DNA of 64,000 nucleotides from Candidatus Dormiibacterota bacterium. GTDB taxonomy: Bacteria > Chloroflexota > Dormibacteria > Aeolococcales > Aeolococcaceae. Positions 1 to 64,000 of the stretch are shown in pieces. Both the position numbers and the translations under genes were made by a program. Within the stretch, counting starts at the first letter, position 1; the number at the start of each line of letters is the position of its first letter. The stretch lies in contig DAITPY010000005.1 of assembly GCA_036833315.1 (NCBI GenBank), forward strand, positions 1,576 to 65,575, written 5' to 3'. The notes beneath the pieces are model-generated. The model was not told the DNA's origin, ran no database searches, and was given only the letters and a program-made list of their open reading frames with translations.

Positions 1-1482
1 GACGCCCAGCGCCAAGCGACCAAGAATGCCGGTCAGATCGCGGGCCTCAACGTCCTGCGGATCATCAACGAGCCCACCGCGGCCGCGCTCGCGTACGGCC
101 TCGAAAAGAAAGAGAACGAGAAGATCCTCGTCTTCGACCTCGGTGGTGGGACGTTCGACGTCTCGATCCTCGAGGTGGGAGAAGGGGTGTTCGAGGTGAA
201 GTCCACCAACGGTGACACCCACCTCGGCGGCGACGACTACGACCGCCGCATCGTCGACTGGCTCGCCGACGAATTCAAGAAGGACCAGGGCATCGACCTG
301 CGCCAGGATCGTCAGGCACTGCAACGGCTCACCGAGGCCGCCGAGAAGGCCAAGATCGAGCTCTCGCAGCGTCAGGAGACCGAGGTCAACCTCCCGTTCA
401 TCACGGCCGATGCGTCGGGACCGAAGCACCTCGCGATCACCCTGTCACGCAGCAAGTTCGAGCAGCTGACCGACGACCTGACGGCGCGCTGCCGGGGTCC
501 GTTCGAGGCAGCGCTCAAGGACGCGGGGATGACCGCCCAGCAGCTCGACGAGGTGATCCTGGTCGGCGGATCCACGCGGATGCCGGTGATCCAGGAGCTC
601 GTCAAGAGCTTCACCAACAAGGAGCCGCATCGCGGTGTCAACCCGGACGAGGTGGTCGCGATCGGCGCGGCGATCCAGGCCGGCGTGCTCAAGGGCGAGG
701 TCAAGGACGTGCTCCTGCTCGACGTGACCCCGCTGTCCCTCGGCCTCATGACCGAGGGCGAGGTCAACACCAAGCTCATCGAGCGCAACACCACGATTCC
801 GACGGCGAAGACGCAGGTGTTCTCGACCGCATCGGACAATCAGCCCTCAGTGGAGATCGTCGTGCTCCAGGGCGAGCGGCCGATGGCGCGGGACAACCGC
901 ATTCTCGGGACCTTCACCCTCGACGGGATTCCACCGGCGCCGCGGGGCATGCCGCAGATCGAGGTCGGCTTCGACATCGACGCCAACGGCATCCTCAACG
1001 TGAGTGCCAAGGATCGGGGCACCGGCAAGGAGAACAAGGTCACCATCACCGGTTCGACGACGCTCCAGAAGGACGAGGTCGAGCGCATGGTGAAGGAAGC
1101 CGAGGTCCACGCCGACGAGGACCGCAAGCGCGCCGAATCAGTCGAGACCAGGAACCGCGCCGACCAGCTCGCCTACCAGGCCGAGAAGGCGCTTGCCGAC
1201 GCAGGCGACAAGGTGCCTGCCGAGTTGCGCACTGACATCGAGGCCAAGGTCAAGGCAGTTCGTGACGCAATTGCCAGTAACGACTCGGACGCCATGAAGC
1301 GTGCGCACGACGACCTCGCAGCATCGATCCAGAAGATCGGTGAAGCCGTGTACGCCCAGTCGCAGCAACCCCAACCGGGTGAACCGCACGAGGGCAACGG
1401 TGACGGCGGAGCGCCTGACGAAGGCGCGGGCAGCGGGGCCGGTTCCGACGACGTCGTGGACGCCGAATTCAAAGAGGTCTAA
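1..1482 (+). CDS. dnaK: Chaperone DnaK (Hsp70), 5'-truncated by window edge
   Basis: Frame 1 from nt 1 reads ...[17 protein letters not shown]...[14 protein letters not shown]..., continuing into the 435-aa ORF ([10 protein letters not shown], substrate-binding and lid domains, acidic GD-rich C-terminus). Stop TAA at 1480-1482. Confidence 0.95.
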
Positions 1483-1494
1483 GGGCTCGCAGCC

Positions 1495-2139
1495 CTACCG
1501 CCTCGGCACCGAGGACGAGGTCGGCGGGGGGAGCGGCCCGCTCGGCGGCACACCGGCAACCGTGGTGATCTGTGAGTCGCTGCGGTTGCGCCCCCGCCGC
1601 GTCCCGCGATTGAAAGCGGCGCGCAACAGGATCGGTATCGCCGCCGCGAAGACCCCGGTGAAGAACGTCAGTCCGTTCGGCAGGCTGCTCTTCTCAAGGC
1701 CGAGGTAGCAGAACAGCGCCGTCAGGAATGCCGCGAGGATGATCACCGCCATCCCTGCGACCAGCACGATCTCCTGGTTGCGCTCACTGACGATGGCGTG
1801 GTCAGGGCGGCGCTGCTGCAGCATCCGGTAGATGTTCAGACCGGCCCAGGAGTTGAGCATGATGGCGCTGACGAAGGCGAGAATCGCGATCGTCCAGCGG
1901 AACTGCTGGAGGTGGATGACGATGAAGGCCGAGATGTTGACCACGATCAAGGCGGTCGGGGTCAGCGCGCCGATGATCGGTATCGTCCAGCGCTTGAGCT
2001 TCGCCGCACGGCCGGTCCGCTCTGGCGCGATGGGGCCGAAGCTCGCGGGCCGGCGGCTTCGAAACGGCATGGCATAAGCGTACGGGTACCGGCCCTTCGC
2101 TGAACGACCGATCCTCGCTCCGCCGGGATCGTTCGTCAC
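1495..2139 (-). CDS. Hypothetical integral membrane protein (about 4 TM helices)
   Basis: 214-aa ORF with several long hydrophobic segments (IPIIGALTPTALIVVNISAFIVI, TIAILAFVSAIMLNSWAGL, IVLVAGMAVIILAAFLTALFCYLGL, FFTGVFAAAIPILL). Convergent with dnaK, stops 12 nt apart. Start codon uncertain (M1 or M24). Confidence 0.5.
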   Translation of the reverse strand: MTNDPGGARIGRSAKGRYPYAYAMPFRSRRPASFGPIAPERTGRAAKLKRWTIPIIGALTPTALIVVNISAFIVIHLQQFRWTIAILAFVSAIMLNSWAGLNIYRMLQQRRPDHAIVSERNQEIVLVAGMAVIILAAFLTALFCYLGLEKSSLPNGLTFFTGVFAAAIPILLRAAFNRGTRRGRNRSDSQITTVAGVPPSGPLPPPTSSSVPRR

Positions 2140-2206
2140 GGGGCCGTTGCCGGACTGCGAGCGTTCCCCCGACGGGACGCCGCCGCCGGCCCAATAGGCT
2201 CAATCC

Positions 2207-4693
2207 ATGCGCGCGCGTGGGTTCGGCGGCAGCCTCATCGCCCGCAGGTTCGGCCTGCGAACCAGCCTTGCCGGCAGGCTGCTGGCAGGCGGGATCGTCT
2301 TCACCGCGCTCGTCATCGCCGGTGTCAGCGGCTTCCTCCTGGTCAGCCGCTCGCAGCAGACCAACGCCGGAGCCCTTTCCAACGCCGACAACCGCGCGGG
2401 GGTCGCAGGCCAGCTCATCGCCCGGGTGATCCAGCCGCAGGCCCAGTACGCCGCCACCAACACCGCCTCGCTCACCTCCATGCAGCTCGCCATGAGCGGC
2501 AAGACGCCCGCGAACCTGGTCGCCGCCGAGTTCACCCAAAACCGCGTGGTCGACGTGCCCGGCCTCGAGGTCGTGATCCTCGACAACCACGGCGGGGTCC
2601 TCTACACGAGTGAGTGCGACGGCACCTCGTCCGCCGGAGCTCCCACCCATCCCGCCACCGCGATCTGCGAGCAGAGTGCGACGCCGCACGTCACCTCCGA
2701 AATGGCATCCGTGCGCGACGCGCTCCAGGTTGCGGCCACGTCCGCCTGCCAGCAGCCGAGCGCGGCGATCGCCGCCAACCCCAGCAGCGCGGCACGCTGC
2801 CCGTCGGGGGTCGAGGGAGTCGAGCCGCTCGCGGGCGGCCTCCCGGCGCTCGATGTGGTTGTGCCCGTCTTCAACGTCCAGGCGGGAAGCTTTGCGCCGC
2901 TGGGCGTGGTCGTGTACAGCGCCCCGCTGCGGACTCAGTTCGCGCGTTTCGGCCCTGTCATCGGCTACACCCCCGTGTTCCTGCGCGCCGGCGCGGACTC
3001 GAAGGTAATCCGCTTCATGGGGAGCGCCGACACCCCCGCGCTTGCGACTGCGCCCGCGTCCATCGCCGGGCAGCTCTCGACCCACGCGCTGGTGCCTTCC
3101 AGTGGTGTGGCGGCTCGGGCCATCTACACCGTCGCCGGCGTCGGTGCGGTGGCGGGCAGCTTCGTGCCGCTTGCGGCCCCCGGAGGCACCCGCGTTGCCG
3201 GGTACATCGGCGTCGAGGTACCGCTCGCGCTGTTCGCCGCCGGCACCGCGCAGGACGAGGGAACCATCGCCCAGATCGCCTTCACCGCGCTGGTGGTGAT
3301 GTGCGTGCTCGTGCTCCTCTTCGTCGATCGGTTCGTGCGACGGCCGGTGGCGCGGCTCGAGCGCGGCGTCGGGCGGATCGCCGCGGGCGATTACACCACC
3401 GACATCCCGGTCACCTCACGCGATGAGCTCGGACGGCTCGCCGCGGGAGTCAACAGCATGCGCGAGCAGATCGCCGGCTATATCAAGCACATCGACGGAT
3501 CGGTGGGGCAGCTGCAGGAGGTCTCCCGCGCGTTGACAACCACGACCGGTGGCATCGAGGAACTCCAGGATGCGGTGCTCGCCGCCGCCGACGCCATCGC
3601 CGGGGGATCGACCAGCGCGACGGTGTACACCAAGCGTGGCGCCGAGATCCTGCGAATGCGCAGCCGCGGCCCGGAGATGCCCGACATCGAGGACATGCCG
3701 GTGGACGAGCTCACCGCGGGGCGATCCGTACGCCTGGTGAGTGGCGGCCGTGCGGCGATCGCGGTGCCCATGCTGTTCCAGGAAGCGCTCACGGGCGTGC
3801 TTGTGGTGGCGTCGGATCGCCCGGTGGCCGAGAGCGACGAGCGCGCGCTCATCACACTCGCCAACAACGCGGCGGTGGCGGTCGAGAACACGCGCACCCT
3901 CGAGCAGGAGCGCGAGGCAGTGCGACGTCTACGCGAGCTGAACCAGTTGAAGAGCGATTTCCTCGACACCGCCCAGCACGAGCTGCGCACCCCGGTGGTC
4001 GCCCTGCAGGGGCAGATCGAGCTGCTCAACGTCGCCTGGGACAAGTGGGACGAGGCGACCAGGCTCGACATCGTGCGCGACGTCGACATCTCGGTGAAGC
4101 TGCTGGGCGAGACCGTCGAGAACATCGTGGACTTCGCTCTGGTGAACTCCGACACCATCAACGTGCGCATGGCGGCGGTGGACGTCGCCGCGTCGATCCG
4201 GGACGCGGCGAGCGACGTGCGCCGTCACTTCAAGGATGAGCTCCCCGTTGAGCTCACCATCGATGTGCGCGGTACCCCGACCGTCAACGCGGACCCATTC
4301 CGTTTCCGGCAGGTGCTCCGCGCCCTGATCGACAACGCCGTCAAGTTCACCCCGGAAGGCGGTCATGTCACCGTCAGCGCACGCCGGGAGAAGGGTTCGG
4401 TGTTCTGTCGCATCGAGGTGACCGATGACGGCATCGGCATCAGCCCCGAGGCGATTCCTCGACTGTTCGACCGTTTCTATCAGGAGGACAGCAGCCGGAC
4501 GCGTCGCCACGGTGGCCTGGGCATGGGCCTCGCGCTGGTGCGCCGTCTGTGCGATGCGCACGAGGCGACCGTGCAGGCACTGAGTGACGGCTCGGGCGGC
4601 AGCCGGTTCATCATCCTCTGGCCGCTCGCGGGCTCGAAACCCCAGCCGGCGCCCGCGGACTTCGTGTTCGAAGCCGCGACCAGCGCGGGCTGA
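2207..4693 (+). CDS. Sensor histidine kinase (TM sensor-HAMP-GAF-HisKA-HATPase_c), orphan
   Basis: Two TM segments flank a ~300-aa extracytoplasmic region. HAMP: RLERGVGRIAAGDYTT...ELGRLAAGVNSMREQI. GAF-like block follows. HisKA: LKSDFLDTAQHELRTPVVAL. HATPase_c: DNAVKFTPEGGHVTV...DDGIGI...GGLGMGLALV. Confidence 0.85.
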   Translation: MRARGFGGSLIARRFGLRTSLAGRLLAGGIVFTALVIAGVSGFLLVSRSQQTNAGALSNADNRAGVAGQLIARVIQPQAQYAATNTASLTSMQLAMSGKTPANLVAAEFTQNRVVDVPGLEVVILDNHGGVLYTSECDGTSSAGAPTHPATAICEQSATPHVTSEMASVRDALQVAATSACQQPSAAIAANPSSAARCPSGVEGVEPLAGGLPALDVVVPVFNVQAGSFAPLGVVVYSAPLRTQFARFGPVIGYTPVFLRAGADSKVIRFMGSADTPALATAPASIAGQLSTHALVPSSGVAARAIYTVAGVGAVAGSFVPLAAPGGTRVAGYIGVEVPLALFAAGTAQDEGTIAQIAFTALVVMCVLVLLFVDRFVRRPVARLERGVGRIAAGDYTTDIPVTSRDELGRLAAGVNSMREQIAGYIKHIDGSVGQLQEVSRALTTTTGGIEELQDAVLAAADAIAGGSTSATVYTKRGAEILRMRSRGPEMPDIEDMPVDELTAGRSVRLVSGGRAAIAVPMLFQEALTGVLVVASDRPVAESDERALITLANNAAVAVENTRTLEQEREAVRRLRELNQLKSDFLDTAQHELRTPVVALQGQIELLNVAWDKWDEATRLDIVRDVDISVKLLGETVENIVDFALVNSDTINVRMAAVDVAASIRDAASDVRRHFKDELPVELTIDVRGTPTVNADPFRFRQVLRALIDNAVKFTPEGGHVTVSARREKGSVFCRIEVTDDGIGISPEAIPRLFDRFYQEDSSRTRRHGGLGMGLALVRRLCDAHEATVQALSDGSGGSRFIILWPLAGSKPQPAPADFVFEAATSAG

Positions 4694-4708
4694 GCGGCGA
4701 CCGGAGGC

Positions 4709-7700
4709 TCAGCGCGAAGCGATCGCTGCGAAGGATGTGCCGAGCGCTGCAGGCAGACCGTCCTCGAAGGTCACGCTGTTGGTCCGAACCGACGTGATCC
4801 GCGGTCCCGGAAGCAGGATGCCTGCCAGGTTCAGAGGATCGGTCGCGGAGACGCGAACCATCTCCGAGGAGCGCTCGCGACGGCGCACGCCGCGCAGCTG
4901 ATCGATCGCCTCGGGCAGCGCGTACTGCTCACCCGCGAAGCCGGTGACGAAGCGTCCGCCGCGGGCCGTGCCGCGAGCTTCCATGCGGCGCAATGCCCAG
5001 ACCACGTCGCGCCACGGCAGCGCGATCGTCTCGCGGGCGACCACGTCGCGAAATACCACTCCCCATCTGACCAGCAACTGCTCGGCGATCGCCTCGGCGA
5101 GCGCGTCTCGCTCAGCCGCGGATGTGACGCGCGGTACCAGCGACCACCGTCCCTCGCCGGACGAGTAGCCGCTGACGCCGTGACGCAGGCCGCGGTGGTA
5201 CTGACGTGACCGTCCCAACCTGCGGCTGACCAGGAGACGGCGCACCGCGCTGAATCCGTCTGCGGTCAACAGGCCGCGCGCCACGCCGTCCCAGAGCGCG
5301 GTCTCGACCTCGCTCGGCAGCCTGCGGGTGAGAGTCACGATGTCGCTGGTGAACAGCGCGCCGTGCTCGCGCAGCGCGTCGAGCACATCGAGGGTCGCGC
5401 CGGATGCGGGCTCGAGAGGTTGGGCGTCACCGCGGACCGACTGGAGCAGCCAGGGCAGGTCCGAGCGCATCACCAACGTCACCGGGGTCGCGCGCGATGC
5501 CGAAGCGCTGCTCCGCTGCGCTGAAGCGCCGTCGGGATCGTCGCGGACCTTCAGGCGCGCCCAGGCGACCTCGCCGGACATGCACAGCTCGTCGAGCCAC
5601 GCGCTCCGATATCCGGACACCCGGCTCGGCAGCACCGACTCCTCCCACACGCCCGCGGGAATCTCGAACCCCTGGAGTTGCGCGATCGTGGCCGCCACCC
5701 CGGCGCGTCCCTCGCGCTGCGTGCCCGGAGCCACGCGCTGCCAGCGGAGCAGGAATCGCATGAAATCCTGCGCAGTGACCGGTTCGATCTCCTGACGCAG
5801 GCGTTGCTGCGTATAGGAATGAATACGAACGAGCAGGCGGCGGGCGCACCACTGGTCGCCGTCGGTCCCCGGGTCGAAGTGCCCGCGAATCGCCGATCCG
5901 TCGCCCTCGAGCATCGCCAGCCCGACCGCGATCTCGGTCGCACCGAGACCCGTGATTGTCGAGAGCGTCTGAGCGCTCACCGGCCCGCTGACTTCGAGGT
6001 GGCCGCGAAGGATGGCGGTGATGGTCGCGTCGCGTTCGGCTGGAAGGCCTGACAGCGCGGGCGGCAAGGCCGCCGGCAATGGACGGATCACCGCCTCCGG
6101 CCACATCACCGCGATAGCGGTCATGCGCTCGGTCGCGCACCAGAACGTGTCGTCGTCACGGGAGACCGTCAGCGCCCTGCCATGTTCGACCAGCTCGTCG
6201 AACCATGCGGCCCATGATGCGACCGGTCGAGACACCACCAGCGACACCAGCAGATCGTGCAACTCATCGCCGTCGCGCGGATCGGGCGCCGCCTCGCCGC
6301 GGACTCGGGCGATCGCGTCGGGGTCGAGCGCCGCGAGGTCACGTGCCTCTACAGGGAGCCCGCGGCGCAGTGTGATCGCGCGGCTTCGGCGCTCCTCGAG
6401 CGGTGCATCGTCAAGGAACGTGTACGGCCTCCCATTGACGATCTCGTGCGCCAGCGGCGAGGGCTCGACGGTGTCCCGGTAGCTGATCTCGACCTCTCGC
6501 CGCTCGATGCGCACCACCAGCTCGCGCAATGAGTCGACGTCCATCACCTCGTGCAGGCAGTCGTACATCGTCTGATTGACGAGGGGATGATCCGGCGGTT
6601 CGACGGGGCCCGTCGGGTTCTCGTTCTGACATGCGACCAGCTGCGGGAACACCGCGCCCATGATGTCGTCGGACTCGAGACGCTGGAGCGGCGCTGGATT
6701 CTTGCGACCGCCCTTGAAGCGAAGCACGGTGAGCGAGCGATTGAGGTTCCAGCGCCAGCGCACCGCCCACATCGGCGCGAAGATCGCGGCCTTGCGCAGG
6801 ACCTCCTCCACCGTGTTCGATGAAAGGAACTTCGGGATGTCCTCGAGGGGAAAGCTGTGCTGCGGACCGAGTGACAGGAGGACGCAGTCGTCACTTGCCG
6901 CAGCCTGCAGCTCGAAGTCGAAGGTGGCGCAGAAACGCTTTCGCAGCGCCAGGCCCAGCGCCCGATTCACCCGGCCCCCGAAGGGCGCGTGCACAACCAG
7001 CTGCATGCCACCGCTGTCGTCGAAGAAGCGCTCGAGGACGATGTGCTCGAGCGTCGGCACCACGCCGAGCGCAGTGCGACCCGCCGCCAGGTAGCGGACC
7101 ACCATCGCGGCAACGTCGTTGTCGACACCGGCGCGCTGCTCGACCCATGTGATCGCCTCGTCGGCACCACCTTCGGCGAGCAGCGCGTCAACGCCGCTGC
7201 GCAGGTCCGACACCTCGCGGGACAGTTCCTCGGTGCGCGCCGGAGCCTCACCGAGCCAGAAGGGAACCGAAGGCGGTGCGCCGTGGGCATCCACCACGCG
7301 CACGGTGCCGGGGAGGACTCGCCGGATCTTCCACGATGTGCTGCCCAGCAGGAAGATGTCGCCTGCCGACGACTCGATCGCCCAGTCCTCGTTGACGGTG
7401 CCGATGAAGGTGTCGTCAGGCTCGGCGAGCACCCGGTAGTCGCCGGTCTCGGGGATCGCGCCACCCGATGTGAGCGCGGCCAGTCGCGCACCCCGCCGCG
7501 CGCGCACCTCGCCGTTGATCCGGTCGCGGTGCAGATACGCGGCGACTCTGCCGCGGCCGGTTGGAATCCCGTCGGACACCAGTTCCACCACGCGATCGAA
7601 ATCCTCGCGCGTGAGGTCCATGAACGGCGCGGCGTGGCGCATCAGCTCGAAGAGATCGTCCTCGCGCCAGCTCTCGGCGGCGCACTCGGCGACGATCTGC

Positions 7701-8974
7701 TGCGCGAGGATGTCGAGCGGCATGTGCGGCGGGTGCACAGCATCCAAGGCTCCGCTGCGCACTCCCGCGAGCAGTGCCGTGCACTCGACGAGCTCATCGC
7801 GGGTCATCGGATAGAGGCGGCCCTTCGGCGTGCCTCCGCGACTGTGTCCGGAGCGGCCGACACGTTGGAGGAATGTCGCGATGCTGCGTGGTGACGCGAT
7901 CTGACAGACCATCTCGATGGGGCCGATGTCGATGCCCAGCTCCAGCGACGCCGTCGCCACCAGCGCGCGCAGCTCACCGGCACGCAATTGCGACTCGACG
8001 CGCTGCCGGCGCTCCTTCGAGAGGCTGCCGTGGTGCGCCGCGACGGCATCGTCGCCGAGCCGCTCGGCGAGCAGGTGCGCAACGCGCTCGGCCATGCGCC
8101 GCGTGTTGACGAACACCAGCGTGGTTCGATGCGCGCGCACATGGGTGGCGATCGCGTCGAGCACCTCGCCGAGCTGTTCGCGCGACGCCACCGCCTCGAG
8201 CTCCCCAGACGGCAGTTCGATGCCGATGTCGAGGGCCCGGCGGTGCCCCACGTCGACGATCGAACATCGCGGGACGCCGTCTCCGTCGCTCCGCTCGGGG
8301 CCGGCGCCGACCAGCAACCTGGCCACGGTCTCGATCGGCCGCTGCGTCGCCGACAGCCCGATACGGACCGGGCGGCGCGCGCAGAGGCGCTCGAGGCGCT
8401 CGAGCGTCACCGCTAGATGCGACCCGCGTTTGTCCCGGGCGACCGCATGGATCTCGTCGACGATGATCGTCGTCACCGTGGCGAGCGCGGCCCTGCTTCG
8501 CTGCGAGGTCACCAGCAGATAGAGCGATTCGGGTGTCGTGACCAGGAAGTTCGGCGGCCGCTTGATCATCGCGACTCGCATCGATGCCGGCGTGTCACCG
8601 GTTCGCACCTCGGCGCGCAGGTTCGGCAGGCTCATCCCCATCGCCATGCCGATCTCCGCAATCTCACGAAGCGGCGTCTCGAGGTTCTGCTGCACGTCGA
8701 CCGCGAGCGCCTTGAGCGGCGATACGTACACCACCTGGGTCGTCCCCTCGACCATCTCGCCACGCTCCGCGGCTCGGTATAGCGCGTCGATGCAGACGAG
8801 GAAGCCGGCGAGCGTCTTGCCCGAACCCGTGGGCGCCGCGATCAGCGTGTTGTTGCCCGCCGCGATCTCCGGCCAGCCCGCCACCTGGGCGGGCGTCGGA
8901 CCTTCCGGAAAGCGCCGCTCGAACCAGGCTCGCACCGCCGGGTGGAACCCGGCCATCTCGCTCATCGGGTCCAT
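4709..8974 (-). CDS. lhr: Lhr-type large ATP-dependent DEAH/DExH helicase
   Basis: 1421-aa ORF. N-terminus has helicase motif I (AAPTGSGKTLAGFL), DExH (IVDEIHA), a helicase C domain and a long Lhr-like C-terminal extension. Convergent with the kinase, stops 16 nt apart. Confidence 0.85.
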   Translation of the reverse strand: MDPMSEMAGFHPAVRAWFERRFPEGPTPAQVAGWPEIAAGNNTLIAAPTGSGKTLAGFLVCIDALYRAAERGEMVEGTTQVVYVSPLKALAVDVQQNLETPLREIAEIGMAMGMSLPNLRAEVRTGDTPASMRVAMIKRPPNFLVTTPESLYLLVTSQRSRAALATVTTIIVDEIHAVARDKRGSHLAVTLERLERLCARRPVRIGLSATQRPIETVARLLVGAGPERSDGDGVPRCSIVDVGHRRALDIGIELPSGELEAVASREQLGEVLDAIATHVRAHRTTLVFVNTRRMAERVAHLLAERLGDDAVAAHHGSLSKERRQRVESQLRAGELRALVATASLELGIDIGPIEMVCQIASPRSIATFLQRVGRSGHSRGGTPKGRLYPMTRDELVECTALLAGVRSGALDAVHPPHMPLDILAQQIVAECAAESWREDDLFELMRHAAPFMDLTREDFDRVVELVSDGIPTGRGRVAAYLHRDRINGEVRARRGARLAALTSGGAIPETGDYRVLAEPDDTFIGTVNEDWAIESSAGDIFLLGSTSWKIRRVLPGTVRVVDAHGAPPSVPFWLGEAPARTEELSREVSDLRSGVDALLAEGGADEAITWVEQRAGVDNDVAAMVVRYLAAGRTALGVVPTLEHIVLERFFDDSGGMQLVVHAPFGGRVNRALGLALRKRFCATFDFELQAAASDDCVLLSLGPQHSFPLEDIPKFLSSNTVEEVLRKAAIFAPMWAVRWRWNLNRSLTVLRFKGGRKNPAPLQRLESDDIMGAVFPQLVACQNENPTGPVEPPDHPLVNQTMYDCLHEVMDVDSLRELVVRIERREVEISYRDTVEPSPLAHEIVNGRPYTFLDDAPLEERRSRAITLRRGLPVEARDLAALDPDAIARVRGEAAPDPRDGDELHDLLVSLVVSRPVASWAAWFDELVEHGRALTVSRDDDTFWCATERMTAIAVMWPEAVIRPLPAALPPALSGLPAERDATITAILRGHLEVSGPVSAQTLSTITGLGATEIAVGLAMLEGDGSAIRGHFDPGTDGDQWCARRLLVRIHSYTQQRLRQEIEPVTAQDFMRFLLRWQRVAPGTQREGRAGVAATIAQLQGFEIPAGVWEESVLPSRVSGYRSAWLDELCMSGEVAWARLKVRDDPDGASAQRSSASASRATPVTLVMRSDLPWLLQSVRGDAQPLEPASGATLDVLDALREHGALFTSDIVTLTRRLPSEVETALWDGVARGLLTADGFSAVRRLLVSRRLGRSRQYHRGLRHGVSGYSSGEGRWSLVPRVTSAAERDALAEAIAEQLLVRWGVVFRDVVARETIALPWRDVVWALRRMEARGTARGGRFVTGFAGEQYALPEAIDQLRGVRRRERSSEMVRVSATDPLNLAGILLPGPRITSVRTNSVTFEDGLPAALGTSFAAIASR

Positions 8975-9028
8975 GATCCTATCATCCCGGCAGAACAGAT
9001 GTTCGCGGCGGGCGGACGGACGCGGACG

Positions 9029-9481
9029 TCAGCGGTGCCGGCTCCGGTCCTGCTCCGCCTCCAAGGCGAGCACGCTGCACAGGATCAGCAGGTCGTTCTG
9101 ACCGTCGACGACGTCGACGCCATACGAGTCGGCGAGGCTGATCCAGGCCTTCGACACCGTGGCGATGGCCTGACCGTTCTCGGTGACGGTGAAGTCGTGT
9201 CCGAGGAAGTTGCCGGTCATCTCCATCTCCGCTCCGCCGGCGACGGAGATGTTCCACTTCGGACGCAAGGGGTTGGAGAAACGTTGGTGCACCTCGGCAG
9301 TGACGCCGCCCGGCAAGGTGACCTCATACGTCGCCAGCAGCGAGACGAGCTTCCGGCTGACCTGCCCCACCTCATTGCCTGCCATGTCGTTGACGACCAT
9401 CAGGCCATGGAGGCTGAGCACCTTGCCGTCGACCTGCAACACAGGCTGGCCGGCGTCGTTGAAGATGTCGTTTGTCCTCAC
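9029..9481 (-). CDS. LOR/YxjI family (LURP-one-related, Tubby C-terminal-like fold) protein
   Basis: 150 aa. Its motif spacing (VSRKLVSL...YEVTL.GG...FSNPLRPKWNISV..G...TGNFLGHDFTV.ENGQAIATVSKAWISLADSYGVDVVDGQNDLLILCSVLALE) resembles B. subtilis YxjI / PF04525 as I recall it. Confidence 0.65.
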   Translation of the reverse strand: MRTNDIFNDAGQPVLQVDGKVLSLHGLMVVNDMAGNEVGQVSRKLVSLLATYEVTLPGGVTAEVHQRFSNPLRPKWNISVAGGAEMEMTGNFLGHDFTVTENGQAIATVSKAWISLADSYGVDVVDGQNDLLILCSVLALEAEQDRSRHR

Positions 9482-9580
9482 CGAGCCGGAAGATTCGCTC
9501 CTGGATCTGGTATCGCATCGGTCATTGATCCCTCAAGTGCTTTCGGGGACGTTGCCACCACTCTGCGCCTTCATGTGCGG

Positions 9581-10690
9581 TCACGCTCTGATCCCGGTGA
9601 CGTTGTAGGCCTGGATGGGCTGGGGGAAGCCCTTGAGCTGCAAAGGGCCGACCGGTTCGACGTCGACCAGGTCGGTGATCGCGGCATATGCCTTCGGCGC
9701 GAGCAGGATCTGGCCACCCGCAGCCTGAGCACAGAGCCGAGCTGCGAGATTCACGACCGTCCCGGTGGCGCGATAGTCGAACCGGCCCTCGAAGCCCACC
9801 CGGCCGAGCGTGGCATGTCCCTCGGCGATGCCGACACCGACATCGAGGTCGTAGCCGTTCAAGCGCCAGCCACGAGCGAGCGCGTTGGTCGCGTCGCGGG
9901 AATCGACGGCCATCCGCACCGCCTGCGCCGTGTGGTCGACGCAGGGCACCGGGTCGTTGACGATCGCCATGATCGAGTCTCCGACGAACTGCTCGAGCGT
10001 CGCCTGATAGTCGAGGATGAGATGGCCGACCGTGCCGTAGAACTGGTTCAGCACGCTCATCGTCTCCTCGGGCTCCGCCGTCGCCGAGAACGCGGTGAAG
10101 CCCCTGAGGTCCCAGAACACGATGGTCACCTCGCGCCGATGGGTCTCGAGCATCTGGCCGCCGCCGTCCAGGATGACCTCAGCAACCTGCGGGGAGAAGA
10201 AGCGGCGCAACCGGTCGAGGCCCTCGAGCTCCGCCACCTGACGCTGTACGCGATCCTCGAGGGTCCGGTTCAAGTCGGCGAGCTCGGCCGCCTGCGCCTG
10301 GATGGTGTCGTGATACGTCTTGATCCGCAGCAGCGATCGCACCCGGCTGAGCAGCTCCGAGGGATTGAACGGCCGGGCGATGAAATCATCGGCCCCCGCC
10401 TCGATAGTGTCGACCTTGTCCTGATCACCGCTCGAGGTCATCATCACCACCGGCAGGAGGCGCGTCTCCGGATCCTCGCGCAGACGGCGGCACACCTCGT
10501 AGCCCGAGATGTCGGGCATCACGATGTCGAGGAGGACCAGGTCGGGGCGCTCGGTGCGCACCTTCTCGAGACCGTCGAGACCGGAGTGCGCGAGCACCAC
10601 CGAATAGCCGCGTGGGGACAGCATCGCCTCGAGCAAGCGTGCGTTCTGGGGCGTGTCGTCGACCACCAGGACCTTCGCGGTCTGATCCAT
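9581..10690 (-). CDS. Response-regulator receiver domain fused to class III nucleotidyl (adenylate/guanylate) cyclase
   Basis: N-terminal REC: KVLVVDDTPQNARLLEAML...DLVLLDIVMPDISGYEV...VVMMTS. C-terminal CHD cyclase: VTIVFWDLRGFT (metal Asp), FVGDSIMAIV (second metal Asp), FDYRATGTVVNLAARL. Start ATG at 10690 overlaps the upstream gene's stop by 1 nt. Confidence 0.85.
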   Translation of the reverse strand: MDQTAKVLVVDDTPQNARLLEAMLSPRGYSVVLAHSGLDGLEKVRTERPDLVLLDIVMPDISGYEVCRRLREDPETRLLPVVMMTSSGDQDKVDTIEAGADDFIARPFNPSELLSRVRSLLRIKTYHDTIQAQAAELADLNRTLEDRVQRQVAELEGLDRLRRFFSPQVAEVILDGGGQMLETHRREVTIVFWDLRGFTAFSATAEPEETMSVLNQFYGTVGHLILDYQATLEQFVGDSIMAIVNDPVPCVDHTAQAVRMAVDSRDATNALARGWRLNGYDLDVGVGIAEGHATLGRVGFEGRFDYRATGTVVNLAARLCAQAAGGQILLAPKAYAAITDLVDVEPVGPLQLKGFPQPIQAYNVTGIRA

Positions 10691-11088
10691 CAGCCGCCAC
10701 CTCGCGACCGGTTGCAGTAGGCGAGTATCTCGCCCGGAAAGCTCTTGACGTCGATCGGTTTCATGATCGAGCCGTCGAAACCGGCATGGGTGAATCGCTC
10801 GCGATCGGCCGGCATCACCGAGGCTGTCACCGCGACCACGCCGATGCCCGCGGTGAGTGGATCCGCCCTGAGGTGCTCCAGCGCGGTGACACCGTCCATC
10901 CCAGGAAGTTCGATGTCCATGAGGATGAGGTCCGGCGCGTTCGTCGACGCCAGCTCGAGCCCGGTCTCGGCGTCACCGGCCTCCAGCGTGCGAAAGCCAT
11001 GGTACTGAAGGAGATCGCGGACGAGTTTGAGGTTCTTCTCGTTGTCCTCGACGATGAGAATCAGCTGACCATCGGCGAGCGGACTCAT
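10690..11088 (-). CDS. Stand-alone response regulator (REC domain only)
   Basis: True start is the internal MSPLADGQLILIVEDNEKNLKL... of the 175-aa ORF. Phospho-acceptor context DLILMDIELPGMDG, and the protein ends after the REC domain. ATGA start/stop overlap with the upstream kinase at 11085-11088. Confidence 0.8.
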   Translation of the reverse strand: MSPLADGQLILIVEDNEKNLKLVRDLLQYHGFRTLEAGDAETGLELASTNAPDLILMDIELPGMDGVTALEHLRADPLTAGIGVVAVTASVMPADRERFTHAGFDGSIMKPIDVKSFPGEILAYCNRSRGGG

Positions 11089-12719
11089 GTCACGCGCGCC
11101 GCCGCAACCTCGGGCGTGGCATCCCTTGCATCGTCTGGGCCGGTGGAAGTGATCGCCTGGGCGCGTGGCAACGTGAAGGTGAATGTGCTCCCCTTTCCTG
11201 GCGCGCTCTCCACCCACAGGCGGCCGCCGTGCAGCTCGACGATGCGCCTCGTCAGGGCCAGGCCAAGTCCGGTGCCCTCCTGCGCGTTCGACCCGCCCGC
11301 CTGCTCGAACTCCTCGAAGATCCGTGCCTGGTCAGCCATCGCGATCCCGGCCCCATCATCGCGGACGCTGACGACCACTCCGTCCGCCTCAGCGCGTGCT
11401 GTGACTTCCACATGTCCACCGCGGTCGGTGAACTTCAACGCATTGGTGAGCAGGTTGAAGAGCACCTGCTTGAGCTTCCGCTCGTCCGCTTCGAGAACTC
11501 CGCTGCCCGGGTCGACATCGAGCTGCAGGCTGATCCCGCTGCGCGTGGCGCGCTCGCGCATTAGTGCCACCGAGCTCTCGATCACGTCGGAGAGCGTGAC
11601 ATCGCTGACCTGCAGCTCCATCCTCCCAGCCTCGATCTTCGAGAGGTCGAGAATGTCGTTGATCAGCGCCAGGAGGTGGCGTCCCGACGTGTGGATGTCG
11701 GTGATGTAGTCGGCCTGCTTCTCGTTGAGATCACCGAAGAGGCGATCGAGGAGCACCTCGGAGAAGCCGATCACCGCGTTTAGCGGGGTGCGCAGCTCGT
11801 GCGACATGCTCGCCAGGAACTCCGACTTGTGCCGGCTGGCGCTCTCGAGCTCTCTGTACAGCCGCCCCAGCTCCTCGTTGGTCCGGTTGAGGTTCGCAGC
11901 CAGCAGGCCAAGTTCGTCGCGATTGGGCACCTCCACATGGCCCGAGAAATCCCCTTCGGCGATCGCAGCGAGTCGCGTGTTCACGCGCTTGAGGGGCCCG
12001 ACGAGCGACCACGAAAGAATGAAGCCGAGCAGCAGCGCCAGGACGACGGTCGCCGCGGCAACCGCGATGAAGAGGTGCTCCGAGTCCGCGTAGGCGGTTG
12101 TGTTCGCGGCGATCAGCGCAGCCGTGTCCCCTGTGGTGGTATTCACGAGCTGCTCGCTGAGCAGAGTCAAATCGTTGGCTTTTGGTTCGCCCTCTGAGGA
12201 CTGCAGTTGCAGAGCCTGGTTCGGCTTTCCTGCCGCGTCCAGCTTGAGGATGTCCGCAGCCACACGCGAGAATTGCACGTAGTCGCTCCGGATCTGGGTC
12301 AGCACCGCCCTCTCTGCGTCAGGCGGCACGAATCCCAGCTGCGAACTGTCGGAGGCTGGGCCGATTTGAGTGAGCACCGTCTGGATCGCTCCGTCCAGCG
12401 CCGAGCTTGCCCCGAGCGAGGTCGTCCCTCCGGTGAAGGTGTTGAGATCCTGACCGCCGGCGCGCAGCCCCACCAGCAGGCGCAGCTCGGAGGCATAGGT
12501 CTCGAGCTTCTGATAGGCGGCCGTCCGCTGCTGCAGCTTGCCGAGCGTCTCGATGCGGTCGTTCGAGTCGCCGAGGACGCGAAGGCCGAGGACGCCGACG
12601 GTTACCAGCAGGACGACGATGCTCACGAAGGCGACGAGAAGCTTGCGGTTGACCGTGGCCGGCACGCGCGCGACTGCACGCACGACGGGGTTGTCGTCCG
12701 GGTTCAGGAACGAGGGCAA
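11085..12719 (-). CDS. Sensor histidine kinase (TM-periplasmic-TM-HAMP-HisKA-HATPase_c)
   Basis: TM1: LLVAFVSIVVLLVTVGVLGL. TM2: AVAAATVVLALLLGFILSW. HAMP: LKRVNTRLAAIAEGDFSGHV. HisKA: SEFLASMSHELRTPLNAVIGFSEVL. HATPase_c: NLLTNALKFTDRGGHVEV...DDGAGI...GTGLGLAL. Confidence 0.85.
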   Translation of the reverse strand: MPSFLNPDDNPVVRAVARVPATVNRKLLVAFVSIVVLLVTVGVLGLRVLGDSNDRIETLGKLQQRTAAYQKLETYASELRLLVGLRAGGQDLNTFTGGTTSLGASSALDGAIQTVLTQIGPASDSSQLGFVPPDAERAVLTQIRSDYVQFSRVAADILKLDAAGKPNQALQLQSSEGEPKANDLTLLSEQLVNTTTGDTAALIAANTTAYADSEHLFIAVAAATVVLALLLGFILSWSLVGPLKRVNTRLAAIAEGDFSGHVEVPNRDELGLLAANLNRTNEELGRLYRELESASRHKSEFLASMSHELRTPLNAVIGFSEVLLDRLFGDLNEKQADYITDIHTSGRHLLALINDILDLSKIEAGRMELQVSDVTLSDVIESSVALMRERATRSGISLQLDVDPGSGVLEADERKLKQVLFNLLTNALKFTDRGGHVEVTARAEADGVVVSVRDDGAGIAMADQARIFEEFEQAGGSNAQEGTGLGLALTRRIVELHGGRLWVESAPGKGSTFTFTLPRAQAITSTGPDDARDATPEVAAARVT

Positions 12720-12720
12720 G

Positions 12721-13233
12721 TCAAGGGCTCAGGATCGGGGTGGCCGAGACCGAGTTGGTGATCATCCATCGACCGTGGATGCGTCCGACTGTGACCTGGG
12801 AACCCACGACCACGACCACCTTGCGGGTGGCGACATCCACGTAGTGGCACTCGAAGTACAGGGTGCCGGTGTTGCCGCTGACGGTGATGCGGATCTTGTA
12901 CGCGGGCGTATCCGAGACCCAGATGTTCCCAGCTTTGAACGGTGCTGCCTTGGTTGCGAAAAAGGTTCGTATCTGGTCCTTGCCCGAGTACGTCTGGGGG
13001 CCTATCTGAAACGTGGCGTTGTCAGCCCAGAGGCTCATCATCAGATCGACGTCCTTCATGGATGCGGCCTTGTGCCAGGTCGCCTCGATCTGGTCGATGG
13101 CGTACAGGTCCGCCTTCTTCTGCAGGGCGGCCATCTGTACCGCCGCCTGCGTCGCCGACGCCTGGTCCGAGCCGCACCCGGCGACGACCACTCCCGCTGC
13201 GACCATGCCGCATATCACCAGAACCCGTTTCAC
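12721..13233 (-). CDS. NTF2-like / SnoaL-like (DUF4440-type) lipoprotein
   Basis: Signal peptide with lipobox (VKRVLVICGMVAAGVVVAGCGS), followed by a fold-like pattern (WADNATFQIGPQTYSGKDQIRTFF...GTLYFECHYVD...RWMITNS). Stop sits 2 nt upstream of the kinase start. The ORF track extends the N-terminus to 13338; start chosen at a GTG before the signal peptide. Confidence 0.5.
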   Translation of the reverse strand: MKRVLVICGMVAAGVVVAGCGSDQASATQAAVQMAALQKKADLYAIDQIEATWHKAASMKDVDLMMSLWADNATFQIGPQTYSGKDQIRTFFATKAAPFKAGNIWVSDTPAYKIRITVSGNTGTLYFECHYVDVATRKVVVVVGSQVTVGRIHGRWMITNSVSATPILSP

Positions 13234-13347
13234 GATCCTCGCTCCTCCAGCGGCCGTCCGCCTGGGCTGAGCACCTGGCGCGGCGGTCGATGCATCAATA
13301 ACAGAAGTCACAGGGGTCCGTTGTCGCTTCGCCGACACCGCCAGGCG

Positions 13348-16299
13348 TCAGGCGCTCGAGCGCAGCTCCTCCAGGCGGCTGCGCATGCGCGCGGCCATCG
13401 GCACGATGCCCTTCTGGGCGTACATCGCGATGGCGCGTTCGAGTGCCTCTGCGGCGCGATCCGAATCCCCGCCGAGCCGCCAGATCTCGGCGAGGTCGGC
13501 ATATGCGTTGCCGAGCTCCTCGGGCCTCGTCCCGGCCCACTCGATCGACTCGCGCGCCAGCCGTATCGCCTCGTCGCCGTCGCCTTGTCGGGCGAGCAGC
13601 TTCGCGCGGACACCACGCCACAGCACCTGGGTCGCCGCGTCCGTCGGCTGCGCCAGGCGCTGGCTCTCGCCGCTCGCCTCGTCCGCGTCGGCGTACCGCC
13701 CGAGCTCGTAGAGCGCCTCCGCGAGCTCGCCAACGATCGTGGACAGAACGCCCGTCTCGCCGATCGACCGCAGCTCGTCACATGCGGAACGGAGCAGGCG
13801 CTCGCCAGCGGCTATTTCCCCGGCGTAACGCTCGACCAGCGCCTCGTCGCGCGCAGTCCCCACTGCGGTCAATCTGCTCAGCCCGAACTCGTAGAAGGTG
13901 GCACGCGCCTTGTGGATCAGCCGCCGGCCCTCGTCGAAATCGCCCCCCATCGCCCGTAGGAGCCCCTCGATGTCGTCGACGGCGGCATCCTCGACAGGCC
14001 CCTGCGCAAGCGTTCTGAACCACCGCTGAGTCGTCAGGAGCGCCTCGTCGACAGGGATCGAGCCCAGCGCGCTCGACGCGGTGAGGAACAACATCGCCTG
14101 GAGCGCACTCGGGCGATCGCCGGCGTCCCGCGCGGCCGCGAGCAACCGCTCAGCGGCCGAATCCAGGTCGACCATCTCGGTGAGCGCGATCGCGAGCTCG
14201 AGCCGGCGCAGATAGACGAGCGCACGTCCGTCGCGGAGGCGCTCGATCTCAGGTCCGCGTGTTTCGAGCTCGCGACGGATGCGCACGGTATCGGTATCCG
14301 GAACGGTCTGCAAGCTCACGAGCTGATGGATCGCCCATGCACTCAGCTCCGCGGCGCGATCATTGGCGGCGCGGCTCTCCTCGACCGCTTGTGCGACGAG
14401 GCCGAGTGCCCGCTCCATCCCGGTGGCTGCATCGAGGATCGCGGCGGCGAGCAACGGCAGGACGCGAACCCGGGTTGGATCGCCGGGCGGCAACAGCGCC
14501 ACCGCGCGGTTGAGCAGACCTTGGGCGGCAGAGACGTCGCCGCGGTCGTAGGCCCGTGTTCCCGAGCTTGCGAGCAGCTCGGCTGCGCGCTGCCCGGCAT
14601 GGTTCTCGTCCGGCAGGTCGAGCTCGTTGCGATAGAGGGCGGAGCGCTCGAGGTGGTAGGCCAGGATCTCTTCCATCTCGCCAATCCTTTCCGTCGCGAC
14701 ACGCTGCAGCCAGTCGAACAATTTCTCGTGCAGCTCCGCCCGCAGCTGCTTCGACATTGCCTCGTACGCGGCATCACGAAGCAGGACATGTGTGAATCGA
14801 TACCCGTCGTCGCCGGGAAACTGCGCGCGATCGGGACGCACGAACTCCTTGCGCACGAGTGCCAGGAGGACGGCGCCGACATTGGGCCGCACGTCGGCTG
14901 GAACCAGTTCGGTGACCGAGCCGCGGTGGAACAGACGGCCTTCTACCGCGGCGCGTTCGAGCACGATGCGTTCGGCCGGCGCGAGCGAGTCCAGGCGCGC
15001 CGCAAGCAGAGCATGGAGCGTCGGCGGGATGCCGATGTCACCGTCGGCCTGGGCTTGCAGCGCAACGAGCTGTTCGACGAAGAGCGGATTTCCCTCGGCC
15101 GTGTCAAGGATGCGCCGGCGCGTCTCATCGTCGACGTCGCCCGCGAGCTGTGCCGCTTCCTCGGCCGAAAGTGGTTCGAGCGCGAGTACCTCGGCATTCG
15201 GACGAGGTCCGGTCCAGCCCGGTCTCGCGTCGAGGAGCTCGGCGCGACCGGTGCACAGCAGCAACATCGGCGCAGTGGCGAAGTCCGCAACGTATTCCAC
15301 CAGGTCGAGGAACGTGGGCTCGGCCCAGTGCAGGTCATCGAGGACGACGAGGAGCGGCCGGTCGGTCGCGAGCACCTCGAGATAGCGCCGAGCCGCCCAC
15401 TGCGTCTCCTCCTTCGTACCGGCTACGCCGCCGACCCCGATCGCGGCCGCGATGCGATCGGCAACGAGGTCGTCCCCTGCGACAGCGGCTATCCCGTCGC
15501 GCTGCGCGCCGGCGGTCATACGGACCATCTCCGCGAGGGGGAGGTACGTGATCCCTTCGCCGTAAGCCTGGCAGCGGCCGACGACGACGCGAGCCTGGCC
15601 CGAAACGTGTTGCACAAGCTCCCGCGCGAGCCGTGACTTGCCGATTCCGGGTGCGCCGAGCAGTGTGAAGCGCCGTGCGGCATTCGTCCGGACGACCATC
15701 TCGAAGGCGGCTGTGAGCCGAGCAAGCTCATCGCCGCGGCCGACGAATGGCGCGTCGATCCTGCGCGTGAACGCCGGAGCGTCGTCGAGGACGTCGAGGA
15801 GCCGCCAGGCCACGACCGGCTGGCTCTTGCCTTTGGCATTCAGTGGCGCGACCGTTACCGCACTCAGCGCGTCGCGCGCGAAGCGGTAGGTCGCGTCGCC
15901 GAGCAGGATCTCGCCTGCCGATGCGCCCTGCTCGAGCCGCGCCGCCACGTTGACGGCGTCCCCGGTGATGAGTGTCTCGCCTTCCTCGGCAACGACTTCG
16001 CCGGTGTTGATGCCGATCCGCAGCTCGATGCCGAGCGCCGCGACGTTGCGGCGCAACTCGAGTGCCGCGCGAGCCGCTCGCAGCGCGTCATCCTCGTGCA
16101 CGGCGGGCACGCCGAACACCGCCATCACCGCGTCACCGATGAACTTCTCGACCGTCGCGCCGTGCCGTTCGAGCGTGGCGCGTGACACCTCGAAGAAGCG
16201 CGTCATGACCCGGCGCAACGCCTCCGGATCGCTCTGTTCGCCCATAGCCGTGGATCCCGTCACGTCAGCGAAGAGAATCGTCACGGTCTTGCGGACCAC
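13348..16299 (-). CDS. STAND-type multidomain protein: class III adenylate cyclase-AAA/NB-ARC ATPase-TPR repeats
   Basis: Cyclase: TILFADVTGSTAMGE...EKFIGDAVMAVFG...GINTGEVV...GDAVNVAARLE. P-loop NTPase: LLGAPGIGKSRLAREL. Long TPR-like C-terminus, no HTH seen. The ORF track extends to 16620 but the N-terminal ~107 aa are off-composition and overlap the MazF-like gene. Start assigned to the GTG at 16299 (VVRKTVTILF). Confidence 0.8.
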   Translation of the reverse strand: MVRKTVTILFADVTGSTAMGEQSDPEALRRVMTRFFEVSRATLERHGATVEKFIGDAVMAVFGVPAVHEDDALRAARAALELRRNVAALGIELRIGINTGEVVAEEGETLITGDAVNVAARLEQGASAGEILLGDATYRFARDALSAVTVAPLNAKGKSQPVVAWRLLDVLDDAPAFTRRIDAPFVGRGDELARLTAAFEMVVRTNAARRFTLLGAPGIGKSRLARELVQHVSGQARVVVGRCQAYGEGITYLPLAEMVRMTAGAQRDGIAAVAGDDLVADRIAAAIGVGGVAGTKEETQWAARRYLEVLATDRPLLVVLDDLHWAEPTFLDLVEYVADFATAPMLLLCTGRAELLDARPGWTGPRPNAEVLALEPLSAEEAAQLAGDVDDETRRRILDTAEGNPLFVEQLVALQAQADGDIGIPPTLHALLAARLDSLAPAERIVLERAAVEGRLFHRGSVTELVPADVRPNVGAVLLALVRKEFVRPDRAQFPGDDGYRFTHVLLRDAAYEAMSKQLRAELHEKLFDWLQRVATERIGEMEEILAYHLERSALYRNELDLPDENHAGQRAAELLASSGTRAYDRGDVSAAQGLLNRAVALLPPGDPTRVRVLPLLAAAILDAATGMERALGLVAQAVEESRAANDRAAELSAWAIHQLVSLQTVPDTDTVRIRRELETRGPEIERLRDGRALVYLRRLELAIALTEMVDLDSAAERLLAAARDAGDRPSALQAMLFLTASSALGSIPVDEALLTTQRWFRTLAQGPVEDAAVDDIEGLLRAMGGDFDEGRRLIHKARATFYEFGLSRLTAVGTARDEALVERYAGEIAAGERLLRSACDELRSIGETGVLSTIVGELAEALYELGRYADADEASGESQRLAQPTDAATQVLWRGVRAKLLARQGDGDEAIRLARESIEWAGTRPEELGNAYADLAEIWRLGGDSDRAAEALERAIAMYAQKGIVPMAARMRSRLEELRSSA

Positions 16300-16318
16300 C
16301 GGCTGAGTGTAGGGGGCG

Positions 16319-16684
16319 CTACGGCTCGGGGACGACCTCACCAATGGCCCGGCGGATCGCGCGGACGACCTCGTCCATTCGATGACCGTCAACTCGCGGT
16401 CCCAGCGGTCCGCGCACGAGGAAGTCGCGATCGAGGGTGGTGATCTCCTCACAGAACAGAACGCTGTCGAAGGGAACACTCCCGGCTCCGGCTGGAAGGC
16501 GGACGCGGGTCGGCCCGAGGCGCCCCCTCGAAAACAGAGGGACCACGACCAGGTCGTCACGCATGGTGTTGCGGACGTTCTCGGAGACGACCAGCGCCGG
16601 CCGGGGGTGATGCGGATCATCAGGCTGGCCCGGCGTATAGACGTACCAGATCTCGCCCCGACGAGGTTCCGGCGGATGTCGCAC
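16319..16684 (-). CDS. MazF/PemK-family toxin (mRNA interferase)
   Basis: 121 aa: GEIWYVYTPGQPDD...RPALVVSENVRN...DLVVVPLFSRG...FDSVLFCEEITTLDRDFL. The pattern matches PemK/MazF. Confidence 0.7.
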   Translation of the reverse strand: MRHPPEPRRGEIWYVYTPGQPDDPHHPRPALVVSENVRNTMRDDLVVVPLFSRGRLGPTRVRLPAGAGSVPFDSVLFCEEITTLDRDFLVRGPLGPRVDGHRMDEVVRAIRRAIGEVVPEP

Positions 16685-16695
16685 GGTGCGCCCGG

Positions 16696-16947
16696 TCAGG
16701 CGCGTCTCAGCCTGCGACGCACCGACTCACGTCGCACCTGGTGCCAGGCGTCCAGCTCGGCCGGGTCCGTTTCGCCTTCATCGGCAAACTGCAGCTCCAT
16801 GCCTGATCGTTGCTGCGCCGCGGACCAGAGCTGCAACGCCTCATCGACCACCTTGCTGCGATCGGAGTCTTCGTGCGCCTCGACATAGGCGTCGACATCG
16901 CGCACAAGCAGAGGATCGAGCGAGAGGCTGACCTTGATTCTTGGCAT
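16696..16947 (-). CDS. Ribbon-helix-helix (CopG/MazE-like) antitoxin
   Basis: Internal start MPRIKVSLSLDPLLVRDVDAYVEAHEDSDRSKVVDEALQLW is a typical RHH N-terminus. Lies immediately upstream of the MazF-like gene. Confidence 0.6.
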   Translation of the reverse strand: MPRIKVSLSLDPLLVRDVDAYVEAHEDSDRSKVVDEALQLWSAAQQRSGMELQFADEGETDPAELDAWHQVRRESVRRRLRRA

Positions 16948-16994
16948 CCTACCGATGGTAGCAGGATAGGTAGGATGACGAGCCTCGGGCGTCC

Positions 16995-19100
16995 TCAGAC
17001 GGCTTGAAGGACGGGAAGCCACCCGCGCAGCCGGCAGCCGTCGCCCACCGCGGAATCGATCTCGAGATGCCCGTCGAGGGCGTCGAGCCGGTCGGCCACG
17101 TTGGTGAGCCCCGATCCTCTGAGCACGGTCGCGACCTCGAATCCGCAGCCGTTGTCATCGACCTCGAAGCGCAGCACCCCGTCGGCTTCGCTGAGCCGGA
17201 CCGTGGCCAGTGACGCGCCCGCGTACTTCTGCACATTCTGGAGTGCCTCGAGCACGGAAAAGTACACCGCTGCCTCCTGCTCCTGCGGGTGGCGATCGAT
17301 GGTCCCGGCCTCCACGACAACCGGGACTGTCGCCTTGCGGGCCTGCGCCTGGAGCGCCTCCACGAGCCCTCGCTCGGCCAGGATGGGCGGGTAGATGCCG
17401 CGGGCCAGGTCTCGCAGGTTCTCGAGGGCTTCATCCGCCTCGGCCTTGAGCTGTTGCAGTGTGGCGCGCGCCTTATCCGGGTTCCTGTCCATGAGCATCT
17501 CGGCCAACCCCACCTTGACCTTGAGCGCGACCAGGTGCTGTTGTGCGCCATCGTGCAGGTTGCGCTCCAGCCGTCTTCGTTCCTCGTCCTGCGACCTGAC
17601 CAGCCGCTGACGCGAGGCGCGCAGCTCGTCGAGGCGCTGCAGCAGCTCGGCGGTGAGGCCGACGTTCTTGAGCACCAACCCCGCCTGGTGCGCGAGGTCC
17701 TCGAGCAGCTTTAGCTCGATAGGGGTCAGCGACTCACCGCGGCGCTTGGTGATCGTCAGCGCTCCCAGGAGATCCCCCTGATGCAGCACCGGCACGGCAC
17801 GCTGGACGCCGTCCATCTCGGGAAGATATGTCCCGACGAGGGAGAGCGGCGCCTGTCCATTCGACGTCTCCGGATAGGTCGCCGCCGCACGCAACTGCTC
17901 ACCAGAACGCAGCCAGACAGTCGCAGCCGCTGCGGATGTTCCCTCCTGCAGGACCCGAGCCATGCGAGGCAGCACCTCCCCCGCCGCGTAGGTCTCGGCG
18001 ACACGCTGCGAGAACTCGCTCAGCACCTCGTACGGTGTGGCTCGTTTGCCGTACACGAGCCGGTTCGCGATGTGTTGCAGGCGCACGCGCACGGGTTGGA
18101 AGCCGACCGCGACGATCGCTGTGGCAAGGATCGAAAGTCCCAGGTTCGGCTTGCCTCCGCTCCCGACCAGTGTTCCGATGCCCACGGCAATGCCGACGTA
18201 GACCGCGGTGATCAACGCGGCAAGCGCGGCGTAGACGATGGCGCGACTGATGACGATGTCGATGCCGTACAGCCGGTACTTGAGGATCGCGATGCCGCAG
18301 GCGACCGGAATGGCGACACCGATGCCCGCCTCGAGGATGGCATTCGACAGCGGCTGCGCATACGGGGACGAGAACCCGAGGGGAAAGGTCGCCGCATACG
18401 CAACCAGGGTGGCGACAACGGCAAACGCAAACCACTTGATCTGCTGCCGCTCGTCGCCGGCAGACCGCCGGTAGCGAACCACGATGCTCGCGCCGGCCAC
18501 AAGGAGTAGCAGCAGGCTGACAGGCCACGTCACCCAGAGCCAGCCCAGCACGGGAGCGCTACCCTTGATGGCGGTCGGATCAGGGATGGACCGGACATTC
18601 GCCGCAATCGAGATCGGCCCCTCGTACAGGATCGTCCCAACCATCAGGAGAGCCGTGACCACGACCGCCGCGCCTGCGACCGGCCGCCAGCGCGAACTGA
18701 CCAGCCGGCCGGTCGGAAAGAGCAGTAGGACGAAGAGGAACGCACCGCTGGGAAAGACCGGCAGGATGATCCAGTTCGAGAGCCAGGCGGCCCATTGCAC
18801 TCCAGGCAGTCCCGGCGCGCCGAGAAGGCCTCGAAACGCGTATTCGCCGGAGGCTGCATGGAGCGATCCCAGGAGCGCGGCAGTCAGGAGCAGCCAGCCG
18901 ATGGGATTTCTCCGCTCCCGCGTTGCCACGATCACACCCACCGGAAGAATCCCTAGCTGAATCACGAGGTCGGGACCGAATGGGCTGGTGAGCACGTTGA
19001 GGTCGCCGTTCAGATAGGCCAGGGTCCACGCTACCGCCTCCAGCCCCAGGGTGGCGAGCGTGCTGGTCAGGGCGATCGTGAACGCTGTCCTCGACCTCAT
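16995..19100 (-). CDS. Polytopic membrane sensor histidine kinase, HisKA_3 (NarL-partner) type, orphan
   Basis: About 8-10 TM N-terminal domain, a GAF-like region, HisKA_3 (LERNLHDGAQQHLVALKVKVGLAEML) and HATPase_c (YFSVLEALQNVQKYAGAS...VDDNGCGF). Start taken at MRSRTAF (19100). The ORF-track N-terminal extension to 19358 runs across the att repeat and is rejected. Confidence 0.8.
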   Translation of the reverse strand: MRSRTAFTIALTSTLATLGLEAVAWTLAYLNGDLNVLTSPFGPDLVIQLGILPVGVIVATRERRNPIGWLLLTAALLGSLHAASGEYAFRGLLGAPGLPGVQWAAWLSNWIILPVFPSGAFLFVLLLFPTGRLVSSRWRPVAGAAVVVTALLMVGTILYEGPISIAANVRSIPDPTAIKGSAPVLGWLWVTWPVSLLLLLVAGASIVVRYRRSAGDERQQIKWFAFAVVATLVAYAATFPLGFSSPYAQPLSNAILEAGIGVAIPVACGIAILKYRLYGIDIVISRAIVYAALAALITAVYVGIAVGIGTLVGSGGKPNLGLSILATAIVAVGFQPVRVRLQHIANRLVYGKRATPYEVLSEFSQRVAETYAAGEVLPRMARVLQEGTSAAAATVWLRSGEQLRAAATYPETSNGQAPLSLVGTYLPEMDGVQRAVPVLHQGDLLGALTITKRRGESLTPIELKLLEDLAHQAGLVLKNVGLTAELLQRLDELRASRQRLVRSQDEERRRLERNLHDGAQQHLVALKVKVGLAEMLMDRNPDKARATLQQLKAEADEALENLRDLARGIYPPILAERGLVEALQAQARKATVPVVVEAGTIDRHPQEQEAAVYFSVLEALQNVQKYAGASLATVRLSEADGVLRFEVDDNGCGFEVATVLRGSGLTNVADRLDALDGHLEIDSAVGDGCRLRGWLPVLQAV

Positions 19101-19191
19101 GTGCCGAGTATTCTCAGACGCGGGAGGCAGATCCGAAATGGTGCCTGCACTTGAGGGCCGGGGGGGTTGGCCACACCGGCGATCGGCGCAG

Positions 19192-19219
19192 TGGTGGAGG
19201 CGCCGGGGATCGAACCCGG
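19192..19219. repeat. Distal att repeat: 28-bp exact copy of the 3' end of ssrA
   Basis: TGGTGGAGGCGCCGGGGATCGAACCCGG is identical to 25346-25373 and in the same orientation. It covers CCA, the acceptor 3' strand and the T-arm of the tmRNA. Confidence 0.75.
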
Positions 19220-19220
19220 A

Positions 19221-19385
19221 GACCTCCCCACTGACGTTGACCAGGACTTGCTCATCGATCTGCTCATCGGCCCGTTCTACTACCGCATCTTTATCACGGG
19301 CCACCGCGTCGAACCCGATCTCTCGGAGAAGCTCGTCGATTTCGTGCTCTTGCGGCATATCCCGAAGGTGGCCACCCGCCCTTAG
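19221..19385 (+). pseudogene. TetR-family regulator C-terminal fragment (5'-truncated at the island junction)
   Basis: Translation ...DQDLLIDLLIGPFYYRIFITGHRVEPDLSEKLVDFVLLRHIP... resembles a TetR C-terminal ligand domain. It has no HTH N-terminus and starts exactly where the ssrA homology ends. Confidence 0.3.
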
Positions 19386-20005
19386 ACGCCGGGCTTCACC
19401 ATCACGTCGGCGAAAGCCGAGCGCTTCCTGGGCTCGTTACCGGATCCGCGCTTCAGACACCTCGATATGGCGTGACGATTGGGTTCCCCCTCGAAACTCA
19501 CTCCGTTACGGCGGCGACGTCCTCAGCTGCTGCCACACCCCCCTGTGGCTGCTGCCATATCCCCCTGCGGCGCCGGAGGCGTCGCCGTCACCCCCTCTCG
19601 GACGGGATCGTGGTGCCATCAAGTGTCGCTCGCTCGCGTGACCGCAACCCAGATGGTGCGTCGCGACCATGTCACATCGGGGCATCAAGTCTTAAGACCG
19701 CGCGGGCCTGGGGTCGGGTGGGTATCGTCGGCGAGGCTCACACGACACGCCTTGCCGCAGACCACCCGGGTCAGCGAGGCAGACTCACGGCGCTCGACTC
19801 ACGTCTATCGCCGCCGCGATTGATGAGCAGTTGAAAGACCACGGTTCGTAACTCATTCCCTTCCTGATGGAGACCCCCGCCGGCTCCCATGTCGGGGCGC
19901 TGTCAGGCTCATTGACGCCGTACAGGGCGGTCTGTCATGCTTCCGCGACGGGGGCCGATGAGATGTGGGCGACCCCGAGACAACGCGGAAAGCAAGGGGT
20001 AGACG

Positions 20006-21178
20006 GTGAGCTCGTTCAACACGCGTGTGCTTATCCGTGCCGTCGCGGCGACTGCCCTCGGGCTGCTGATCGCCCTGCCCAACACGCTGCCAGCGGGAGC
20101 GGCGGGAGTGCAGACATTCACCCCGGGCCGCGCCGTGTACGACGTCGGCATACACAGCTCGGTGACCGCCGCCCAGCTGGAGGCTACCACCGCCTCGAGC
20201 ATCCGCCATTACACCGCCACGGTAAAGGTCGGCAGCACCTCGTACACCTATGCCATCGTCGGCAAGAACCCGGCCAAGAAGGTCACCAACGCCTCCACCA
20301 CGGTGAAGGTGAAGCTGATCCCTCTGGTCATGAAGTTCTCCAAGGGGGACACGTGGGACCCGACCAAGGTGGACAGCTGCGATTCCGGCGCAACGCCGCT
20401 CAGCCGCGTCCAGAAGTCACCCCTTGTCGTCAAGCAGGCGTGGACGTGGGGAGGCACGGCGATCGGCACCGGCCAGGTGACCGATGCCTATCAACGCGCT
20501 GACTTCTGGCAGTATGCGAAGCCTGGAGGGGTCAACCCCACGTACGGAGTGATCCTCAGCGTGAGCACCCTCTCGGCCGTCACGGTGAACGTGCCCGACG
20601 CGTATGCAGCCACCGCCAGCATCGGTTGCGGCAACGGCCTCTTGGGCGCCACCGACATCAACTGGCTCGATCCCTACCTCCAGGGCACGGTCATCCCCTC
20701 GCTGGCGAGCAAGGGCGTGAGCCCTTCGACCCTGCCCATCTTCGTTCTGCACAACTTCGTTGAGTACATCGGCACCACCAGCCAGTGCTGCGTGCTCGGC
20801 TACCACAACGACTACAGCGCCGGCGGCGGGATCCAGACCTATGGCCTGGGCATGTACGACAACTCTGGAGTCTTCGTCGGATCCTCAGACATCTCCGCGC
20901 TCTCGCACGAGATCGGCGAGTGGCAGAACGACCCGTACACCACCAACCCCACCCCGTCGTGGGGTCATATCGGCCAGGTGACGGGGTGCCAGAGCAATCT
21001 CGAGGTGGGCGATCCCCTCTCGGGCACCACCTTCCCTGACACTGTCGGTGGCTTCACCTACCACCCGCAGGAGCTAGCCTTTTTCTCCTGGTTCTATCAC
21101 CAGACCCCGAGCCTCGGGGTGAATGGCTGGTACTCCGATAAGGGGACGTTCACAACGTCCGCCGCCGCCTGCCCGTAA
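20006..21178 (+). CDS. Secreted protein of unknown function (390 aa, GTG start, Sec signal peptide)
   Basis: Signal peptide VLIRAVAATALGLLIALPNTLPAGAAG. Several Cys pairs, a Ser/Thr/Gly-rich body and an HEIGEW motif near residue 300. No family recognised by eye. Confidence 0.6.
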   Translation: MSSFNTRVLIRAVAATALGLLIALPNTLPAGAAGVQTFTPGRAVYDVGIHSSVTAAQLEATTASSIRHYTATVKVGSTSYTYAIVGKNPAKKVTNASTTVKVKLIPLVMKFSKGDTWDPTKVDSCDSGATPLSRVQKSPLVVKQAWTWGGTAIGTGQVTDAYQRADFWQYAKPGGVNPTYGVILSVSTLSAVTVNVPDAYAATASIGCGNGLLGATDINWLDPYLQGTVIPSLASKGVSPSTLPIFVLHNFVEYIGTTSQCCVLGYHNDYSAGGGIQTYGLGMYDNSGVFVGSSDISALSHEIGEWQNDPYTTNPTPSWGHIGQVTGCQSNLEVGDPLSGTTFPDTVGGFTYHPQELAFFSWFYHQTPSLGVNGWYSDKGTFTTSAAACP

Positions 21179-21674
21179 GGATCGAAGCCTTCTTCCCGGC
21201 GATCCCGGGCGTGCCAGGTCGGGCGGATAGGTCGCCGAGATCGCCGGCCATGAGCTAGCCTGAATTAGAACGTGGGGATGGCGCAGCGGGGTGAACTAGC
21301 AACCGCCGCAGCCGACCCCCCGGGGGAAAGGAGCGAATTACCGCATGGCGACGAACCGCGCGCCGCGGTACGCGCTGTTCTCGTTGCCATCGTTCTGGCT
21401 GCCAGTCCTACAGACGGCGCCGAGCTTCGAGAGTTCGTTGTGCGCGAGCTGGATCAGGCCTTCTGTCGGCTTCCGAGTTGCGGGCACCGGTAGCGCTGTG
21501 CGAGTGCCGAGTGATGAAGCGGAGCTCGTCGGCCGTCAGCGATGCACGATTGCGTCGGAGGCGGCGGGCTTCGACTTCGGGAGAGTCTTCTCGAGCCGCT
21601 GCACCTGCTCTTCGAGCTCTCGGCGAGCGCCGATGTACGCACCGGCCTTCACGCCGTGCCTCGTATTTGCGATG

Positions 21675-21709
21675 CCGCAGGTTGCGGAAAAAAACGCGCC
21701 AACCTGCGG
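21675..21709. promoter_or_regulatory. Perfect 10-bp inverted repeat CCGCAGGTTG-N15-CAACCTGCGG with A7 loop
   Basis: Read directly from the sequence. Lies about 180 nt upstream of the phosphoesterase gene inside the island. Confidence 0.3.
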
Positions 21710-21889
21710 GAGCTCGCGTACGACCGGGGCGCGTCGCGAGGGGTCGGCGCAGGTTTTTCTCGAAGGCGGGGTGGTGGTGCCTCGACGTTTTTCTCGCGGC
21801 TAACCGCACGATCAACGCGGTGTTGGACGTCGAAGGCTGGTTCCAGCAACCAACCTCGCCCGGGTTATCGGTGTCAATATGCACTGACG

Positions 21890-22897
21890 ATGAGAAGGGT
21901 GTTCCCGGGGCTCGTCGTGGGTTGCTTGCTGGCCGCCTGCGGTAGCAACAGTGATCGAGCGCGGAGCTCGACTCCCACGCCGGCGCCGACCGACAGCTAC
22001 ATCGGCACAAGCGCTCCGACGCTGCTGCCGACGCCGACGCCGACAGCAACACCGGTGTCGCTGACGCCACGACCAACCGCGAGACCGACCAGCGCGCCGC
22101 CTCAGAACAACCCCCGGCCACCCTCGCGGCCGCATGTCCTGATCGTGATGCTCGAGAACAAGGGCTACGCGGCGACGCTTGGCACGTGTTCGGCGGACGG
22201 GTACCTCTGCTCGCTGGCCTCGCAGTACGCGAGCGTGATCGGCTGGAACGGGGTCGGCCACCCCTCCCTGCCCAACTACCTGGCGATCACCTCCGGATCG
22301 ACCCAGGGCTGCAGCAGCGATTCCTGCGCCCGGGGTAGGTACCACACCGACCTGATGGCGCAGCTCAACGCTGCGGGCGTCCCCTGGACGATGTATGCGG
22401 AGTCGATGCCGACGCCCTGTGACTTCAACGACAGCGGCAACTACGTCGTCCACCACAACCCCGCCCCGTACTACACGGACGCCACCTGTCCAGCCCGCGA
22501 CCTGCCCTATCCGGGGGCTGCTCGACTGGTCACGACGCTCGACGGAGCGGCACCGCCCGACCTCGTCTGGATCACGCCGAACAACGTCGATAACATGCAC
22601 AGCGGCACCGTCCAAGCCGGCGACGCCTGGCTCAGGGCCAACCTCCCGGGCGTGCTCACGTCCTCGTGGTTCACGAGCCGCAATGCCACCGTGATCGTCA
22701 CCATGGATGAGAACGACGTCGACGGCTCCGGAGTCCCCATGGTGGTGATCTCAAACAATGCCAGGGGTGTGGGGGCTGTGACCATGCACGGCAACCACTA
22801 TGGAACCCTTCGCGCAATTGAGGAGGCGTTCCACCTAGCCCTACTCGGCAGCGCACGAAGCCCTAACTACGGAGACATCATCCGGTACTTCGGCTGA
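21890..22897 (+). CDS. Phosphoesterase-family lipoprotein (phospholipase C / acid phosphatase AcpA-like, PF04185)
   Basis: Lipoprotein signal MRRVFPGLVVGCLLAACGS, then HVLIVMLENKGY...NGVGHPSLPNYLAITSGST...HHNPAPYY...VWITPNNVDNMHSG, typical of the PLC/AcpA phosphoesterase family. The ORF track over-extends the N-terminus to 21542. Confidence 0.75.
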   Translation: MRRVFPGLVVGCLLAACGSNSDRARSSTPTPAPTDSYIGTSAPTLLPTPTPTATPVSLTPRPTARPTSAPPQNNPRPPSRPHVLIVMLENKGYAATLGTCSADGYLCSLASQYASVIGWNGVGHPSLPNYLAITSGSTQGCSSDSCARGRYHTDLMAQLNAAGVPWTMYAESMPTPCDFNDSGNYVVHHNPAPYYTDATCPARDLPYPGAARLVTTLDGAAPPDLVWITPNNVDNMHSGTVQAGDAWLRANLPGVLTSSWFTSRNATVIVTMDENDVDGSGVPMVVISNNARGVGAVTMHGNHYGTLRAIEEAFHLALLGSARSPNYGDIIRYFG

Positions 22898-22904
22898 CCC
22901 AATG

Positions 22905-23130
22905 GGGTCGTCACTGTCTACTCCGGCGACCCGCTCGGGATCACGGCTGGACCCGACGGAGCAATGTGGTTCACGTGTGCCTCCAACGCTATTGGGCGGA
23001 TTAATGCTCCGGTAACCCCAACCTAATCAGCCTAACCCGGCGTCGGGCGCGGTCGGCAGCAAAGTAACCATCACTGGTCAAGATCTCTCTGGCACCGCGG
23101 CCCTCGACGAAAACATACCCGAAGACGTGT
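22905..23130 (+). pseudogene. Gene debris: Vgb/NHL-type beta-propeller repeat fragment followed by IPT/TIG-like fragment in another frame
   Basis: Frame a: VVTVYSGDPLGITAGPDGAMWFTCASNAIGRINAPVTP (streptogramin-lyase-like repeat). Frame b: PASGAVGSKVTITGQDLSGTAAL (IPT-like). Neither fragment has a start or an intact ORF. Confidence 0.35.
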
Positions 23131-23236
23131 GTTGCACCGAGTTATCCCAGCGAGAACGGCCGGATGATCGGCGACGACTTCTCATATAGCGGACCGGTGG
23201 GCATGATCTTCGTTATGTGGGCGTCGCTAGCCACTA

Positions 23237-23847
23237 GGATGGACGGATTCAGTCGGCAACGCGCAACGCCGCAGACGTGCCGCGATACGCGGGCGGATCG
23301 ACGGGGCCGAACTCCTGGACGCGGACCTCGGTGACCGTCTGCTCGGGCAATCCTTCCCGGTTGTTAGCTGACGTGCCGGGACACCTGACGAAGGTGTCGC
23401 GCAGCACCTCGAAGGTGAGCGAGCCACCGTACTTTCCGGTCGCGAACCACGGCGCCGCTCCCAGCAGTGGTCCGCGTCTAGGAGCTCGACCTCGTAGCGG
23501 AGTCCCATATCGTCCTCTTCGAGCAACGTGATCGGCCCCAACGTCTTGTGACCGAAACGCGGGTCCTTGCCATGCTGGAACGTCACTTTCATGCGGTCCC
23601 GGTCGGCGATGGTCTTAGAGAAGCAGCCGGGTCGGAACCGCTGCAGGAAGTGGCCTTCGAGGACAGAGTCGACCTCGCGCCACTGGTCGAACACGGCCGC
23701 GTGGCCGAACAGGACGCCGGGTCCGCGGCCAGCCACGCGATTGGCCGGCTCGGGATCGCGTACCTCCGCGGCGGCGAACCTGTTGGCTGCCTTCCAAAGC
23801 GCACCCGGCCCGAGGCCACGCCGACGAGCCAACGCCTTGAGCTCCAT
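23237..23847 (-). pseudogene. HK97-family phage prohead protease (S78) remnant, frameshifted
   Basis: MELKAL...VLFGHAAVFDQWREVDSVLEGHF...FRPGCFSKTI...MKVTFQHGKDP...GLRYEVELLDADH matches the prohead protease N-domain. After LLDADH the reading frame must shift (+1) to keep protein-like sequence (...GGSLTFEVLRDTF...). Confidence 0.5.
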
Positions 23848-24235
23848 CGAGGCGACGCTGCGGCCATCGCTACACAGCTGCCGCACCGCGTCGATGCCGC
23901 ACTCCTTTAAGGAGCGCGTAGAAGTCGCCACCGCGCTGCAGGCGATGGGCGCCGTTCGCGGATGGATGCGGCTCCGGTTCGGACACGACATAGGGGACGT
24001 ACCTGGCCGCGACGCGCTCGAGGAAAGCGCTGACGGCGATGTCGTCACATAGCTCGGCCAGCCGGTGGATAGGGCCGTATGTCCACCGCCCACGTCCAAT
24101 TTGCCCAGGGCGACGCGGCATAGGGGGCTTCTGAGTCGACCACGAGCGCCGTTCGCCCTTGCAGGTCGGCATAGAGTTGGCGCAGATCGGCACCGACGCC
24201 CGACGCGGCAGTCGAGCCGTAGCCGTGGACTACGG

Positions 24236-24670
24236 TCAGGCAGGCGCCAGTCGTCGGCCGATCGCTTTGGCGGCCTCGCTGTCCGCCTCGACGTCTGCCT
24301 CCAGCGCAGCGTCCCAGAACGGCTTCGAGTCCGGGTCGCGTTTCGGTGGTTTCTCGCCCCATGGATTGTCGCGGCAACGGACGTATACCGAGGGGTCTTC
24401 AACCCCTGCGACGGCGCAGACGTCGGCCAACAGCCCCCTCCAGGTCGCCCAGTCGGCCGCGTACGCGGCAATGGTTACGTCGCCCAGCCCTTGTGGCGTC
24501 CAGCCGGGCACAACCTCGCGACCGCTCTGGTAAGCCACGGCGACTGCGCACGTCAGTGCCGCAAGTTCGAGTCCGGGCGGTCCTACCAGCGTCGTAACGC
24601 GACCATCTTCGAGCAGCGGGCCGAGCAGGCGAGGTGTGTCGACGAACAAGGCGATGGTGTCGTCACGCAT
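24236..24670 (-). CDS. Hypothetical island protein (about 145 aa)
   Basis: Internal start MRDDTIALFVDTPRLLGPLLEDGRVTTLVGPPGLELAALTCAV...RCRDNPWGEKPPKRDPDSKPFWDAALEADVE. Composition is protein-like but no family recognised. Confidence 0.35.
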   Translation of the reverse strand: MRDDTIALFVDTPRLLGPLLEDGRVTTLVGPPGLELAALTCAVAVAYQSGREVVPGWTPQGLGDVTIAAYAADWATWRGLLADVCAVAGVEDPSVYVRCRDNPWGEKPPKRDPDSKPFWDAALEADVEADSEAAKAIGRRLAPA

Positions 24671-24887
24671 CGCGGTCAGGGAAGATCGTGAAGGTGAAGC
24701 ACTCGTCGCGTGGCGGGACGATGTAGCCACCCATCCGGCGCCAGCCGGCCGGGAGCTCGTCGGCGACAGGCTCGGCCACCGCAGGGTCGACACGTCGCTG
24801 GCAGCGGTGCGAGCAGAACCGGGCGTCCGAGCGCTTGGCGCTGAAGGCGCGATGACACCGCTCGCAGGTGAGTCGATGGCGCGCTAA
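24663..24887 (-). CDS. Small zinc-ribbon protein (CxxC...FCSxxC) of phage/island type
   Basis: LTCERCHRAFSAKRSDARFCSHRCQRR motif. Start codon uncertain (non-ATG). Lies immediately inside the island next to ssrA. Confidence 0.3.
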   Translation of the reverse strand, partial: LARHRLTCERCHRAFSAKRSDARFCSHRCQRRVDPAVAEPVADELPAGWRRMGGYIVPPRDECFTFTIFPDRDA

Positions 24888-25345
24888 TGGCAGGCTATTG
24901 CTCAAAGTTGGCCCTCCAAAGCCAAAAGCGCCGACGCACTTGAGATCGGCAATCGGCGCCAACGCAAAGATTGGAATTGTTTCGGGAAGGGTCCCGGGCG
25001 TGCCAGCGATCCGGAAATTCACGAGACACCCCATCCCCCCTTCGCGCGGGATCTCCAGTTGCGGCCAGCACAGTCGGCGCGAGTCTCACGACCTTGTGAG
25101 GCCCGTCGCGGTGATGCCTGCTCATATCGGCGTGAAACCCCTGCCGCGATTTTTTTCGCGGCTAACAGGACGTTCCAATAAGGAGCAATCCCCCGATGAG
25201 CACCGCCCATATCCCAACCATGGCGGGATCTTAGGCTGCCCTCGCACGGCCACATCCGAGGGTGTTGTGTGAGGTAGCCCTGAGCTGTTAGGGGTCACGG
25301 TAGGGGTCAAAACCCCGTTCCGGTCCCGATTCCGCATTCAGTGGA

Positions 25346-25373
25346 TGGTGGAGGCGCCGGGGATCGAACCCGG
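25346..25373. repeat. Proximal att repeat (3' end of intact ssrA)
   Basis: Identical to 19192-19219. Confidence 0.75.
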
Positions 25374-25720
25374 GTCCGAAGCCGCGTTCCATGCGACATC
25401 TACGAGTGTAGTCCCGGTTTTGATCTCACCGGAGCCGCGCCCTGGGACCAGGCTCGGCTTCGGCCAGTCTCGGTGTTTGTCCCGCCCGGCGCCGAGGCGC
25501 CACCGGGCGGCGAGGCTGCTTGCATTAACGTCGGGTCCGGCTCCCACAGCCGAGAAGCCGGTCGACGTCAGGCCGAAGCCTGAGCTTTTTTCGTCTCTGC
25601 TACTTACGCAGCGAGGGCGAGGGGTGCGTTATTCGCACGTATATTTTTCCCGGTTTTACGAGCCCGGGGCTCGACTCGCATTCGCACGACCCACGACCCC
25701 GTCGAAACCAGTACGCCCCC
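25346..25720 (-). ncRNA. ssrA: tmRNA (SsrA), about 375 nt
   Basis: Minus-strand 5' end GGGGGCGUACUGGUUUCGACGGGG (tmRNA consensus GGGG...GG.UUCGAC.GGG). 3' end ...GGUUCGAUCCCCGGCGCCUCCACCA, a tRNA-Ala-like acceptor with G3:U70. Internal tag frame GCG AAU AAC GCA CCC CUC GCC CUC GCU GCG UAA gives ANNAPLALAA*. smpB lies 4.4 kb away. Confidence 0.9.
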
Positions 25721-25977
25721 ATGGGAACGCTACGATCCGAGATCAGCGTGCACCACGATCATAGCGCGTCAACGGCGACCGCGCGATCGCCCTTGCCGTT
25801 CATAGGGCTAGGCGCTCAGCCCGGATGGCGGGGAGTGCGGTCTCTGCCCGGCACCGTGCTCAACTGGCACCGCGCTCGGAGCCGCCGTACTCACGCGCCG
25901 CAACCCTCACCTGACAGAATGACGCCCGCGTTCGGGCATCAGCATCGGCGGCCGGCCACAGGGAGAATGGGCGAGAG

Positions 25978-27393
25978 ATGCCCGAGGTGATCGTCATCGG
26001 AGCGGGCCCGGTGGGCCTCGCGACGGCAATGCTGCTCGCAAAGGACGGCTATCGCGTCACCGTCCTCGACAAGGACCCGGATGGGCCCCCGGACGAGCCG
26101 TGGGAAGCATGGGAGCGCTGGGAGCGCAAGGGCGTCGCCCAGTTCCGGCAGCCGCATTTCATGATGCCGCGCTTCCGGCACGTCCTCGATTCGGAATTCC
26201 CTGAGGTGCGCAGGCGAATCGAGAAGATCGGAGGCCGGCGCGTCAACCTGACCGCGATCCTGCCGCATTCACTGCCGGATCGGTCGAGCCGGCCGGGCGA
26301 CGAGCGCTTCGAAACGATCACGGCCCGGCGACCCGTGCTCGAGTCCGCCTTCGCACACGCCGCCGAGAGGACCCCCGGGGTCGAGATCCGGCGCGGTGTC
26401 GGCGCGATCGAACCCATCGCCGGCCATGAGGCGCCGCCCGGCGTGCCCCACGTGACGGGAGTGATCACAACGAAGGGGGATCGGCTCGCCGCCGACATCG
26501 TCGTCGATGCGATGGGCCGGCGATCGAAGCTGTCCGAGTGGGTCGAACGGCTCGGCGGGCGCGCCCCTGCGGTTGAGGCGTCCGACGCGGGCTTTGCCTA
26601 CTACACCCGCCATTTTCGATCGCGCGACGGACAGGTGCCCGAGGTCACGGGTCCCTTCGGTGTCGACATGGGGACTGTCCGGATGTTGACGCTGCCTGGG
26701 GACAACAACGCCTGGACGCTGGCGGTCGTCCCGATGGCCGGCGACACGCCGTTCAAGGCTCTGCGCCACAACGACGTCTGGACCCGCGTCGTCGCGTGTG
26801 TCCCACATGCCGCGCACTGGCTCGACGGCGAGCCGATCACCGACGTCATCGCGATGGCGGGCGTCCTCGACCGCCTCTGCCGGATCGTCGTCGACGGTCG
26901 TCCCGTCGTGACGGGGCTCGTCCCGGTCGGCGATGCCTGGGCGTGCACGAACCCGACCGCGGGCCGCGGGATCTCCCTCGGCCTGGCACACGCCGTCGCG
27001 CTCCGCGACACAGTTCGCGAGAAGGCGGGCGACCCGGTGGGGCTGGTCGCGCGCTTCGACGAGGTGACGGAAGCGACGCTCACGCCCTGGTTCCGGGACC
27101 AGTACGACCGCGACCGCCAGCGCGCCGCCGACACGCAGGCCGTGCTCGATGGCCGACCGATGCCACCGCCAGATCCCGCTCAGGCGAAGCAGACCGCGTT
27201 ACTCGCCGCCGTCGCTGCCGACCCCGAGGTCGCCCGAGGCTGGTTGGACACGCTCACGTGCCTCGCCCTGCCGGCGGAGGTCATGCAGCGCGCTGGGATG
27301 CAGGAACGGGTCGCGGCCTTCGCGGGGAGGACCCCCGATCCGATGCCGGGTCCGACGCGCCCGGACCTCCTCGCGGCAGTCGCCGGCAGCTGA
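25978..27393 (+). CDS. FAD-dependent oxidoreductase (flavin monooxygenase / geranylgeranyl-reductase-like)
   Basis: N-terminal Rossmann motif VIVIGAGPVGLATAMLLAKDGYRVTVLDK and a later GD motif region (DIVVDAMGRRS). Confidence 0.75.
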   Translation: MPEVIVIGAGPVGLATAMLLAKDGYRVTVLDKDPDGPPDEPWEAWERWERKGVAQFRQPHFMMPRFRHVLDSEFPEVRRRIEKIGGRRVNLTAILPHSLPDRSSRPGDERFETITARRPVLESAFAHAAERTPGVEIRRGVGAIEPIAGHEAPPGVPHVTGVITTKGDRLAADIVVDAMGRRSKLSEWVERLGGRAPAVEASDAGFAYYTRHFRSRDGQVPEVTGPFGVDMGTVRMLTLPGDNNAWTLAVVPMAGDTPFKALRHNDVWTRVVACVPHAAHWLDGEPITDVIAMAGVLDRLCRIVVDGRPVVTGLVPVGDAWACTNPTAGRGISLGLAHAVALRDTVREKAGDPVGLVARFDEVTEATLTPWFRDQYDRDRQRAADTQAVLDGRPMPPPDPAQAKQTALLAAVAADPEVARGWLDTLTCLALPAEVMQRAGMQERVAAFAGRTPDPMPGPTRPDLLAAVAGS

Positions 27394-27590
27394 CGGCCCG
27401 GAGGCCCGCGTCTACCGCGAGTCCACACCGTTGCCCCACTTGCAAGGACACGGCTGGCTGAATATGCCGACCGCCCCGTTCCTCGCATCGCTAGACGCAG
27501 CGTCGGCGTTAGGCTTGGATTCGTGCATACCGTCGTGGCGTCGCAACACGCCCAGAAATCAACAGGACCAGCACGGCCAGGGCCACCGAA

Positions 27591-28817
27591 ATGACGACGG
27601 GGCAGAGCGTCGCGCCGCCTCCGGCGACGTATGCCCGACTGATGCGCGTCCCGGGGTTCCGCCAGTTGCTGCTCAGCTCGCTGCTCACCCGCACCGCGGG
27701 GCAGATGTGGACCGTCGGGCTCGTCCTCTTCGCATTGCAGCGGTACCACTCGCCGAGCGTTGCGGGGCTGAGCCTCTTCCTGCTCATCTTTCCGGGACTG
27801 CTGCTCAGCCCGATCGCCGGCGCCCTGCTCGATCGTCATGGTCGCAAGCGTTTGATGACCATCGACTTCATCGTGGCCGCGGTGTGCCTGACGGTCATCG
27901 TCGTCCTGGCGGTCGCGAACCGGCTGCCGGTGTGGGGCCTCTACGCGCTGCTGGCGGGCGGCTCGCTCACCAGCACGCTGAGCATTGCCGGCGCCCGGTC
28001 CTTCTTCCCGCTCATCGTTCCGCGTGACCTGTGGGACCGCGGCAATGCCGCCGACAGCGTCCTCTATGGAGTGTCGAGCATCGCCGGCCCCGCTCTCGCC
28101 GGCGCGCTGATCGCCGTGGTCGGCAGTGAAGCCGCACTCGCCGGCGCGGCCGTGGGCTTTGTCGTAGGTGCCGCCGCGCTGCAGGGGGTGAGCGAGCCTG
28201 CCCATGCGGCCGAAGTCTCCGACCGGATCCTTGTCGAGGCGTGGCGGGGCCTGCGCTACGTGGTCACCAATCGCACCCTGCGCTGGATCGCCATCGGGTT
28301 TTCGACGCTCAACGTCGGTTGGGGCATGGTGATTGTCGCCCTGCCGGTCGTCGTGTTCCAGCTCCACGGCAATGCAGCCGTGGTCGGTTTGATCCTCGCC
28401 CTGGCCGGCGCGGCTGGCGTACCGGCGGCGCTGATCGCAGGTCGCATCCGCACCGAAGGGCGCGAGCGCGAGTCGATGGCGCTGTTCGGCGCGGTCATGG
28501 GCCTCGCAGTGCTGGCATTGCTGGTGCCATCCATCGCGGTGATCGCGATCGGCATCGCGATCGCCGGTGGCGCCGACGCAGCCTCCAGCGTCAGTGCCTT
28601 CTCGCTCCGTCAGCGACGCACCGCGCGGGCGTGGTTCGGTCGCGCCTTCGCCGTCTCGATGGCCTTGAACTTCTCGGGTGTCCCAGTCGGCTCGGCCCTG
28701 GCCGGGCCATTCCTGGGGGTCTCGACCACGTTCGCGATCCTTGCCGCGGCGGGGCTCACCCTGGCGGGCAGTGCCATGGTGCAGCTCAAGATTCCCGCCG
28801 TCGCGCCCCCCGCGTGA
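27591..28817 (+). CDS. MFS transporter
   Basis: 408 aa, about 12 hydrophobic helices, MFS signature-like loop LLDRHGRKRLM. Confidence 0.8.
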   Translation: MTTGQSVAPPPATYARLMRVPGFRQLLLSSLLTRTAGQMWTVGLVLFALQRYHSPSVAGLSLFLLIFPGLLLSPIAGALLDRHGRKRLMTIDFIVAAVCLTVIVVLAVANRLPVWGLYALLAGGSLTSTLSIAGARSFFPLIVPRDLWDRGNAADSVLYGVSSIAGPALAGALIAVVGSEAALAGAAVGFVVGAAALQGVSEPAHAAEVSDRILVEAWRGLRYVVTNRTLRWIAIGFSTLNVGWGMVIVALPVVVFQLHGNAAVVGLILALAGAAGVPAALIAGRIRTEGRERESMALFGAVMGLAVLALLVPSIAVIAIGIAIAGGADAASSVSAFSLRQRRTARAWFGRAFAVSMALNFSGVPVGSALAGPFLGVSTTFAILAAAGLTLAGSAMVQLKIPAVAPPA

Positions 28818-28908
28818 GCGACGCGAGAGCCGCGGTTGAGCAGACCGCGGGCCCCGTTGCTAGGCTGATCGGATGCTCCAGGTTGTAGCCGGGCTGGTGA
28901 CTCGCTAG

Positions 28909-30132
28909 TTGCCCCATTTCGACGCGCCGTCTGGAGCTGACCCGGCGGTCGGCGCAAAGCTGAAGCGGGTGATCGTGATCGGCACGGTGGCGCGCCGGGA
29001 CGAGCGCGAGCAGCGCGACATCGAGCTCGACGAGCTCGAAGAACTGGCGCGCACCCTCGGCACCGAGGTGATCGAGCGGAGCTTGATCTCGCTGCGGGAG
29101 CCGCACCCGGCGACCTTCTTCCGCTCCGGCGTCGTGGCGGCCTTCGCCTCCCACCTCGTCGAGCTGGGCAGTCCCGCCGTGCTCTGCAACGACCAGCTCA
29201 CACCGCGCCAGCAGCGCAACCTGCAGGAGGAGTGGGGCGTCCCGGTGCTCGACCGCACCGAGGTGATCCTCGCCATCTTCGCCCGCCGGGCGATCACCGC
29301 CGAGGGTCGCGTCCAGGTGGAGATGGCGCAGCTCGAGCACCTGCTCCCCCGCCTCGCCGGTGGCTGGTCGCACCTCGAGCGTCAGCGCGGCGGTGTCGGG
29401 CTCCGAGGCGGGCCGGGTGAGAAGCAGATCGAGGTGGACCGCCGGCTCATCCGCCAGCAGCTCAAGCGGCTGCGCCAGCGTCTCGTGGTGATCGAGCGCC
29501 AGCGGCAGACGCGACGCACCGCGCGCACCAACGTGCCGCTCGCGTCGTGCGCACTGGTCGGCTACACGAACGCCGGGAAGTCGACTCTTCTCAACGTGCT
29601 CACCCACAGTCAGGTCCTCGCCGACGATCTGCTCTTCGCGACGCTCGACCCCACGTCCCGTCGCCTCGAGCTGCCGTCCGGCAAGCTGGTCATCCTCACC
29701 GACACGGTCGGGTTCATCCAGAAGCTGCCGACCGAGCTCGTCGAGGCCTTCGCGGCAACGCTCGAGGAGGTGCGCCAGGCGCACATGCTCTGCGTCGTCG
29801 TCGATGCCTCGCATCCCGACGCGGAGCAGCAGCTCCTGACCGTGCTCGAGACCCTGCGCTCCATGGACTGCGAGCAGCCGATGATTCTGGCGATCACCAA
29901 GGTCGACCGGCTCACCGCGTCCGAGGTCCGCGCCGCCCGGCTGCGCCTCGGAGACGTCGCCGGCGTGTCCGCGCTCGCGGTGAGCGCGACCCGCGGCGTC
30001 GGGCTTCGGGAGTTGCGTCAGCGCATCGATGCGCTGGCGGCCCAGCTGGTGCCGGACATCAAGGCGAACCGACCCAGCGCGGCGTCACAAGCAGTCGCCC
30101 CCAACGCGGAGCGGCGCGCCGCAGCCGGCTGA
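28909..30132 (+). CDS. hflX: GTPase HflX
   Basis: HflX N-domain plus GTPase G1-G4 (GYTNAGKSTLLN, TLDPT, DTVGF, TKVD). Collinear with E. coli HflX as recalled. Confidence 0.9.
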   Translation: MPHFDAPSGADPAVGAKLKRVIVIGTVARRDEREQRDIELDELEELARTLGTEVIERSLISLREPHPATFFRSGVVAAFASHLVELGSPAVLCNDQLTPRQQRNLQEEWGVPVLDRTEVILAIFARRAITAEGRVQVEMAQLEHLLPRLAGGWSHLERQRGGVGLRGGPGEKQIEVDRRLIRQQLKRLRQRLVVIERQRQTRRTARTNVPLASCALVGYTNAGKSTLLNVLTHSQVLADDLLFATLDPTSRRLELPSGKLVILTDTVGFIQKLPTELVEAFAATLEEVRQAHMLCVVVDASHPDAEQQLLTVLETLRSMDCEQPMILAITKVDRLTASEVRAARLRLGDVAGVSALAVSATRGVGLRELRQRIDALAAQLVPDIKANRPSAASQAVAPNAERRAAAG

Positions 30133-30133
30133 C

Positions 30134-30601
30134 TCAGCGCTTCAGGGCGCGTTCCATGTCGCGCTCGGCGTCGCGCTTGGCGAGATCCTGGCGCTTGTCC
30201 CAGAGCTTCTTGCCGCGCGCGAGTCCGATCTCCACCTTGACCCGGTTGCGCACCAGGTAGAGGCGCAACGGAATGATCGTCAGTCCCTGAGTACGCACGC
30301 GTCCGTCGAGATACTCGATCTCGCGTTTGTGCAGCAACAGCCGGCGGCGCCGCTCGGGTTCGGGATTGTTGCGGTTGCCCTGTTGGTATGAGGCGATGTT
30401 CACCTGCATCAACCAGGCTTGTCCGCCCTCGATGCGCACGTAACCCTCGCGCAGTCCGATTCGCCCGGTGCGCAGCGACTTCACCTCGGTCCCGGTCAGC
30501 TCGATGCCCGCCTCGAGGGTTTCGACGATGCTGTACTCGTGGGTCGCGCTGCGGTTGCGCGCAAGCAGGTTGTCGCCCGGCCGGCGTTGGGTTGGGGTCA
30601 C
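30134..30601 (-). CDS. smpB: SsrA-binding protein SmpB
   Basis: 155 aa: ARNRSATHEYSIVETLEAGIELTGTEVKSLR...GYVRIEGGQAWLMQVNI...RRRRLLLHKREIEYL...LTIIPLRLYL...KVEIGLARGKK. Confidence 0.9.
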   Translation of the reverse strand: MTPTQRRPGDNLLARNRSATHEYSIVETLEAGIELTGTEVKSLRTGRIGLREGYVRIEGGQAWLMQVNIASYQQGNRNNPEPERRRRLLLHKREIEYLDGRVRTQGLTIIPLRLYLVRNRVKVEIGLARGKKLWDKRQDLAKRDAERDMERALKR

Positions 30602-31524
30602 GAGGTGGGCGCCTCGCTGACGGGACGGCGACCGCGCAGGAATGCCGCAGGAGCCATGGCGCGCCTGCCCGGTGGCGTGATCATGTCGGCCCGATACGCG
30701 CCCTCGCGCGCGGCGACCACCACCGACTCGCCCTCATGCCGCAGCACCGCTCCCGGTACCGCTCCATCTGTTCCTTCGGTCACCACGCCCTGTTCCAGCC
30801 GCACGTGGACGCCCTCGAGCGGCGCGACCACACCGGGCCACGGTTGCAGCGCGCGCACCATGCGATCGACCTCGACAGCGCTGCGCCGTTCCCATTCCAC
30901 GCGCCCGTCGTCACGTCCGAGCCGCGGTGCAAAGGTGACTCCGGACTCCGGCTGCGGATGCGCGACGATGTCGCCGCGCTCGAGCGCTGTGAGCACATCG
31001 ATGAGCGTCACTGCGCCGAGGTGGGCGAGCGCCGTGGTGAGCGCGGGCGTCGTCGCCTCGGGACCGATCGCGACGCGTGCCGTCGCATACACCGGCCCGG
31101 TGTCGAGGCCGCTGTCCATGCGCATGATCGACACCCCGGTCTCCGTGTCGCCGGCGAGGATGGCGTGCGCGATCGGCGATGCGCCACGCCAACGCGGGAG
31201 CAGCGACGCGTGGACATTCACCGCTCCGTGCGGCGGCGCATCGATGAGCGTCGACGGGAGGATCTGACCGTAGGCGGCGACCACGAGGCAGTCCGGGCGC
31301 ATGTCGAGCAGCGCCGCGACGACGTCGGGGCTGCGTATCTTCAGTGGCGCGAGCACCGGGATGTCCAGCTCTGCGGCCGCGTCACCCACCGGTCGCGGCG
31401 CCGGTCTGCCGCGGCTCCCGGGACGGTCTGCACGGGTCACCACCGCAACAACCTCGTGGTGTTGCGCACATGCCTGCAGCGACGGCACCGCGAATGCCGC
31501 GGTGCCACAGAAGACGAGCCTCAC
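30598..31524 (-). CDS. fmt: Methionyl-tRNA formyltransferase
   Basis: MRLVFCGTAAFAVPSL...LVVAAYGQILP...NVHASLLPRWRGASPI... 4-nt overlaps with smpB and def. Confidence 0.9.
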   Translation of the reverse strand: MRLVFCGTAAFAVPSLQACAQHHEVVAVVTRADRPGSRGRPAPRPVGDAAAELDIPVLAPLKIRSPDVVAALLDMRPDCLVVAAYGQILPSTLIDAPPHGAVNVHASLLPRWRGASPIAHAILAGDTETGVSIMRMDSGLDTGPVYATARVAIGPEATTPALTTALAHLGAVTLIDVLTALERGDIVAHPQPESGVTFAPRLGRDDGRVEWERRSAVEVDRMVRALQPWPGVVAPLEGVHVRLEQGVVTEGTDGAVPGAVLRHEGESVVVAAREGAYRADMITPPGRRAMAPAAFLRGRRPVSEAPTS

Positions 31525-32030
31525 ACAGCGCTGACGACGCCGGGCTCCTCAGCCTCCTTTGCGGACTCGACCTCGCGCAGCGTCCCCTCGTTGACCCTGG
31601 TCGTGAACAGGATGCCGTCGAGATGATCGATCTCGTGTTGTATGGCGCGGGCCAGCAAGCCGTCGCCTTTGACCCGGATCTCCTTGCCATGACGGTTCAA
31701 TCCCTTGGCAACGACTCGCTGGCAGCGGGTCACCTCGCCGACCCATCCCGGCACCGAGAGGCAGCCCTCGAGACCGGTCTGGTCGCCCTCGCAGCGGACC
31801 ATCTCCGGGTTGGCGACCTGGTAGATCTGATTGTCGACCCGGAGCACGATGACGCGCAGCGACACACCGACCTGGGGCGCGGCAAGGCCGACACCGTTGG
31901 CGTCGAACATGGACTCGACCATGTCGTCCATGAGCCGGCGGATCGCATCGTCCACGCGGGGCACGCGAATCGCCTTGGTGGTGAGCAGGTCGTTGTGATC
32001 CGACACCAGGATGATGGGAAGCACTGCCAC
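31521..32030 (-). CDS. def: Peptide deformylase
   Basis: GVGLAAPQVG, EGCLSVPG and QHEIDHLDG motifs. GTG start at 32030 (MAVLPIIL...); the ORF-track N-terminal extension is rejected. Confidence 0.85.
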   Translation of the reverse strand: MAVLPIILVSDHNDLLTTKAIRVPRVDDAIRRLMDDMVESMFDANGVGLAAPQVGVSLRVIVLRVDNQIYQVANPEMVRCEGDQTGLEGCLSVPGWVGEVTRCQRVVAKGLNRHGKEIRVKGDGLLARAIQHEIDHLDGILFTTRVNEGTLREVESAKEAEEPGVVSAV

Positions 32031-32043
32031 GGTTGGTCTCCGT

Positions 32044-34035
32044 TCAGGGCCCAGGATCGACGTCGATGCTCCAGCCTCGACCCCTGGGAAGATGAGGAAA
32101 CGCCCTCTCGATCTCGGCGCCCCGGACCGTGATCTGCCAGCGGTATTCGCCGCGCAGGCGGTGCAGAAATGCCGGCGTCGGACCGAGGACGTCGAGCCCG
32201 CCGCCTGCTTCGAGTGTACCAGACAGGCGCTGAGCTTCCCGGCGCACCTCGATCTCAGCCGCGCCGTCGTCGTGATGCGTGAAGGTACAGACGCAGAGCC
32301 GCCCATATGGCGGAAATCGCAGCGCCTTGCGCACGCGGATCTCATCGTGCGCGAAGCCGAGATAATCGTGGGTGGTTGCGTGGCGCACGGCGTAGTGACC
32401 CGGGCTGTAGGTCTGCAGCACCACCTGGGCAGGTTCGTCGCCCCGCCCGGCGCGACCCGCGACCTGGGTGAGCAGCGAGAAGGTGAGCTCGCCGCTCCGG
32501 TAATCGGGGAAGTGGAGTGAGGTGTCGGCGTTGACGATGCCCACCAGCCGGACGTTGCCGAGGTCCCATCCCTTCGCGACCATCTGCGTGCCGATGAGGC
32601 AATCGGCCTCGTGACGCCGAAAGGCGTCGTAGATGTCGAAGTACGCGTCGCGGGTGCGCGTGGTGTCGCGATCCATGCGGATCAGGCGCAGCCCTGGGAA
32701 CCGCTCGCGGACGTCGCGCTCGAGTCGCTCGGTCCCCATACCGAGCGCGCGAATCGCTCGCGAGCCACACGCCGGGCAGGCGGCCGGGAGCGGGATCGAC
32801 AACCCGCAGTAGTGACAGTCGCAACTCGCGCGGTCGACGTGATGGACCAGCGACACGCTGCAGTTGGCGCACATCAACGCCTCGCCGCAGGTCCGGCAGA
32901 GCACCACGGTTGCGGTGCCGCGGCGATTGAGGAACAGGATCGACTGCCCGCCCTCGTCGTGACACGCCTGCATGGCTCGATCCAGCGTCAGCGACAGCGG
33001 ACCTGTGTTGCCCGCGCGCAGTTCCTCGCGCAGGTCGACGACCTCGATCGGTGGCAGTGCGCGGCCGCTCACGCGCTCCGGGAGGGTGGCGAGCTCGAGC
33101 TCGCCGGTGTGGGCCCGAAAGAAGCTCTCCACCCTCGGTGTCGCGCTGCCCATCACCACCGGCGCGTCGCAGAGCGCTCCCAACATCAAGGCGACATCCA
33201 CGGCGTGGTAGCGCGGCACCCGGTCCTGCTTGTACGCGGGGGCATCCTCCTCGTCGACGACGACGATGCCGAGGTCGGCGACCGGCGCGAACACCGCGCT
33301 TCGCGAACCGATCACCACGCTGTGCTCCCCATTGCGGATCCGCCGCCACTCGGCCGCCCGCTCGGCGTCGGTGAGCGCAGAGTGCACCACCGCGATCCGG
33401 CCCGGGAAGCGCGCCGTGAAGCGATGGATCATCTGCGGTGTCAGCGCGATCTCCGGTACCAATACGATCGCCCCGCGTCCGGCCGCCAGGGCGGCGCTGA
33501 TCGCTGCGAGGTACACCTCGGTCTTGCCGCTGCCGGTGACTCCATGGAGCAGCACCCGGCGGTGAGCGTGCGCCGCGATCGCATCGAGCAATGGAGTCAC
33601 CGCCGCGCGCTGCGCTTCGTTGAGGACCGGAGCGGGCTCGGGAGGACCGGACGCGCCGGCCTCGGCGACGGCACGCGACATCGAACGTGGGCCTGCACGG
33701 CGTGACGGGCGGGTGCGAACCCCCTTGGGCAGCATCGCCCTGAGCACTTCGCCGAGCGGCGCGCAATATCGTTCGGCGACCTGGCGCGCGAGCGCGAGAT
33801 GGTGGTCGAGGATCAGCCGCGGCTCGTCGATCACGCGGTCGATGGCGCGCACATCCGCGTGGTCAGAAAGGTCTGATCGCTCGACGACGTAGCCGAGGAT
33901 GGATCGCTTGCCGAAGGGAATCTCCACGCGCACCCCGGGGAGCACGAGATCGATCAGGTCGTCGGGTATCGAGTAGGTGTACGCATCGCGAGGCAGCAGC
34001 GAGCGCGTCTCGGGCACGACCGACGCAAAGGTCAC
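32044..34035 (-). CDS. priA: Primosomal protein N' (PriA helicase)
   Basis: Walker A (LLHGVTGSGKTEVY), DExH (VVDEED), a Cys4-Cys4 zinc-binding region (CRTCGEALMCANCS...CDCHYCG...CPACGS) and a helicase C domain. Confidence 0.9.
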   Translation of the reverse strand: MTFASVVPETRSLLPRDAYTYSIPDDLIDLVLPGVRVEIPFGKRSILGYVVERSDLSDHADVRAIDRVIDEPRLILDHHLALARQVAERYCAPLGEVLRAMLPKGVRTRPSRRAGPRSMSRAVAEAGASGPPEPAPVLNEAQRAAVTPLLDAIAAHAHRRVLLHGVTGSGKTEVYLAAISAALAAGRGAIVLVPEIALTPQMIHRFTARFPGRIAVVHSALTDAERAAEWRRIRNGEHSVVIGSRSAVFAPVADLGIVVVDEEDAPAYKQDRVPRYHAVDVALMLGALCDAPVVMGSATPRVESFFRAHTGELELATLPERVSGRALPPIEVVDLREELRAGNTGPLSLTLDRAMQACHDEGGQSILFLNRRGTATVVLCRTCGEALMCANCSVSLVHHVDRASCDCHYCGLSIPLPAACPACGSRAIRALGMGTERLERDVRERFPGLRLIRMDRDTTRTRDAYFDIYDAFRRHEADCLIGTQMVAKGWDLGNVRLVGIVNADTSLHFPDYRSGELTFSLLTQVAGRAGRGDEPAQVVLQTYSPGHYAVRHATTHDYLGFAHDEIRVRKALRFPPYGRLCVCTFTHHDDGAAEIEVRREAQRLSGTLEAGGGLDVLGPTPAFLHRLRGEYRWQITVRGAEIERAFPHLPRGRGWSIDVDPGP

Positions 34036-34700
34036 AACAGCCTGCGCGCGATGATGTCGACGATCGCTTCGGCCACCACCGTTTTGGTTGCGCGGTCGAT
34101 GCTGTGCGAGCCGCCGTCACGGTCGATCACGGTCACCTCGTTGTCGTCGGCGCCCATGCCGATGCCGGGCTGCGAGACGTCATTGACGATGATGAGGTCG
34201 AGGCCCTTGTCGGTGAGCTTGCGCCGCGCATGGTCGATCACGTGCTCGGTCTCCGCCGCAAAGCCGACGCGAAACACCTTCGCGGCTGCAGCGTCGTCGC
34301 GGAGCGCCCGCAGGATGTCGACGGTGGGGACGAACTCAAGGGTCATGGTGCTCGCGCCCTTCTTCAGCTTTTCGCCGGCCACTTCGCGCGGACGCCAGTC
34401 GGCGACGGCTGCCGCCATGACGAGCACGCGCGCGCCCTCGAGCGCAGCGCGGACCGCGGTGTACATCTCCTCGGCGGTCTCCACCGGCACAACCTCGAGG
34501 CCCGGCTGCGCCGCCGGCTGCAGTCCGGCGGTGACCAGGGTGACGGTCGCGCCCCGGCGGATCGCAGCCGCCGCCAGCTCGTTGCCCATCTTGCCGCTCG
34601 ATCGGTTGCCGAGGTAACGCACCGGATCGATCGGTTCGCGGGTCCCACCCGCGGTGATCACGAAGCGAAGCCCGGCGATCGAGGGGTCAGCCCCCGGCAC
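34032..34700 (-). CDS. coaB: Phosphopantothenate-cysteine ligase (CoaB domain of CoaBC)
   Basis: VITAGGTREPIDPVRYLGNRSSGKMG...VMAAAVADWRP...KKG. Start ambiguous (ATG 34733, TTG or GTG near 34700) and overlaps the coaC 3' end. See the finding on a possible frameshift. Confidence 0.75.
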   Translation of the reverse strand: MPGADPSIAGLRFVITAGGTREPIDPVRYLGNRSSGKMGNELAAAAIRRGATVTLVTAGLQPAAQPGLEVVPVETAEEMYTAVRAALEGARVLVMAAAVADWRPREVAGEKLKKGASTMTLEFVPTVDILRALRDDAAAAKVFRVGFAAETEHVIDHARRKLTDKGLDLIIVNDVSQPGIGMGADDNEVTVIDRDGGSHSIDRATKTVVAEAIVDIIARRLL

Positions 34701-35256
34701 CAAGGCGCTCCCCCACGGCGCTGACGATCTCATCGGGCTCGACCATGCGGCCGGTGCTCTCGCGGCCGCTGGCGAGACGCCCGTGCACCGGTCCGAGGAT
34801 GCGCACGCCGCGCGAGGTCAGGGTGGCGGTATGGCCCTGGGTCGCCGGGTGCTCCCACATGGCGGCCTCCATGGCCGGGGCGACCAGCATCGGCGCCCGA
34901 GATGCCAGCGCGGTGGCGGTCACCGGGTCGCCGGCGAGCCCCAGCGCGAGGCGGGCGAGCAGATCGGCCGACGCCGCCACGATCACCTGGACCTCGCACC
35001 ACGACGCAAGGTCGAGATGGCTCATCCCATGGCCGGCCTCGGCGCCGCCGTCGTCCCACATGCTCGACGCAACCCGGTTGCCGCTCAGCGCGCGAAGCAG
35101 CGTCGGGGTGACGAAGTGGGTGGCTGCCTCGGTCATGGCGACCCGGACCTCTGCGCCCAGGCGGCGTAGATCGGTCACCACCTCACAGGCTTTGAAGGCC
35201 GCGACACTGCCGCCGATGCCGATTAGCACACGCCGGCCCTCGAGCTCCAGGGTCAC
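34687..35256 (-). CDS. coaC: Phosphopantothenoylcysteine decarboxylase (CoaC flavoprotein domain)
   Basis: RVLIGIGGSVAAFKACEVV...ATHFVTP...LVAPAM. GTG start overlaps the gmk stop (GTGA). Confidence 0.75.
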   Translation of the reverse strand: MTLELEGRRVLIGIGGSVAAFKACEVVTDLRRLGAEVRVAMTEAATHFVTPTLLRALSGNRVASSMWDDGGAEAGHGMSHLDLASWCEVQVIVAASADLLARLALGLAGDPVTATALASRAPMLVAPAMEAAMWEHPATQGHTATLTSRGVRILGPVHGRLASGRESTGRMVEPDEIVSAVGERLGAGG

Positions 35257-35840
35257 TCCCAGCCCCCCACCCTCGCGGCTCGAGCAGCGTCGATGATGGC
35301 CTGGATCTCCTGGGCGGCACGATGGGGATCGTCGTTCACGACCTGATGATCGTACGTGTCCTTCAGGGCGAGCTCGGCGACGGCCCGCTCGCGCCTGGCT
35401 CGCAGGCTGTCGGGGTCCTCGGTGGCGCGGTCGATGAGGCGTCGCTCGAGGGCCGCGGCGCTCGGTGGCAGCAGGAAGATGAACATCGCCGCCTCGCCGA
35501 GCCGTCCGCGGATCTTCTCGGCTCCCTGCACGTCGATCTTGATCACCGTGTCCTTTCCCGATGCGATGGCCTTGTTCACGCTCTCGAACGTCCTGCCCTT
35601 CAGCTCGCCGTAGACCGTCGACCACTCGAAGAACTCGTCGCGGTCGATCATCGCCCGGAACGTGGGCTCGTCGACGAACCAGTACGAGACCCCGTTGACC
35701 TCACCGGGCCGCGGCGGGCGCGTGGTGTAGGAGACGCAGTATTCGAGCGATGGATCGAGGGCGAACAGCTCGCGCAGCACCGTGTCCTTGCCGACGCCGC
35801 TCGGCCCTGTCAAGACGATGAGCATGCCCTGAGCTGTCAC
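35253..35840 (-). CDS. gmk: Guanylate kinase
   Basis: LIVLTGPSGVGKDT...YTTRPPRPGEVNGVSYWFV. Confidence 0.9.
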   Translation of the reverse strand: MTAQGMLIVLTGPSGVGKDTVLRELFALDPSLEYCVSYTTRPPRPGEVNGVSYWFVDEPTFRAMIDRDEFFEWSTVYGELKGRTFESVNKAIASGKDTVIKIDVQGAEKIRGRLGEAAMFIFLLPPSAAALERRLIDRATEDPDSLRARRERAVAELALKDTYDHQVVNDDPHRAAQEIQAIIDAARAARVGGWE

Positions 35841-36748
35841 TGTCGCGCGCTCCTGAGCCGGTCGGCGGCGGCGGTCAGCTCCGGAGGAATCGGCGACTCG
35901 AAGGAACGCTCAGTGCCGTCCGTCGGGTGGACGAGACGGAGGCGCATGGCGTGCAGGGCGGGCCGTCCGAGCGCCACGTCGGGACGCCCGTACACGGCGT
36001 CGCCGACGATCGGATGTCCGATCGATGCCAGGTGCACGCGAATCTGGTGTGTGCGCCCGGTCCGTAACGACAGCTCGAGCACCGTCGCGCCGCCGAGACG
36101 TTCCACCACCGCGAAGTCGGTGACCGCTTCGCGACCCCCCTCGACGATCGCCATGTGCCTGCGATCGCGTGGGTGACGCGCGATGGGTGCGTCGATGGTC
36201 CCGGTGTCCTCGCGAAAGCCGCCGTGCACCAGGGCCCAGTAGGTGCGGCCGAGGCTGCGATCGCTCAACTGGCGAGCGAGGCTGCGATGCGCCGCCTCGG
36301 TCTTGGCGACCACGAGCAGTCCACTGGTATCGCGATCGAGACGGTGCACGATGCCGGCGCGCTCGGCGCCGCCGAGCAGTGACCAGGTCGTGCCTCGCTG
36401 CTTGAGCCCGTCGGCGAGCGTGCCCGCGGGATGCCCGGGCGCGGGGTGCACGACCATGCCGGACGGCTTGTCGATCACTGCGAGCGCATCATCCTCATAG
36501 ACCACCGTGAGGTCGACCGCTTGCGCAGGGTGCGCGTCGCGTGTCTCATCCGCGCTGACAACTGCTCCCGCGGACACCAGCACCACGGCGGCGTCACGAA
36601 CGCGCTGACCGGGCCGCCCGGGACGGCCGTCCACGGTCACGAGCCCGGCGTCGATGAGCGTCCGAGCGGCGTGGCGGGTGATCCGCCTCGTGTCCGCGAG
36701 CCACACGTCGAGGCGCGGCGACTCCACCGCGGCGCTGCCCGCTGTCAT
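35837..36748 (-). CDS. rluD: Pseudouridine synthase, RluD/RluA family with S4 domain
   Basis: S4-like N-terminus (RLDVWLAD...AARTLIDAGLVTVDGR) and catalytic HRLDRDTSGLLVVAKT. Confidence 0.85.
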   Translation of the reverse strand: MTAGSAAVESPRLDVWLADTRRITRHAARTLIDAGLVTVDGRPGRPGQRVRDAAVVLVSAGAVVSADETRDAHPAQAVDLTVVYEDDALAVIDKPSGMVVHPAPGHPAGTLADGLKQRGTTWSLLGGAERAGIVHRLDRDTSGLLVVAKTEAAHRSLARQLSDRSLGRTYWALVHGGFREDTGTIDAPIARHPRDRRHMAIVEGGREAVTDFAVVERLGGATVLELSLRTGRTHQIRVHLASIGHPIVGDAVYGRPDVALGRPALHAMRLRLVHPTDGTERSFESPIPPELTAAADRLRSARQ

Positions 36749-37260
36749 GGCGATTTCGAAGCGACCGGTGACGCCTGCGCAGGGAGGAAGCTGAGCACGA
36801 GCAGCACGACGATGGCGATCACGATGCAGCTGTCAGCGACGTTGAACACCGGCCACCAGTGGAAGTCGATGAAATCGACGACGTATCCCTGCACGAGCCG
36901 GTCCACCCCGTTGGAGATGGCGCCTCCGAGAATCATCCCGATGAGCACCTGCCGGTACCAGGTGGTCCCGTACCTGTAGCCGAACAAGACGATGTACGCG
37001 CTCACGATCAGCGCCACGGCGAGGTACAGCCAGTGCAGTTGCGGGAGCACGCTGAAGGCGGCGCCGCTGTTCTCGACGTGGTCGATCGAGACGATGGCAT
37101 TGGGCCAGATCTGCTGACCGAGCGCGAGCCGCGATGCGACCAGCCATTTGGTGAGGTGGTCGAACGCGGCGACGACCGCAGCGGTGCCGACCATGACGGT
37201 ATAGATCCGCCGTCGCGTCACGCCGCCCGCGACCGCTACCGCTCGACTCCCAGCCAGCAT
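36745..37260 (-). CDS. lspA: Lipoprotein signal peptidase II
   Basis: AFDHLTKW...VENSGAAF...FNVADS motifs, 4 TM helices. Start chosen at MLAGSR; the ORF-track extension is rejected. Confidence 0.8.
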   Translation of the reverse strand: MLAGSRAVAVAGGVTRRRIYTVMVGTAAVVAAFDHLTKWLVASRLALGQQIWPNAIVSIDHVENSGAAFSVLPQLHWLYLAVALIVSAYIVLFGYRYGTTWYRQVLIGMILGGAISNGVDRLVQGYVVDFIDFHWWPVFNVADSCIVIAIVVLLVLSFLPAQASPVASKSP

Positions 37261-40133
37261 CTGGCGCCTCCGAGGTCGCCTTCCCACTCCGCGAGGGCGT
37301 CGCCGCGCTGGTCCAGCACTGCCACCGCGAGAGTCTCGGCCTGCAACCACTCGCGGTGGGCGTCGACCGCACGCCGTGCATCGCCGTCGGCGTCGACCAT
37401 CAGGGTGATTCGATCCTCGACGCGCAGTCCCGCCTGCTTGCGCAGCTCGTTCACCTTGCGACTCACCTCACGCGCCAGCCACTCGAGGCGGAGCTCGTCG
37501 GTGATCGTGGTGTCGAGCACCACGGCCGCATGGCTCCCGGCCGGGTCGGTGTAGCGAATGCTCTTGACGTTGAGCTCCTCGGCGAAGATGGCCTCGAGCT
37601 CTGGGCCGAGTGGCGCGCTGGCCACCGTCGCGGTCGCGAGCGGCTGGCGGACCCGGACGCCGGCGGCGGTCCGCGCGGCGAGCCCGTCCTCGACGAGCCT
37701 GCGCAGACGGCTCATCTCGACGAGCACGTCGGGGTCACGCCACACACCGGCGACTCGTGGGTAGTCGGTGAGATGCACCGAGTCCGGCATCCCTGCCGTG
37801 GACGCAGGATCGCCGTTGAAGCCCGCGAGGTTGCGGTACATGCGCTCCGCCATGAAGGGCATGAAAGGCGCCACCACCCCCGACAGCGTCAGCAACACGG
37901 TGTTCAAGGTCGCGAAGGCTGATTGCACATCGTCGCTCGTCCCCGCGCTCTTCCAGAAGCGCCGCCGTGAACGGCGCACGTACCACTTGGAGAGGTCCTC
38001 GACGAACGCCTCGACGCTGTGGCAGGCATCGGAGGCGTCGTAGCGCTCCATCGCCTCGCGAACCGCGTCGACGGTCTCAGCCAGCCGAGAGAGGCACCAG
38101 CGGTCGAGCACGGGGCGTTCGATGACAGCCGGAGCCGCCGCCGCGGGGTCGTACCCCTCGGTGAGGGCGTAGGTGACGAAGAACGAATACACGTTCCAGA
38201 AGGTCAGCATGAAGAGCCGCACGACGTCCTGGAAGGACGCGGGGCTCACCCGCAGCTCGGCGTTCTCCACGCCCTGCGCGTAGAAGTACCACCGCGCCGC
38301 GTCAGCACCGAACTGGTCGAAGACGCTGTTCGGTTCGATGGTGTTGCCCCGCGACTTCGACATCTTCTTGCCCTGCTTGTCCTGCAACGTGCCCACGACG
38401 ACGCAGTTCTTGTAGGCGGGCAGGTCGAAGAGCAGCGTCGACTCGGCGAGCAGCGAGAAGAACCAGCCACGGGTCTGATCCACTCCTTCGCAGATGAAGT
38501 CGGCGGGATGCGTGCGCTCGAACAGCTCCCGGTTCTCGAAGGGATAGTGCTGCTGCGCGAAGGGCATCGCGCCCGAGTCGTACCAGGCGTCGATGACGTC
38601 GGGAACCCGGCGCATCACCCCTTCGCACGCCGTGCACGGCAGCGTGACCTCGTCGATGTACGGCCGGTGGAGGTCGTCGTCGACCGTCAACCCGACCTCG
38701 GCCGCGCTCCCCGCGCAGAACTTCTGGTCGCACTGCTCACAAACCCAGATCGGCAGCGGGGTGCCCCAGTAGCGGCTCCGCGACAGGTTCCAGTCGACGA
38801 GGCTCTCCAGCCAGTTGCCCATGCGACCGTCGCGGATGTGCGCAGGCTGCCAGTGCACGCTGCGGTTGTGCGCGAGCAGACGGTCCTTCACCGCGGTGGT
38901 GCGGATGAACCACGACGTGAGCGCGTAGTACAGCAATGGCGTGTCACAGCGCCAGCAGAAGGGATACGTGTGCAGGATCCGCTCGGCGCGGTAGAGGTTG
39001 CCCTGCTCGCGGAGGTCCTCGATGATCTTCGGGTCCGCATCCTTGACGAACATCCCCCGGTACAGTGTCTGGCCGTCGAGGAACCGGCCGTCGAGGCCCA
39101 CCACATGACGGACGGCGACGCCCATCCGCTGGCAGAGCTCGAGGTCGGCGACGCCGTACGCGGCCGCGGTGTGGACGATCCCGGTGCCCTCGTCCATGCT
39201 CACCAGCTCGGGTGCGTCGAGCACGATGAAAGCGAGGCCGTCGGGGAGCATGTCGGTGAACAACGGCTCGTAGGTCGCGTCCACCAGGTCCGCGCCGTCC
39301 ATCTCCTCGATGATCTCGTACTCACCATCGAGCACCTCGAGGCGCTGCTTGGCGAGGATGTAGGACTCGTCGCCCTGTGCGACCCGGACGTAGCGTTTGC
39401 CCGAGTGCACCGCGAGCGCGACATTACCGGGGAGCGTCCATGGAGTCGTCGTCCATGCCAGCAGAAAGGTCTTGCCGTCGGAGTCGTTCAGGCGGAACTT
39501 CACATAGACGGAAGGATCGGGTGTGTCCTCGTGATATCCCTGGCTTAGCTCGTGCGAGGACAGGGTCGTCTGGCAGCGCGGGCAGTACGGCGTGACCTTG
39601 TACCCCTGGTAGAGCTGATCGTCCTCCCAGAGCTCCTTCAGGCTCCACCACACCGATTCGATATAGGTGCCGTCATAGGTGCGGTACGGGTGATCGAAAT
39701 CGAGCCAGAACCCCAGACGCTCGCTCATCTCCCGCCACTGGTCGATGTACTCGTTCACCGATGCCTTGCAGCGCGCGTTGAACTCGGCGATGCCGAAGGC
39801 CTCGATCTGTTTCTTCCCGCTGATCTTCAGGGCTCGCTCGATCTCCAGCTCGACCGGCAGCCCATGGGTGTCCCATCCCGCCTTGCGCGCCACCGAGAAA
39901 CCGGTCATCTGCTTGTAGCGGGCGAACACGTCCTTGTACGAGCGCGCGAGCACGTGATGGAGCCCAGGCAGACCATTGGCTGTCGGCGGCCCTTCGTAGA
40001 ACACGTATGGGGGCGCGTCCCGACGCATGCTCAGGCTGCGCTCGAAGACGCGGGTGCGCTTCCAGAGATCGAGGATCTCGAGCTCCGCCTCGGGAAAACC
40101 CGCGCGGGCGCTCACGGAAGAATACCTGGGCAT
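37236..40133 (-). CDS. ileS: Isoleucyl-tRNA synthetase
   Basis: 965 aa, HIGH-region (PPTANGLPGLHHV), KMSKSRGN and a class I editing-domain layout. Confidence 0.95.
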   Translation of the reverse strand: MPRYSSVSARAGFPEAELEILDLWKRTRVFERSLSMRRDAPPYVFYEGPPTANGLPGLHHVLARSYKDVFARYKQMTGFSVARKAGWDTHGLPVELEIERALKISGKKQIEAFGIAEFNARCKASVNEYIDQWREMSERLGFWLDFDHPYRTYDGTYIESVWWSLKELWEDDQLYQGYKVTPYCPRCQTTLSSHELSQGYHEDTPDPSVYVKFRLNDSDGKTFLLAWTTTPWTLPGNVALAVHSGKRYVRVAQGDESYILAKQRLEVLDGEYEIIEEMDGADLVDATYEPLFTDMLPDGLAFIVLDAPELVSMDEGTGIVHTAAAYGVADLELCQRMGVAVRHVVGLDGRFLDGQTLYRGMFVKDADPKIIEDLREQGNLYRAERILHTYPFCWRCDTPLLYYALTSWFIRTTAVKDRLLAHNRSVHWQPAHIRDGRMGNWLESLVDWNLSRSRYWGTPLPIWVCEQCDQKFCAGSAAEVGLTVDDDLHRPYIDEVTLPCTACEGVMRRVPDVIDAWYDSGAMPFAQQHYPFENRELFERTHPADFICEGVDQTRGWFFSLLAESTLLFDLPAYKNCVVVGTLQDKQGKKMSKSRGNTIEPNSVFDQFGADAARWYFYAQGVENAELRVSPASFQDVVRLFMLTFWNVYSFFVTYALTEGYDPAAAAPAVIERPVLDRWCLSRLAETVDAVREAMERYDASDACHSVEAFVEDLSKWYVRRSRRRFWKSAGTSDDVQSAFATLNTVLLTLSGVVAPFMPFMAERMYRNLAGFNGDPASTAGMPDSVHLTDYPRVAGVWRDPDVLVEMSRLRRLVEDGLAARTAAGVRVRQPLATATVASAPLGPELEAIFAEELNVKSIRYTDPAGSHAAVVLDTTITDELRLEWLAREVSRKVNELRKQAGLRVEDRITLMVDADGDARRAVDAHREWLQAETLAVAVLDQRGDALAEWEGDLGGARCWLGVER

Positions 40134-40183
40134 CAGCCAAGGATACCGGCAGATCGTCGCGGGCCGGGCATGGTCGCAGTCGC

Positions 40184-40885
40184 CTACGTGGGCCGGCTGC
40201 CGAAGATCGCCCGTCCGATCCGGACCATGGTCGCGCCTTCCTCGACTGCGACCTCGTAATCATCGCTCATGCCCATGCTCAGCTCCGGGAGCGCCCAACC
40301 GCTCACGTGTTGCATGTGGTCGCGCAGGTGGCGGAGCCGCGTGAAGAACGGCCGCGCACCCTCCGGATCCTCGGCGTGCGGAGCGATGGTCATCAGTCCC
40401 ATGAGGTGAATCGCCGGCACGTTGACGAGTTGGTGGATGACGCTCTCGACATCGGCTTCGGGGACGCCGAAACGGGTCTGCAGCCCGGTCAGCTCGACCT
40501 CGAGGAGGACCACCATCGGATCGCGACTGGCGGGCCGGTTCGCGGAGAGCGTGTCCGCAACACGCCGGCTGTCAACCGAGTGCACGACGTCGAACAGCCT
40601 CGCGGCGCGCGCGGCCTTGTTGGTCTGGAGGTGACCGACCAGATGCCAGCGCGCGATGTTGGTGACCTGGCGCTGTTTGTCGGCGGCCTCCTGCACACGG
40701 TTCTCACCGATGTTCTCGACGCCGGCCGCGATGGCTGCGTCGACGCCGGCCGCCGGCGTGCCCTTGCTGATGGCGATCAGCGACACCTCAGCAGGATCAC
40801 GTCCGGCGCGTTGCGCGGCGGCGGCGATCCGGGCGCGTACCTGTTTGATCCTAGCCGCTATGGGCGTTGTCGCCACGTCGCCCAT
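40184..40885 (-). CDS. yggS: YggS-family PLP-binding (PLP homeostasis) protein
   Basis: LIAISKG...GENRVQEA..K......WHLVGHLQTNKA. Internal start MGDVATT; the extended N-terminus is rejected. Confidence 0.85.
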   Translation of the reverse strand: MGDVATTPIAARIKQVRARIAAAAQRAGRDPAEVSLIAISKGTPAAGVDAAIAAGVENIGENRVQEAADKQRQVTNIARWHLVGHLQTNKAARAARLFDVVHSVDSRRVADTLSANRPASRDPMVVLLEVELTGLQTRFGVPEADVESVIHQLVNVPAIHLMGLMTIAPHAEDPEGARPFFTRLRHLRDHMQHVSGWALPELSMGMSDDYEVAVEEGATMVRIGRAIFGSRPT

Positions 40886-40886
40886 C

Positions 40887-41426
40887 TCACTTGCCCAGGT
40901 CGAGTGGGAGCTCACGGCCCTCGGTATCGCGGCGTTTGCGCTGCCGCCGCGCCGTGTCGGGCCGGGTCCCGGGAGGATGCGCCAGGACATCCTCGATGGT
41001 CGCGCGCATCTCCTGCGCATCCTTGAACGATCGGTACACCGAGGCAAAGCGGATATAGGCGATCTCGTCGAGGTCGCGAAGCCGGGTCATCACCATGGCG
41101 CCGACCTCACGGCTCTGCACCTCGGAGATGTTCTGACTGCGCAGCGCGTTCTCGATCTCTGCCACCATCAACTCGAGGGTCGCGGGGGCAAGCCTGGTCT
41201 TCTTCGCAGCCATGACCAGTCCCGACAGCAGTTTTGGACGGCTGAACTCCTCACGTCTGCCGTCCTTCTTGACAACGTAGAGCGGCGGCACCTCGACTCG
41301 CTCATACGTCGTAAAGCGCTTGCCACAGCTGAGGCACTCGCGCCGGCGCCGGATCGCTTCGCCCGTCTCCGAGTCCCGCGAATCGACCACCTTGATCTCT
41401 GTCTCGCCGCAGAACGGGCACTTCAC
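40887..41426 (-). CDS. nrdR: Transcriptional repressor NrdR
   Basis: MKCPFCGETEIKVVDSR...CLSCGKRFTTYE zinc ribbon plus ATP-cone (VVKKDGRREEF...). Confidence 0.9.
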   Translation of the reverse strand: MKCPFCGETEIKVVDSRDSETGEAIRRRRECLSCGKRFTTYERVEVPPLYVVKKDGRREEFSRPKLLSGLVMAAKKTRLAPATLELMVAEIENALRSQNISEVQSREVGAMVMTRLRDLDEIAYIRFASVYRSFKDAQEMRATIEDVLAHPPGTRPDTARRQRKRRDTEGRELPLDLGK

Positions 41427-41496
41427 CGTGCAATCCCCACAAGGTCAGGGAAGATGCCGCTCACGGTGCTGAGCGGCATCGACCCCGACGGCGATC

Positions 41497-42603
41497 CTAG
41501 CGACGGTCCCTCAGAAAGGCCGGGATGTCCAGGTCATCAACGTTGTAGGGCCCGGTCGGACGGCCACCCACGGTGAACGCAGGCTGGCGCTGTTCCGAAG
41601 CCACCGGCCGCGCCGAGGGCTCGTAGCTCAGGGTGCCGATGACGTCGATCTGGCCGGTGAAACCGGTGGCGATCACGGTGATCTTCACCTCGCCCTTCAT
41701 GTGCTCGTCGATGACGGTCCCGAAGATGATCTGCGCATCCGGGTCGGCCGACTCACTGACCAGTTGCGCCGCCTCGTTGACCTCGTAGAGCGTGAGGTCC
41801 GGACCTCCGGTGACGTTGAGCAGGATGCCCTTGGCGCCGGCGATGGTGGTCTCGAGCAGCGGGCTCGCCACCGCGTCCTTGGCAGCGTCCGCTGCGCGAG
41901 TATCGCCGCTGCCAAACCCGATGCCCATCAACGCCTGTCCCTGTCCCTGCATGATCGTCTTGACATCGGCGAAGTCGAGGTTGATGAGGCCGGGGAAGAC
42001 GATCAGATCGCTGATCCCCTGGACGCCCTGGCGCAACACATCGTCGGCGACCTTGAAGGCGTCACCGATGGGCGTCTTCTTGTCGACCACCTGCATGAGC
42101 CGTTCGTTGGGGATGGTGATCAGGGTGTCGACGCGGCCCTGCAGGTTCGCGATCCCCTCCTCAGCCGACTTCTGACGGCGCAGGCCTTCGAATCGGAAGG
42201 GCTTGGTGACCACGCCGATGGTCAGCGCACCGGTCTCCTTGGCGATCTCCGCGATGATCGGCGCGGCGCCCGTGCCGGTGCCACCGCCCATGCCCGCGGT
42301 GATGAACACCATGTCGCTGTCGGCGAGCGCCTTGGTGAGCTCGTCGCGCGACTCCTCCGCCGCCTCCATGCCCTTCTGGGGATCACCGCCGGCGCCGAGG
42401 CCACGCGTGAGCTTCCCGCCGATGCGAATCTTGATGTGCGCCGACGACGAGCTGAGGGCCTGGTGATCGGTGTTGATCGCGATGAACTCGACGCCCTTGA
42501 GGTTGCTCCGGATCATGCGGTTCACGGCATTGCTGCCGCCGCCGCCGACCCCCACGACGCGGATGCGGGCGTTGCCTTCGAGTGTCCGGTCGAGGTCTGC
42601 CAT
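41497..42603 (-). CDS. ftsZ: Cell division GTPase FtsZ
   Basis: [27 protein letters not shown] (tubulin signature), NLDFADV. Start at MADLD with GGAGA RBS; the upstream extension is rejected. Confidence 0.9.
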
Positions 42604-42715
42604 GACTATCTCCTCGCGTTGCGGGTTCATTTCTCGAGATGGGGGTGAATGTGATGGTGATTTGCGACGGGCGAGGGCATCACCCGGCTGGTCGAGCCCA
42701 TGGGTGCGCAGATGA

Positions 42716-43954
42716 TCAAAAGAGCTCACGAAACCACCTCGAGAACTTGGCCCCGGCGGCCGCGGCGCCGTCCGAGCTCTTGCCGTTGGAGCGTGACGGT
42801 CGGCGGCCGAGGTTGCTCCGGGCTCCCCAGCGCAGCAGGCCGACCACCGTGGCGTGGCTCGGTCCACTGATCTCGTCGTTCATGCCGTGCAATCCCTGCG
42901 GGGCGGCGACCCGCGCCGGCAGGTTGGTCTGCTGCTGCACCACCTCGGCAAAGCCGCGCAGCAAGGCTCCGCCACCGGTGATGACGATGCCGCCCGGGAA
43001 CATGCCGAGCGGTCCGGCACGCTCGACCTCTATGGCGATCAGCGAGGCCATCTCGCGCGCGCGTGGACCGATGATCTCTGCGAGGTAGCGCTGTGGAACG
43101 CCGACCGGTTCGTCGTATCCCATGGGCGTCAAGGTCACCTCGGCGTCGGCCGGGAGAGTCAGCTGCAGGCAGTGACCGAAGTTGCGCTTCACGGTCTCGG
43201 CTGTCTCGAGGTCGCAGCGCAGTCCCACCGCAAGATCCGCGGTCACGTGATTGCCGCCGACCGGGATGACGCTCGTGTGCACGATGCTGCCGCGCGCGAA
43301 CACCGCGATATCGCTGGTCCCACCACCGACATCGACGACCACCACACCACGCTCGATCTCGTCCTCGGTGACCACCGCCTCGGCGGATGCGAGCACCTGC
43401 AACACCATGTCGTCGACGTTGAGACCAGCCTTGTGCACCACCTTGACGACGTTCTGGATTGCGGTGTTCGCGCCGGTGATGATGTGAGCATCGACCTCGA
43501 GGCGATTGCCGGCCATGCCGATGGCGTCGCGCACTCCCTCCTGGCCGTCGATGGTGAACTGCTGCGGGAGCACGTGCACGATGCGTCGCTCCGAGGGAAC
43601 GCTCACCGCGCGCGCCGCGTCGATGGCGCGGTGCACGTCCTGGTCGCGGACCTCACGGTGTCCGGCGGCGACCGCGACCACGCCGCGGCTGTTCTGGGAG
43701 GTGATGTGCCCACCGGCGATGCCGACCACCGCCGAGTCGATCGGCACCCCTGACATCTGCTCGGCCATGTCGACAGCCTCGGCGACTGCCTCGGCCGCGC
43801 GGTCGATCTCGACCACGGCGCCCTTGCGGACCCCTTTGGAAGCGACCACACCGACACCCAGGACTCGGAGACCGGTGCTCTCCAAGTCGGCTGCGGCGCA
43901 GCAAACCTTGGTCGTTCCGATATCGAGTGCGAAGACGCGGCGAGGACGGGTCAC
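42716..43954 (-). CDS. ftsA: Cell division protein FtsA
   Basis: Actin-fold motifs: [24 protein letters not shown]. Confidence 0.9.
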
Positions 43955-44246
43955 TGTATCGGTCTCCGAGTGTAGCCGTCGCGGGTGCGCCTATCAAGGT
44001 TTTTGGGCGCAAAACCGCAAGATGCTGGGTTCGCGGGCCCAGTATGCCACAACATGTTGGTTGTCGATGAGTGGGAGCGGGGTGGTTCCGGTCCCCTGCA
44101 GCCGCTCTCGGGCGCGGCCCGGAGCGGCACTCCCCCAGGAACGAGAACAGGGCCCCGCCACTGCACCTGGAAGACGAGACCCTGTACGCCGCGGTCTCGG
44201 GCGACCGGCGAGGCTGCGCAACCGTAGCACCGCCCGGTTTCGCCGT

Positions 44247-45302
44247 CTACGCCCCGCTTGCAACCTCCAGAACGATCTTGCCGCGCAGGTCGCCGCGCGC
44301 CATCTCGGCGAACGCCGTCGCGGCATCCTCGAGGTGGTGCGTCGATCCGATGAGCGGGCGAAGCGCGCCGGTGGCGCAGAGATCCACGAGCATGCGCAAC
44401 TCGCCACGCGTCCCCATCGTCGTCCCGGCGACGGTGATGCTCCGGAAGAAGATCCGATTCAGCTGCGCCGGCGGGTTCGGCCCCCCGGTGGACCCGGGGA
44501 CGACCACGATGCCACCGGGTTTGACAGCCTTGAGGCTGAGCTCCCAGGTCGGCTCGCCGACGGTGTCGATGACCGCGTCGACACCGATCCCGCCGGTTGC
44601 GCCGACGACCGCGCGCGCGGTCTCGCGCTCCAGCGGAAACGCGGCCTCGGCGCCGAGGTCGACCGCCAGGGCCCGTTTCGCCTCATCGCGCGAGGTCGCG
44701 AAGACGGTGATCCCGGCGAGCCGGCAGAGCAGGATGCAGGCCGTCGAGACACCGCCGCTGGCTCCCTGTACGAGCACGTTCATGCCCGGCCGCAGGGCCG
44801 CGCGGATGAAGAGGGCGCGGTAGGCGGTCAGGTATGCGGTCGGCAGGCACGCGGCGTCGGCGAAGCTCACCTGGTCGGGAAGCGGGATCAGGTTCGCTGC
44901 CGGGATCTCGACGTATTCGGCCAGCGCACCGCCGAGTGGCGGCTCGCTCAGCATCCGCAGCGAGCGGCACGCCAGCGGCTCGTCGCTGAGGCATGCCGCG
45001 CAGGTCGCGCAGGTGGTGATCGGGTAGACGACGACCCTGCTGCCCTCAGCAGGCGCCCCGGGCGGGGGATCGCCTCCGTACCCGGCAACCTCGCCGGCGG
45101 CGTCGCAGCCGAGGATCTGGGGCGGAGTCACCGTCGTCGACGACACCCCGCGCAGCGTCCAGATGTCGTGATGGTTCAGCGACGCCGCGCGTACTTTGAC
45201 CAGCGCCCAGCCCGGACGTGGAGAGGGCGCGGGCAGGTCGCCGACAGCGAGATTCGCGAGCGGATCATCGCCGCCGATGGCGGCCGCATATGCCGCGAGC
45301 AC
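44247..45302 (-). CDS. Zinc-type alcohol dehydrogenase / quinone oxidoreductase (MDR superfamily)
   Basis: ALVKVRAASLNHHD, NAD-binding LVQGASGGVSTACILL, C-terminal KIVLEV. Start inferred at GTG 45302; the ORF-track start at 45392 would overlap metF. Confidence 0.7.
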   Translation of the reverse strand: MLAAYAAAIGGDDPLANLAVGDLPAPSPRPGWALVKVRAASLNHHDIWTLRGVSSTTVTPPQILGCDAAGEVAGYGGDPPPGAPAEGSRVVVYPITTCATCAACLSDEPLACRSLRMLSEPPLGGALAEYVEIPAANLIPLPDQVSFADAACLPTAYLTAYRALFIRAALRPGMNVLVQGASGGVSTACILLCRLAGITVFATSRDEAKRALAVDLGAEAAFPLERETARAVVGATGGIGVDAVIDTVGEPTWELSLKAVKPGGIVVVPGSTGGPNPPAQLNRIFFRSITVAGTTMGTRGELRMLVDLCATGALRPLIGSTHHLEDAATAFAEMARGDLRGKIVLEVASGA

Positions 45303-45316
45303 CGCTTGACCGTAGC

Positions 45317-46219
45317 ATGGTGCCTGCGATGCGTCTCGACAGCGTCCTCGAGGGCAGCCGGCAGCCGGTGTTCTCGTTCGAGTTCTTTCCACCGAAGACC
45401 GACGACGGCGTCCGCCAGCTCTTCGAGACCATCTCCCACCTGCGCGAGCTCGAGCCCACGTTCGTGTCGGTGACCTACGGCGCCGGGGGATCGGTGCGCA
45501 CGCGCACCGTGGACCTGGTCACGCGGATCCGGAGGGAGCTCGACATCGAGCCGGTGGCACATCTGACCTGCGCGGATGCGACGGTAGCCGAGCTGCGCCT
45601 CATCCTGGATGGGTTGCGTGAAGCCGGCATCGACAACGTGCTCGCGCTGCGCGGCGATCCCCCTGATGGAGTCGAGCGTTTCGTCCTCACCGACGGAGGT
45701 CTCGCCCACGGCAACGAGCTGATGGAGCTGGTCACCGGCGCGTACGGGTTCTGCGTCGGGGGCGCGTGCAACCCGGAGAAGCACCCGGAGTCGGCCAACA
45801 CCGAAGAGGATGTGCGCTCCGCAAAGCGCAAGGCCGACGCGGGCGCCAGCTACCTGATCACCCAGCTGTTCTTCGACAGCAGCAGGTACTTCGACTTCGT
45901 GGCGAGAGCTCGCGCGGCCGGGGTCACGGTGCCCATCATCCCGGGGATCATGCCGGTGACCAACGTCGGTCAGATCCGCCGTTTCACGTCGAAGATCGGC
46001 GCCACGATTCCCGAGCCGTTGCTCCAGGCGCTGCGTTTGCGCGAGGCCGATCCCGACGCCGTCCTGCAGCTGGGCGTCGCGTGGGCGACGCTGCAGTCGG
46101 CGGAGTTGCTCGCGGGCGGGGCGCCCGGGGTGCACTTCTTCACCATGAATCGCTCACCCGCGACGCGAGCGATCCTCTCTGCGCTGCGCGCCGCGCGCCC
46201 CTGGGATCGAGTTCGCTAG
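45317..46219 (+). CDS. metF: 5,10-methylenetetrahydrofolate reductase
   Basis: FSFEFFPPKT...VSVTYGAGGS...AHLTC...LALRGDPP...YLITQLFFD. Confidence 0.85.
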   Translation: MVPAMRLDSVLEGSRQPVFSFEFFPPKTDDGVRQLFETISHLRELEPTFVSVTYGAGGSVRTRTVDLVTRIRRELDIEPVAHLTCADATVAELRLILDGLREAGIDNVLALRGDPPDGVERFVLTDGGLAHGNELMELVTGAYGFCVGGACNPEKHPESANTEEDVRSAKRKADAGASYLITQLFFDSSRYFDFVARARAAGVTVPIIPGIMPVTNVGQIRRFTSKIGATIPEPLLQALRLREADPDAVLQLGVAWATLQSAELLAGGAPGVHFFTMNRSPATRAILSALRAARPWDRVR

Positions 46220-46231
46220 CGCTGCTCCTGT

Positions 46232-47347
46232 TCAGGCCGACGGCGAGGGCGACGGAGAAGGCCTTGGGGTGGTGGGCACGGTCACCGCGCCGGCAGTCGG
46301 GCTGCCGCTCGGCGACGGCGAGGGAGTCGGGGTGGGCTGCGGCGTCGGCGGCGGCACCGCCGACACGGCAGGAGGCGGCTGGGTTGCCGGGGCAACTGGG
46401 AGGAGCGCGGCGACGACCTCCGCCGGCAGCCCGGGGCGACCGCCGATCACGGGATCGGCCGGCGATTCGATGTCGAGGTAGCCGAACGCGGGCTTTGCAT
46501 AATCCAGCTTGCCCTTGAGCGCTGCCATGGTCTCGATCTGCTTCGGCAGCGCCTGCAGGGCGAGCTCGGTGTCGAGCGGTCCGAGCACCGCGCGCCACCC
46601 CGAGCTCGTCCAGAGACTGACCACGTCGTCCGATCCCCACAGGTAGGCGGCGACCGAGCAGCCGAAGACGGCCGGAAAGCGCTGCGCGATGGCCCCGAGC
46701 ATCGCCACGAGCTGCGGGTTGAGTGGCTGCGGGGAGCCGGCGCGATCGTCGATCAGCACCGGGATGCCGCTGCGTGCCGCGGGCGTCGCGTCGATGCCGG
46801 GCAGCGTCGCGCCGTTGGCGGCGACCAGCGTGTCGCCTCCGTCGCGGCGAATGCGCAGCACCGGGGCGCGCTCGACGATGTTGATTCGAACCGTCGCCGG
46901 CAACTGAGTGGTCACGACCGCGCTCGCCACCCACGGCAGCGCCAGCACCCGGCCCTGGATCGCCGCCCCGTTGATGGTGAAGATGCTCTCCTCCGGGACC
47001 CTCGCGGCGGCCACCACCGCGGTGGTGGTGACCAGGCGGGTGCCGGCGACCATCACCCGGCGCACCTGGAACGCGGGCAGTGTCAACGCCAGCGCGAGCA
47101 GACCCACCTGCACGGTGAGCGCCGCGACCGCGATGAGGCGGCGTCGCCAGGAGGTGCTTCGACGCGCGGCGGGCGGCGCCGGCTGGGTGCGGCGCGCGTG
47201 CCGGCGCTTGCGGGACGACGCCTGCAGCCGCGTCCCGGGCCGGACCACCAGGCGGGGCACCGGTCGCGCGGCGTCGACGATCAGCGACGCCTGGGCACGG
47301 ACGAGGGCGACGTGGCGCGCGCGCTCGTCGAGCACCTGGGTGCTCAC
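46232..47347 (-). CDS. ftsQ: Cell division protein FtsQ/DivIB with Pro/Thr/Ser-rich C-terminal tail
   Basis: Single TM (LIAVAALTVQVGLLALALTLPAF), POTRA-like region, FtsQ-type beta domain. Position upstream of ftsA. Confidence 0.7.
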   Translation of the reverse strand: MSTQVLDERARHVALVRAQASLIVDAARPVPRLVVRPGTRLQASSRKRRHARRTQPAPPAARRSTSWRRRLIAVAALTVQVGLLALALTLPAFQVRRVMVAGTRLVTTTAVVAAARVPEESIFTINGAAIQGRVLALPWVASAVVTTQLPATVRINIVERAPVLRIRRDGGDTLVAANGATLPGIDATPAARSGIPVLIDDRAGSPQPLNPQLVAMLGAIAQRFPAVFGCSVAAYLWGSDDVVSLWTSSGWRAVLGPLDTELALQALPKQIETMAALKGKLDYAKPAFGYLDIESPADPVIGGRPGLPAEVVAALLPVAPATQPPPAVSAVPPPTPQPTPTPSPSPSGSPTAGAVTVPTTPRPSPSPSPSA

Positions 47348-47433
47348 GAATCGGGCTCGGTGCGATGGGGACAGTGCATGAACGCAGGCTGAGACGTGAC
47401 GTGAGACGTTGAGGCCGCACGGGGCCGGGCCGA

Positions 47434-49128
47434 TTATCCCCCAGGAGCAGCCGGAGTGACCGGCCTGGCGCGCGACCCGCGGGCAGCGGGGAGATAGGTG
47501 TCCGGGAGATCGTTTGCGAAGAGGACGACGTCGCCGGACTTCGACAGCCGCTGGAGCACCGTGGTCGCCTCATCGAGGCTGTCGACGATGTGGATGCGGT
47601 CCTCGCGCATGCCGGCGCCGCGAAGCCCCGCGCACAGTGCCTCGCTGGTCTTCGCCGACATCACGATGACGTGGTCGCACACCGTCGCGGCGTGGGCGCC
47701 GTAGCGGCGGTTCTCCGCGTCCTCGACACTGCCCAGCTCGACGAGCCCCGGGGTCACCAGGAACTTCGCGCCTCCCGTCATGGCCTCGAGCACCTCGAGA
47801 CCGTTGTGCACGCCGACCGGGTTGGCGTTGTACGAGTCGTCGATGACCGTCAACGGGCCGGCGGTGCGCATCAACTGGAGTCGGTGCTCGACCTGCTCGA
47901 GGGACGCGGCGGCTGCGATCGCGGCATCGACCGAGTGGCCGAGCACGCGCACCGCGGCCAGCGCCGCGCTCACGTTCGCCACCTGGTGGCGGCCGAGCAA
48001 CGGGATGACGACCGCGCGGTCCAGGCCCTCTGCCGTCCACCGCCATTGGAAGGCGCACCCCTGCGCGCTGATGCGGATCGACGTGGCCACAACGTCGGCG
48101 TCTGTCGTGGTCCCGGTGTCCGCCAGCTCGTAGCGGATCACCCGATGCGGCGCCGCGCTCGCGCGGCGTGCGAGCGCGGCACCCGGCTCGTCGCCGGTAT
48201 GCACGATCGCGGTGCCGTCGACCGGGAGCGCGGCGACGACCTCGTACATCGCGTCGGTGATGCGGTCGAGGGTCCCGAATCGCTCCATGTGCTGGGGTCC
48301 GATCGCGGTGACGATCGCCACCTGGGGATGCACGAGGTCGCTGATCGCGGCGATCTCGCCGTGCGCATAGGCGTCCATCTCCACGACGAAGACGCGGTGC
48401 GCGGGCTGGAGGTCCTCGTTGATCGTGCGGCTCACCCCCATCAGCGTGTTGAAGCTCTTGCGCGTGGGCAGGGTGTTCACGCTCGGCTGGAGGAGCTGGG
48501 CGAGGATGTGCTTGGTGCTGGTCTTGCCGTAGCTCCCTACCACCGCGACCACCAACGGGTCGACCTCGGTGAGCCTTGTCGCGGCCAGGGCGAGGTAGTG
48601 GCTGCGGATGCGCGCCTCCGCGGGTTTCGTGACGACATTGGCAGCAACGAGGAGGACATCACTCAGGCTGGTCACCAGGCCGGCGGCGACCAGGACCAGC
48701 ACCGCCGCCACGATCGGGTGCAGGGCCAGGATCCCGAGCGCGACCCCGGCGGCCAGCAGGACCGCGAGAAAGCCGCCGGCGATGAGCAGGCGGCGCATCC
48801 GCGCGGTCATCACCAGTGGTCGCTTGGGCGCGGTCCATCGCCAGGTCAGTTGCGCCGCCGCGCCCGAGGCCAGCCACGCGATCGCGATGGCCAGGGTCCG
48901 AGCCGCGGGGAGCACCGCCGCAACGGCGAGAGCGAGCACGCCGACGGCGAGGCCGAGCCAGACGGTGCGATGGGCGAGCCACTGGCGGGTCATGCCCCAT
49001 CGCAGGAACCGGATCGACTCGTACTCCTCGATCTGGAACATGCGCGCCGCTACCAGGATGATGCGCACGACCAGCAGCAACCAGACGATGGCGGCGGCCG
49101 CAACCAGCGGTCCGAGCAGCGGGCTCAC
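47434..49128 (-). CDS. murF: MurF-like Mur ligase (UDP-MurNAc-pentapeptide synthetase) with N-terminal ~170-aa 4-TM membrane domain
   Basis: GSYGKTSTK P-loop, Mur-ligase central domain, MurF signature DDSYNANP. N-terminus consists of four strongly hydrophobic segments instead of the usual MurF domain 1. Confidence 0.75.
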   Translation of the reverse strand: MSPLLGPLVAAAAIVWLLLVVRIILVAARMFQIEEYESIRFLRWGMTRQWLAHRTVWLGLAVGVLALAVAAVLPAARTLAIAIAWLASGAAAQLTWRWTAPKRPLVMTARMRRLLIAGGFLAVLLAAGVALGILALHPIVAAVLVLVAAGLVTSLSDVLLVAANVVTKPAEARIRSHYLALAATRLTEVDPLVVAVVGSYGKTSTKHILAQLLQPSVNTLPTRKSFNTLMGVSRTINEDLQPAHRVFVVEMDAYAHGEIAAISDLVHPQVAIVTAIGPQHMERFGTLDRITDAMYEVVAALPVDGTAIVHTGDEPGAALARRASAAPHRVIRYELADTGTTTDADVVATSIRISAQGCAFQWRWTAEGLDRAVVIPLLGRHQVANVSAALAAVRVLGHSVDAAIAAAASLEQVEHRLQLMRTAGPLTVIDDSYNANPVGVHNGLEVLEAMTGGAKFLVTPGLVELGSVEDAENRRYGAHAATVCDHVIVMSAKTSEALCAGLRGAGMREDRIHIVDSLDEATTVLQRLSKSGDVVLFANDLPDTYLPAARGSRARPVTPAAPGG

Positions 49129-49910
49129 GCGCCGTGCACAGCCGTGGCGTCGCGAAGGAACACGTCGACGATGCGGCAGAAGCGGTCGGGTTGCTCGAGG
49201 TACGCGTAGTGGCCCGCGCCCTCGAACACGACGAGACCGGCATCAGGGATGAGGCGCTCCATGAGCCGGCCGTCGTCGACGGGGGTTTCGGTGTCGCGCT
49301 CGCCCCAGATCAGCAGCACCGGCATGCGCAGCGCCGGCAACAGTGCGCGCAGGTCCTCGTTGACGATGCGCACCAGCGTGCCTCGCATCGCCCCCGACGC
49401 GGCGCGATAGTCCGCTGAGCCGCGCTGATCGGCTCTGCGCTTCGCGCCGCGGCGCACGACGCTCGGCACCGCGGCCGACCGTTCGAGAGCGCGCAACACC
49501 TTGTAGGTGCGGACACGCGCGGCGTCGCGCACCGTCCGCCGCGGCCGGATGCCGGCGCTCCCCGCCAGCACCATGCTGCCGATCCGTTCCGGGTGCGCCG
49601 AGGCCAGGACGATCCCGATCCGGCCACCGTTGGAATGCCCGATCAGGTCGCATTGCTCGATGCCGAGGCGATCGAGCAAGGCGACGCACCATGCCGCGTA
49701 CTCATGCACCGACCACGCGGTGTCAGGCTCCGGGGTGGTGCCGAATCCTGGGAGGTCGGGGACGATGAGCTGCCGCCCACCCTGCAGGCCCGCGAGGATC
49801 GGCGCGAAAAGCTCGGACGACACGCCCCAGCCGTGGAGCAGCAGCAGGGGTCGCCCCGTCCCCGCAACGGTGACGGTTGCGCGGGGGATCTCCCCTGAGG
49901 CAGCGCCCAT
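49125..49910 (-). CDS. Alpha/beta-fold hydrolase
   Basis: LLLLHGWG...GHSNGG (nucleophile elbow GxSxG)...VLLIWGERD...GAGH. Start uncertain (M153 or M134 of the track ORF). Confidence 0.7.
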   Translation of the reverse strand: MGAASGEIPRATVTVAGTGRPLLLLHGWGVSSELFAPILAGLQGGRQLIVPDLPGFGTTPEPDTAWSVHEYAAWCVALLDRLGIEQCDLIGHSNGGRIGIVLASAHPERIGSMVLAGSAGIRPRRTVRDAARVRTYKVLRALERSAAVPSVVRRGAKRRADQRGSADYRAASGAMRGTLVRIVNEDLRALLPALRMPVLLIWGERDTETPVDDGRLMERLIPDAGLVVFEGAGHYAYLEQPDRFCRIVDVFLRDATAVHGA

Positions 49911-49939
49911 GATCGCCCGCTCCCCGCTCGGGTCGCCGT

Positions 49940-51133
49940 TCAGCCCGGCCTGCCGGTGAGCAGCCATGTGTCGATGGAGGACGTGGTTGCCTGTTGCTCG
50001 CGATAGCGCGACATGGCCATGTCGACGAGACGTGTGAGGAGCGCGTCGAAATGCACCCCCGACGCATCCCAGAGGTAGAAGGAGAGCGAGCCGGGCAGGG
50101 TGTTCAACTCGTTGACGACGAACGAATCGCTCTCCGGTGACACCAGGAAGTCGACGCGCGCCACGCCGGCGGCGCCGACGGCGCGAAACGCCGACGCTGC
50201 CGCGTCCTGGATCCGTTGTGTCAGAGCATCGGAGATGGGTGCGGGGATGATCCGCTGCGAGCTCTTCATGCCCGTCGCGGGCGCGGTCGCGCTCCCCTTG
50301 CTCTTGGCGCCGCTGAGATATTTGTCGGCGTAGCTCAGCGTTCCGGCGCTCACCGGCTGCTCGCACACCGAGACCTGGACATCGTCGCCGTGCCCCAGCA
50401 CCGAGCAGTTGATCTCGATGATGCCGTCCTGTGCCGGCTCGGCGAGGACCGACGTGTCGTAGCGGAACGCAAGGTCGAGCGCGTCACGAAGCGCGTCGTT
50501 CGCCGCCACGCGCGCGACCCCGATGCTCGATCCGAGGCGACGCGGTTTCACGTACATCGGGTAGCCGGGACTGCGCTCGAGCTCGGCGATCACATCGTCG
50601 GGTTGGGTCAGCCAGCGGGCGCGGGCGATCGCGACATCGTCGAGCACCGGAAGGCCGGCGCCGCGCAGCGCCGTCCTGGCGAGCCGCTTGTCCATGCTGA
50701 CCGCGGCCGCCGCAACACCGCATCCGCAGTAGGGCACTCCGGCAAGCTCGAACAGCCCCTGGAGCGTGCCGTCCTCGCCATTCGACCCGTGGACGAGTGG
50801 CATCGCGACGTCGAAGCGCGCCGCCGCACGCGGGGACCCGCCAAGCAGCGCACGGCGCCCATCGACCTCGATGAGATCACCAGCGCTACCAGGCTCCGGG
50901 CGCATCGTGACCCGCGTCGACGCGGCGACCAGCCTGTCGATGTCCTTGTAGCGTTCGAGCTGGAGCAACAGCTCGCTGGTGTACCAGGCACCGGACTTCG
51001 CGATGTAGACGGGGACCGGGACGAGATGGTCCGCGGGCATCGCCGCCATCGCCTGCTGCGCGGTGATCACCGACACCTCGTGCTCAACAGAACGGCTGCC
51101 GAAGAAGACGCCGACCCTGAGTCGATCGGTCAT
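49940..51133 (-). CDS. ddl: D-alanine--D-alanine ligase
   Basis: LRVGVFFGSRSVEHEVSV...HGSNGEDGTLQGL..., ATP-grasp C-terminal half. Confidence 0.9.
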   Translation of the reverse strand: MTDRLRVGVFFGSRSVEHEVSVITAQQAMAAMPADHLVPVPVYIAKSGAWYTSELLLQLERYKDIDRLVAASTRVTMRPEPGSAGDLIEVDGRRALLGGSPRAAARFDVAMPLVHGSNGEDGTLQGLFELAGVPYCGCGVAAAAVSMDKRLARTALRGAGLPVLDDVAIARARWLTQPDDVIAELERSPGYPMYVKPRRLGSSIGVARVAANDALRDALDLAFRYDTSVLAEPAQDGIIEINCSVLGHGDDVQVSVCEQPVSAGTLSYADKYLSGAKSKGSATAPATGMKSSQRIIPAPISDALTQRIQDAAASAFRAVGAAGVARVDFLVSPESDSFVVNELNTLPGSLSFYLWDASGVHFDALLTRLVDMAMSRYREQQATTSSIDTWLLTGRPG

Positions 51134-52044
51134 GCGTCACCGGGTGCGGCTGAGCCGAGCAGGATGATCTCGCGCTCCAGGTCGACCCCGAACGCCGTGT
51201 GCACCGCATCGTGCGCGACCCGCACGAGCGCAAGCACGTCAGCCGAGGTGGCGTGGTCGACGTTGAGGATGAAGTTCGCGTGCTTCGGCGAGATCTGCGC
51301 CCCGCCGCTCCTCCGCCCCTTGAGCCCGGCAGCCTCGATGAGCCTTCCGGCCGTGTCGCCTGGGGGGTTCTTGAAGACACTGCCGAGGCTCCGGATCCCG
51401 TATGGCTGGGATGCCTTGCGCTGCGCCTGGACCTGGTCCGTTCGCTCGCGAACGAGCGCGGGATCGTCGCGATGGACGCTCAGCCGCGCGCTCACCACCA
51501 CGTGGCCGCGCAGGTCGCGCTTGAAGCGGGAGTCGCGGTATCCGAACCCGCACCCAGCCGCATCAAGGGTCACCGGCTCTCCGTCGGGGGCGAGCGCGGT
51601 GCAGTCGACGAGCACGTCGGCGATCTCGGTGCCGAATGCACCGGCGTTGCCGAACACGCTCGCACCACAGGTGCCGGGCACGCCGACACCGAACTCGAGG
51701 CCGGCGATCCCGCGCGATGCACAGTCAAGCGCCACGCGCGGCATCATGCAGCCGGCGCCGAGCTTCACGATGTGATCGTCCACAATCGCCAGCATCCGAT
51801 CGTTGTGGCGGATCACCAGCCCGTCGATGCCGTCGTCGCTGATGAGCGCGTTGCTGCCCGCTCCGAGCATGGTCACGCTGATCCGCGACTGGTTGCAACG
51901 CGCGAGCAGCTCGCCAAGCGCTCCTGCATCACGGGTCGTGATGAACCACCGGGCCGGACCGCCGACGCCGAACTGGCTGTGACGCGCAAGCGGCTCGTCG
52001 ACGCGCACCCCGGGCAGGGACTCGAGCCAGTCACCCGCCGACAC
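51130..52044 (-). CDS. murB: UDP-N-acetylenolpyruvoylglucosamine reductase
   Basis: FAD-binding: GVGGPA...MLGAGSNALISDDG. C-terminal SLGSVFKNPPG. Confidence 0.85.
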   Translation of the reverse strand: MSAGDWLESLPGVRVDEPLARHSQFGVGGPARWFITTRDAGALGELLARCNQSRISVTMLGAGSNALISDDGIDGLVIRHNDRMLAIVDDHIVKLGAGCMMPRVALDCASRGIAGLEFGVGVPGTCGASVFGNAGAFGTEIADVLVDCTALAPDGEPVTLDAAGCGFGYRDSRFKRDLRGHVVVSARLSVHRDDPALVRERTDQVQAQRKASQPYGIRSLGSVFKNPPGDTAGRLIEAAGLKGRRSGGAQISPKHANFILNVDHATSADVLALVRVAHDAVHTAFGVDLEREIILLGSAAPGDA

Positions 52045-53437
52045 CCTGGGCCTCCAGGGCGCCGAACAATCGCGGCGCCAGGCGGTCGAAACCACCGAGA
52101 GAGAGGACGAGGAGCACATCACCCGGACGGATGGTGCCGGTGATCAGCTCGATCGCATCCGCGCTCGATGCGACGACATGGACCTCCGCGGTCGATCCCG
52201 CGCGGGCGGCGACATCCTCGCTGGAGACGGTCTTGGGCATCCCCCGCTCGCGTGCCTCCTCGATCGGGCCGATGATCACCACGTCCGCGCCGGTGAAGCT
52301 CCGCCGGTAATCGTCGAGCAGGCGGGTCACTCGCGAGTACGTGTGCGGCGTGTGGATGGCGATCAATCTTCGTCCCGGATAGCGCTGCCGAGCCGCGTCG
52401 ATTGCCGCATACACCTCGGTTGGGTGATGCGCGTAGTCATCCACCACCGCGACTCCCCCGCGCTCGCCGAGGATCTCGAAACGCCGTGCCGGACCGCGAA
52501 AATCGGCGCATGCGCGCGCGCCGACCTCGGGATCCACGTCCGAGTGGTTCGCGAGGATGAGCGCAGCGCACGCGTTCTGGGCGTTGTGGACACCCGGAAA
52601 GGTGAGCCGCACCTCGAGCTGCGGCAGGCCGCGCCGCTCCACCGCGAAGCGCTGCACGCCGTGTTCGTCTCTCGCGTCAATGATCCGCCAGTCGCTCTCC
52701 CGGTTCAAGCCATAGGTGACGACAACAGACCCGGTCGCGGATGCGAGCGCGAGGCACTCAGGATCGTCGGCGCAGAGCGCCAGCACGCCGGTGGTGGGCA
52801 TGGTCGCCGCAAGCTCGATGAAGGGTTGGCGGTAGGCGTCGAGGTCGGCGTACACATCCGGGTGGTCGAGCTCGAGTCGGGTGACGCAGGCGCCGTCCGG
52901 CTTGGTGTGGAGGAACTTCGGCCGCGGATCCCACGGCGCCGACGTGTACTCATCCCCCTCGAAGACGAACGCCCCGGTCCCCAGCCTCGCGGTGCCGCCG
53001 AGGTCGAGCGACGTCGAGCCGAGCCTGAACCCCGGGTCGAGCCCGGCGCGGTCGAGGATGTGCACCAGCAGCGCGGACGTGGTCGTCTTGCCGTGAGTGC
53101 CGCAGACCGTGAGACGGGTGCGATCACCCGCAAGCGCCACGTAGAACTCGATCTCACTGACGCATGGAAGTCCGCGCTCGCGTACCGCCGCCAGCTCGGG
53201 GTTCGCCGCGCGCGTCTGATTGCCGACGACCACCAGGTCAGGGACGCCCCACCGGTCCAGGTTCGCGGGGTCGCTCCGGTTCTCCCACTCGATGCCGGCG
53301 GCGGTCACCGCCTCGCTCATCGGTGGATAGGCATGGTCGTCCGACCCGGTGACCCGGTCGCCCTTCGACAGCGCGAGGGTTGCGGCGCCGAAGGTCGCGT
53401 AGCCGCAGATCCCGAGCACGTGGACGTGCCTGGTCAC
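52031..53437 (-). CDS. murC: UDP-N-acetylmuramate--L-alanine ligase
   Basis: HVLGICGY...CGTHGKTTTSAL...DDYAHHP. GTG start with GTGA overlap onto the murG stop. Confidence 0.9.
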   Translation of the reverse strand: MTRHVHVLGICGYATFGAATLALSKGDRVTGSDDHAYPPMSEAVTAAGIEWENRSDPANLDRWGVPDLVVVGNQTRAANPELAAVRERGLPCVSEIEFYVALAGDRTRLTVCGTHGKTTTSALLVHILDRAGLDPGFRLGSTSLDLGGTARLGTGAFVFEGDEYTSAPWDPRPKFLHTKPDGACVTRLELDHPDVYADLDAYRQPFIELAATMPTTGVLALCADDPECLALASATGSVVVTYGLNRESDWRIIDARDEHGVQRFAVERRGLPQLEVRLTFPGVHNAQNACAALILANHSDVDPEVGARACADFRGPARRFEILGERGGVAVVDDYAHHPTEVYAAIDAARQRYPGRRLIAIHTPHTYSRVTRLLDDYRRSFTGADVVIIGPIEEARERGMPKTVSSEDVAARAGSTAEVHVVASSADAIELITGTIRPGDVLLVLSLGGFDRLAPRLFGALEAQGVGG

Positions 53438-54540
53438 GCGACGTTGCTCCGCCTGCCCGGGCCCGCGGTCTCGACGATGAGCTGCACCACCGAGGCGGTG
53501 GCGTCGGGAAGACCAAGCGCAGCGCTCGTCGCGGACATCCGCCGCCACCGTGCCGGGTCGGTCACCAGCGCGGTGATCTCGGCGCGGAGGCGCTCCGGCG
53601 TGCACTCGGCGTCGTCGATGAGCATCGCGGCTCCTGCCTCGACGTACGGAGCGGCGTTGTGGCGCTGATGCCCGCCGGCGTGGGGATAGGGAACGACGAT
53701 CATCGGACGTCCGAGGGCGGCGCACTCCGCGAGTGACGATCCTCCCGCGCGCATCACCACGAGATCACTCTGAGCGATCCGGACGGCCATGTCGTCGAAG
53801 AAGGCAGACACGGTGTATCGCGATGCCAGGGCCGGCGGGAGCGCACCGGCCGCCCGGGCGACCCGCTCGTAGTCGAGGCTCCCGCACTGGTGGACGATGC
53901 TCAGTTGGGGGTCGTCGCCGAGCAGTACGCCGACGCACCCGGTCACGGCCCGGTTGAGGCGGCGCGCTCCCTGCGAACCTCCGGTCACCAGCACCGTCCG
54001 CAAGCGCTCGCCGATCGGCCGCGGGCGAACTGCGCGCACCTCCGCCCGGACCGGGTTACCGGTGTGGACCACCCGTGCATTGGGCAGGTGGCGGGCTGTC
54101 TCGGTGAACGACGCCGCCACCACCCTGGCTCTGCGGGCGAGGAGCCGCGTCGCTCGGCCCGGAACCGCGTTCTGTTCGAGGAGCACCACCGGGATGCGCT
54201 GCGCCAGCGCCGCGGCCACCACCGGCACCGAGACGTATCCGCCGGCCCCGACGACGACGTCGGGCCGCATCCTCTTGAGCAGTCGCCGGGCCGCCATGGT
54301 GGCGCGGGTCAGCTGAGTCGTCGCGCGCGCGATGCCTCCCGGGCTGCGCACGTCGACGCCGCTCACATCGAGGGTTTCAAGGCGAAGTCCCGCGGCGACC
54401 ACCAGGCGTTCGGCCACCCCGTCGCGGCGGCCGACCACGACCACCTCGTCGTCAGGCCGAGCGTCTCTGAGTGCGAGCGCCACCGCCAGCGCCGGGGTCA
54501 GGTGGCCCCCAGTCCCCCCCCCAGCTATCAACGTGCGCAC
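53434..54540 (-). CDS. murG: UDP-GlcNAc--undecaprenyl-PP-MurNAc-pentapeptide GlcNAc transferase
   Basis: LIAGGGTGGHLTPALAVA. GTG start at 54540 with AAGGGA RBS. Confidence 0.85.
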   Translation of the reverse strand: MRTLIAGGGTGGHLTPALAVALALRDARPDDEVVVVGRRDGVAERLVVAAGLRLETLDVSGVDVRSPGGIARATTQLTRATMAARRLLKRMRPDVVVGAGGYVSVPVVAAALAQRIPVVLLEQNAVPGRATRLLARRARVVAASFTETARHLPNARVVHTGNPVRAEVRAVRPRPIGERLRTVLVTGGSQGARRLNRAVTGCVGVLLGDDPQLSIVHQCGSLDYERVARAAGALPPALASRYTVSAFFDDMAVRIAQSDLVVMRAGGSSLAECAALGRPMIVVPYPHAGGHQRHNAAPYVEAGAAMLIDDAECTPERLRAEITALVTDPARWRRMSATSAALGLPDATASVVQLIVETAGPGRRSNVA

Positions 54541-55738
54541 GATTCTTCGTCCCTTGCCGTCGACCCTGGGCGGAGATGTTGAGCAGGATGCCCATGCCCA
54601 CGAGGGTGGTCGCCAGCGAGGTGCCACCGTAGCTGATGAACGGCAAGGGGATGCCGGTCGTCGGGATCACACCGGTCACCGCCATCACGTTGATGAAGGC
54701 CTGCATGCAGATCCACGATGTGATGCCTCCCGCGAGCAGAGCGCCGAACCGGTCGGGCGCGCGCAGCGAGGCGCGCACTCCGCGCCACGCCAGGAAGAGA
54801 AACGCCACGAGCACCGCGACGGTTCCGATCAAGCCGAGCTCCTCGCCGATGATCGCGAAGATGAAGTCGGTATGGGCCTCGGGCAGCCACTCGTACTTCT
54901 GCACCGAGCTGCCGAGCCCGACTCCGAAGATCCCGCCCGACCCGAACGCATAGAGCGCCTGGCAATTCTGGAACCCAGAGCCGAGCGCGTCGGCGCAGGG
55001 GTTGAGGAAGTGGGCCAGGCGGTCGGCGCGATACGAGACCAGCGCGACCAGGCCGACGCCACCGGCCCCGAACAGGGCGAGGATCAGGATCAGGTGGCGC
55101 TTCCGCGCGCCGGCGAGGGCGAGCAGGATCAGCGCCGTGGTCGCGATCACTATCGAACTCCCCAGGTCGCGCTCGGCGAGGACGAGCCCGAGGAGGGCGA
55201 AGAGCACGACAAGGTAGTCGCGGACGCCGCGCAGGCTCCGCACCGTGGCATCGCGGTCGGTGAGCCAGCGGGCGAAGAAGACCACGGCGACCCCGACGGC
55301 GATCGCCGAAGGCTGCACCGAGAGCGGTCCGATCTGGAACCAGCGCTGCGCCCCGAAGTGCCGGGAGCCGACGTGGGGGATGAGCACCACCAGGAGCAGG
55401 AGCAGCACGAGGAACATCACCGGCCTGGCGAGCGGGGCCAGGCGGTGGTAGTCGACACGCGCGGCCACCACGAGGCCGACGCCACCGAGCGCGGCGCCGA
55501 GCAACTGGTGCGCGAAGAAGTAGTTCGGGTCGTTGTACCAGAGGAAGCCCAGCGCCTCCGAAGCGCTGTAGACCATCACCAGCCCGAAGCCGACCAGGCC
55601 GACGACGATGATCATCAGCCAGCCGTCGACCCCGGCAGCGGCCGCGGCGCGATCTGCGCTGGCGAATGCGCCGGCGACTCGTGAGCCGCCGCGCCAGCGT
55701 CCTGCGAGACCTGTGAGCCTGCCGGCCCGTGCGGCCAT
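54452..55738 (-). CDS. ftsW: SEDS-family peptidoglycan polymerase FtsW
   Basis: About 10 TM, PFISYGGTSLATTLVGMGILLNIS. The 3' end appears to overlap the murG start by ~88 nt. Confidence 0.85.
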   Translation of the reverse strand: MAARAGRLTGLAGRWRGGSRVAGAFASADRAAAAAGVDGWLMIIVVGLVGFGLVMVYSASEALGFLWYNDPNYFFAHQLLGAALGGVGLVVAARVDYHRLAPLARPVMFLVLLLLLVVLIPHVGSRHFGAQRWFQIGPLSVQPSAIAVGVAVVFFARWLTDRDATVRSLRGVRDYLVVLFALLGLVLAERDLGSSIVIATTALILLALAGARKRHLILILALFGAGGVGLVALVSYRADRLAHFLNPCADALGSGFQNCQALYAFGSGGIFGVGLGSSVQKYEWLPEAHTDFIFAIIGEELGLIGTVAVLVAFLFLAWRGVRASLRAPDRFGALLAGGITSWICMQAFINVMAVTGVIPTTGIPLPFISYGGTSLATTLVGMGILLNISAQGRRQGTKNRAHVDSWGGDWGPPDPGAGGGARTQRRSA

Positions 55739-57102
55739 CAGGCGCTGCCCGCCACGGAGTGCGCGATGCCGCCGACGAGCACCGCGAAGGTGTCGCCACG
55801 ATCCTCGAAGTCGCGGAACTGGTCGAAGCTCTTGTACCCGGGCGCGAGCAGGACCACGTCACCATCCCGGGCGATCTCCCCGGCCGCGCGCACCGCCTCG
55901 GCGAGGGTCGCGACCACCAGCCGTTCTGCGAAGCCGCGCTCGGCGAGGGCCGAGTCGAGCTCAGCGGCGCTCGCCCCGTTGAGGATCGCGAACCGTGCCC
56001 GATGAGCTACCTCGTCCGCGAGGCCGTCGATCGAGAAGCCGGCGCCCTTGCCACCGCCGATCCAGATGATCGTGCGACCGGGGAAGCTGCGCAGCGCGGC
56101 CACCGCTGATTCGACATTGGTCGCCTTGCTGTCGTTGATCCAGAGCACGCCGGCCTCGTCCCGAACCGTCTGGAGGCGGTGTGGCACCGCCCGGAAGTCA
56201 CGCACCGCGCCGGCGATCGGTGGGGTGTCGACTCCGGCGGCGCGAGCGACGGCCACCGCGGCGAGCACGTTCAGCAGGTTGTGCTCGCCGAACAGGGGCA
56301 CGTCCGCCACCGGCATGACGGTCGTGAGCACGCCTGCCGTGACGCTGACCACGTCGCCGTCACGCTTGGCCGCGCCGTCGCTGATGCCGGGCTGCAGGCC
56401 GAAGTGGTGCACACGGGAATGGGCGACTGCCGCCATCTCCTTCGTGATCGGATCGTCCCAGCCGAGCACCGCGTCGTCGACGGCGAATCGCACCAGGCGT
56501 CGCTTGGTCTCGGCGTATGCGGCGAGGTCGCCGTGGCGATCGAGGTGATCCGGGGTGACGTTGAGCACGCATGCAATCGAGCAGCGCGGCTCGCGAACCG
56601 ACTCGATCTGGAACGACGAAAGCTCCAGGACCACCCAGTCGGAATCGCCGACGTCGTCGAGTCGGTCGAGCATGGTCACACCTATGTTCCCGCCGAGGTG
56701 GACGCGCTCCCCGGCGCGCTCGAGGATGGCGGCGACCAGTGCCGTCGTGGTGGTCTTGCCGTTGGTGCCGGTGATCCCGCAGATCCGCGCCCGGCAGCGT
56801 TCGAACACGAGGTCCATCTCGCTGCGCACCGGGACTCCGTGGGCCCGCGCGACCTCGAGCTCGGGCGCGTCCCAGGGAACCCCCGGGCTCGGGCACACCA
56901 TGAGCGCGTGCGCAGCCACGTCGTCGGGATAGCCGCCGAGGCGCACGTCGACGCTTTCCGGGAGGCTCGCGACCCGCTCGTGGATCGCGGGCGTGTCGGC
57001 GCGGTCGACCAGCACGACGCGATGACCCTCACGCGCGAGCGTGCGAGCGCAGGCGAGACCACTCCGTCCCGCGCCGATCACCACCACCGGCTGATCGGTC
57101 AC
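55738..57102 (-). CDS. murD: UDP-N-acetylmuramoylalanine--D-glutamate ligase
   Basis: VVVIGAGRSGLACAR...GITGTNGKTTTTAL...DSKATN. Confidence 0.9.
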   Translation of the reverse strand: MTDQPVVVIGAGRSGLACARTLAREGHRVVLVDRADTPAIHERVASLPESVDVRLGGYPDDVAAHALMVCPSPGVPWDAPELEVARAHGVPVRSEMDLVFERCRARICGITGTNGKTTTTALVAAILERAGERVHLGGNIGVTMLDRLDDVGDSDWVVLELSSFQIESVREPRCSIACVLNVTPDHLDRHGDLAAYAETKRRLVRFAVDDAVLGWDDPITKEMAAVAHSRVHHFGLQPGISDGAAKRDGDVVSVTAGVLTTVMPVADVPLFGEHNLLNVLAAVAVARAAGVDTPPIAGAVRDFRAVPHRLQTVRDEAGVLWINDSKATNVESAVAALRSFPGRTIIWIGGGKGAGFSIDGLADEVAHRARFAILNGASAAELDSALAERGFAERLVVATLAEAVRAAGEIARDGDVVLLAPGYKSFDQFRDFEDRGDTFAVLVGGIAHSVAGSA

Positions 57103-58061
57103 GCCGCTGTCCCTGCCACGTGCGAGAAGAGGACTGTCACCGCGGCGCCGACCGCGGCGGCCGCCGCGAAACAGGCGACAAGCCGTTGCTCGCGAAGGCC
57201 GATCTCCTCGAAGTGGTGATGGATCGGGCTCGCCCGAATCAGGCGCCGCCCGAACCTCCGGATCGCGGTCACGTTGGCGACCACGCTGGCCGCCTCGACG
57301 ACGAACACGATGCCGAGCACCGGGAGGAACCAGATCAGGTGCAGCTCGGCGGTGAGCGCGACCACCACACACCCGAGCGCCAGCGATCCCGTATCACCCA
57401 TGAAGACCCGCGCCGGAAACCAGTTGAAGAGCAGGAACGCTGCGACGGCTCCGGCCAGCGACGCCGCGAGCACCGCGACCGTGGCATCACCGCGGGTGAC
57501 GGCGATGATCGCGATCGCCACGAGCACGATCACCGTGCATGATGCGGCGAGCCCGTCGACCCCGTCGGTCAGGTTCACGGCGTTGCTGGTCGCCACCACG
57601 GCGATGGCGACGACCACCGCCAGCCCCAAGCCGAGGTTGGGGGCCCCGAGCCCCGGGAAGAACTGATGGGTGAACCCGGCGATGGTCAGGCCGATCCCGA
57701 CGAGCACGCCGACCACCCCCTGGAGGCCGACCTTCTGCCATACCGTGAGCCCGAGCCTCCTCGCATCGCTGATGTTGACGATGTCGTCGAGGCCACCCGC
57801 GATGGCGCCGGCGACGAGCGCAAAGATCGGGACGAAGCCCTGGCGGGAGCGGTCGACTGCGAGCCACACCACCACCGCGACGGCACAGAAGAGCGCCCCG
57901 CCGAGGGTGGGCGTTCCCTCCTTGGCGCGGTGGCTGGCCGGACTGTACGAGGCGACGTGCTGGCGTGCGCCGGTGCGAACCAGGATCCCGATGAACGCCG
58001 GATAGAGCGCCACTCCCGCCGCGAAGGCGATCACCCCGACGATGATCGCCTGCCTCATGGG
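57099..58061 (-). CDS. mraY: Phospho-N-acetylmuramoyl-pentapeptide transferase
   Basis: NAVNLTDGVDGLA...MGDTGSLALG...HHHFE. Confidence 0.9.
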   Translation of the reverse strand, partial: PMRQAIIVGVIAFAAGVALYPAFIGILVRTGARQHVASYSPASHRAKEGTPTLGGALFCAVAVVVWLAVDRSRQGFVPIFALVAGAIAGGLDDIVNISDARRLGLTVWQKVGLQGVVGVLVGIGLTIAGFTHQFFPGLGAPNLGLGLAVVVAIAVVATSNAVNLTDGVDGLAASCTVIVLVAIAIIAVTRGDATVAVLAASLAGAVAAFLLFNWFPARVFMGDTGSLALGCVVVALTAELHLIWFLPVLGIVFVVEAASVVANVTAIRRFGRRLIRASPIHHHFEEIGLREQRLVACFAAAAAVGAAVTVLFSHVAGTAA

Positions 58062-59827
58062 GCGATCCGCCAGTCGTTGATCATCATCTCCGCCATCTGC
58101 TTCCAGATGGGGGCGGCCAGCAGGGAGCCGAAGCGCCCGGTGTGGCGTTCCTGGGGCTCGTTGAGGATGACCATCATCGTGAACTGGGGATTCTGCACGG
58201 GCAGGAAGCCCACGAACGACGCGACGACGTTGGGCCCATAGCCTCCGCCGTTGGGCAACGCGACGCTCGCGGTCCCCGTCTTGCCGGCGATCTGTCCGAT
58301 GTACCCGGGGATCTTCGCCTTGAAGCCCTCCCCACCTGGGTCGTCCACCACGCCCACCATCATGTGCGCGAGGGTGTGTGCGGCGGCGGGCGTGATCACC
58401 CGGCGACTCACCGGAACGACCGGCGTGGTGGTCCCCGTGTTGGGATTGACGATCGCGTCGACGGCGTGCGGCTCGACCCAGATGCCGCCGTTGGCAACCG
58501 CGTTGATGGCGGCCAGCATCTCGACCGGAGTGGCGACGATGCCCTGCCCGAAGGAAGCGGTCGCGTACTTGAGCTTGTTCCACGACGATTGCGCGTGCAG
58601 CGGGCTGTTGACCTCCCCGGCCAGGTCGATCCCGGTGGGCGCACCGATCCCGAAGGCGAGGAGATTGGAGTAGAAGGCGTTCGGTCCCTCCATCTTCTGG
58701 GCGTCGATGGCGCCGTTGTTGAGCGAGTCGTCGAGCACGAATTGCATGCTGACGTGGCCGTGGGACCGGCCGTCCCAGTCGTGGATGAGATATCCATCGA
58801 TGCGCTGCTGGCGCTCGTCGATGACCGTGTTCGGGGTGAACGCGTTGTTGTTGAGACCGCCGGCGAACGTGACCACCTTCATCGTCGATCCCGGTTCATA
58901 GGGCTGGGACACCGCCAGGTCACGGAAGTCGGCGACGTTCGACGACCCGTAGCTGCTGGCGTTGTAGGAGGGGTACTGCGCCCAGGCACGGATGGCTCCG
59001 GTCTTGGTGTCCATGACCATCAGCGTTCCCGACGCCGACTGCGTGGAGTTGACCCCGTCGGCGAGCGCGATCTCCGCGTCGTACTGGATCTGCGCATCGA
59101 GTCCGAGCACCAGGTTGTCGCCATTTGCGGCAGGAACCTTCTGCTGGCGGCCGAGGACGATCGCATTGCCGTTGACATCGGTGAGCGTCGACTCGTGTCC
59201 GCTGGTCCCGGCGAGCAGCGCGTTGTAGTACCCCTCGAGCCCGTACTGGCCCACCCCGTTGGCGTTCACGAAGCCGAGCAGGTTGGCCGCAAACGACACT
59301 CCCGGGACGGGCGACGGCTCGTAGACGCTCTGCTCCGACGGCACCGTGCCGATTCCGCTCAGCCGCAACGCCTGCAGTTTCTGGTTCACATCCTGGGACA
59401 CGCCCTTGGCGAGGTAGTCGAACTGATTGTTCTGGGAGATGGCGTTGAGGACCTGCGCCGAGGTCACCTGCAGGATCGGCGCGAGCATCCCGGCGACGTT
59501 GGCGCGATCACCGGGACTGATGAGCGCCGGGTCGGCGAACACGTCGAAGACCTGCACGTTGCTCACCAGGACGCGTCCGTTGCGGTCGAGGATCTGCCCG
59601 CGGCTGGCCTGGAGCTTGATCGATGTCGTATGGGTCACCGCCGCCTGGGCGGCGAGCGACTTCCCCTGGATCACCTGGACCTGCACCAGCCGCCCGAAGA
59701 CCGCCGTGGCCATCGAGAGAAAAGCGAGCACCAGCCAGAGGCCGCGACGGCGCACGTCGGGACCCTCGTTGAATGCGCGCACGTCCTGTGACCGCCCTGT
59801 TCGCGTAGAGCGGCGCCGGACGGTCAT
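58055..59827 (-). CDS. ftsI: Penicillin-binding protein (FtsI-type transpeptidase)
   Basis: Single TM, dimerisation domain, STMK-like (SGSTMK...), SSN and KTGT (AGKTGTA) motifs. Confidence 0.9.
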   Translation of the reverse strand: MTVRRRSTRTGRSQDVRAFNEGPDVRRRGLWLVLAFLSMATAVFGRLVQVQVIQGKSLAAQAAVTHTTSIKLQASRGQILDRNGRVLVSNVQVFDVFADPALISPGDRANVAGMLAPILQVTSAQVLNAISQNNQFDYLAKGVSQDVNQKLQALRLSGIGTVPSEQSVYEPSPVPGVSFAANLLGFVNANGVGQYGLEGYYNALLAGTSGHESTLTDVNGNAIVLGRQQKVPAANGDNLVLGLDAQIQYDAEIALADGVNSTQSASGTLMVMDTKTGAIRAWAQYPSYNASSYGSSNVADFRDLAVSQPYEPGSTMKVVTFAGGLNNNAFTPNTVIDERQQRIDGYLIHDWDGRSHGHVSMQFVLDDSLNNGAIDAQKMEGPNAFYSNLLAFGIGAPTGIDLAGEVNSPLHAQSSWNKLKYATASFGQGIVATPVEMLAAINAVANGGIWVEPHAVDAIVNPNTGTTTPVVPVSRRVITPAAAHTLAHMMVGVVDDPGGEGFKAKIPGYIGQIAGKTGTASVALPNGGGYGPNVVASFVGFLPVQNPQFTMMVILNEPQERHTGRFGSLLAAPIWKQMAEMMINDWRIAP

Positions 59828-60318
59828 CGGCCGTTCGCGCTCCTGCCGAACGCTCCGGCGAGAGCGGCCACGAGTTGCTGCAGCGTGCTGTCACTCTGGC
59901 TCGAGGCGAGTTGGTCTGCCGGCGGCGATCCGATCACCGGTGACGGGGACGTTGCGACGAACGCCCAGCGGGCGGCGGGGTGCATGCCGAGGTGCTGTGC
60001 CGCGGCGATGATTCGCTCCGACGACTGCAGCCGGGCGAGCTCGCTGCCGAGCTGTCCCGCCCGTGCGACCAACTGCTGCTGCTCGGCGGCGAGCCGTGTC
60101 GCCTGATAGGTCGCGGTGGTGACGTGGGCGGTCTGATTCACGTAGGCGATACCGATGCCTGCGGCCACGGCGATCACGGGGAGCAACGGCAGCGGCGTGC
60201 GCGGCCCACCTCGCCGGATGCGCAACCGGCGCACCAGCGGCTCGAAGGGGACGTCGTCGACGCCGGTCGCCGGAGTCGAGTCGCGCGCGCCGCCGCGCGC
60301 GGGGCGGTTGTGAGGCAC
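59824..60318 (-). CDS. ftsL: FtsL/DivIC-like septum formation protein
   Basis: Small bitopic protein: TM LPVIAVAAGIGIAYV, then a coiled-coil (AAEQQQLVARAGQLGSELARLQSSERI). Position between rsmH and ftsI. Confidence 0.5.
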   Translation of the reverse strand: MPHNRPARGGARDSTPATGVDDVPFEPLVRRLRIRRGGPRTPLPLLPVIAVAAGIGIAYVNQTAHVTTATYQATRLAAEQQQLVARAGQLGSELARLQSSERIIAAAQHLGMHPAARWAFVATSPSPVIGSPPADQLASSQSDSTLQQLVAALAGAFGRSANGR

Positions 60319-60400
60319 TGCCTTGTTCTCCAGTGGTGGGACGTTGTGAAAGACGATGGAGGGGCCACCGGCGGTGCCGGGCGGCGTCGAAAGTCGTGGC

Positions 60401-60432
60401 GGGGGGAGCCGCTGCGAGCTGCGGCTCCCCCC
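60401..60432. promoter_or_regulatory. Perfect 12-bp GC stem-loop GGGGGGAGCCGC-N8-GCGGCTCCCCCC in the rsmH-ftsL intergenic region
   Basis: Read directly from the sequence. No U-run on either strand. Confidence 0.3.
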
Positions 60433-60450
60433 TTGGGGGAGCGAAGGAGG

Positions 60451-61464
60451 CTAGGGGGCGAGCTTTTCGGCCACCCGCAGGCGCGCCGAGCGAGACCGCG
60501 GATTGGTGGCGAGCTCGGCCGCGTCAGGTCTGATGACCTTGCGCGTGAGGAGAAAGAGAGTGGCCCGGTGGACGCAGGTGCAGTGGGGCTGTTGGGGCGG
60601 ACAAACACAGTTCTGTGCTGCGACGTGGAGTGCGTTCTTTACAAGGGAGTCCTCGAGGGAGTGAAAGGAGATGACCCCAAGACGCCCACCGGGCCGGAGG
60701 ATGCTGATTGCTGCCTGCAGGCCTCGTTCGAGGCTTTCGAGCTCGTGGTTCACCGCGATGCGAAGCGCCTGGAAGGTGCGCGTCGCGGGATGGATTCGCT
60801 TCGGCCAGAAGCGTCGCGGCACCACTTGCTCGACGAGCTCACGAAGCTGCGTCGTGGTGGTGAGTGGCACGAGCTCTCGGGCCCTCGCGATCCGGTTCGC
60901 GATGGGCCTGGCAAAGCGCTCGTCGCCGTACTCACGGATGAGTGACGCCAGCTCGTCGGCGGTCAGCGAATCCACCAGCTGCGCGGCGGTCTCGCCGGAG
61001 CTTGGGTCCATGCGCATGTCGAGCGGACCGTCGAGGCGGAAGCTGAATCCTCGGGCCGGGTCGTCGAGCTGGACCGAGGAGATGCCGAGGTCGAAGACGA
61101 CCGCGTCAGCGGCGACCACTCCGAACGAATGGACGATGGCATCGAGGTCCGCAAAGTCGCCCTGGGCGATCTGCACCGCGTCGCCATCCGCCGCGAAGCG
61201 AAGGCGCGCGGCCTCGACAGCGTCGTGATCGCGATCGATCGCGATCACCCGGCCGCCGGGAGACACGCGCTCGAGGAGCGCGGCCGTGACGCCCCCGGCG
61301 CCGAGTGTGGCGTCGACGGCAGTCTGCCCCGGCCGGGGCTGCAGGCTCTCTATGAGGGGTGTGAGAAGGACCGGCCGGTGGCCCGCGCCGTCAGGCGCCG
61401 GGGCACCGGGCGTGGCGTCGTTCGGCTTCCCCATGTCGGCCACGATCGGCATGGGGATCGTCAT
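60451..61464 (-). CDS. rsmH: 16S rRNA (cytosine1402-N4)-methyltransferase
   Basis: HRPVLL...DATLGAGG...FDLGISS...ISFHSLEDSLVK...ANPRSRSARLRVAEK. Confidence 0.9.
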   Translation of the reverse strand: MTIPMPIVADMGKPNDATPGAPAPDGAGHRPVLLTPLIESLQPRPGQTAVDATLGAGGVTAALLERVSPGGRVIAIDRDHDAVEAARLRFAADGDAVQIAQGDFADLDAIVHSFGVVAADAVVFDLGISSVQLDDPARGFSFRLDGPLDMRMDPSSGETAAQLVDSLTADELASLIREYGDERFARPIANRIARARELVPLTTTTQLRELVEQVVPRRFWPKRIHPATRTFQALRIAVNHELESLERGLQAAISILRPGGRLGVISFHSLEDSLVKNALHVAAQNCVCPPQQPHCTCVHRATLFLLTRKVIRPDAAELATNPRSRSARLRVAEKLAP

Positions 61465-61491
61465 GTGTCGAGGCGGATCCGTCTGGGGCGC

Positions 61492-61986
61492 TCACGCCGG
61501 CGACGGAGAGGCGGACGTTCCGCGCTGGTGGACCAGGTCCCAGACCTGGGTGAACTCGTCGGGGACCAACTCCGCCTGCTCCGATTCCCAGAGCTCCGCC
61601 GCGGTGATCTCGACACCGTTGTCGAGGCCGACGAAGACAACCGTGTCGACGATCTGGGCAAAGGCCCGCTGGCGCGCCGAGAGGAGCAGCCTCCCCTGGG
61701 CATCGAGTTCGAACAGGTAGGTGTTGCCGATCAGCCGGCGCATGAACCGGCGTTCCTGGGCGGGGGTCTCGGCGGTGCGGCGGAAGAGTTCCTTCTTCAA
61801 TGCCCACTCGTCCGGCGGCCAGATCATGAGCCGGCTGTCGGGCCCCGGAGCGACGACGCTTCCTTCGGGCAACCAGCGGCGCAGCTGGGCGGGGATCGCG
61901 ACCCGTCCCTTGTCATCGATGTGGTGCCGGTACGTCCCGCAGAACGTCACCGGAACGCGCACATCTGTCTGCGCCTGCTCGACCAT
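61492..61986 (-). CDS. mraZ: Transcriptional regulator MraZ
   Basis: Two MraZ repeats: G.Y.H.IDDKGRVAIP and ...ELDAQGRLLLS. Start ATG 61986, or GTG 61950. Confidence 0.85.
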   Translation of the reverse strand: MVEQAQTDVRVPVTFCGTYRHHIDDKGRVAIPAQLRRWLPEGSVVAPGPDSRLMIWPPDEWALKKELFRRTAETPAQERRFMRRLIGNTYLFELDAQGRLLLSARQRAFAQIVDTVVFVGLDNGVEITAAELWESEQAELVPDEFTQVWDLVHQRGTSASPSPA

Positions 61987-62002
61987 CACCGTAGCTTCCT
62001 CG

Positions 62003-62034
62003 GAACCCCCACTACTCACCACTTTTCTCCACCA
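62003..62034 (-). promoter_or_regulatory. Candidate MraZ operator: three direct GTGG(T/G)G repeats upstream of mraZ
   Basis: Minus-strand reading GGTGGAGAAAAGTGGTGAGTAGTGGGGG. MraZ operators are direct GTGG/TGGG repeats at ~10-nt spacing. Confidence 0.3.
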
Positions 62035-62095
62035 GCGGGCCGAACCCTAACAGGTGTGTGGTGAGGCGTCAACGCAAACAAATGTACGCATCACA

Positions 62096-62788
62096 TCAGA
62101 CGTCGTATCGGGGCGACTCCCTGAGCAGCGCCGACAGATCGGCCGGGGGGCCCACCTGCTCCGCTGCCGCATCCCTTCGGAAGACGACCGCGCCACCCGT
62201 GCCGCGCAGCGACATCGCCGGCCCGTTCACCAGCAGCCAGCTCTGCTCACGGAGCGCGACCACGGTGACGTCGTTCTCCTCCAGGAATTCCTGGAGACGC
62301 TCCTCACGCGTCTCCCCGACGCGCGCTTCGGGCGGTGGTGGATCGATGTAGTGCGGGTTGATCTGAAAGGGGACGAGGCCGAAAGCCGCGAAGCTCGGCG
62401 GCTGCACGATCGGCATGTCGTTGGTGGTGCGGATCGTCGGACACGCCACGTTGGCGCCCGCACTGGCGCCGAAGTACGGCACCCCGCCGCTGATCGCCGA
62501 GCGCACCACGTCGATGAGCGACAGCATGTGCAGCGCGTGCACCAGCCGAAAGCTGTTGCCCCCGCTGACGATGATCGCGTCGGCCTCGACCACTGCCGTG
62601 ACCGGGTCGTCGAACCTGTGCAGCCCAGTGACCTCCAGGCCCTGCGCCGCAAAGCGATCGTTGAAACGCGCCGTGGCACGGTCGTGGTCCTTCTGCGCGT
62701 AGGGAATCATCACGGCGCGGCGCGCACCCCGGAAGTGCTCGAGGATCTCCGCGCCGGCTGAGGCGATGTCGCCGCCCGCGTGCAGCAT
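62096..62788 (-). CDS. Peptidase family S51 (dipeptidase E / cyanophycinase-like)
   Basis: VSGGNSFRL...GVPYFGASAGANVACPTIRTTNDMPIV, typical of the PepE nucleophile-elbow region. Start at MLHAGGD. Confidence 0.7.
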   Translation of the reverse strand: MLHAGGDIASAGAEILEHFRGARRAVMIPYAQKDHDRATARFNDRFAAQGLEVTGLHRFDDPVTAVVEADAIIVSGGNSFRLVHALHMLSLIDVVRSAISGGVPYFGASAGANVACPTIRTTNDMPIVQPPSFAAFGLVPFQINPHYIDPPPPEARVGETREERLQEFLEENDVTVVALREQSWLLVNGPAMSLRGTGGAVVFRRDAAAEQVGPPADLSALLRESPRYDV

Positions 62789-62849
62789 CAGTCGTCGATC
62801 CACGTGCGCAAGCCTCCGTGTCCTGTGGGAGCAGCCCAGAGGATAGACT

Positions 62850-63236
62850 CGTCGGGCAAGCCGGCCAGACGGTCGCGGACGCCAACACCGTCCGAGGAAA
62901 GTCCGGGCTCCGCAGAGCAGGGCGCTGGGTAACGCCCAGTCGGGGTGACCCGAAGGAGAGTGCCACAGAAATGACACAGCCCCGGACCCGTCCGGGGCAA
63001 CGGTGAAATGGTGGGGTAAGAGCCCACCGGCGGCCGGGTGACCGGCCGGCCAGGTAAACCCCGCCCGGAGCAAGGCCGAACAGAGACCGAGCGCTTCGGC
63101 GCTCAGGAGCTGCTCGCTCCCCGTGTCTCAGGTGGGCCGCACGAGGCGCCGGGCAACCGGCGTCCTAGATGGATGACCGTCCCTCGTCCGCCGCGCGGAT
63201 GTGGACAGAACCCGGCTTATCGGCCGGCTTGCACTC
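62850..63236 (+). ncRNA. rnpB: RNase P RNA, bacterial type A
   Basis: P4 5' strand GAGGAAAGUCCGGGCUCC, CAGGGCA-like and GGUAACGCC elements, AGGGUGAAA-like GGUGAAAUGGUGGGGUAAGAGCCCACC, 3' ...ACAGAACCCGGCUUAUCGGCCGGCUUGC pairing with 5' GCAAGCCGGCC (P1). Near-collinear with E. coli M1 RNA. Confidence 0.85.
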
Positions 63237-63245
63237 TGCCCTGGG

Positions 63246-63722
63246 TCATCGCATCGCCCCTCCCGCGGCCCTTGTGGCAATCATCCGCTGGGTCTCCTCC
63301 ACCGCCAGGCTGTCGACCCGCTCGTTGCCCGGGATCCCGCTGTGACCGCGAACGTGCTCGAAGCGCACTCGGGAGTCGATGAGTGGATCGATGCTCGGAT
63401 AGAGATCCAGATTCTTCTTGCGTTTCCACGTTCGCGTGAGCCAGTTGATGACGCCGAGGCTGTCGGTGCGCACGACCACGCGCCACGCCGGATCGTCACC
63501 GATGCGCGAGCGAATGCGCCGCAGCGCCTCACGGACAGCTTTCAACTCCTCGCGGTTGTTGGTCGTGTCCAGGTCGCCGCCCGCGGCCTCCTCGACCTGT
63601 CCGTCGGGCCACTCCAGCCGGTACGCCCACGCGCCCGCCCCGGGGTTTCCCGAGCACGCGCCATCGGTGTACGCAATCACCGTCGCCGTCACGGCGCCAG
63701 TATCCGATCGCAGTTCGCGCAC
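63246..63722 (-). CDS. rnhA: Ribonuclease HI
   Basis: IAYTDGACSGNPGAGAWAY...TNNREELKAV...DSLGVINW...HVRGHSGIPGNERVDSLA. Start ATG 63722 or GTG 63692. Confidence 0.8.
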   Translation of the reverse strand: MRELRSDTGAVTATVIAYTDGACSGNPGAGAWAYRLEWPDGQVEEAAGGDLDTTNNREELKAVREALRRIRSRIGDDPAWRVVVRTDSLGVINWLTRTWKRKKNLDLYPSIDPLIDSRVRFEHVRGHSGIPGNERVDSLAVEETQRMIATRAAGGAMR

Positions 63723-64000
63723 TGGGTGAGACCGGTGCCGGTGCGCACGGCGCGACGTTCCTCGTTCGACACCGGCATGCGGCAGCCTCCGCAGAACTCG
63801 CCCGCGAGCTGGGTCACTGCCGGCCGCCGGCGGGAAGCGATCCGCGCGTATAGCGAAAGGTCAGCCGGATCCGCCTCAGCCCGCAGCGCGTCACGCTCTG
63901 CGTTCGACGTTTCGAGCTGCTCCACCAGTGATGCAAGGCGGGCGCGAAGCGGTTCCATCGCGTCGGCCCGCTGTGCCTCACGCGCCACCACACTCGCCGA
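63689..64000 (-). CDS. COG1579-type zinc-ribbon/coiled-coil protein, N-terminus beyond window
   Basis: C-terminal ...QLAGEFCGGCRMPVSNEERRAVRTGTGLTQCANCDRILAP preceded by coiled-coil. This family commonly lies upstream of rnhA. Confidence 0.55.
   Translation of the reverse strand, partial: SASVVAREAQRADAMEPLRARLASLVEQLETSNAERDALRAEADPADLSLYARIASRRRPAVTQLAGEFCGGCRMPVSNEERRAVRTGTGLTQCANCDRILAP

Follow-up and report, generated by a model that had tools for sequence, protein, structure and literature searches.

How might a bacterium convert a signal arriving outside its membrane into a cyclic nucleotide, and what would be the use of two receivers downstream of a single kinase? These questions are raised by a minus-strand gene cluster in the window analysed here, a stretch of 64,000 nucleotides from a contig of a Candidatus Dormiibacterota bacterium. 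An initial annotation had read the cluster as one kinase with two receiver outputs, one of them fused to a cyclase, acting as a phosphorelay or sink. We consider it probable that the cluster encodes a branched two-component system, similar in its logic to DivK/PleD, which drives a class III cyclase and has a cyclic nucleotide as its output.

Four coupled genes on the minus strand

The ORF list, a direct reading of the bases and Pfam together define four consecutive co-directional genes on the minus strand, in the order lipoprotein, kinase, stand-alone receiver and receiver-cyclase. The first (12721–13233) encodes a 170-residue NTF2/SnoaL-like lipoprotein, a candidate co-sensor of the kinase; the second (11085–12719) a 544-residue membrane histidine kinase with a TTG start; the third (10690–11088) a 132-residue, DivK-like receiver; and the fourth (9581–10690) a 369-residue protein in which a receiver (REC) domain is joined to a class III nucleotidyl cyclase. 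The initial annotation had placed all four genes at these positions, and its domain calls (NTF2-like lipoprotein, HAMP kinase, REC and REC-cyclase) are correct by Pfam. The operon-like coupling that it described is also real when the junctions are read base by base. The kinase and stand-alone receiver genes share the sequence ATGA (11085–11088), a 4-nt start/stop overlap, and the two receiver genes meet at TGATG (10688–10692) with a 1-nt overlap at 10690, both as previously described. The reported 2-nt spacing between lipoprotein and kinase is in fact 1 nt: within TGAcTTG (12719–12723) the lipoprotein TGA stop occupies 12723–12721, a single spacer base lies at 12720 and the kinase TTG is at 12719. 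The same 1-nt spacing is found between called genes in four related loci (L009, L010, L097 and L098), and no obvious Shine-Dalgarno sequence precedes the kinase TTG. On the evidence of these junctions, the kinase is translationally coupled to both receiver proteins.

The conserved unit is a three-gene core

We compared 89 related loci, 80 of which were selected solely via two cyclase-domain motifs. A receiver gene lies immediately upstream of the REC-cyclase gene in 77 of the 79 loci with enough upstream DNA, and 69 of these 77 receivers score better as the DivK-like type. Setting aside one fusion leaves 76 loci with separate genes, and here the two reading frames overlap by 4 nt in 32 and by 1 nt in 16 (48/76 together); since such junctions recur in loci picked by cyclase-domain motifs only, the arrangement exceeds chance adjacency. 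The same kinase core, at 50–85% identity, is encoded upstream on the same strand in every locus with enough upstream DNA (41/41). The module was found in Dormibacteraeota, Chloroflexota and one Beijerinckiaceae MAG. Judged by this synteny, which backs the proposal of one kinase serving two receivers, it is the final three genes (kinase, stand-alone receiver and REC-cyclase) that form the conserved unit, maintained across divergent soil lineages. The full five-gene neighbourhood, whose conservation had been suggested as a check, is not kept: the lipoprotein accompanies the module in a sub-clade only, a minority of the module loci, and the LOR-like gene that follows the cyclase is found near the module in no locus but L009, the closest syntenic relative, with two extra genes between.

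The kinase and its lipoprotein neighbour

The kinase comprises a first transmembrane segment (residues 26–46), an extracytoplasmic region of about 170 residues, a second transmembrane segment (216–240) and then HAMP, HisKA and HATPase_c domains (Pfam 1e-10, 3e-23 and 7e-35, respectively). The phospho-acceptor H309 lies within the motif SHELRTP, and the H, N, G1 and G2 boxes can all be identified. The sensor region, which carries a weak Pfam match to 4HB_MCP_1 at its N-terminal edge, diverges much faster than the catalytic core (40–57% in most loci). The core is not specifically PdhS/DivJ-like, with the TorS, HrmK and PnpS models scoring above.

The lipoprotein gene starts with GTG, with GGAGGAG 8 nt upstream (13248–13242), and its product has a signal peptide with a KR n-region, a hydrophobic stretch and the lipobox VVAG-C20, the cysteine of which is invariant among 33 homologues. 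Pfam matches to SnoaL_4 (4.5e-08) and SnoaL_2 (8e-07) agree with an AF2 model (pLDDT 84.7) that has an alpha+beta cone fold and for which Foldseek ranks NTF2-like proteins highest, SgcJ among them (E 3e-10). In L009, L010, L023, L031, L097, L098 and L099 a homologue is encoded immediately upstream of a histidine kinase; module loci outside the sub-clade have SBP_bac_5, SCO1/SenC or nothing at this place. A search seeded with lipoprotein homologues alone gave a histidine kinase directly downstream in all three long contigs examined, with differing outputs thereafter. The earlier suggestion that the lipoprotein is an accessory sensor gains support from this pairing, within the sub-clade to which it is confined. 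Lipoproteins assist other sensor systems, including NlpE-CpxA and RcsF. QseG-QseE provides a precedent for lipoprotein control of a sensor kinase (PMC6075780). There too the gene for an extracytoplasmic lipoprotein adjoins that for the kinase and the protein is presumed to act on the kinase periplasmic domain; unlike in all three systems, the lipoprotein here has an NTF2/SnoaL-like cone fold, and its interaction with the kinase is putative.

Two receivers resembling DivK and PleD

The stand-alone receiver (Pfam Response_reg, 1.6e-23) has no output domain and retains all of the phospho-acceptor residues (E14, D15, D58, T88 and K110). Among solved structures, its top match is Caulobacter DivK (6.9e-24; 46% identity over 112 ungapped residues), followed by PleD (1e-19) and PhoB (7e-15). 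The top NCBIfam matches are the receiver domains of the hybrid kinases BarA and TorS, so the likeness to DivK belongs to the PDB comparison alone. In the REC-cyclase (Response_reg, 5e-29; Guanylate_cyc, 6e-21), the receiver carries D11, D12, D55 and T85, and has Arg106 at a position where Lys is almost universal in receivers. Of 121 sequences, the query included, 97 have Arg at this position and 23 have Lys; work on CheY K109R reportedly indicates that such a substitution could uncouple phosphorylation from activation. The best match of this domain is PleD REC1 in the PDB (5e-41 versus 2e-27 for the next) and the PleD family in NCBIfam (1.9e-44 versus 3e-33), and around an 'RP(I/F)xPxEL' segment it resembles PleD REC2 also.

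A single operon contains divK and pleD in Caulobacter and Agrobacterium, and both products are phosphorylated by DivJ/PleC (PMC7003649). The resemblance lies in a single-domain receiver gene placed just before a receiver-fused nucleotide cyclase, with the same kinases serving both, and in the small receiver being best matched by DivK and the cyclase receiver by PleD REC1 (two libraries). PleD has a REC-REC arrangement and a GGDEF output making c-di-GMP, whereas the protein here has a single REC and a class III Guanylate_cyc domain predicted to make a cyclic mononucleotide; the kinase gene lies within the same operon and is not specifically PdhS-like; and the operon belongs to a Dormibacteraeota-like soil bacterium, not to an alphaproteobacterium equipped with the CtrA circuit of the cell cycle.

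An AF2 model of the REC-cyclase (pLDDT 86.5) extends REC alpha5 into one continuous helix of 53 residues (110–162), and a short CTE-like helix (167–175) precedes the cyclase domain. The linker region aligns with the Cya2-derived linker in 6FHT. Activation of Rec-GGDEF proteins through a coiled-coil linker, as in DgcR and WspR, is described in PMC8041772. Here, similarly, a receiver is followed by a long alpha5-continuous helix and a dimeric palm-domain cyclase, and the DgcR model matches residues 5–149 at 5.6e-22; the catalytic domain and product differ, and DgcR and WspR are without an obligatory single-domain receiver partner.

A class III cyclase with a non-canonical substrate pair

The closest counterparts of the cyclase domain, aligned residue by residue, are P. 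aeruginosa CyaB, Cya2 and CyaC, and the top solved structure is the CyaB catalytic domain (3R5G, E 2e-32). The metal-binding residues D194 and D238 and the transition-state residues N314 and R318, which align with D1017, D1061, N1146 and R1150 of CyaC, are intact and are kept by nearly all module loci. The combination named in the initial annotation as telling against it, an unconserved neighbourhood and missing catalytic residues, is not what is found for the three-gene core. The substrate-specifying pair is Gln234/Arg307. The canonical pairs are Lys-Asp/Thr in adenylyl cyclases and Glu-Cys/Gly in guanylyl cyclases; the specifying Lys occurs in none of the 89 module loci, nor in the 120 closest homologues, and the pair varies by clade (Q/R, R/A, R/G, H/G and W/S). 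Ordinary adenylyl cyclase chemistry is thus not to be assumed. The earlier prediction of a cNMP output stays reasonable, but with Gln234/Arg307 replacing Lys-Asp/Thr, and Lys never found in the REC-cyclase family, the nucleotide cannot be named and should not be called cAMP.

Three known cyclase systems bear on this domain. The cyanobacterial protein CyaC (Spirulina/Anabaena), which aligns with the cyclase domain over its full length (E 1e-17), is reported to be activated by autophosphorylation and phosphotransfer (Kasahara & Ohmori 1999, as cited in PMC1183210). Its class III (IIIb-like) cyclase is likewise under the control of His-Asp phosphotransfer, the acceptor being the receiver next to it, but it combines kinase, receivers and cyclase in one polypeptide, where here there are three coupled genes with an extra stand-alone receiver, and its pair is Lys/Thr rather than Gln/Arg. 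In the P. aeruginosa Pil-Chp system, as outlined in PMC10519157, CyaB is controlled via the single-domain receivers PilG and PilH. There as well, two CheY-like receivers work with one kinase to determine class III cyclase output; CyaB, however, lacks a receiver domain, is regulated in trans and has a Lys/Thr pair, and the kinase, ChpA, is of the CheA type and belongs to a chemosensory array. The M. tuberculosis class III cyclase Rv0386, studied by Castro et al. in 2005, reportedly has a non-canonical Gln/Asn pair. It shares Gln at the position of the specifying Lys but has Asn, not Arg, at the second position and no receiver domain.

A proposed mechanism and its alternatives

In the branched system that we favour, the kinase would sense an extracytoplasmic cue via its periplasmic region of about 170 residues, jointly, within the lipoprotein-bearing clade, with the NTF2-like protein encoded 1 nt upstream. 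Its phosphoryl groups would then pass to Asp58 in the small receiver and to Asp55 in the REC-cyclase. In the REC-cyclase this modification may drive or re-register dimerisation of the REC domains, a change that the continuous alpha5/coiled-coil helix could relay so as to align two cyclase domains as an active head-to-tail dimer making a 3',5'-cNMP. The small receiver may tune this branch by feeding back to the kinase in the manner of DivK with PleC/DivJ, by phosphoryl competition, or by docking on the cyclase REC, as natural REC-REC-cyclase fusions suggest. Every one of these steps, from phosphotransfer through dimerisation to cyclase activity, is a prediction from sequence.

Competition could also be the sole function of the small receiver, as a pure phosphate sink that takes phosphoryl groups from the kinase and so sharpens or shortens the cNMP response. 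CheY1/CheY2-type sinks work by such competition, and a receiver that has its full set of phospho-acceptor residues but lacks an output domain, strictly co-inherited with kinase and REC-cyclase in an operon where Pfam finds no Hpt domain, would suit the part. We nevertheless think this unlikely, as a sink would hardly explain the repeated N-terminal fusion of this receiver to the REC-cyclase, which points to physical cooperation, and its closest characterised relative, DivK, binds kinases and is not a sink (PMC7003649).

The fusions themselves (P0078 and P0062, the fusion locus being L016) place a DivK-like REC first, at 52–59% identity, followed by a REC-cyclase that is 66–69% identical over its REC. 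They invite a second reading, in which two genes of the operon supply what a single gene supplies in the fused homologues: the small receiver and the cyclase REC would form a hetero-REC pair comparable to PleD D1/D2, whose phospho-dependent dimerisation assembles the cyclase dimer. The resemblance of the cyclase REC to both PleD receivers is consistent with this, and translational coupling favours stoichiometric synthesis. Such fusions are rare, however (1/77 metagenome-derived loci), and the second REC of PleD is a non-phosphorylatable adaptor whereas both receivers here keep the acceptor Asp; we regard a split stem of this kind as rather improbable.

A cyclase domain without catalytic activity, serving as a nucleotide-binding or dimerisation module and making no second messenger, could account for the family-wide absence of the base-binding Lys and the differing pairs between clades, and paralogues of 584–597 residues have indeed lost the first metal Asp (to N, H or T) and gained another C-terminal domain. 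Retention of the metal Asp pair and the transition-state Asn/Arg in nearly all module loci, as selection for catalysis would produce, and the cNMP-binding proteins encoded beside the module in several relatives make this very unlikely. Least probable is a linear form of the phosphorelay considered initially (kinase to stand-alone receiver to Hpt to REC-cyclase), which would fit two receivers after one kinase and the hybrid kinases of 23 related loci, where one or two additional REC domains are present, but for which no Hpt domain was found in the four proteins (Pfam E<=0.01) or in called genes of the inspected related loci, the window kinase itself not being a hybrid.

Neighbouring genes

By its distribution, the LOR/DUF567-like gene (9029–9518, minus strand; Pfam LOR, 1e-10) is outside the conserved module. 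Described initially as following the cyclase after 100 nt, it has a conserved ATG at 9518, 62 nt past the cyclase stop. In a DNA alignment with the intact 163-residue orthologue of L009, a single additional A within the run 9471–9473 disrupts its reading frame, and the 150-residue ORF from GTG 9481 is the downstream part of this frameshifted gene. Genes for cNMP-binding or Crp proteins adjoin the module in L010, L011, L014, L017, L018 and L033, the L010 Crp being most similar to GlxR and Mtb CRP; with this Crp and CNB proteins as tblastn queries, no cNMP receptor gene was found within the window.

Immediately upstream of the operon (13348–16620, minus strand) lies a gene for a STAND-type cyclase of Rv0386-like architecture (Pfam Guanylate_cyc, 1.9e-19; AAA_16, 2.5e-22; TPR_12) that keeps the canonical Lys. 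Similar genes adjoin the module in L009, L010 and L016; this neighbour recurs among close relatives and is probably transcribed separately. The ORF as listed runs at its 5' end into one for a PemK toxin, and its real start therefore probably lies downstream of 16319.

A minus-strand operon joins a sensor kinase to two receivers and a class III cyclase

The ORF list, Pfam matches and strand reading bear out the four consecutive minus-strand genes (9581–13233) described in the initial annotation. The first encodes a SnoaL/NTF2-like lipoprotein (12721–13233; 170 aa) and has a GTG start with GGAGGAG 8 nt upstream. It is followed by a histidine kinase (11085–12719; 544 aa) with two hydrophobic segments and HAMP, HisKA and HATPase_c domains, a receiver-only protein (10690–11088; 132 aa) and a receiver (REC) domain fused to a class III cyclase (9581–10690; 369 aa). 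The kinase and stand-alone receiver genes overlap by 4 nt (ATGA) and the two receiver genes by 1 nt (TGATG), as annotated, but the lipoprotein/kinase spacer is 1 nt (TGA-c-TTG) rather than 2 nt. A promoter and terminator scan of positions 8900–13500 returned a single promoter-like and a single terminator-like site, which does not exceed what shuffling predicts; both lie away from gene boundaries, and the scan is uninformative about transcript structure. The window has a G+C content of ~67%, and the nearest genome match of the cyclase gene is in a Candidatus Dormibacteraeota MAG (92% protein identity).

The kinase matches HisKA (3e-23) and HATPase_c (7e-35) in Pfam and is of the HisKA type, with SHELRTP (containing His309), NLLTNALKF, DDGAGI and GTGLGL as its H, N, G1 and G2 boxes. 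Hydrophobic segments at residues 26–46 and 216–240 and a HAMP domain at 235–279 give the layout of a two-TM sensor with HAMP, from which we infer an extracytoplasmic region of ~170 aa between two TM helices; a weak 4HB_MCP-like match lies at the N-terminal edge of this region.

Conservation of the kinase–receiver–REC-cyclase module

A scan of a genome collection with one protein yielded a single close relative (from a Dormibacteraeota MAG) and a single distant module (from a member of the Beijerinckiaceae); the other matches were unrelated REC proteins. As this was too sparse, conservation was gauged on metagenome contigs. A search of 90%-clustered proteins, in which the best 8,000 candidates were scored, gives the REC-cyclase over 8,000 homologues at E<1e-10; in a 50%-clustered library it matches 8,366 representative clusters at E≤1e-30. 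Every homologue neighbourhood inspected on long contigs has the order kinase, small REC, REC-cyclase. We compared the window proteins by tblastn with 80 metagenome loci picked by two cyclase-domain motifs alone and nine from other look-ups, a set containing near-duplicates (L010/L011, L064/L065) such that the following counts overstate independence: where 420 nt or more of upstream sequence is available (79 loci), a receiver gene directly precedes the REC-cyclase in 77, and where a further 2.1 kb or more is available (41 loci), every locus has a kinase catalytic core on the same strand, 50–85% identical to that of the window. The upstream receiver is closer to the stand-alone receiver of the window than to the cyclase's own receiver in 69 of the 77, and the junction with the REC-cyclase in unfused loci is a 4-nt overlap in 32 of 76 cases and a 1-nt overlap in 16.

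The related loci span 45–92% identity and the trio is present in Dormibacteraeota, Chloroflexota and a Beijerinckiaceae MAG; this range and this distribution show a broadly inherited unit. That unit is these three genes (kinase, REC-only, REC-cyclase) and not the five-gene neighbourhood originally proposed: among the related loci scored, the fifth gene (LOR) occurs with the module only in L009, and a SnoaL gene does so in L009, L010, L023 and L031. The synteny nevertheless upholds the core of the initial annotation, a two-component system of one kinase and two receivers that has a cyclic-nucleotide cyclase as its output, and places the locus in a large, tightly conserved three-gene module of poorly studied soil phyla.

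Two homologues, P0078 (from locus L016) and P0062, are single REC-REC-cyclase proteins. Their first receiver is 52–59% identical to the stand-alone receiver of the window and their second 66–69% identical to the REC domain of the REC-cyclase, with cyclase domains at 53–60%; at L016 the small receiver gene is absent between the kinase and the fusion. At the level of sequence, this Rosetta-stone arrangement is the strongest comparative evidence suggesting that both receiver proteins share one complex or pathway. An automated fusion test flagged L016 alone; such fusions are real but rare.

The receiver pair resembles DivK and PleD

The active site of the stand-alone receiver is complete when aligned to DivK (E14, D15, D58, T88, K110). 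Its best solved-structure match is Caulobacter DivK (6.9e-24, followed by PleD at 1e-19 and PhoB at 7e-15), to which it is 46% identical over 112 ungapped residues. The top NCBIfam matches are receiver domains of hybrid kinases (BarA, TorS), so the likeness to DivK rests on the PDB comparison. For the receiver of the REC-cyclase, the best PDB match is PleD REC1 (5e-41 vs 2e-27 for the next protein) and the best NCBIfam model is the PleD family (1.9e-44 vs 3e-33). Here D11, D12, D55 and T85 are present and invariant across the query and 120 homologues. Residue 106 (~10373–10375) is Arg where receivers have a near-universal Lys (the CheY K109 position), with Arg in 97 and Lys in 23 of these 121 sequences; the non-phosphorylated second receiver of PleD likewise has Arg at this position.

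According to PMC7003649, which cites Paul et al. (2008), Caulobacter and Agrobacterium carry divK and pleD in a single operon, DivJ and PleC phosphorylate both products, and DivK also regulates its own kinases allosterically. In the window, too, a single-domain receiver gene lies upstream of, and in the same operon as, the gene for a receiver-fused nucleotide cyclase. These facts and the receiver likenesses together indicate that the operon reproduces the DivK-PleD wiring with a class III cyclase replacing GGDEF. Pfam finds Guanylate_cyc and a single REC in the window protein, and neither the GGDEF domain nor the REC-REC tandem of PleD; the kinase is encoded in cis. By analogy, the operon may be said to 'work like' DivK-PleD, and we do not take it as a member of that system, although the receiver pair probably shares ancestry with that of DivK-PleD. 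The use of this wiring with a different, structurally related cyclase suggests that the combination of a small receiver with a receiver-cyclase is ancient and portable, and not an alphaproteobacterial speciality.

The kinase itself was considered as a member of the PdhS/DivJ family, and the assignment was dropped because the matches are not specific enough. The NCBIfam models of DivJ (4e-63) and PdhS (2e-58) are among its top seven but far below cut-offs, with TorS, HrmK and PnpS scoring higher; DivL is its third-best PDB match.

A branched, DivK/PleD-like two-component pathway is the best-supported mechanism for the operon, and its rivals differ mainly in the role they give to the small receiver. 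The multi-step phosphorelay raised in the initial annotation is unlikely, as the Hpt domain is missing: Pfam shows no Hpt family at E≤0.01 in the four proteins, and none occurs among the called neighbours of the related loci inspected. A hybrid kinase, bearing one or two receiver domains of its own, is encoded at 23 related loci (L015, L029, L034, L035 and L043 among them), giving three or four receivers per system, here also with no Hpt domain detected. The role of a stand-alone receiver in branched two-component pathways is understood in only a few models, DivK and chemotaxis sinks among them.

In the AF2 model of the REC-cyclase (22 homologues; mean pLDDT 86.5), receiver alpha5 continues unbroken over residues 110–162 and is followed by a short helix (167–175) and then the cyclase domain. 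The linker RLRRFFSPQVAEVIL aligns with the linker that the 6FHT chimera takes from Cya2, and we take it to resemble the cyclase-transducer element of class IIIa/b enzymes. A layout of receiver, coiled coil and dimeric cyclase is also at work in DgcR and other Rec-GGDEF enzymes (PMC8041772); the DgcR model matches residues 5–149 of the REC-cyclase. CyaC provides a precedent for activation of a class III cyclase by phosphotransfer (Kasahara and Ohmori, 1999, as cited in PMC1183210). A characterised operon of histidine kinase, single REC and REC-class III cyclase was not found in the searchable literature, where absence is not proof of absence. All parts of the tripartite module are of known kinds, and receiver-fused class III cyclases are a known architecture of which almost none have been studied.

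The cyclase domain keeps its catalytic residues and departs from known base-selecting pairs

The most novel aspect of the module is its nucleotide specificity. The best matches of the cyclase domain are P. aeruginosa CyaB (2e-32), Synechocystis Cya2 and Spirulina CyaC. Ungapped alignment with these three puts D194 and D238 at the positions of their two metal-binding Asp residues, and N314 and R318 (in VVNLAARL) at those of the transition-state Asn and Arg, as in PF00211 enzymes; all four are retained in nearly every module locus. The base-selecting positions differ. Gln234 aligns with Lys of CyaC and CyaB and Glu of Cya2, and Arg307 with Thr of the former two and Gly of Cya2, so that the REC-cyclase has neither the adenylyl cyclase pair (Lys with Asp, or with Thr/Ser in class IIIb) nor the guanylyl cyclase pair (Glu with Cys/Ser/Gly). 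None of the 120 closest homologues has K at the first position, which is occupied by Q, R, W or H. K is likewise absent from this position in the 89 module loci, where the pairs are R/A (33), H/G (16), Q/R (12), R/G (10), W/S (4) and others. The wider family, sampled by 143 domains of representative members, shows K/T four times, in distant members only, and E/G three times. Only a Dormibacteraeota-like clade, in which cyclase-domain identity is 66% or more, has the Q/R pair.

Retention of the catalytic residues while the base contacts drift points to an active enzyme with a nucleotide preference that the known rules do not reveal. To judge from these alignments, it would be unsafe to take cAMP as the product, which amends the initial reading. 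The canonical substrate Lys is absent across the family and the catalytic residues are retained, posing the concrete, testable question of which nucleotide is made. Genes for cNMP-binding proteins adjoin the module in L010/L011 (a GlxR/CRP-like regulator), L014, L018, L033 and L017, which supports a cyclic mononucleotide product without saying which; tblastn found no homologues of these genes in the window. The Crp of L010 was considered as a guide to nucleotide identity and set aside: its phosphate-binding cassette is conserved, but its base-contacting Leu and Thr, where Mtb CRP presumably has Thr and Asn, are not diagnostic.

In a broader reading, which we regard as improbable, the whole family of kinase, DivK-like REC and REC-cyclase would make a cNMP other than cAMP, the clade-specific pairs would reflect different products, and the single-domain receiver would be a DivK-like allosteric switch of the kinase. 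The products might then include cGMP, a cyclic pyrimidine nucleotide or another unusual cNMP, the pairs concerned being Gln/Arg here and Arg/Ala, Arg/Gly, His/Gly and Trp/Ser elsewhere. If true, this would constitute a widespread non-cAMP second-messenger system under two-component control in Dormibacteraeota, Chloroflexota and other soil phyla. A Pycsar or other defence role was rejected, since the homology is generic to cyclases (PycC models match the REC-cyclase weakly, at 62 bits, and the canonical STAND-type cyclase next door at 56 bits) and the window holds no gene for a cNMP-activated TIR or TM effector.

Variant architectures were also seen among the homologues. P0017, P0047 and ~20 others of 584–597 aa (loci L012 and L013) are paralogous REC-cyclases in the same kinase/REC operon context, in which N, H or T stands in place of the first metal-binding Asp and a further C-terminal region of ~210 aa, with the motif ...EGEFWSLSYQG..VRLKDSKGLRDIARLL... 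and no Pfam match, is present; these may be pseudo-cyclases with a different output. P0054 (520 aa) has a single receiver and, after it, two cyclase domains in tandem that might pair within the molecule as a pseudo-heterodimer.

Variable inputs precede a constant output core

The lipoprotein has a predicted signal peptide, VKRVLVICGMVAAGVVVAG-C20, ending in a VVAG-Cys20 lipobox, and Cys20 is invariant in 33 homologues of a family of ~1,800 members (E≤1e-5). Pfam places SnoaL_4, SnoaL_2 and SnoaL_3 above their cut-offs. Consistent with an NTF2-like assignment, AF2 predicts an alpha+beta cone with confidence (core pLDDT >90) and Foldseek gives a probability of 1.00 to SgcJ, LinA and other NTF2-like structures; these nearest structures bind or convert small molecules. 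The three lipoprotein homologues examined on long contigs all lie directly upstream of a histidine kinase: one with the full REC/REC-cyclase output (L098), one with the kinase alone (L097) and one with a different, HisKA_3-type kinase (L099). The pairing therefore holds independently of the output, and fits a co-sensor role for the lipoprotein. QseG-QseE is a precedent for lipoprotein control of a sensor kinase (PMC6075780). The kinase sensor region varies much faster than the core (46% vs 81% identity in the closest MAG). In full-length comparisons its identity is 82, 57, 55 and 46% where the lipoprotein is present vs 44–51% where it is absent, which hints, as a weak trend in the sequences, at covariation of the two.

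The gene before the kinase is that of the SnoaL lipoprotein in L009 and L010; other loci have other inputs. A gene for an SBP_bac_5 solute-binding protein precedes the kinase in L013, L014 and L017, and nothing does so in L015 and L016, where the kinase has cytoplasmic or other sensors (dCache-HAMP-GAF or GAF-GAF). At the distant module locus L070 (3840–4475) a gene for an SCO1/SenC-type thiol-disulfide or copper protein ends 9 nt short of the kinase gene and would add to SnoaL and SBP_bac_5 a third type of putative extracytoplasmic partner. Such variable inputs (NTF2-like lipoprotein, solute-binding protein, SCO1/SenC, GAF, dCache) on a constant output core amount to a natural sensor-swap experiment.

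Flanking genes

Downstream of the operon, the LOR/DUF567-like gene (9029–9518, minus strand) carries one extra A in the A-run at 9471–9473 relative to the intact 163-aa orthologue of L009. Its true start is the ATG at 9518, 62 nt past the cyclase stop; the ORF annotated at a spacing of 100 nt (GTG at 9481) is only the downstream part of the broken gene. Either the gene is a pseudogene or the extra A is a homopolymer sequencing error. In the closest MAG (L001, 7604–7998; 92% identical cyclase) the stand-alone receiver gene is apparently split over two frames, probably through a long-read assembly error, which counsels caution over the LOR frameshift of the window.

Immediately upstream of the operon is a STAND-type cyclase gene (13348–16620, minus strand) encoding a class III cyclase domain, AAA_16 and TPR, in which the canonical Lys is kept (VEKFIGD). 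STAND-type-like genes also flank the module in L009, L010 and L016, indicating that these genomes cluster several cyclases. The 5' 300 nt of this ORF overlap a PemK/MazF-like toxin gene (16319–16684, minus strand; Pfam 1.5e-15), so its true start is probably downstream of 16319. A small ORF upstream of the toxin gene (16696–17022, minus strand), with no Pfam match, may encode its antitoxin. These two genes are flanked by the STAND-type cyclase on one side and a GAF/HisKA_3 kinase (16995–19358) on the other. On the other side of the operon lie an Lhr-type helicase gene (4709–8974, minus strand) that is syntenic with L009, another HAMP-GAF-HisKA kinase (2207–4693, plus strand) and the C-terminal two-thirds of an Hsp70/DnaK gene (175–1482, plus strand).

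Follow-up and report, generated by a model that had tools for sequence, protein, structure and literature searches.

Two copies of a 28-nt sequence, TGGTGGAGGCGCCGGGGATCGAACCCGG, stand in direct orientation in the 64-kb stretch of Dormibacterota DNA analysed here (the window), one at the 3' end of the tmRNA gene (ssrA) and the other 6.1 kb away, and the question that they raise is how the DNA between them arrived and what has become of it. An earlier note on this DNA had proposed a decayed ssrA-targeted island or prophage remnant. Our analysis supports that proposal and refines it, and each check suggested there gave the expected outcome; the repeat, an empty site in a relative, a conserved attachment arm and a pseudogene together point to a dead, mosaic remnant of site-specific integration into the 3' end of the tmRNA gene, a reading to which we give a probability of roughly 0.85. 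Features are collected in Table 1.

Allowing up to three mismatches, the window contains exactly two copies of the 28-mer, both on the plus strand as written above, and the sequence is not multi-copy there. A repeat-finding search independently returned the same pair, and in either copy identity ends at both ends of the 28-mer, including the abrupt inward stop described in the earlier note. The tmRNA gene is full length, with a score of 181.7 bits over positions 1-374 of the 374 in the Rfam model, a tag peptide of ANNAPLALAA and 95-97% identity to the ssrA genes of relatives. Reading the core on the RNA strand (CCGGG-TTCGATC-CCCGG-CGCCTCC-ACCA) assigns its parts, in order, to T-stem, T-loop, T-stem, 3' acceptor strand, and discriminator plus CCA. 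Outward of the distal core lies the upstream region of a sensor histidine kinase gene, and the core overlaps a mechanical ORF extension of that gene. Two of the marks by which Islander-type islands integrated into tDNA are recognised are present, namely an intact tmRNA gene and, at the other end and directly oriented, its displaced 3' fragment.

Table 1. Features of the ssrA-kinase interval, in window coordinates.
Feature	Position	Strand	Evidence or remarks
HisKA_3 sensor histidine kinase	16995..19100	-	Chromosomal flank; Pfam
Distal 28-bp core, attR side	19192..19219	-	28/28 match; displaced original ssrA 3' end
TetR-family regulator C-terminal fragment, ~55 codons	19217..19385	+	Pfam TetR_C_11, E 1.8e-10
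Non-coding module	19408..19591	+	87% identity to L113 9116-9302
390-aa secreted protein	20006..21178	+	Large uncharacterised family
Probable lipoprotein phosphoesterase (phospholipase C / acid phosphatase type)	21890..22897	+	Pfam PF04185, E 9e-20
Gene debris, 41 codons, Vgb_lyase-type beta-propeller repeat-like	22901..23026	+	Pfam PF24684, E 4e-5, below gathering score
S78 fusion pseudogene	23261..24619	-	495-aa protein; tblastn, Pfam, phrog_80, tblastx
Small zinc-ribbon ORF (CxxC...CxxxC)	24663..25034	-	Homologous part ~24663-24890
ssrA-side arm	25249..25345	-	Conserved; two tandem TGACCCCTA motifs
ssrA (tmRNA)	25346..25720	-	Intact; ARAGORN and Rfam RF00023
Proximal 28-bp core, attL side	25346..25373	-	T-arm, 3' acceptor strand and ACCA of ssrA

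The earlier note had predicted that a genome lacking the insert would hold one 28-mer with the HisKA_3 kinase adjoining ssrA, and the contig L025 is exactly such an empty site. There ssrA runs directly into the kinase upstream region past a single 28-mer, the equivalent of window 25766-25345 being joined contiguously to 19219-16989 at ~92% DNA identity (kinase 93% in amino acids, ssrA 97% in nucleotides). The gap in L021 is nearly empty too, and the absence of the insert from a related genome is a further mark of Islander-type islands. A distal repeat occurs at the equivalent position in L019, L020 and L024, each time bounding a different insert; L024 belongs to the same species, with flanks 95-97% identical, and holds an unrelated 4.2-kb insert between the same repeats, with both arms present and no integrase. 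Kinase homologs are 84-99% identical and synteny is kept across L018-L025. The contig DATCNX010000119.1 (L017, an NCBI metagenome-assembled genome contig), possibly from the same assembly as the window, has the same layout of ssrA, insert and distal repeat, with the 28-mers at the same 6154-nt spacing and the same tmRNA gene and called genes between. All sequences compared are metagenome assemblies. Six different occupancy states can be lined up at one Dormibacterota locus, and the gap between ssrA and the kinase is a strain-variable insertion hotspot.

The recognisably phage-like portion of the insert amounts to only ~2.1 kb next to ssrA, with matches to the L019 and L028 elements limited to 23261-25345. 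The frameshifted HK97-type prohead protease named in the earlier note is indeed here, as the S78 prohead serine protease domain at the C terminus of a 495-aa protein whose N-terminal domain is unknown. The gene survives over its full length but only as a pseudogene spread across several frames: in-frame stops lie near 24250-24262, and the reading frame shifts near 24130-24270, 23909 and 23456. Searched by tblastn with the L028 protein it gives three colinear pieces at 51-74% amino acid identity (E 6e-133); it matches Pfam Peptidase_S78 and phrog_80, and in tblastx the region is colinear with L028, L027 and L019. The adjoining zinc-ribbon ORF has weak matches to HNH/zinc-ribbon families of PHROG and 30% identity to orf90 of L019 (pairwise E 9e-9), which lies directly upstream of the capsid and protease genes, the same relative position as in the window.

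Between this ORF and ssrA lies the arm, with TGACCCCTA motifs at 25289-25297 and 25301-25309, the second beginning exactly 45 nt from the core, and with ~10 nt resembling the 3' end of an integrase gene. The motif pair and its 45-nt spacing are common to L026, L027 and L028, where an integrase is present, and to L024; in L027 and L028 the stop codon of the integrase overlaps the first motif. We presume that the motifs are arm-type integrase binding sites.

Related elements retain what the window has lost. In L028 a tyrosine integrase gene ends 58 nt from the 3' end of ssrA; in L026 and L027 this integrase and the arm adjoin a 28-mer copy at the contig end, and L019 combines the same integrase with the distal repeat. 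Relatives of this integrase (40-66% identity) convergently adjoin tRNA genes, as expected for integrases that target tDNA. The parent of the window's island can be identified as a member of this tyrosine-integrase family of related Dormibacterota (L026-L028; L019). None of the related elements was recovered whole: in the DNA analysed, L019 lacks its ssrA side and L028 its distal end. The L019 element spans at least 9 kb and carries an integrase, HTH regulators, an AAA_25 replication protein, an HK97-type capsid and an S78 protease, with no portal, terminase or tail domains detected in it; that of L028 exceeds 11 kb and has a weak tail-protein match, and may therefore be a full prophage. A broader and more tentative proposal, which we hold at well under even odds, is that the relic is the trace of an undescribed family of ~10-kb phage-like Dormibacterota elements. 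Their gene set would comprise a tyrosine integrase, an excisionase-like HTH protein, a primase-helicase and an HK97 capsid or S78-fusion, with no portal, terminase or tail; they would target ssrA, or in sister lineages tRNA genes, through the conserved tandem-TGACCCCTA arm, and the gap would be a turnover hotspot of entry, decay and leftover secreted-enzyme cargo.

The lack of integrase and excisionase stated in the earlier note was borne out. Neither a Pfam scan in six frames, which gave no match to Phage_integrase or another recombinase, nor tblastn with the family's proteins detected a remnant of an integrase, excisionase or primase in the island; the L019 and L028 integrases found no tblastn match in the window, and no integrase of their family lies anywhere in its 64 kb. 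The integrase that Islander-type islands carry inside, beside the target gene, is missing here, as are the complete structural, packaging and lysis modules with intact frames of a functional prophage, and the island has no DNA match among 50,697 phage records. The GC drop reported earlier is real but modest: island GC is 0.650, below that of every other stretch among 232 sliding 6.1-kb windows, whose mean is 0.682 (sd 0.016), and it falls as far as 0.592 at 22750-23249. The reported flip of coding strand relative to both flanks holds for the three distal genes, which lie on the plus strand; the proximal relic genes lie on the minus strand, as ssrA and the kinase do.

These observations can be ordered into a history of integration and decay. 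The attP of an element whose family is still intact in related Dormibacterota would have recombined with ssrA, presumably by tyrosine-integrase catalysis; the donor would have had the family layout of a tyrosine integrase beside ssrA, HTH and excisionase-like genes, a primase-helicase and a capsid/prohead-protease module. Crossover probably fell inside the 28-bp block, which runs from the T-arm to the CCA end. The element's own 28 bp would have regenerated a functional ssrA, and the original 3' end would have been displaced by 6.1 kb to lie beside the histidine-kinase gene that formerly followed ssrA. As to where in the block exchange took place, in the window and L024 the identity opens precisely at the T-stem's 5' base, and in L019 3 nt earlier; position 7 of the T-loop is changed from C to T in the ssrA-side copy of L024 and is C in the distal copy, and this one polymorphism, on which the position rests, fits a crossover 5' of position 7. 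The ssrA gene of L024 has other substitutions nearby, among them an unexplained cluster just 5' of the T-arm. In the order of decay that we favour, some 4.4 kb (integrase, regulators, primase-helicase) would later have been deleted, leaving the ssrA-side arm alone, while frameshifts and stop codons gathered in the protease-fusion gene. Loss or replacement would also have removed the element's distal part together with its second arm, and the DNA that now stands there is of a kind found in other islands as well. The island is unable to excise by itself.

The distal 3.8 kb, from 19220 to about 23030, is a patchwork of modules common to other islands. It begins with the TetR-family fragment, whose truncation coincides precisely with the inward end of the distal core; only CGG is common at the junction. 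The database homologs of this fragment are all short (54-90 aa), and at 84-87% DNA identity it resembles fragments in the tRNA-Thr islands L109-L114; the tRNA gene was found in L110 and L113, where the fragment lies in islands adjoining tRNA-Thr, and in L113 the reading frame extends further upstream. The non-coding module that follows holds a 22-nt tandem repeat at 19526-19569 and also lies in a tRNA-Thr island of another Dormibacterota contig, in a different order. The secreted protein, the phosphoesterase and the gene debris that the earlier note had placed in the insert are all present. The first, with a predicted metzincin/adamalysin-like fold, comes from a family of over 1800 uncharacterised proteins, and its gene and promoter region (19907-21214) are found elsewhere in different contexts. 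The phosphoesterase probably starts at MRRVFPGLVVGCLLAACGS, with a lipobox read from the translation that marks a probable lipoprotein; the MAG annotation calls it as 22148-22897. The Vgb_lyase-type debris follows directly in frame after its stop, within the stretch of lowest GC. Absent from the window is the distal TGACCCCTA pair, which L019 and L024 carry ~82 nt inward of the distal core.

A junction so unlike a native element end, with no TGACCCCTA pair and a TetR fragment at the core edge, requires us to assume at least one further rearrangement, and a single integration and successive ones are indistinguishable here; the distal 3.8 kb may be foreign to the element. It is possible, if the less likely course, that the island grew by accretion: the distal part would be what remains of an unrelated, earlier ssrA island or cis-mobilisable element, the regenerated ssrA would later have received an L028-like element, and the middle att copy and the mobility genes of both elements would have been lost. 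The two halves do differ in strand and in relatives, the family match and arm being confined to the proximal one; the distal modules recur in other islands beside integrases or tRNA-Thr; the lowest GC and gene debris coincide with the boundary at 22750-23250, and Dehalococcoides offers documented cases of accretion and of ssrA islands in tandem (PMC3146451). Against this, the island contains no third copy of the core, even with up to eight mismatches allowed, and no integrase remnant of any family, and no element ended by the TetR fragment was found at ssrA elsewhere, those of L110 and L113 adjoining tRNA-Thr.

Continued mobility of the island, as a cis-mobilisable element served in trans by a related integrase, is improbable. 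Such a role has been proposed for integrase-less islands with intact ends (PMC3146451), and L024 has the same combination of two arms and no integrase; in the window both cores are perfect and the ssrA-side arm keeps both motifs, but the distal motifs are missing, the family's integrase is nowhere in the 64 kb, and no excised form or circular junction was observed. The view that the distal 28-mer arose by chance, by a partial local copying of ssrA unconnected with integration or through chimeric assembly, as the shortness of 28 bp, its overlap with the mechanical kinase ORF extension and the metagenomic origin of all data might suggest, is effectively refuted by the comparative data: 100 dinucleotide-preserving shuffles gave no match, three further contigs, whose inserts differ, have the displaced copy at the homologous position and it is absent where the site is empty, the MAG contig repeats the layout (though possibly from the same assembly) and database records place the TetR-fragment ORF on 4 contigs.

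That elements insert at the tmRNA gene has been recognised for over 20 years, and to that extent the decayed integration described here is an ordinary finding. Its interest lies in bringing a well-known type of event to the little-studied Dormibacterota, which are abundant in soil and have no cultured representatives, with a precisely mapped att site (28-bp core and conserved arm) and a confirmed empty site. The locus offers a convenient metagenome marker for strain-level variation and a starting point for defining the integrative elements of the phylum; a literature search found no paper on such elements in this lineage or on mobile elements of Dormibacterota. The cargo, a metzincin-like secreted protein and a lipoprotein phosphoesterase, supplies candidates for accessory extracellular functions.

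Among known systems, we compared phage satellites, namely P4-like elements, PICIs and capsid-forming PICIs (10.1101/2022.09.08.507074). The gene set of L019 is satellite-like; the window, in contrast, has none of the defining functional genes, neither the integrase nor the primase of elements that combine integration, replication and capsid-related genes in ~10-15 kb and have no tail or lysis genes. Should these elements truly be satellites, they would form the first system of mobile element and helper phage inferred for Dormibacterota.

CP4-57 of E. coli K-12 is a cryptic prophage at ssrA that retains its integrase and excisionase and can still excise. The window's relic is likewise a defective phage-derived element downstream of ssrA, delimited by a copy of the 3' end of ssrA, but retains only a pseudogenised structural gene. 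A cryptic prophage at ssrA is also described in Shewanella (PMC5148205).

The islands that tyrosine integrases form at tRNA and tmRNA genes (Williams' 'Traffic at the tmRNA gene'; the Islander database, PMC4383910) differ in that the window has no integrase or other mobility genes and its distal arm is replaced. They agree in the ssrA 3' target, a gene regenerated by element DNA, the displaced direct 3' fragment at the far end, the tyrosine integrase that related elements carry beside the target gene, and an identity block beginning at the T-stem, which fits a T-loop-type site. The ssrA-specific islands of Dehalococcoides (McMurdie et al. 2011, PMC3146451) use a serine recombinase (DsiB) and a 20-bp repeat and form long tandem arrays, whereas here we find a tyrosine integrase family, a 28-bp repeat and one repeat pair. 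Some islands there also lack an integrase and are interpreted as fixed or cis-mobilisable, and the two systems share a strain-variable hotspot at ssrA, strain-specific cargo and direct repeats that copy the 3' end of ssrA; insertion in the T-loop region is a probable further likeness.

The 6.1-kb stretch between the tmRNA gene (ssrA) and the HisKA_3 histidine-kinase gene is most aptly called a fixed relic, which supports and sharpens the earlier note's reading of a decayed ssrA-targeted element. Its boundaries are set by a 28-mer, TGGTGGAGGCGCCGGGGATCGAACCCGG, which occurs exactly twice in the window, both times on the plus strand, and an independent repeat search of the window recovered the identical pair. 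There was no third copy across the window with up to 3 mismatches allowed, matches were seen in 0 of 100 dinucleotide-preserving shuffles, and a search inside the island for a degenerate third core at up to 8 mismatches returned only a chance-level match (23436-23463). One copy is the 3' end of the tmRNA gene (tag ANNAPLALAA; Rfam score 181.7 bits, gathering score 47, aligned to model positions 1-374 of 374). On the RNA strand the repeat reads CCGGG/TTCGATC/CCCGG/CGCCTCC/ACCA and spans the whole T-arm, 3' acceptor strand, discriminator and CCA of tmRNA. Sequence identity stops sharply at either edge of both copies. The direct repeat and the abrupt loss of identity claimed from the sequence both held up, as did the proposed drop in GC: the island, at 0.650, is the lowest among 232 sliding windows of equal length (mean 0.682, sd 0.016), with a minimum of 0.592 at 22750-23249. 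Given the minus-strand orientation of ssrA, the insert lies downstream of its 3' end, and outward of the distal copy is the upstream region of the kinase gene. The layout here is matched by an NCBI MAG contig (L017, GCA_036565045.1), with equal spacing of the 28-mers and the same called genes between.

Contexts were fetched for several close homologs of the kinase, which carry the label Candidatus Dormibacteraeota. The interval between ssrA and the kinase was found in six states (Table), and the comparison shows the locus to be a recurrent integration hotspot. The earlier note had suggested looking for an empty site, and one was found in L025, where a single 28-mer is present, ssrA is contiguous with the kinase upstream region, and window segments 25766-25345 and 19219-16989 abut directly. 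In the same-species locus L024 (source ERZ1700618) the insert encodes CE2_N, PQQ propeller and Pyridox_ox_2 proteins and is bounded by ssrA and a distal repeat copy. Because the arms of the window and L024 (~85-91% identical) are less alike than the flanks of the same pair (95-97%), we read the two inserts as probable independent acquisitions of related elements, not one ancestral insert.

Table. Features of the window, followed by comparison loci and the related element family (locus coordinates are those of the fetched contigs).
Feature or locus	Position	Strand	Remarks
MazF/PemK-type toxin gene and small upstream ORF (likely antitoxin)	16319-17022		directly downstream of kinase
28-mer, distal copy	19192-19219	+	
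TetR_C_11 C-terminal fragment	19217-19385		starts immediately inside distal core
Insert	19220-25345		6.1 kb between ssrA and kinase (reference)
390-aa gene	20006-21178		signal peptide; HExxExxxD; family >1800 members, no Pfam model
Phosphoesterase, probable lipoprotein	about 21890-22897		PF04185 family
Vgb_lyase-like debris	22895-23026		41 codons, in frame right after phosphoesterase stop codon
Pseudogene of 495-aa protein	24619-23261		colinear with L028 protein, 51-74% aa identity
Zinc-ribbon ORF	24663-25034		homologous to L019 orf90, which precedes capsid gene in L019
ssrA-side arm	25345-25249		inner edge: ~10 nt resembling integrase 3' end
28-mer, proximal copy	25346-25373	+	
tmRNA (ssrA)	25346-25720	-	ARAGORN and Rfam, full-length
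FAD-binding oxidoreductase gene	25978-27393		5' side of ssrA
RNase P RNA gene, bacterial class A	62857-63235	+	Rfam, 280.5 bits
L025	ssrA 2782-3156; kinase start 3248		kinase 93% aa, ~92% DNA; empty site
L021			kinase 87% aa; nearly empty, 232 nt from ssrA to kinase
L024			same species, flanks alike over 5.7 and 11.2 kb; unrelated 4.2-kb insert
L018			kinase 86% aa; 3.9 kb with three unknown genes, distal repeat absent
L019			kinase 90% aa; insert of at least 9.9 kb, ends in distal 28-mer
L020			kinase 90% aa; 12-kb contig, only last 2.4 kb of L019 insert, to same distal 28-mer
ssrA-targeting Dormibacterota element family	L019 762-9909; L028 about 2000-11149; L026, L027		partial recovery, L019 and L028 not end to end

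Variation at this locus extends past the insert. The FAD-binding oxidoreductase gene is found in the window and L024, is absent from L018 and L021, where an MFS gene abuts ssrA, and is replaced in L025 by three small unknown genes; because it varies too, both sides of ssrA are plastic. A contig scan with the FAD-binding protein returned distant relatives only (at most 61% identity), none with ssrA nearby. The MazF/PemK-type toxin locus is a further variable spot, with a PemK-type gene called at the same position in L024 and none called beside the kinase in L019, L021 or L018. The ssrA gene itself also differs. In L021 it ends without the encoded terminal CCA (...CCTCCAGAT, 9744-9771), whereas it is encoded in the window and in the rest of the relatives compared. 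In L024 (5586-5612, just 5' of the T-arm) there are ~8 substitutions in 15 nt, GTTGCGCATGACAC versus GTCGCATGGAACGC in all other relatives, accompanied by a C-to-T change in the T-loop; these changes might have arisen by local conversion or have been brought in by another kind of element.

Relatives of the integrase encoded in L019 (contig Ga0120158_10000025) were collected from metagenomes, and with them a family of ssrA-targeting elements was partially recovered. Its members carry a tyrosine integrase, HTH_3, HTH_17, a primase-helicase (AAA_25, with or without Toprim) and, as a structural part, either an HK97 capsid and S78 protease or a 495-aa S78 fusion protein. The L019 insert encodes the tyrosine integrase, HTH_3, HTH_17, AAA_25, an HK97-type capsid and the S78 protease. 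In L028 (contig Ga0209219_1000002) the integrase, 85% identical to that of L019, ends 58 nt from the ssrA 3' end, convergent with ssrA, and is followed by HTH_3, HTH_17, a Toprim and AAA_25 primase-helicase, the 495-aa protein, whose C-terminus is the S78 prohead protease, and an HNH protein. The integrases of L026 (97%) and L027 (92%) have the same arm and a 28-mer copy at the end of short contigs, the 28-mer lying beyond the integrase by about 550 nt and 57 nt respectively. No portal, terminase or tail Pfam domains were seen in L019, its capsid had no match in IMG/VR, and these elements may be phage satellites.

A conserved TGACCCCTAnnnTGACCCCTA arm lies between the core and the stop codon of the integrase gene. 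It has two tandem TGACCCCTA motifs, and the start of the second is exactly 45 nt away from the core in the window as well as in L024, L026, L027 and L028. The first motif is overlapped by the integrase stop codon in L027 and L028. A second motif pair lies ~82 nt inside the distal core in L019, L020 and L024, and we infer that the motifs are putative arm-type binding sites of the integrase. More distant integrase relatives (40-66% identity) are convergent beside tRNA genes for Gly, Pro, Leu, Ser, Lys, Trp and Thr, a placement characteristic of tyrosine integrases that target tDNA; loci L032-L053 likewise hold more distant relatives beside many different tRNA genes. At one further locus (L029, 2893-3037) an integrase 82% identical to the ssrA-associated one has the same TGACCCCTA pair yet adjoins tRNA-Leu(taa), which points to probable target switching within one integrase family with the arm motif retained.

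How much of such an element survives in the window was assessed with the L019 and L028 proteins. The island matches were the L019 S78 protease and the L028 495-aa protein; other than the protease and the zinc-ribbon ORF there was no match in the island, and the remaining weak matches (E 4e-5 and weaker) were elsewhere in the window or negligible. The pseudogene is broken over several reading frames with in-frame stops, and its C-terminal third is the frameshifted prohead protease that had been recognised from the sequence. The protease domain is 31-36% identical in amino acids to proteases of Rhodococcus and Streptomyces phages (actinophages) and is the sole part matching the phage collection, in which no DNA-level match to the insert was found among 50,697 records. 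Relative to L028, a deletion of ~4.4 kb has brought the zinc-ribbon ORF close to the arm; in L028 this stretch holds the primase-helicase, the regulators and the integrase. A six-frame Pfam scan of the insert, with stops replaced by X and the frame holding two intact genes scanned separately as genes, found no integrase, recombinase, excisionase or replication domains, and this result, together with the negative L019 and L028 protein searches, confirmed the absence of integrase and excisionase stated in the earlier note.

The distal 3.8 kb of the island is a patchwork. Homologs of the TetR fragment are, in a database of 5.8 billion proteins, solely fragments of 54-90 aa, and those at L109-L114 (DNA 84-87% identical) are on other Dormibacterota contigs with Phage_integrase genes; the integrase genes of L110 and L113 come right after a tRNA-Thr gene, and tRNA-Thr was seen wherever a tRNA gene was found. 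A second segment, at 19408-19591, matches the same foreign island in a different order, and within the non-coding module common to L113 the window has a 22-nt tandem duplication (GCTGCTGCCACACCCCCCTGTG / GCTGCTGCCATATCCCCCTGCG, 19526-19569). In L113 the TetR frame runs on upstream, whereas the window copy breaks off precisely at the point where the element arm would be expected to start. A TCGAAC-containing stretch lies ~20 nt upstream in L113; origin of the fragment by integrase action at a pseudo-core in the TetR gene is not supported, the window and L113 having only CGG in common at the junction. The 390-aa gene was considered as an integron-like cassette because a truncated integrase adjoins its 95% homolog in L106, and this was rejected: the recurring unit is the gene and its promoter region only (19907-21214), and the shared DNA comprises the gene with promoter-like and terminator-proximal regions and no flanking repeats. 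This unit is found at 94% identity beside the truncated integrase in L106/L107 and at 83% in an unrelated context in L108. The Vgb_lyase-type repeat could mean that a longer gene has recently acquired a nonsense mutation, or that debris was joined in frame by chance. As a whole, the distal 3.8 kb may have been carried by the same element, may be an older island (accretion) or may be a later replacement.

The evidence fits the standard model of tDNA integration (PMC4383910): a tyrosine integrase catalyses recombination between attP and the 3' portion of a tRNA or tmRNA gene, element DNA makes the gene whole again, and the opposite end is marked by the fragment that was displaced. Here, attP of the element would have recombined with the 3' part of ssrA, incoming DNA would have restored the gene, and the displaced 3' fragment would have been left at the far end. 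The first T-stem base is where the identity block begins in the window and in L024, and in L019 the block begins 3 nt before that base; because it is shared, or nearly so, among these, we regard this boundary as a property of the family and not a later deletion. In L024, T-loop position 7 is T in the ssrA-side copy and C in the displaced copy, which is suggestive only of a crossover 5' of this position, the ssrA of L024 also having the substitution cluster upstream of the T-arm. The distal arm is lost in the window though the distal core is perfect, and the island might conceivably still be moved by a related integrase.

Three of the four hallmarks of a tDNA-integrated island were found here, namely an intact target gene, a displaced fragment and an empty site, and the fourth, an integrase, is lacking from the window island. 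It does not qualify as a functional prophage, nor is it itself a phage satellite: compared with satellites (10.1101/2022.09.08.507074), the gene set of the L019-type relative is satellite-like, whereas that of the window island is not. Our literature search on Dormibacterota prophages found no paper. Integrated ssrA islands are already a well-known kind, of which this is an additional example, and those of Dehalococcoides have such repeats and a T-loop insertion point (PMC3146451).

Follow-up and report, generated by a model that had tools for sequence, protein, structure and literature searches.

A MurF-type ligase with a five-helix membrane domain in place of domain 1 in Dormibacterota and other phyla: a probable membrane-integral D-alanyl-D-alanine-adding enzyme

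Introduction

MurF is regarded as a soluble, essential and universally similar enzyme and as an antibiotic target. Domain 1 of the soluble protein holds the UDP end of UDP-MurNAc-tripeptide. Within the Mur ligase family, MurT is devoid of this UDP-binding domain and acts together with a second enzyme on a precursor bound to the membrane, while the Mur-ligase-like poly-gamma-glutamate synthetase PgsB/CapB owes its membrane anchoring to a hydrophobic segment at the N-terminus. NCBIfam also contains a model for a MurF/alanine-racemase fusion (NF008897), and Bacilli and Bacteroidales are expected to have other MurF forms.

Concerning the genes found around ddl and murF, the alpha/beta hydrolase gene Cj0796c of C. 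jejuni is reported to follow closely downstream on ddl (Cj0798c) and to neighbour murF (Cj0795c); its deletion was attempted without success, and the hydrolase was reported to be possibly essential (PMC5530802). Here we analyse a MurF-like protein with a membrane-embedded N-terminus, hereafter TM-MurF, encoded in a 64-kb stretch of Dormibacterota DNA (the window). Our literature search for a membrane-anchored MurF, or for a trio consisting of hydrolase, TM-MurF and Ddl, returned no description of a TM MurF, and an earlier note on this DNA, made from the sequence alone, had likewise known of none described; papers on Dormibacterota and Chloroflexi and a paper on MurE-MurF architecture are silent on a membrane MurF.

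The TM-MurF gene and its ligase domains

The TM-MurF gene (47434..49128, minus strand) encodes 564 amino acids in which a five-helix membrane domain is followed by MurF-type Mur ligase domains 2 and 3, as assigned from the ORF, Pfam, NCBIfam, AlphaFold2 (AF2) and Foldseek. Its start codon is a GTG that overlaps the stop codon of the upstream hydrolase gene (GTGA), and inspection of the ORF revealed no in-frame start further upstream. Pfam recognises the middle, ATP-binding domain (PF08245 Mur_ligase_M, E 2.2e-33) at residues 196-393 (47950..48543, minus strand) and the C-terminal domain (PF02875 Mur_ligase_C, E 4.7e-15) at residues 415-538 (47515..47886, minus strand). The former contains the P-loop GSYGKTS (residues 198-204, nt 48517-48537, minus strand), and in an alignment of 54 TM-MurF homologues G198, S199, G201, K202, E250 and H280 are invariant. 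The motif DDSYNANP (residues 430-437, nt 47818-47841, minus strand), which aligns with the P. aeruginosa and E. coli MurF proteins, conforms to the MurF pattern DD(S/A)YN(A/S)NP; the corresponding motif is DDYAHHP in the MurC of the window and DYAHTPD in a MurE.

Profile and structure searches lead to the same family. The top NCBIfam match is TIGR01143 murF (206.8 bits, E 5e-61), whose curated cutoff of 288.6 bits is not reached and of which positions 58-403 of 418 are covered; murC (3e-23), murD (4e-20) and murE (4e-15) follow. The best PDB sequence matches are the MurF proteins of P. aeruginosa, E. coli and A. baumannii (E 3.5e-39 to 1.5e-32), and Foldseek places MurF entries at ranks 1 to 9 for the TM-MurF model, with MurE and MurC ranking lower. 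Identity to the MurF structures amounts to 26-29% over about 370 columns. These results bear out the MurF hallmarks described in the earlier note: judged by sequence and fold, the region of residues ~190-545 is a MurF-type Mur ligase, with an ATP domain (domain 2) and a domain for the incoming dipeptide (domain 3) that are both of MurF type and keep all catalytic residues. TM-MurF thus has domains 2 and 3 in common with the canonical soluble enzymes (E. coli 1GG4, P. aeruginosa 4CVK, A. baumannii 4QF5), and shares with them the P-loop, the catalytic Glu/His/Arg/Asp residues and the DD(S/T)YNANP motif. It differs from them in having no domain 1, in carrying five membrane helices with conserved cytoplasmic motifs of their own, in having a constant hydrolase partner and in scoring below the TIGR01143 cutoff.

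Other identities were considered and rejected. MurT appears among the weak matches in NCBIfam, in the PDB sequence search and in Foldseek; however, its NCBIfam score is 25.5 bits against a cutoff of 800 and is confined to residues 187-335, DUF1727 is not present, and the genes beside TM-MurF encode a hydrolase and Ddl instead of GatD. The MurT of MurT/GatD is a soluble protein with a Cys-rich insert, a DUF1727 C-terminal domain and a glutaminase partner, whereas TM-MurF has a MurF-type C-terminal domain. PgsB/CapB is absent among the 23 NCBIfam matches of TM-MurF, and pgsC/pgsA-like neighbours are lacking; PgsB, for its part, is a single-anchor protein that makes a polymer together with PgsC/PgsA. 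Cyanophycin synthetase, in which ATP-grasp and Mur-ligase-like domains are fused, scores 22.8 bits against a cutoff of 850, and the ATP-grasp neighbour of TM-MurF is Ddl. Finally, FolC gives a marginal NCBIfam score or none.

The membrane domain

Hydropathy, AF2 secondary structure and positive-inside statistics define an N-terminal membrane domain at residues 1-165 (48634..49128, minus strand) with N-out/C-in orientation. It consists of TM1 (5-33), an amphipathic helix (38-52), TM2 (54-72), TM3 (74-95), TM4 (109-135) and TM5 (138-~163). Kyte-Doolittle analysis yields hydrophobic blocks at residues 1-34, 51-88 and 111-167, and the AF2 model (pLDDT 91.4, pTM 0.90) has helices at 5-33, 54-72, 74-95, 109-135 and 138-189, the last of which is single and unbroken and bridges the junction between membrane and ligase parts with confident modelling. 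In the 54 homologues, the Lys+Arg numbers per loop are 4.2, 5.4 and 5.1 on one side of the membrane versus 0.1, 0.2 and 0.3 on the other, in agreement with the positive-inside rule. The three lines of evidence speak against a soluble N-terminus, a possibility raised in the earlier note; the membrane location proposed there stands, while the count of four hydrophobic segments has to be replaced by five helices according to AF2.

The same note had placed the hydrophobic segments where MurF normally has its soluble substrate-binding domain. We find that this domain is indeed replaced and not merely preceded: Pfam gives no match to the N-terminal Mur_ligase domain (PF01225) in TM-MurF, and alignments to MurF start only at residue ~175-189, those to the MurF structures at 179-189. 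The absence of the canonical domain 1 and its substitution by five membrane helices are therefore confirmed.

Three conserved motifs are located on the cytoplasmic side. The first, QIEEY (residues 32-36, 49021..49035, minus strand), lies in cytoplasmic loop 1 and corresponds to the family consensus LHxxQLExY, with Q32 and Y36 invariant in the alignment. The second is the basic cytoplasmic loop 2, PKRPLVMTARMRR (residues 101-113, 48790..48828, minus strand; consensus KKPLVxTxRAxRL), in which T108, R110 and R113 are invariant. The third, KPAEARI (residues 168-174, 48607..48627, minus strand; consensus ANxxxxPxExxI), is situated where TM5 exits toward the ligase; P169 does not vary, and E171 is conserved at 92%. 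In the membrane domain, the loops facing the cytoplasm, which are basic and conserved, adjoin the ligase domains. From the alignment, the membrane domain is more than a simple tether, as its cytoplasmic loops bear invariant residues (Q32, Y36, T108, R110, R113, P169), and the view of TM-MurF as merely membrane-tethered is too simple.

Gene neighbourhood and partner proteins

The genes of the window are arranged in the order ddl-hydrolase-TM-MurF-ftsQ, and the trio is located at the end of the dcw cluster. TM-MurF had been described as sitting directly beside ddl; this does not hold, since an alpha/beta-hydrolase gene (49125..49910, minus strand) lies between the two. Its position away from the upstream side of mraY is correct: ftsI (58055-59827) abuts mraY (57099-58583), with neither murE nor murF between them. 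A phmmer search with TM-MurF against the six-frame ORFs of at least 100 aa in the window yielded no second MurF and recovered only MurD, and Pfam analysis of 36 window ORFs identified MurC and MurD as the other Mur ligases, with no MurE and no further MurF. A motif scan of the window and of 80 TM-MurF loci, sampled from more than 10 phyla for the neighbourhood analysis, likewise found one MurF-motif ORF per locus and no second.

The hydrolase gene encodes 261 aa (Pfam Abhydrolase_1, E 2.7e-31), and a GGGGAG precedes its ATG start. Across 68 orthologues, conservation amounts to 97-100% for residues Ser94, Asp207 and His235 and for the motifs HGWG and GSxDY; the predicted Ser-Asp-His triad is intact. 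The EstV-family lipase model is the fourth-ranked NCBIfam match of this protein (93.7 bits), and the same family (NF058580) is matched by the trio hydrolases, as top match in one locus (L076). The EstV-family lipase of H. pylori is among the closest known counterparts; the literature presents EstV as a lipase rather than as an enzyme of the cell wall. A literature search for HP0739, HP0740 and EstV returned only unrelated 'ESTV' abbreviations, and a search for function among solved structures found only generic family-V esterases and meta-cleavage-product hydrolases.

The third member of the trio is a long, DdlA-type D-Ala-D-Ala ligase of 397 aa (49940..51133, minus strand), identified by Pfam, NCBIfam and PDB searches. 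It matches NF002528 at 298.6 bits, above the cutoff of 262, and PDB DdlA with an E of 1.6e-58; its omega loop is extended and retains the Lys-Tyr typical of D-Ala-D-Ala ligases. This ddl is the sole one of the dcw cluster in the window.

In the 80-locus sample, the hydrolase gene is found upstream of TM-MurF on the same strand in 70 loci, and ddl downstream on the same strand in 62, both mostly within 200 nt. Ddl is co-located with TM-MurF in 66 of the 80, and the trio of hydrolase, TM-MurF and long Ddl is kept in about 70. The most constant partner of TM-MurF is the alpha/beta hydrolase. Furthermore, natural fusions of hydrolase and ligase occur in both orders (P0174 and P0137), with about 27 more fusion clusters in Chloroflexota. 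The AF2 model of the TM-MurF-hydrolase fusion P0137 has a pTM of 0.65 and a disordered linker; therefore, we do not claim a defined interface between ligase and hydrolase. The C. jejuni genes Cj0795c, Cj0796c and Cj0798c resemble the trio in their ddl-hydrolase-murF association.

Distribution of the family

The earlier note had suggested looking for TM-MurF in relatives, and hundreds of homologues are found in many phyla. At E<=1e-30 there are 2,458 cluster representatives, the best 150 of which are nearly all 515-565 aa long and align from the N-terminus; the full architecture is present in at least 150 clusters (50% identity). The phyla include Dormibacterota, Chloroflexota, Poribacteria, NC10, Bacillota and Bacteroidota, and the members all carry the automatic annotation MurF. 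Judged by these matches, TM-MurF is a member of a large, multi-phylum and uncharacterised family and not a local oddity.

In Poribacteria and NC10 the gene order is rsmH-ftsL-ftsI-murE-[hydrolase-TM-MurF-ddl]-mraY-murD-ftsW-murG, as established by Pfam on one locus (L006) and by independent gene calls on two others (L083 and L084). Here the trio occupies the exact murF slot, the position between murE and mraY that is usual, though not universal, for murF, and no other MurF-motif gene was found in the 20 kb of these loci. On the other hand, TM-MurF occurs as a stand-alone copy in Endothiovibrio (L081), Thiomargarita (L047) and a cyanobacterium (L058). Since these taxa are expected to own a normal murF, at least part of the family consists of extra paralogues.

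Discussion

We consider it reasonably probable that TM-MurF is a form of MurF built into the membrane, MurF being the enzyme that adds D-alanyl-D-alanine during the synthesis of peptidoglycan precursors. It is most likely the cell's D-Ala-D-Ala-adding enzyme, acting at the membrane face. D-Ala-D-Ala would be produced by the Ddl of the trio, and on the inner side of the membrane TM-MurF would join it to the precursor, MurNAc-tripeptide; the loop motifs QxExY, KKPLVxTxRAxRL and PxE may take the place of domain 1 in binding the substrate by its diphosphate-sugar end. The product could then be passed straight from TM-MurF to MraY, with the hydrolase as a catalytically active partner acting alongside the ligase. 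TM-MurF is probably the sole MurF of the Dormibacterota source organism, as searched in the 64-kb window. Several points count against this reading. The TIGR01143 score lies below the curated cutoff, and the domain to which the UDP-MurNAc end ordinarily binds is missing, so that the substrate assignment is one that we infer; a lipid-linked substrate is equally compatible with this loss. The stand-alone copies and the other MurF forms expected in Bacilli and Bacteroidales weigh against it as well.

An unlikely alternative, yet one to be taken seriously, is that the trio is a self-contained accessory module, housekeeping synthesis being performed by a canonical MurF encoded elsewhere in the genome. 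The trio could then produce and add an alternative dipeptide, serve special conditions (stress, sporulation, antibiotic tolerance) or attach a peptide to some other membrane-bound carboxylate. Members of the family do occur where a normal MurF is to be expected (Bacilli such as Gracilibacillus and Pseudalkalibacillus, Bacteroidales, Endothiovibrio, Thiomargarita), and the trio brings its own Ddl with an extended omega loop; a hydrolase beside a pair of ligases is also reminiscent of resistance-type cassettes, and the score below the curated MurF cutoff would fit. However, the omega-loop Lys-Tyr is of the ordinary D-Ala-D-Ala type, the trio Ddl is the only one of the dcw cluster and no other murF was detected in the window, while in Poribacteria and NC10 the trio fills the canonical murF slot with no competitor nearby.

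Rather improbable, in our judgement, is that TM-MurF adds D-Ala-D-Ala to undecaprenyl-pyrophosphoryl-MurNAc-tripeptide (lipid I, or lipid II, with a tripeptide stem) and not to UDP-MurNAc-tripeptide. The membrane domain, with its basic loops at the interface, would bind the lipid pyrophosphate, and the enzymes would act in the order MurE, MraY, TM-MurF. The complete loss of domain 1 in favour of a polytopic membrane domain and the location of invariant Arg, Lys and Thr right at the membrane-cytoplasm interface agree with such a substrate, for which MurT, the lipid II-amidating Mur-ligase-like subunit that also lacks domain 1, offers a precedent. Nevertheless, the conserved loops could bind UDP equally well, the tripeptide nucleotide would have to be what MraY normally uses, and the murE-[trio]-mraY order of Poribacteria and NC10 is what the classical reaction order predicts, although it is compatible with the lipid-linked one. 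In its boldest form, which we regard as doubtful, many bacteria (Dormibacterota, Chloroflexota, Poribacteria, NC10, many Clostridia, Bacteroidales) would perform the D-Ala-D-Ala step after MraY, by means of a membrane-integral MurF acting on lipid-linked MurNAc-tripeptide with an obligatory serine hydrolase. If true, the late 'cytoplasmic' steps of peptidoglycan synthesis would not follow the textbook order in all bacteria.

Finally, an artefact, namely a truncated murF to which a frameshift (as the earlier note had envisaged) or an assembly error has joined a separate upstream ORF, or a hydrophobic by-product of high G+C, has for itself only the 70% G+C of the region, which favours Ala/Leu/Val-rich translations, and can be dismissed, because the 564-aa ORF is uninterrupted, more than 600 homologues of 549-564 aa span 97-100% of TM-MurF, homologues from other phyla, low-GC ones included, align in one stretch from residue ~8-30 to 545 and retain the same hydrophobic segments in Ile/Phe/Leu-rich sequence, the N-terminal part contains invariant motifs, and AF2 models the continuous helix across the junction with confidence.

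As for the significance of these findings, a large clade has exchanged the substrate-anchoring domain of MurF for a polytopic membrane domain, and therefore the precursor-recognition site differs in many phyla, among them the abundant gut Muribaculaceae and Clostridia and, in soil, Dormibacterota and Chloroflexota. What has been built on canonical MurF, inhibitors as well as annotation rules, may not carry over to TM-MurF. In addition, an alpha/beta hydrolase that is conserved and, by its sequence, catalytically intact emerges as a probable cell-wall synthesis factor. TM-MurF makes the meeting point of the soluble pathway and the membrane testable, be it through channelling to MraY or through a lipid-linked intermediate.

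Results

TM-MurF, a MurF-type ligase with an N-terminal membrane domain, is encoded by an uninterrupted ORF (47434-49128, reverse strand; 564 aa) whose GTG start shares bases with the upstream gene's stop codon (GTGA overlap); no earlier in-frame start was found 5′ of this GTG. The MurF hallmarks reported in the earlier note are present, namely the P-loop GSYGKTS (residues 198–204), DDSYNANP (430–437), and the middle (196–393, E 2e-33) and C-terminal (415–538, E 5e-15) Mur ligase domains of Pfam. Automatic annotation as MurF agrees with the top curated family (TIGR01143, E 5e-61), MurC, MurD, and MurE being far behind. Among solved structures, MurF of P. aeruginosa, E. coli, and A. baumannii match best in sequence, and a Foldseek search with the TM-MurF model ranks nine MurF entries first (approximately 370 aligned columns, 26–29% identity), followed by MurE and MurC. 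The family motif DD(S/A)YN(A/S)NP has the MurF form, the corresponding motif being DDYAHHP in the window's MurC and DYAHTPD in MurE of a related locus, and the family alignment shows no variation in the catalytic residues of the Mur ligase fold. PgsB/CapB, MurT, and cyanophycin synthetase were rejected as identities on NCBIfam comparison. TM-MurF nevertheless departs from the curated MurF family in two defining features: it lacks domain 1, and its TIGR01143 score of 206.8 bits lies below the cutoff of 288.6, only profile positions 58–403 being matched. Overall, its sequence suggests that TM-MurF works like MurF. Since Pfam detects no N-terminal Mur ligase domain in TM-MurF and the alignments to MurF structures start only at residue 180–189, domain 1 is replaced by the membrane domain and not merely preceded by it.

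Residues 1–165 are strongly hydrophobic. An AlphaFold2 model computed from an alignment of 54 homologues (pLDDT 91.4, pTM 0.90) places membrane-length helices at 5–33, 54–72, 74–95, 109–135, and 138 to approximately 163, the fifth extending unbroken into the start of the ligase fold at residue 189. The membrane domain proposed in the earlier note thus stands, but with five helices instead of four. In the homologues, Lys+Arg average 4.2 in loop 29–54, 5.4 in loop 96–112, and 5.1 in the segment after TM5, against 0.1, 0.2, and 0.3 for the N-tail and the two short turns. This alternation predicts an N-out/C-in topology with the ligase part in the cytoplasm; a soluble N-terminus is contradicted by hydropathy, modelled helices, and loop charge alike. 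Every invariant polar residue of the membrane domain faces the cytoplasm: the motif LHxxQLExY, which follows TM1, contributes Q32 and Y36, and KKPLVxTxRAxRL, ahead of TM4, contributes T108, R110, and R113. At the TM5 exit, on the same side, P169 is invariant and E171 is 92% conserved. A mere anchor would not be expected to need such residues. Neither NCBIfam nor Pfam holds a model for this domain or for the whole architecture.

More than 600 database proteins match TM-MurF; the best 120 of these come from Candidatus Dormibacterota assemblies (75–94% identity, 97–100% query coverage, nearly all 549–564 aa), which places the source of the window in this lineage. When 1.84 billion cluster representatives were searched exhaustively, 2,458 matched at E ≤ 1e-30. 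Among the best 150, nearly all measure 515–565 aa and most align in a single stretch, from residue ~8–30 to 545, at 33–59% identity. The hydrophobic N-terminal segments are kept in low-GC members as well. A frameshift that mis-joined two ORFs, or a local oddity, is therefore rejected, given the intact ORF and the hundreds of full-length, single-stretch homologues. Scanning one genome per species yielded 80 loci, which extend the family well beyond related genomes: Dormibacterota, Chloroflexota, Poribacteria, NC10, Acidobacteriota, Omnitrophota, Cyanobacteria, Thiomargarita, and many Bacillota and Bacteroidales. Bacillota isolates include Gracilibacillus massiliensis, Pseudalkalibacillus sp. 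A8, Peptoniphilus stercorisuis, and Sporosalibacterium faouarense. In line with the earlier note, full-text literature searches found no description of a membrane MurF.

Clustering of the ORFs neighbouring TM-MurF in these loci identified two constant partners. In 70 of the 80 loci an alpha/beta hydrolase gene (~255 aa) precedes TM-MurF on its strand, mostly less than 200 nt away, and in 62 a ddl (~400 aa) follows it on that strand; Dormibacterota and one Acidobacteriota locus have ddl upstream instead. Most loci lacking a partner are truncated by contig ends. The Ddl scores above the curated NCBIfam cutoff of a D-Ala-D-Ala ligase subfamily and retains the omega-loop Lys-Tyr. Directly after this Lys-Tyr, the window's Ddl (49940-51133) and those of L005–L080 carry a variable Gly/Lys/Ser-rich insertion of ~5–20 extra residues, often with (K)GM at its end and longer than in solved DdlA structures. 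In the hydrolase family, Ser94, Asp207, His235, the HGWG oxyanion motif, and the family-specific GSxDY are conserved at 97–100%. EstV lipase is the nearest curated family of a Lachnospiraceae orthologue and among the top matches of the window's hydrolase; related solved structures are generic esterases only. The window's hydrolase gene (ATG start preceded by GGGGAG) is translationally coupled to TM-MurF. The Omnitrophota locus L035 (8004-9900) has a tandem pair of hydrolase genes upstream of TM-MurF in place of a single one.

Hydrolase–ligase fusions occur in either order: cluster P0174 (864 aa, 11 members) joins hydrolase, an extra membrane helix, and TM-MurF, while P0137 and ~27 more clusters, the latter in Chloroflexota, place TM-MurF before the hydrolase. 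The extra helix, deduced from a hydrophobic segment (285–318) ahead of the aligned TM1, agrees with the N-out topology, and the hydrolase would be cytoplasmic in both orders. AlphaFold2 modelling of a natural TM-MurF–hydrolase fusion (pTM 0.65) gave no confident interface. In C. jejuni, the alpha/beta hydrolase gene Cj0796c lies between ddl and murF, and its deletion was not achieved (PMC5530802); the essential genes listed for this species include murF and ddl (PMC3229698).

In the window, the dcw cluster runs on the reverse strand from rsmH (60451-61464) through ftsI (58055-59827), mraY (57099-58583), murD (55738-57372), ftsW (54452-55738), murG (53434-54627), murC (52031-53725), murB (51130-52122), ddl, the hydrolase gene (49125-49910), and TM-MurF to ftsQ (46232-47347). 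The earlier note placed TM-MurF next to ddl, but the hydrolase gene, absent from that note, lies between the two; with this correction and that of helix number, the original observation is confirmed. Its position away from mraY also holds, as neither murE nor murF lies between ftsI and mraY (57099-59827). Searches of the 64-kb window turned up neither a second MurF-like gene nor murE; the latter must be encoded in another part of this Dormibacterota genome. The longest murC and murD ORFs carry ~95 extra N-terminal residues overlapping upstream genes; the true starts probably lie further downstream, an effect of ORF calling in high-GC DNA. Between ftsQ and ftsA/ftsZ (42716-43954 and 41497-42867, reverse), the division-gene block is broken by genes for a zinc-type alcohol dehydrogenase (44247-45392, reverse) and methylenetetrahydrofolate reductase (45218-46219, forward). 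Directly upstream of the cluster is a Peptidase S51 gene (cyanophycinase/dipeptidase E family; 62096-63073, reverse). Elsewhere, an ORF at 23227-24471 (reverse), weakly matching Caudovirus prohead serine protease (Peptidase_S78, E 1e-8), may be a prophage remnant, and 13348-16620 (reverse) encodes a 1090-aa protein with adenylate/guanylate cyclase domain, AAA_16 ATPase, and TPR repeats, flanked by histidine kinases.

Discussion

Four Poribacteria loci and one NC10 locus have hydrolase, TM-MurF, and ddl as a trio exactly in the usual murF position (rsmH-ftsL-ftsI-murE-[hydrolase-TM-MurF-ddl]-mraY-murD-ftsW-murG), an order backed by Pfam on L006 and by independent gene calls on L083 and L084. 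A motif scan detected no second MurF-motif gene in any of the 80 loci. Together with the window's own cluster, these findings favour a housekeeping role, and the best reading is that TM-MurF is the cell's housekeeping MurF. Stand-alone copies without hydrolase or Ddl neighbours occur in Endothiovibrio diazotrophicus (L081 2014-3567, adjoining a PIN-domain gene and a PAS/Rce1-like protein), Thiomargarita, and a cyanobacterium, organisms in which a normal murF is almost certainly present; this suggests that in Proteobacteria and Cyanobacteria the family also occurs as an accessory paralogue. Additional MurF forms are also probable in Bacilli and Bacteroidales. The family is therefore a mix of probable sole MurFs and extra copies.

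TM-MurF combines a MurF-type ATP and dipeptide module with a membrane domain of five helices that takes the place of the UDP-binding domain. Conserved basic and polar motifs line the cytoplasmic face of the membrane, and TM-MurF is genetically coupled to Ddl and to a hydrolase with intact catalytic residues. Ddl would supply D-Ala-D-Ala, and TM-MurF, working at the membrane surface, would join it to the MurNAc-tripeptide precursor, its loop motifs holding the diphosphate-sugar end. A lipid-linked tripeptide as substrate, with an altered order of the pathway, seems improbable; the analogy here is MurT, which also lacks domain 1. We prefer UDP-MurNAc-tripeptide as the substrate still used, with the product passing straight to MraY. 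The proposal of the earlier note, that a membrane-tethered enzyme beside Ddl would couple the last cytoplasmic step to lipid I synthesis, is partly supported. Taken together, the comparisons point to TM-MurF as a widespread, uncharacterised MurF variant with a constant hydrolase partner.
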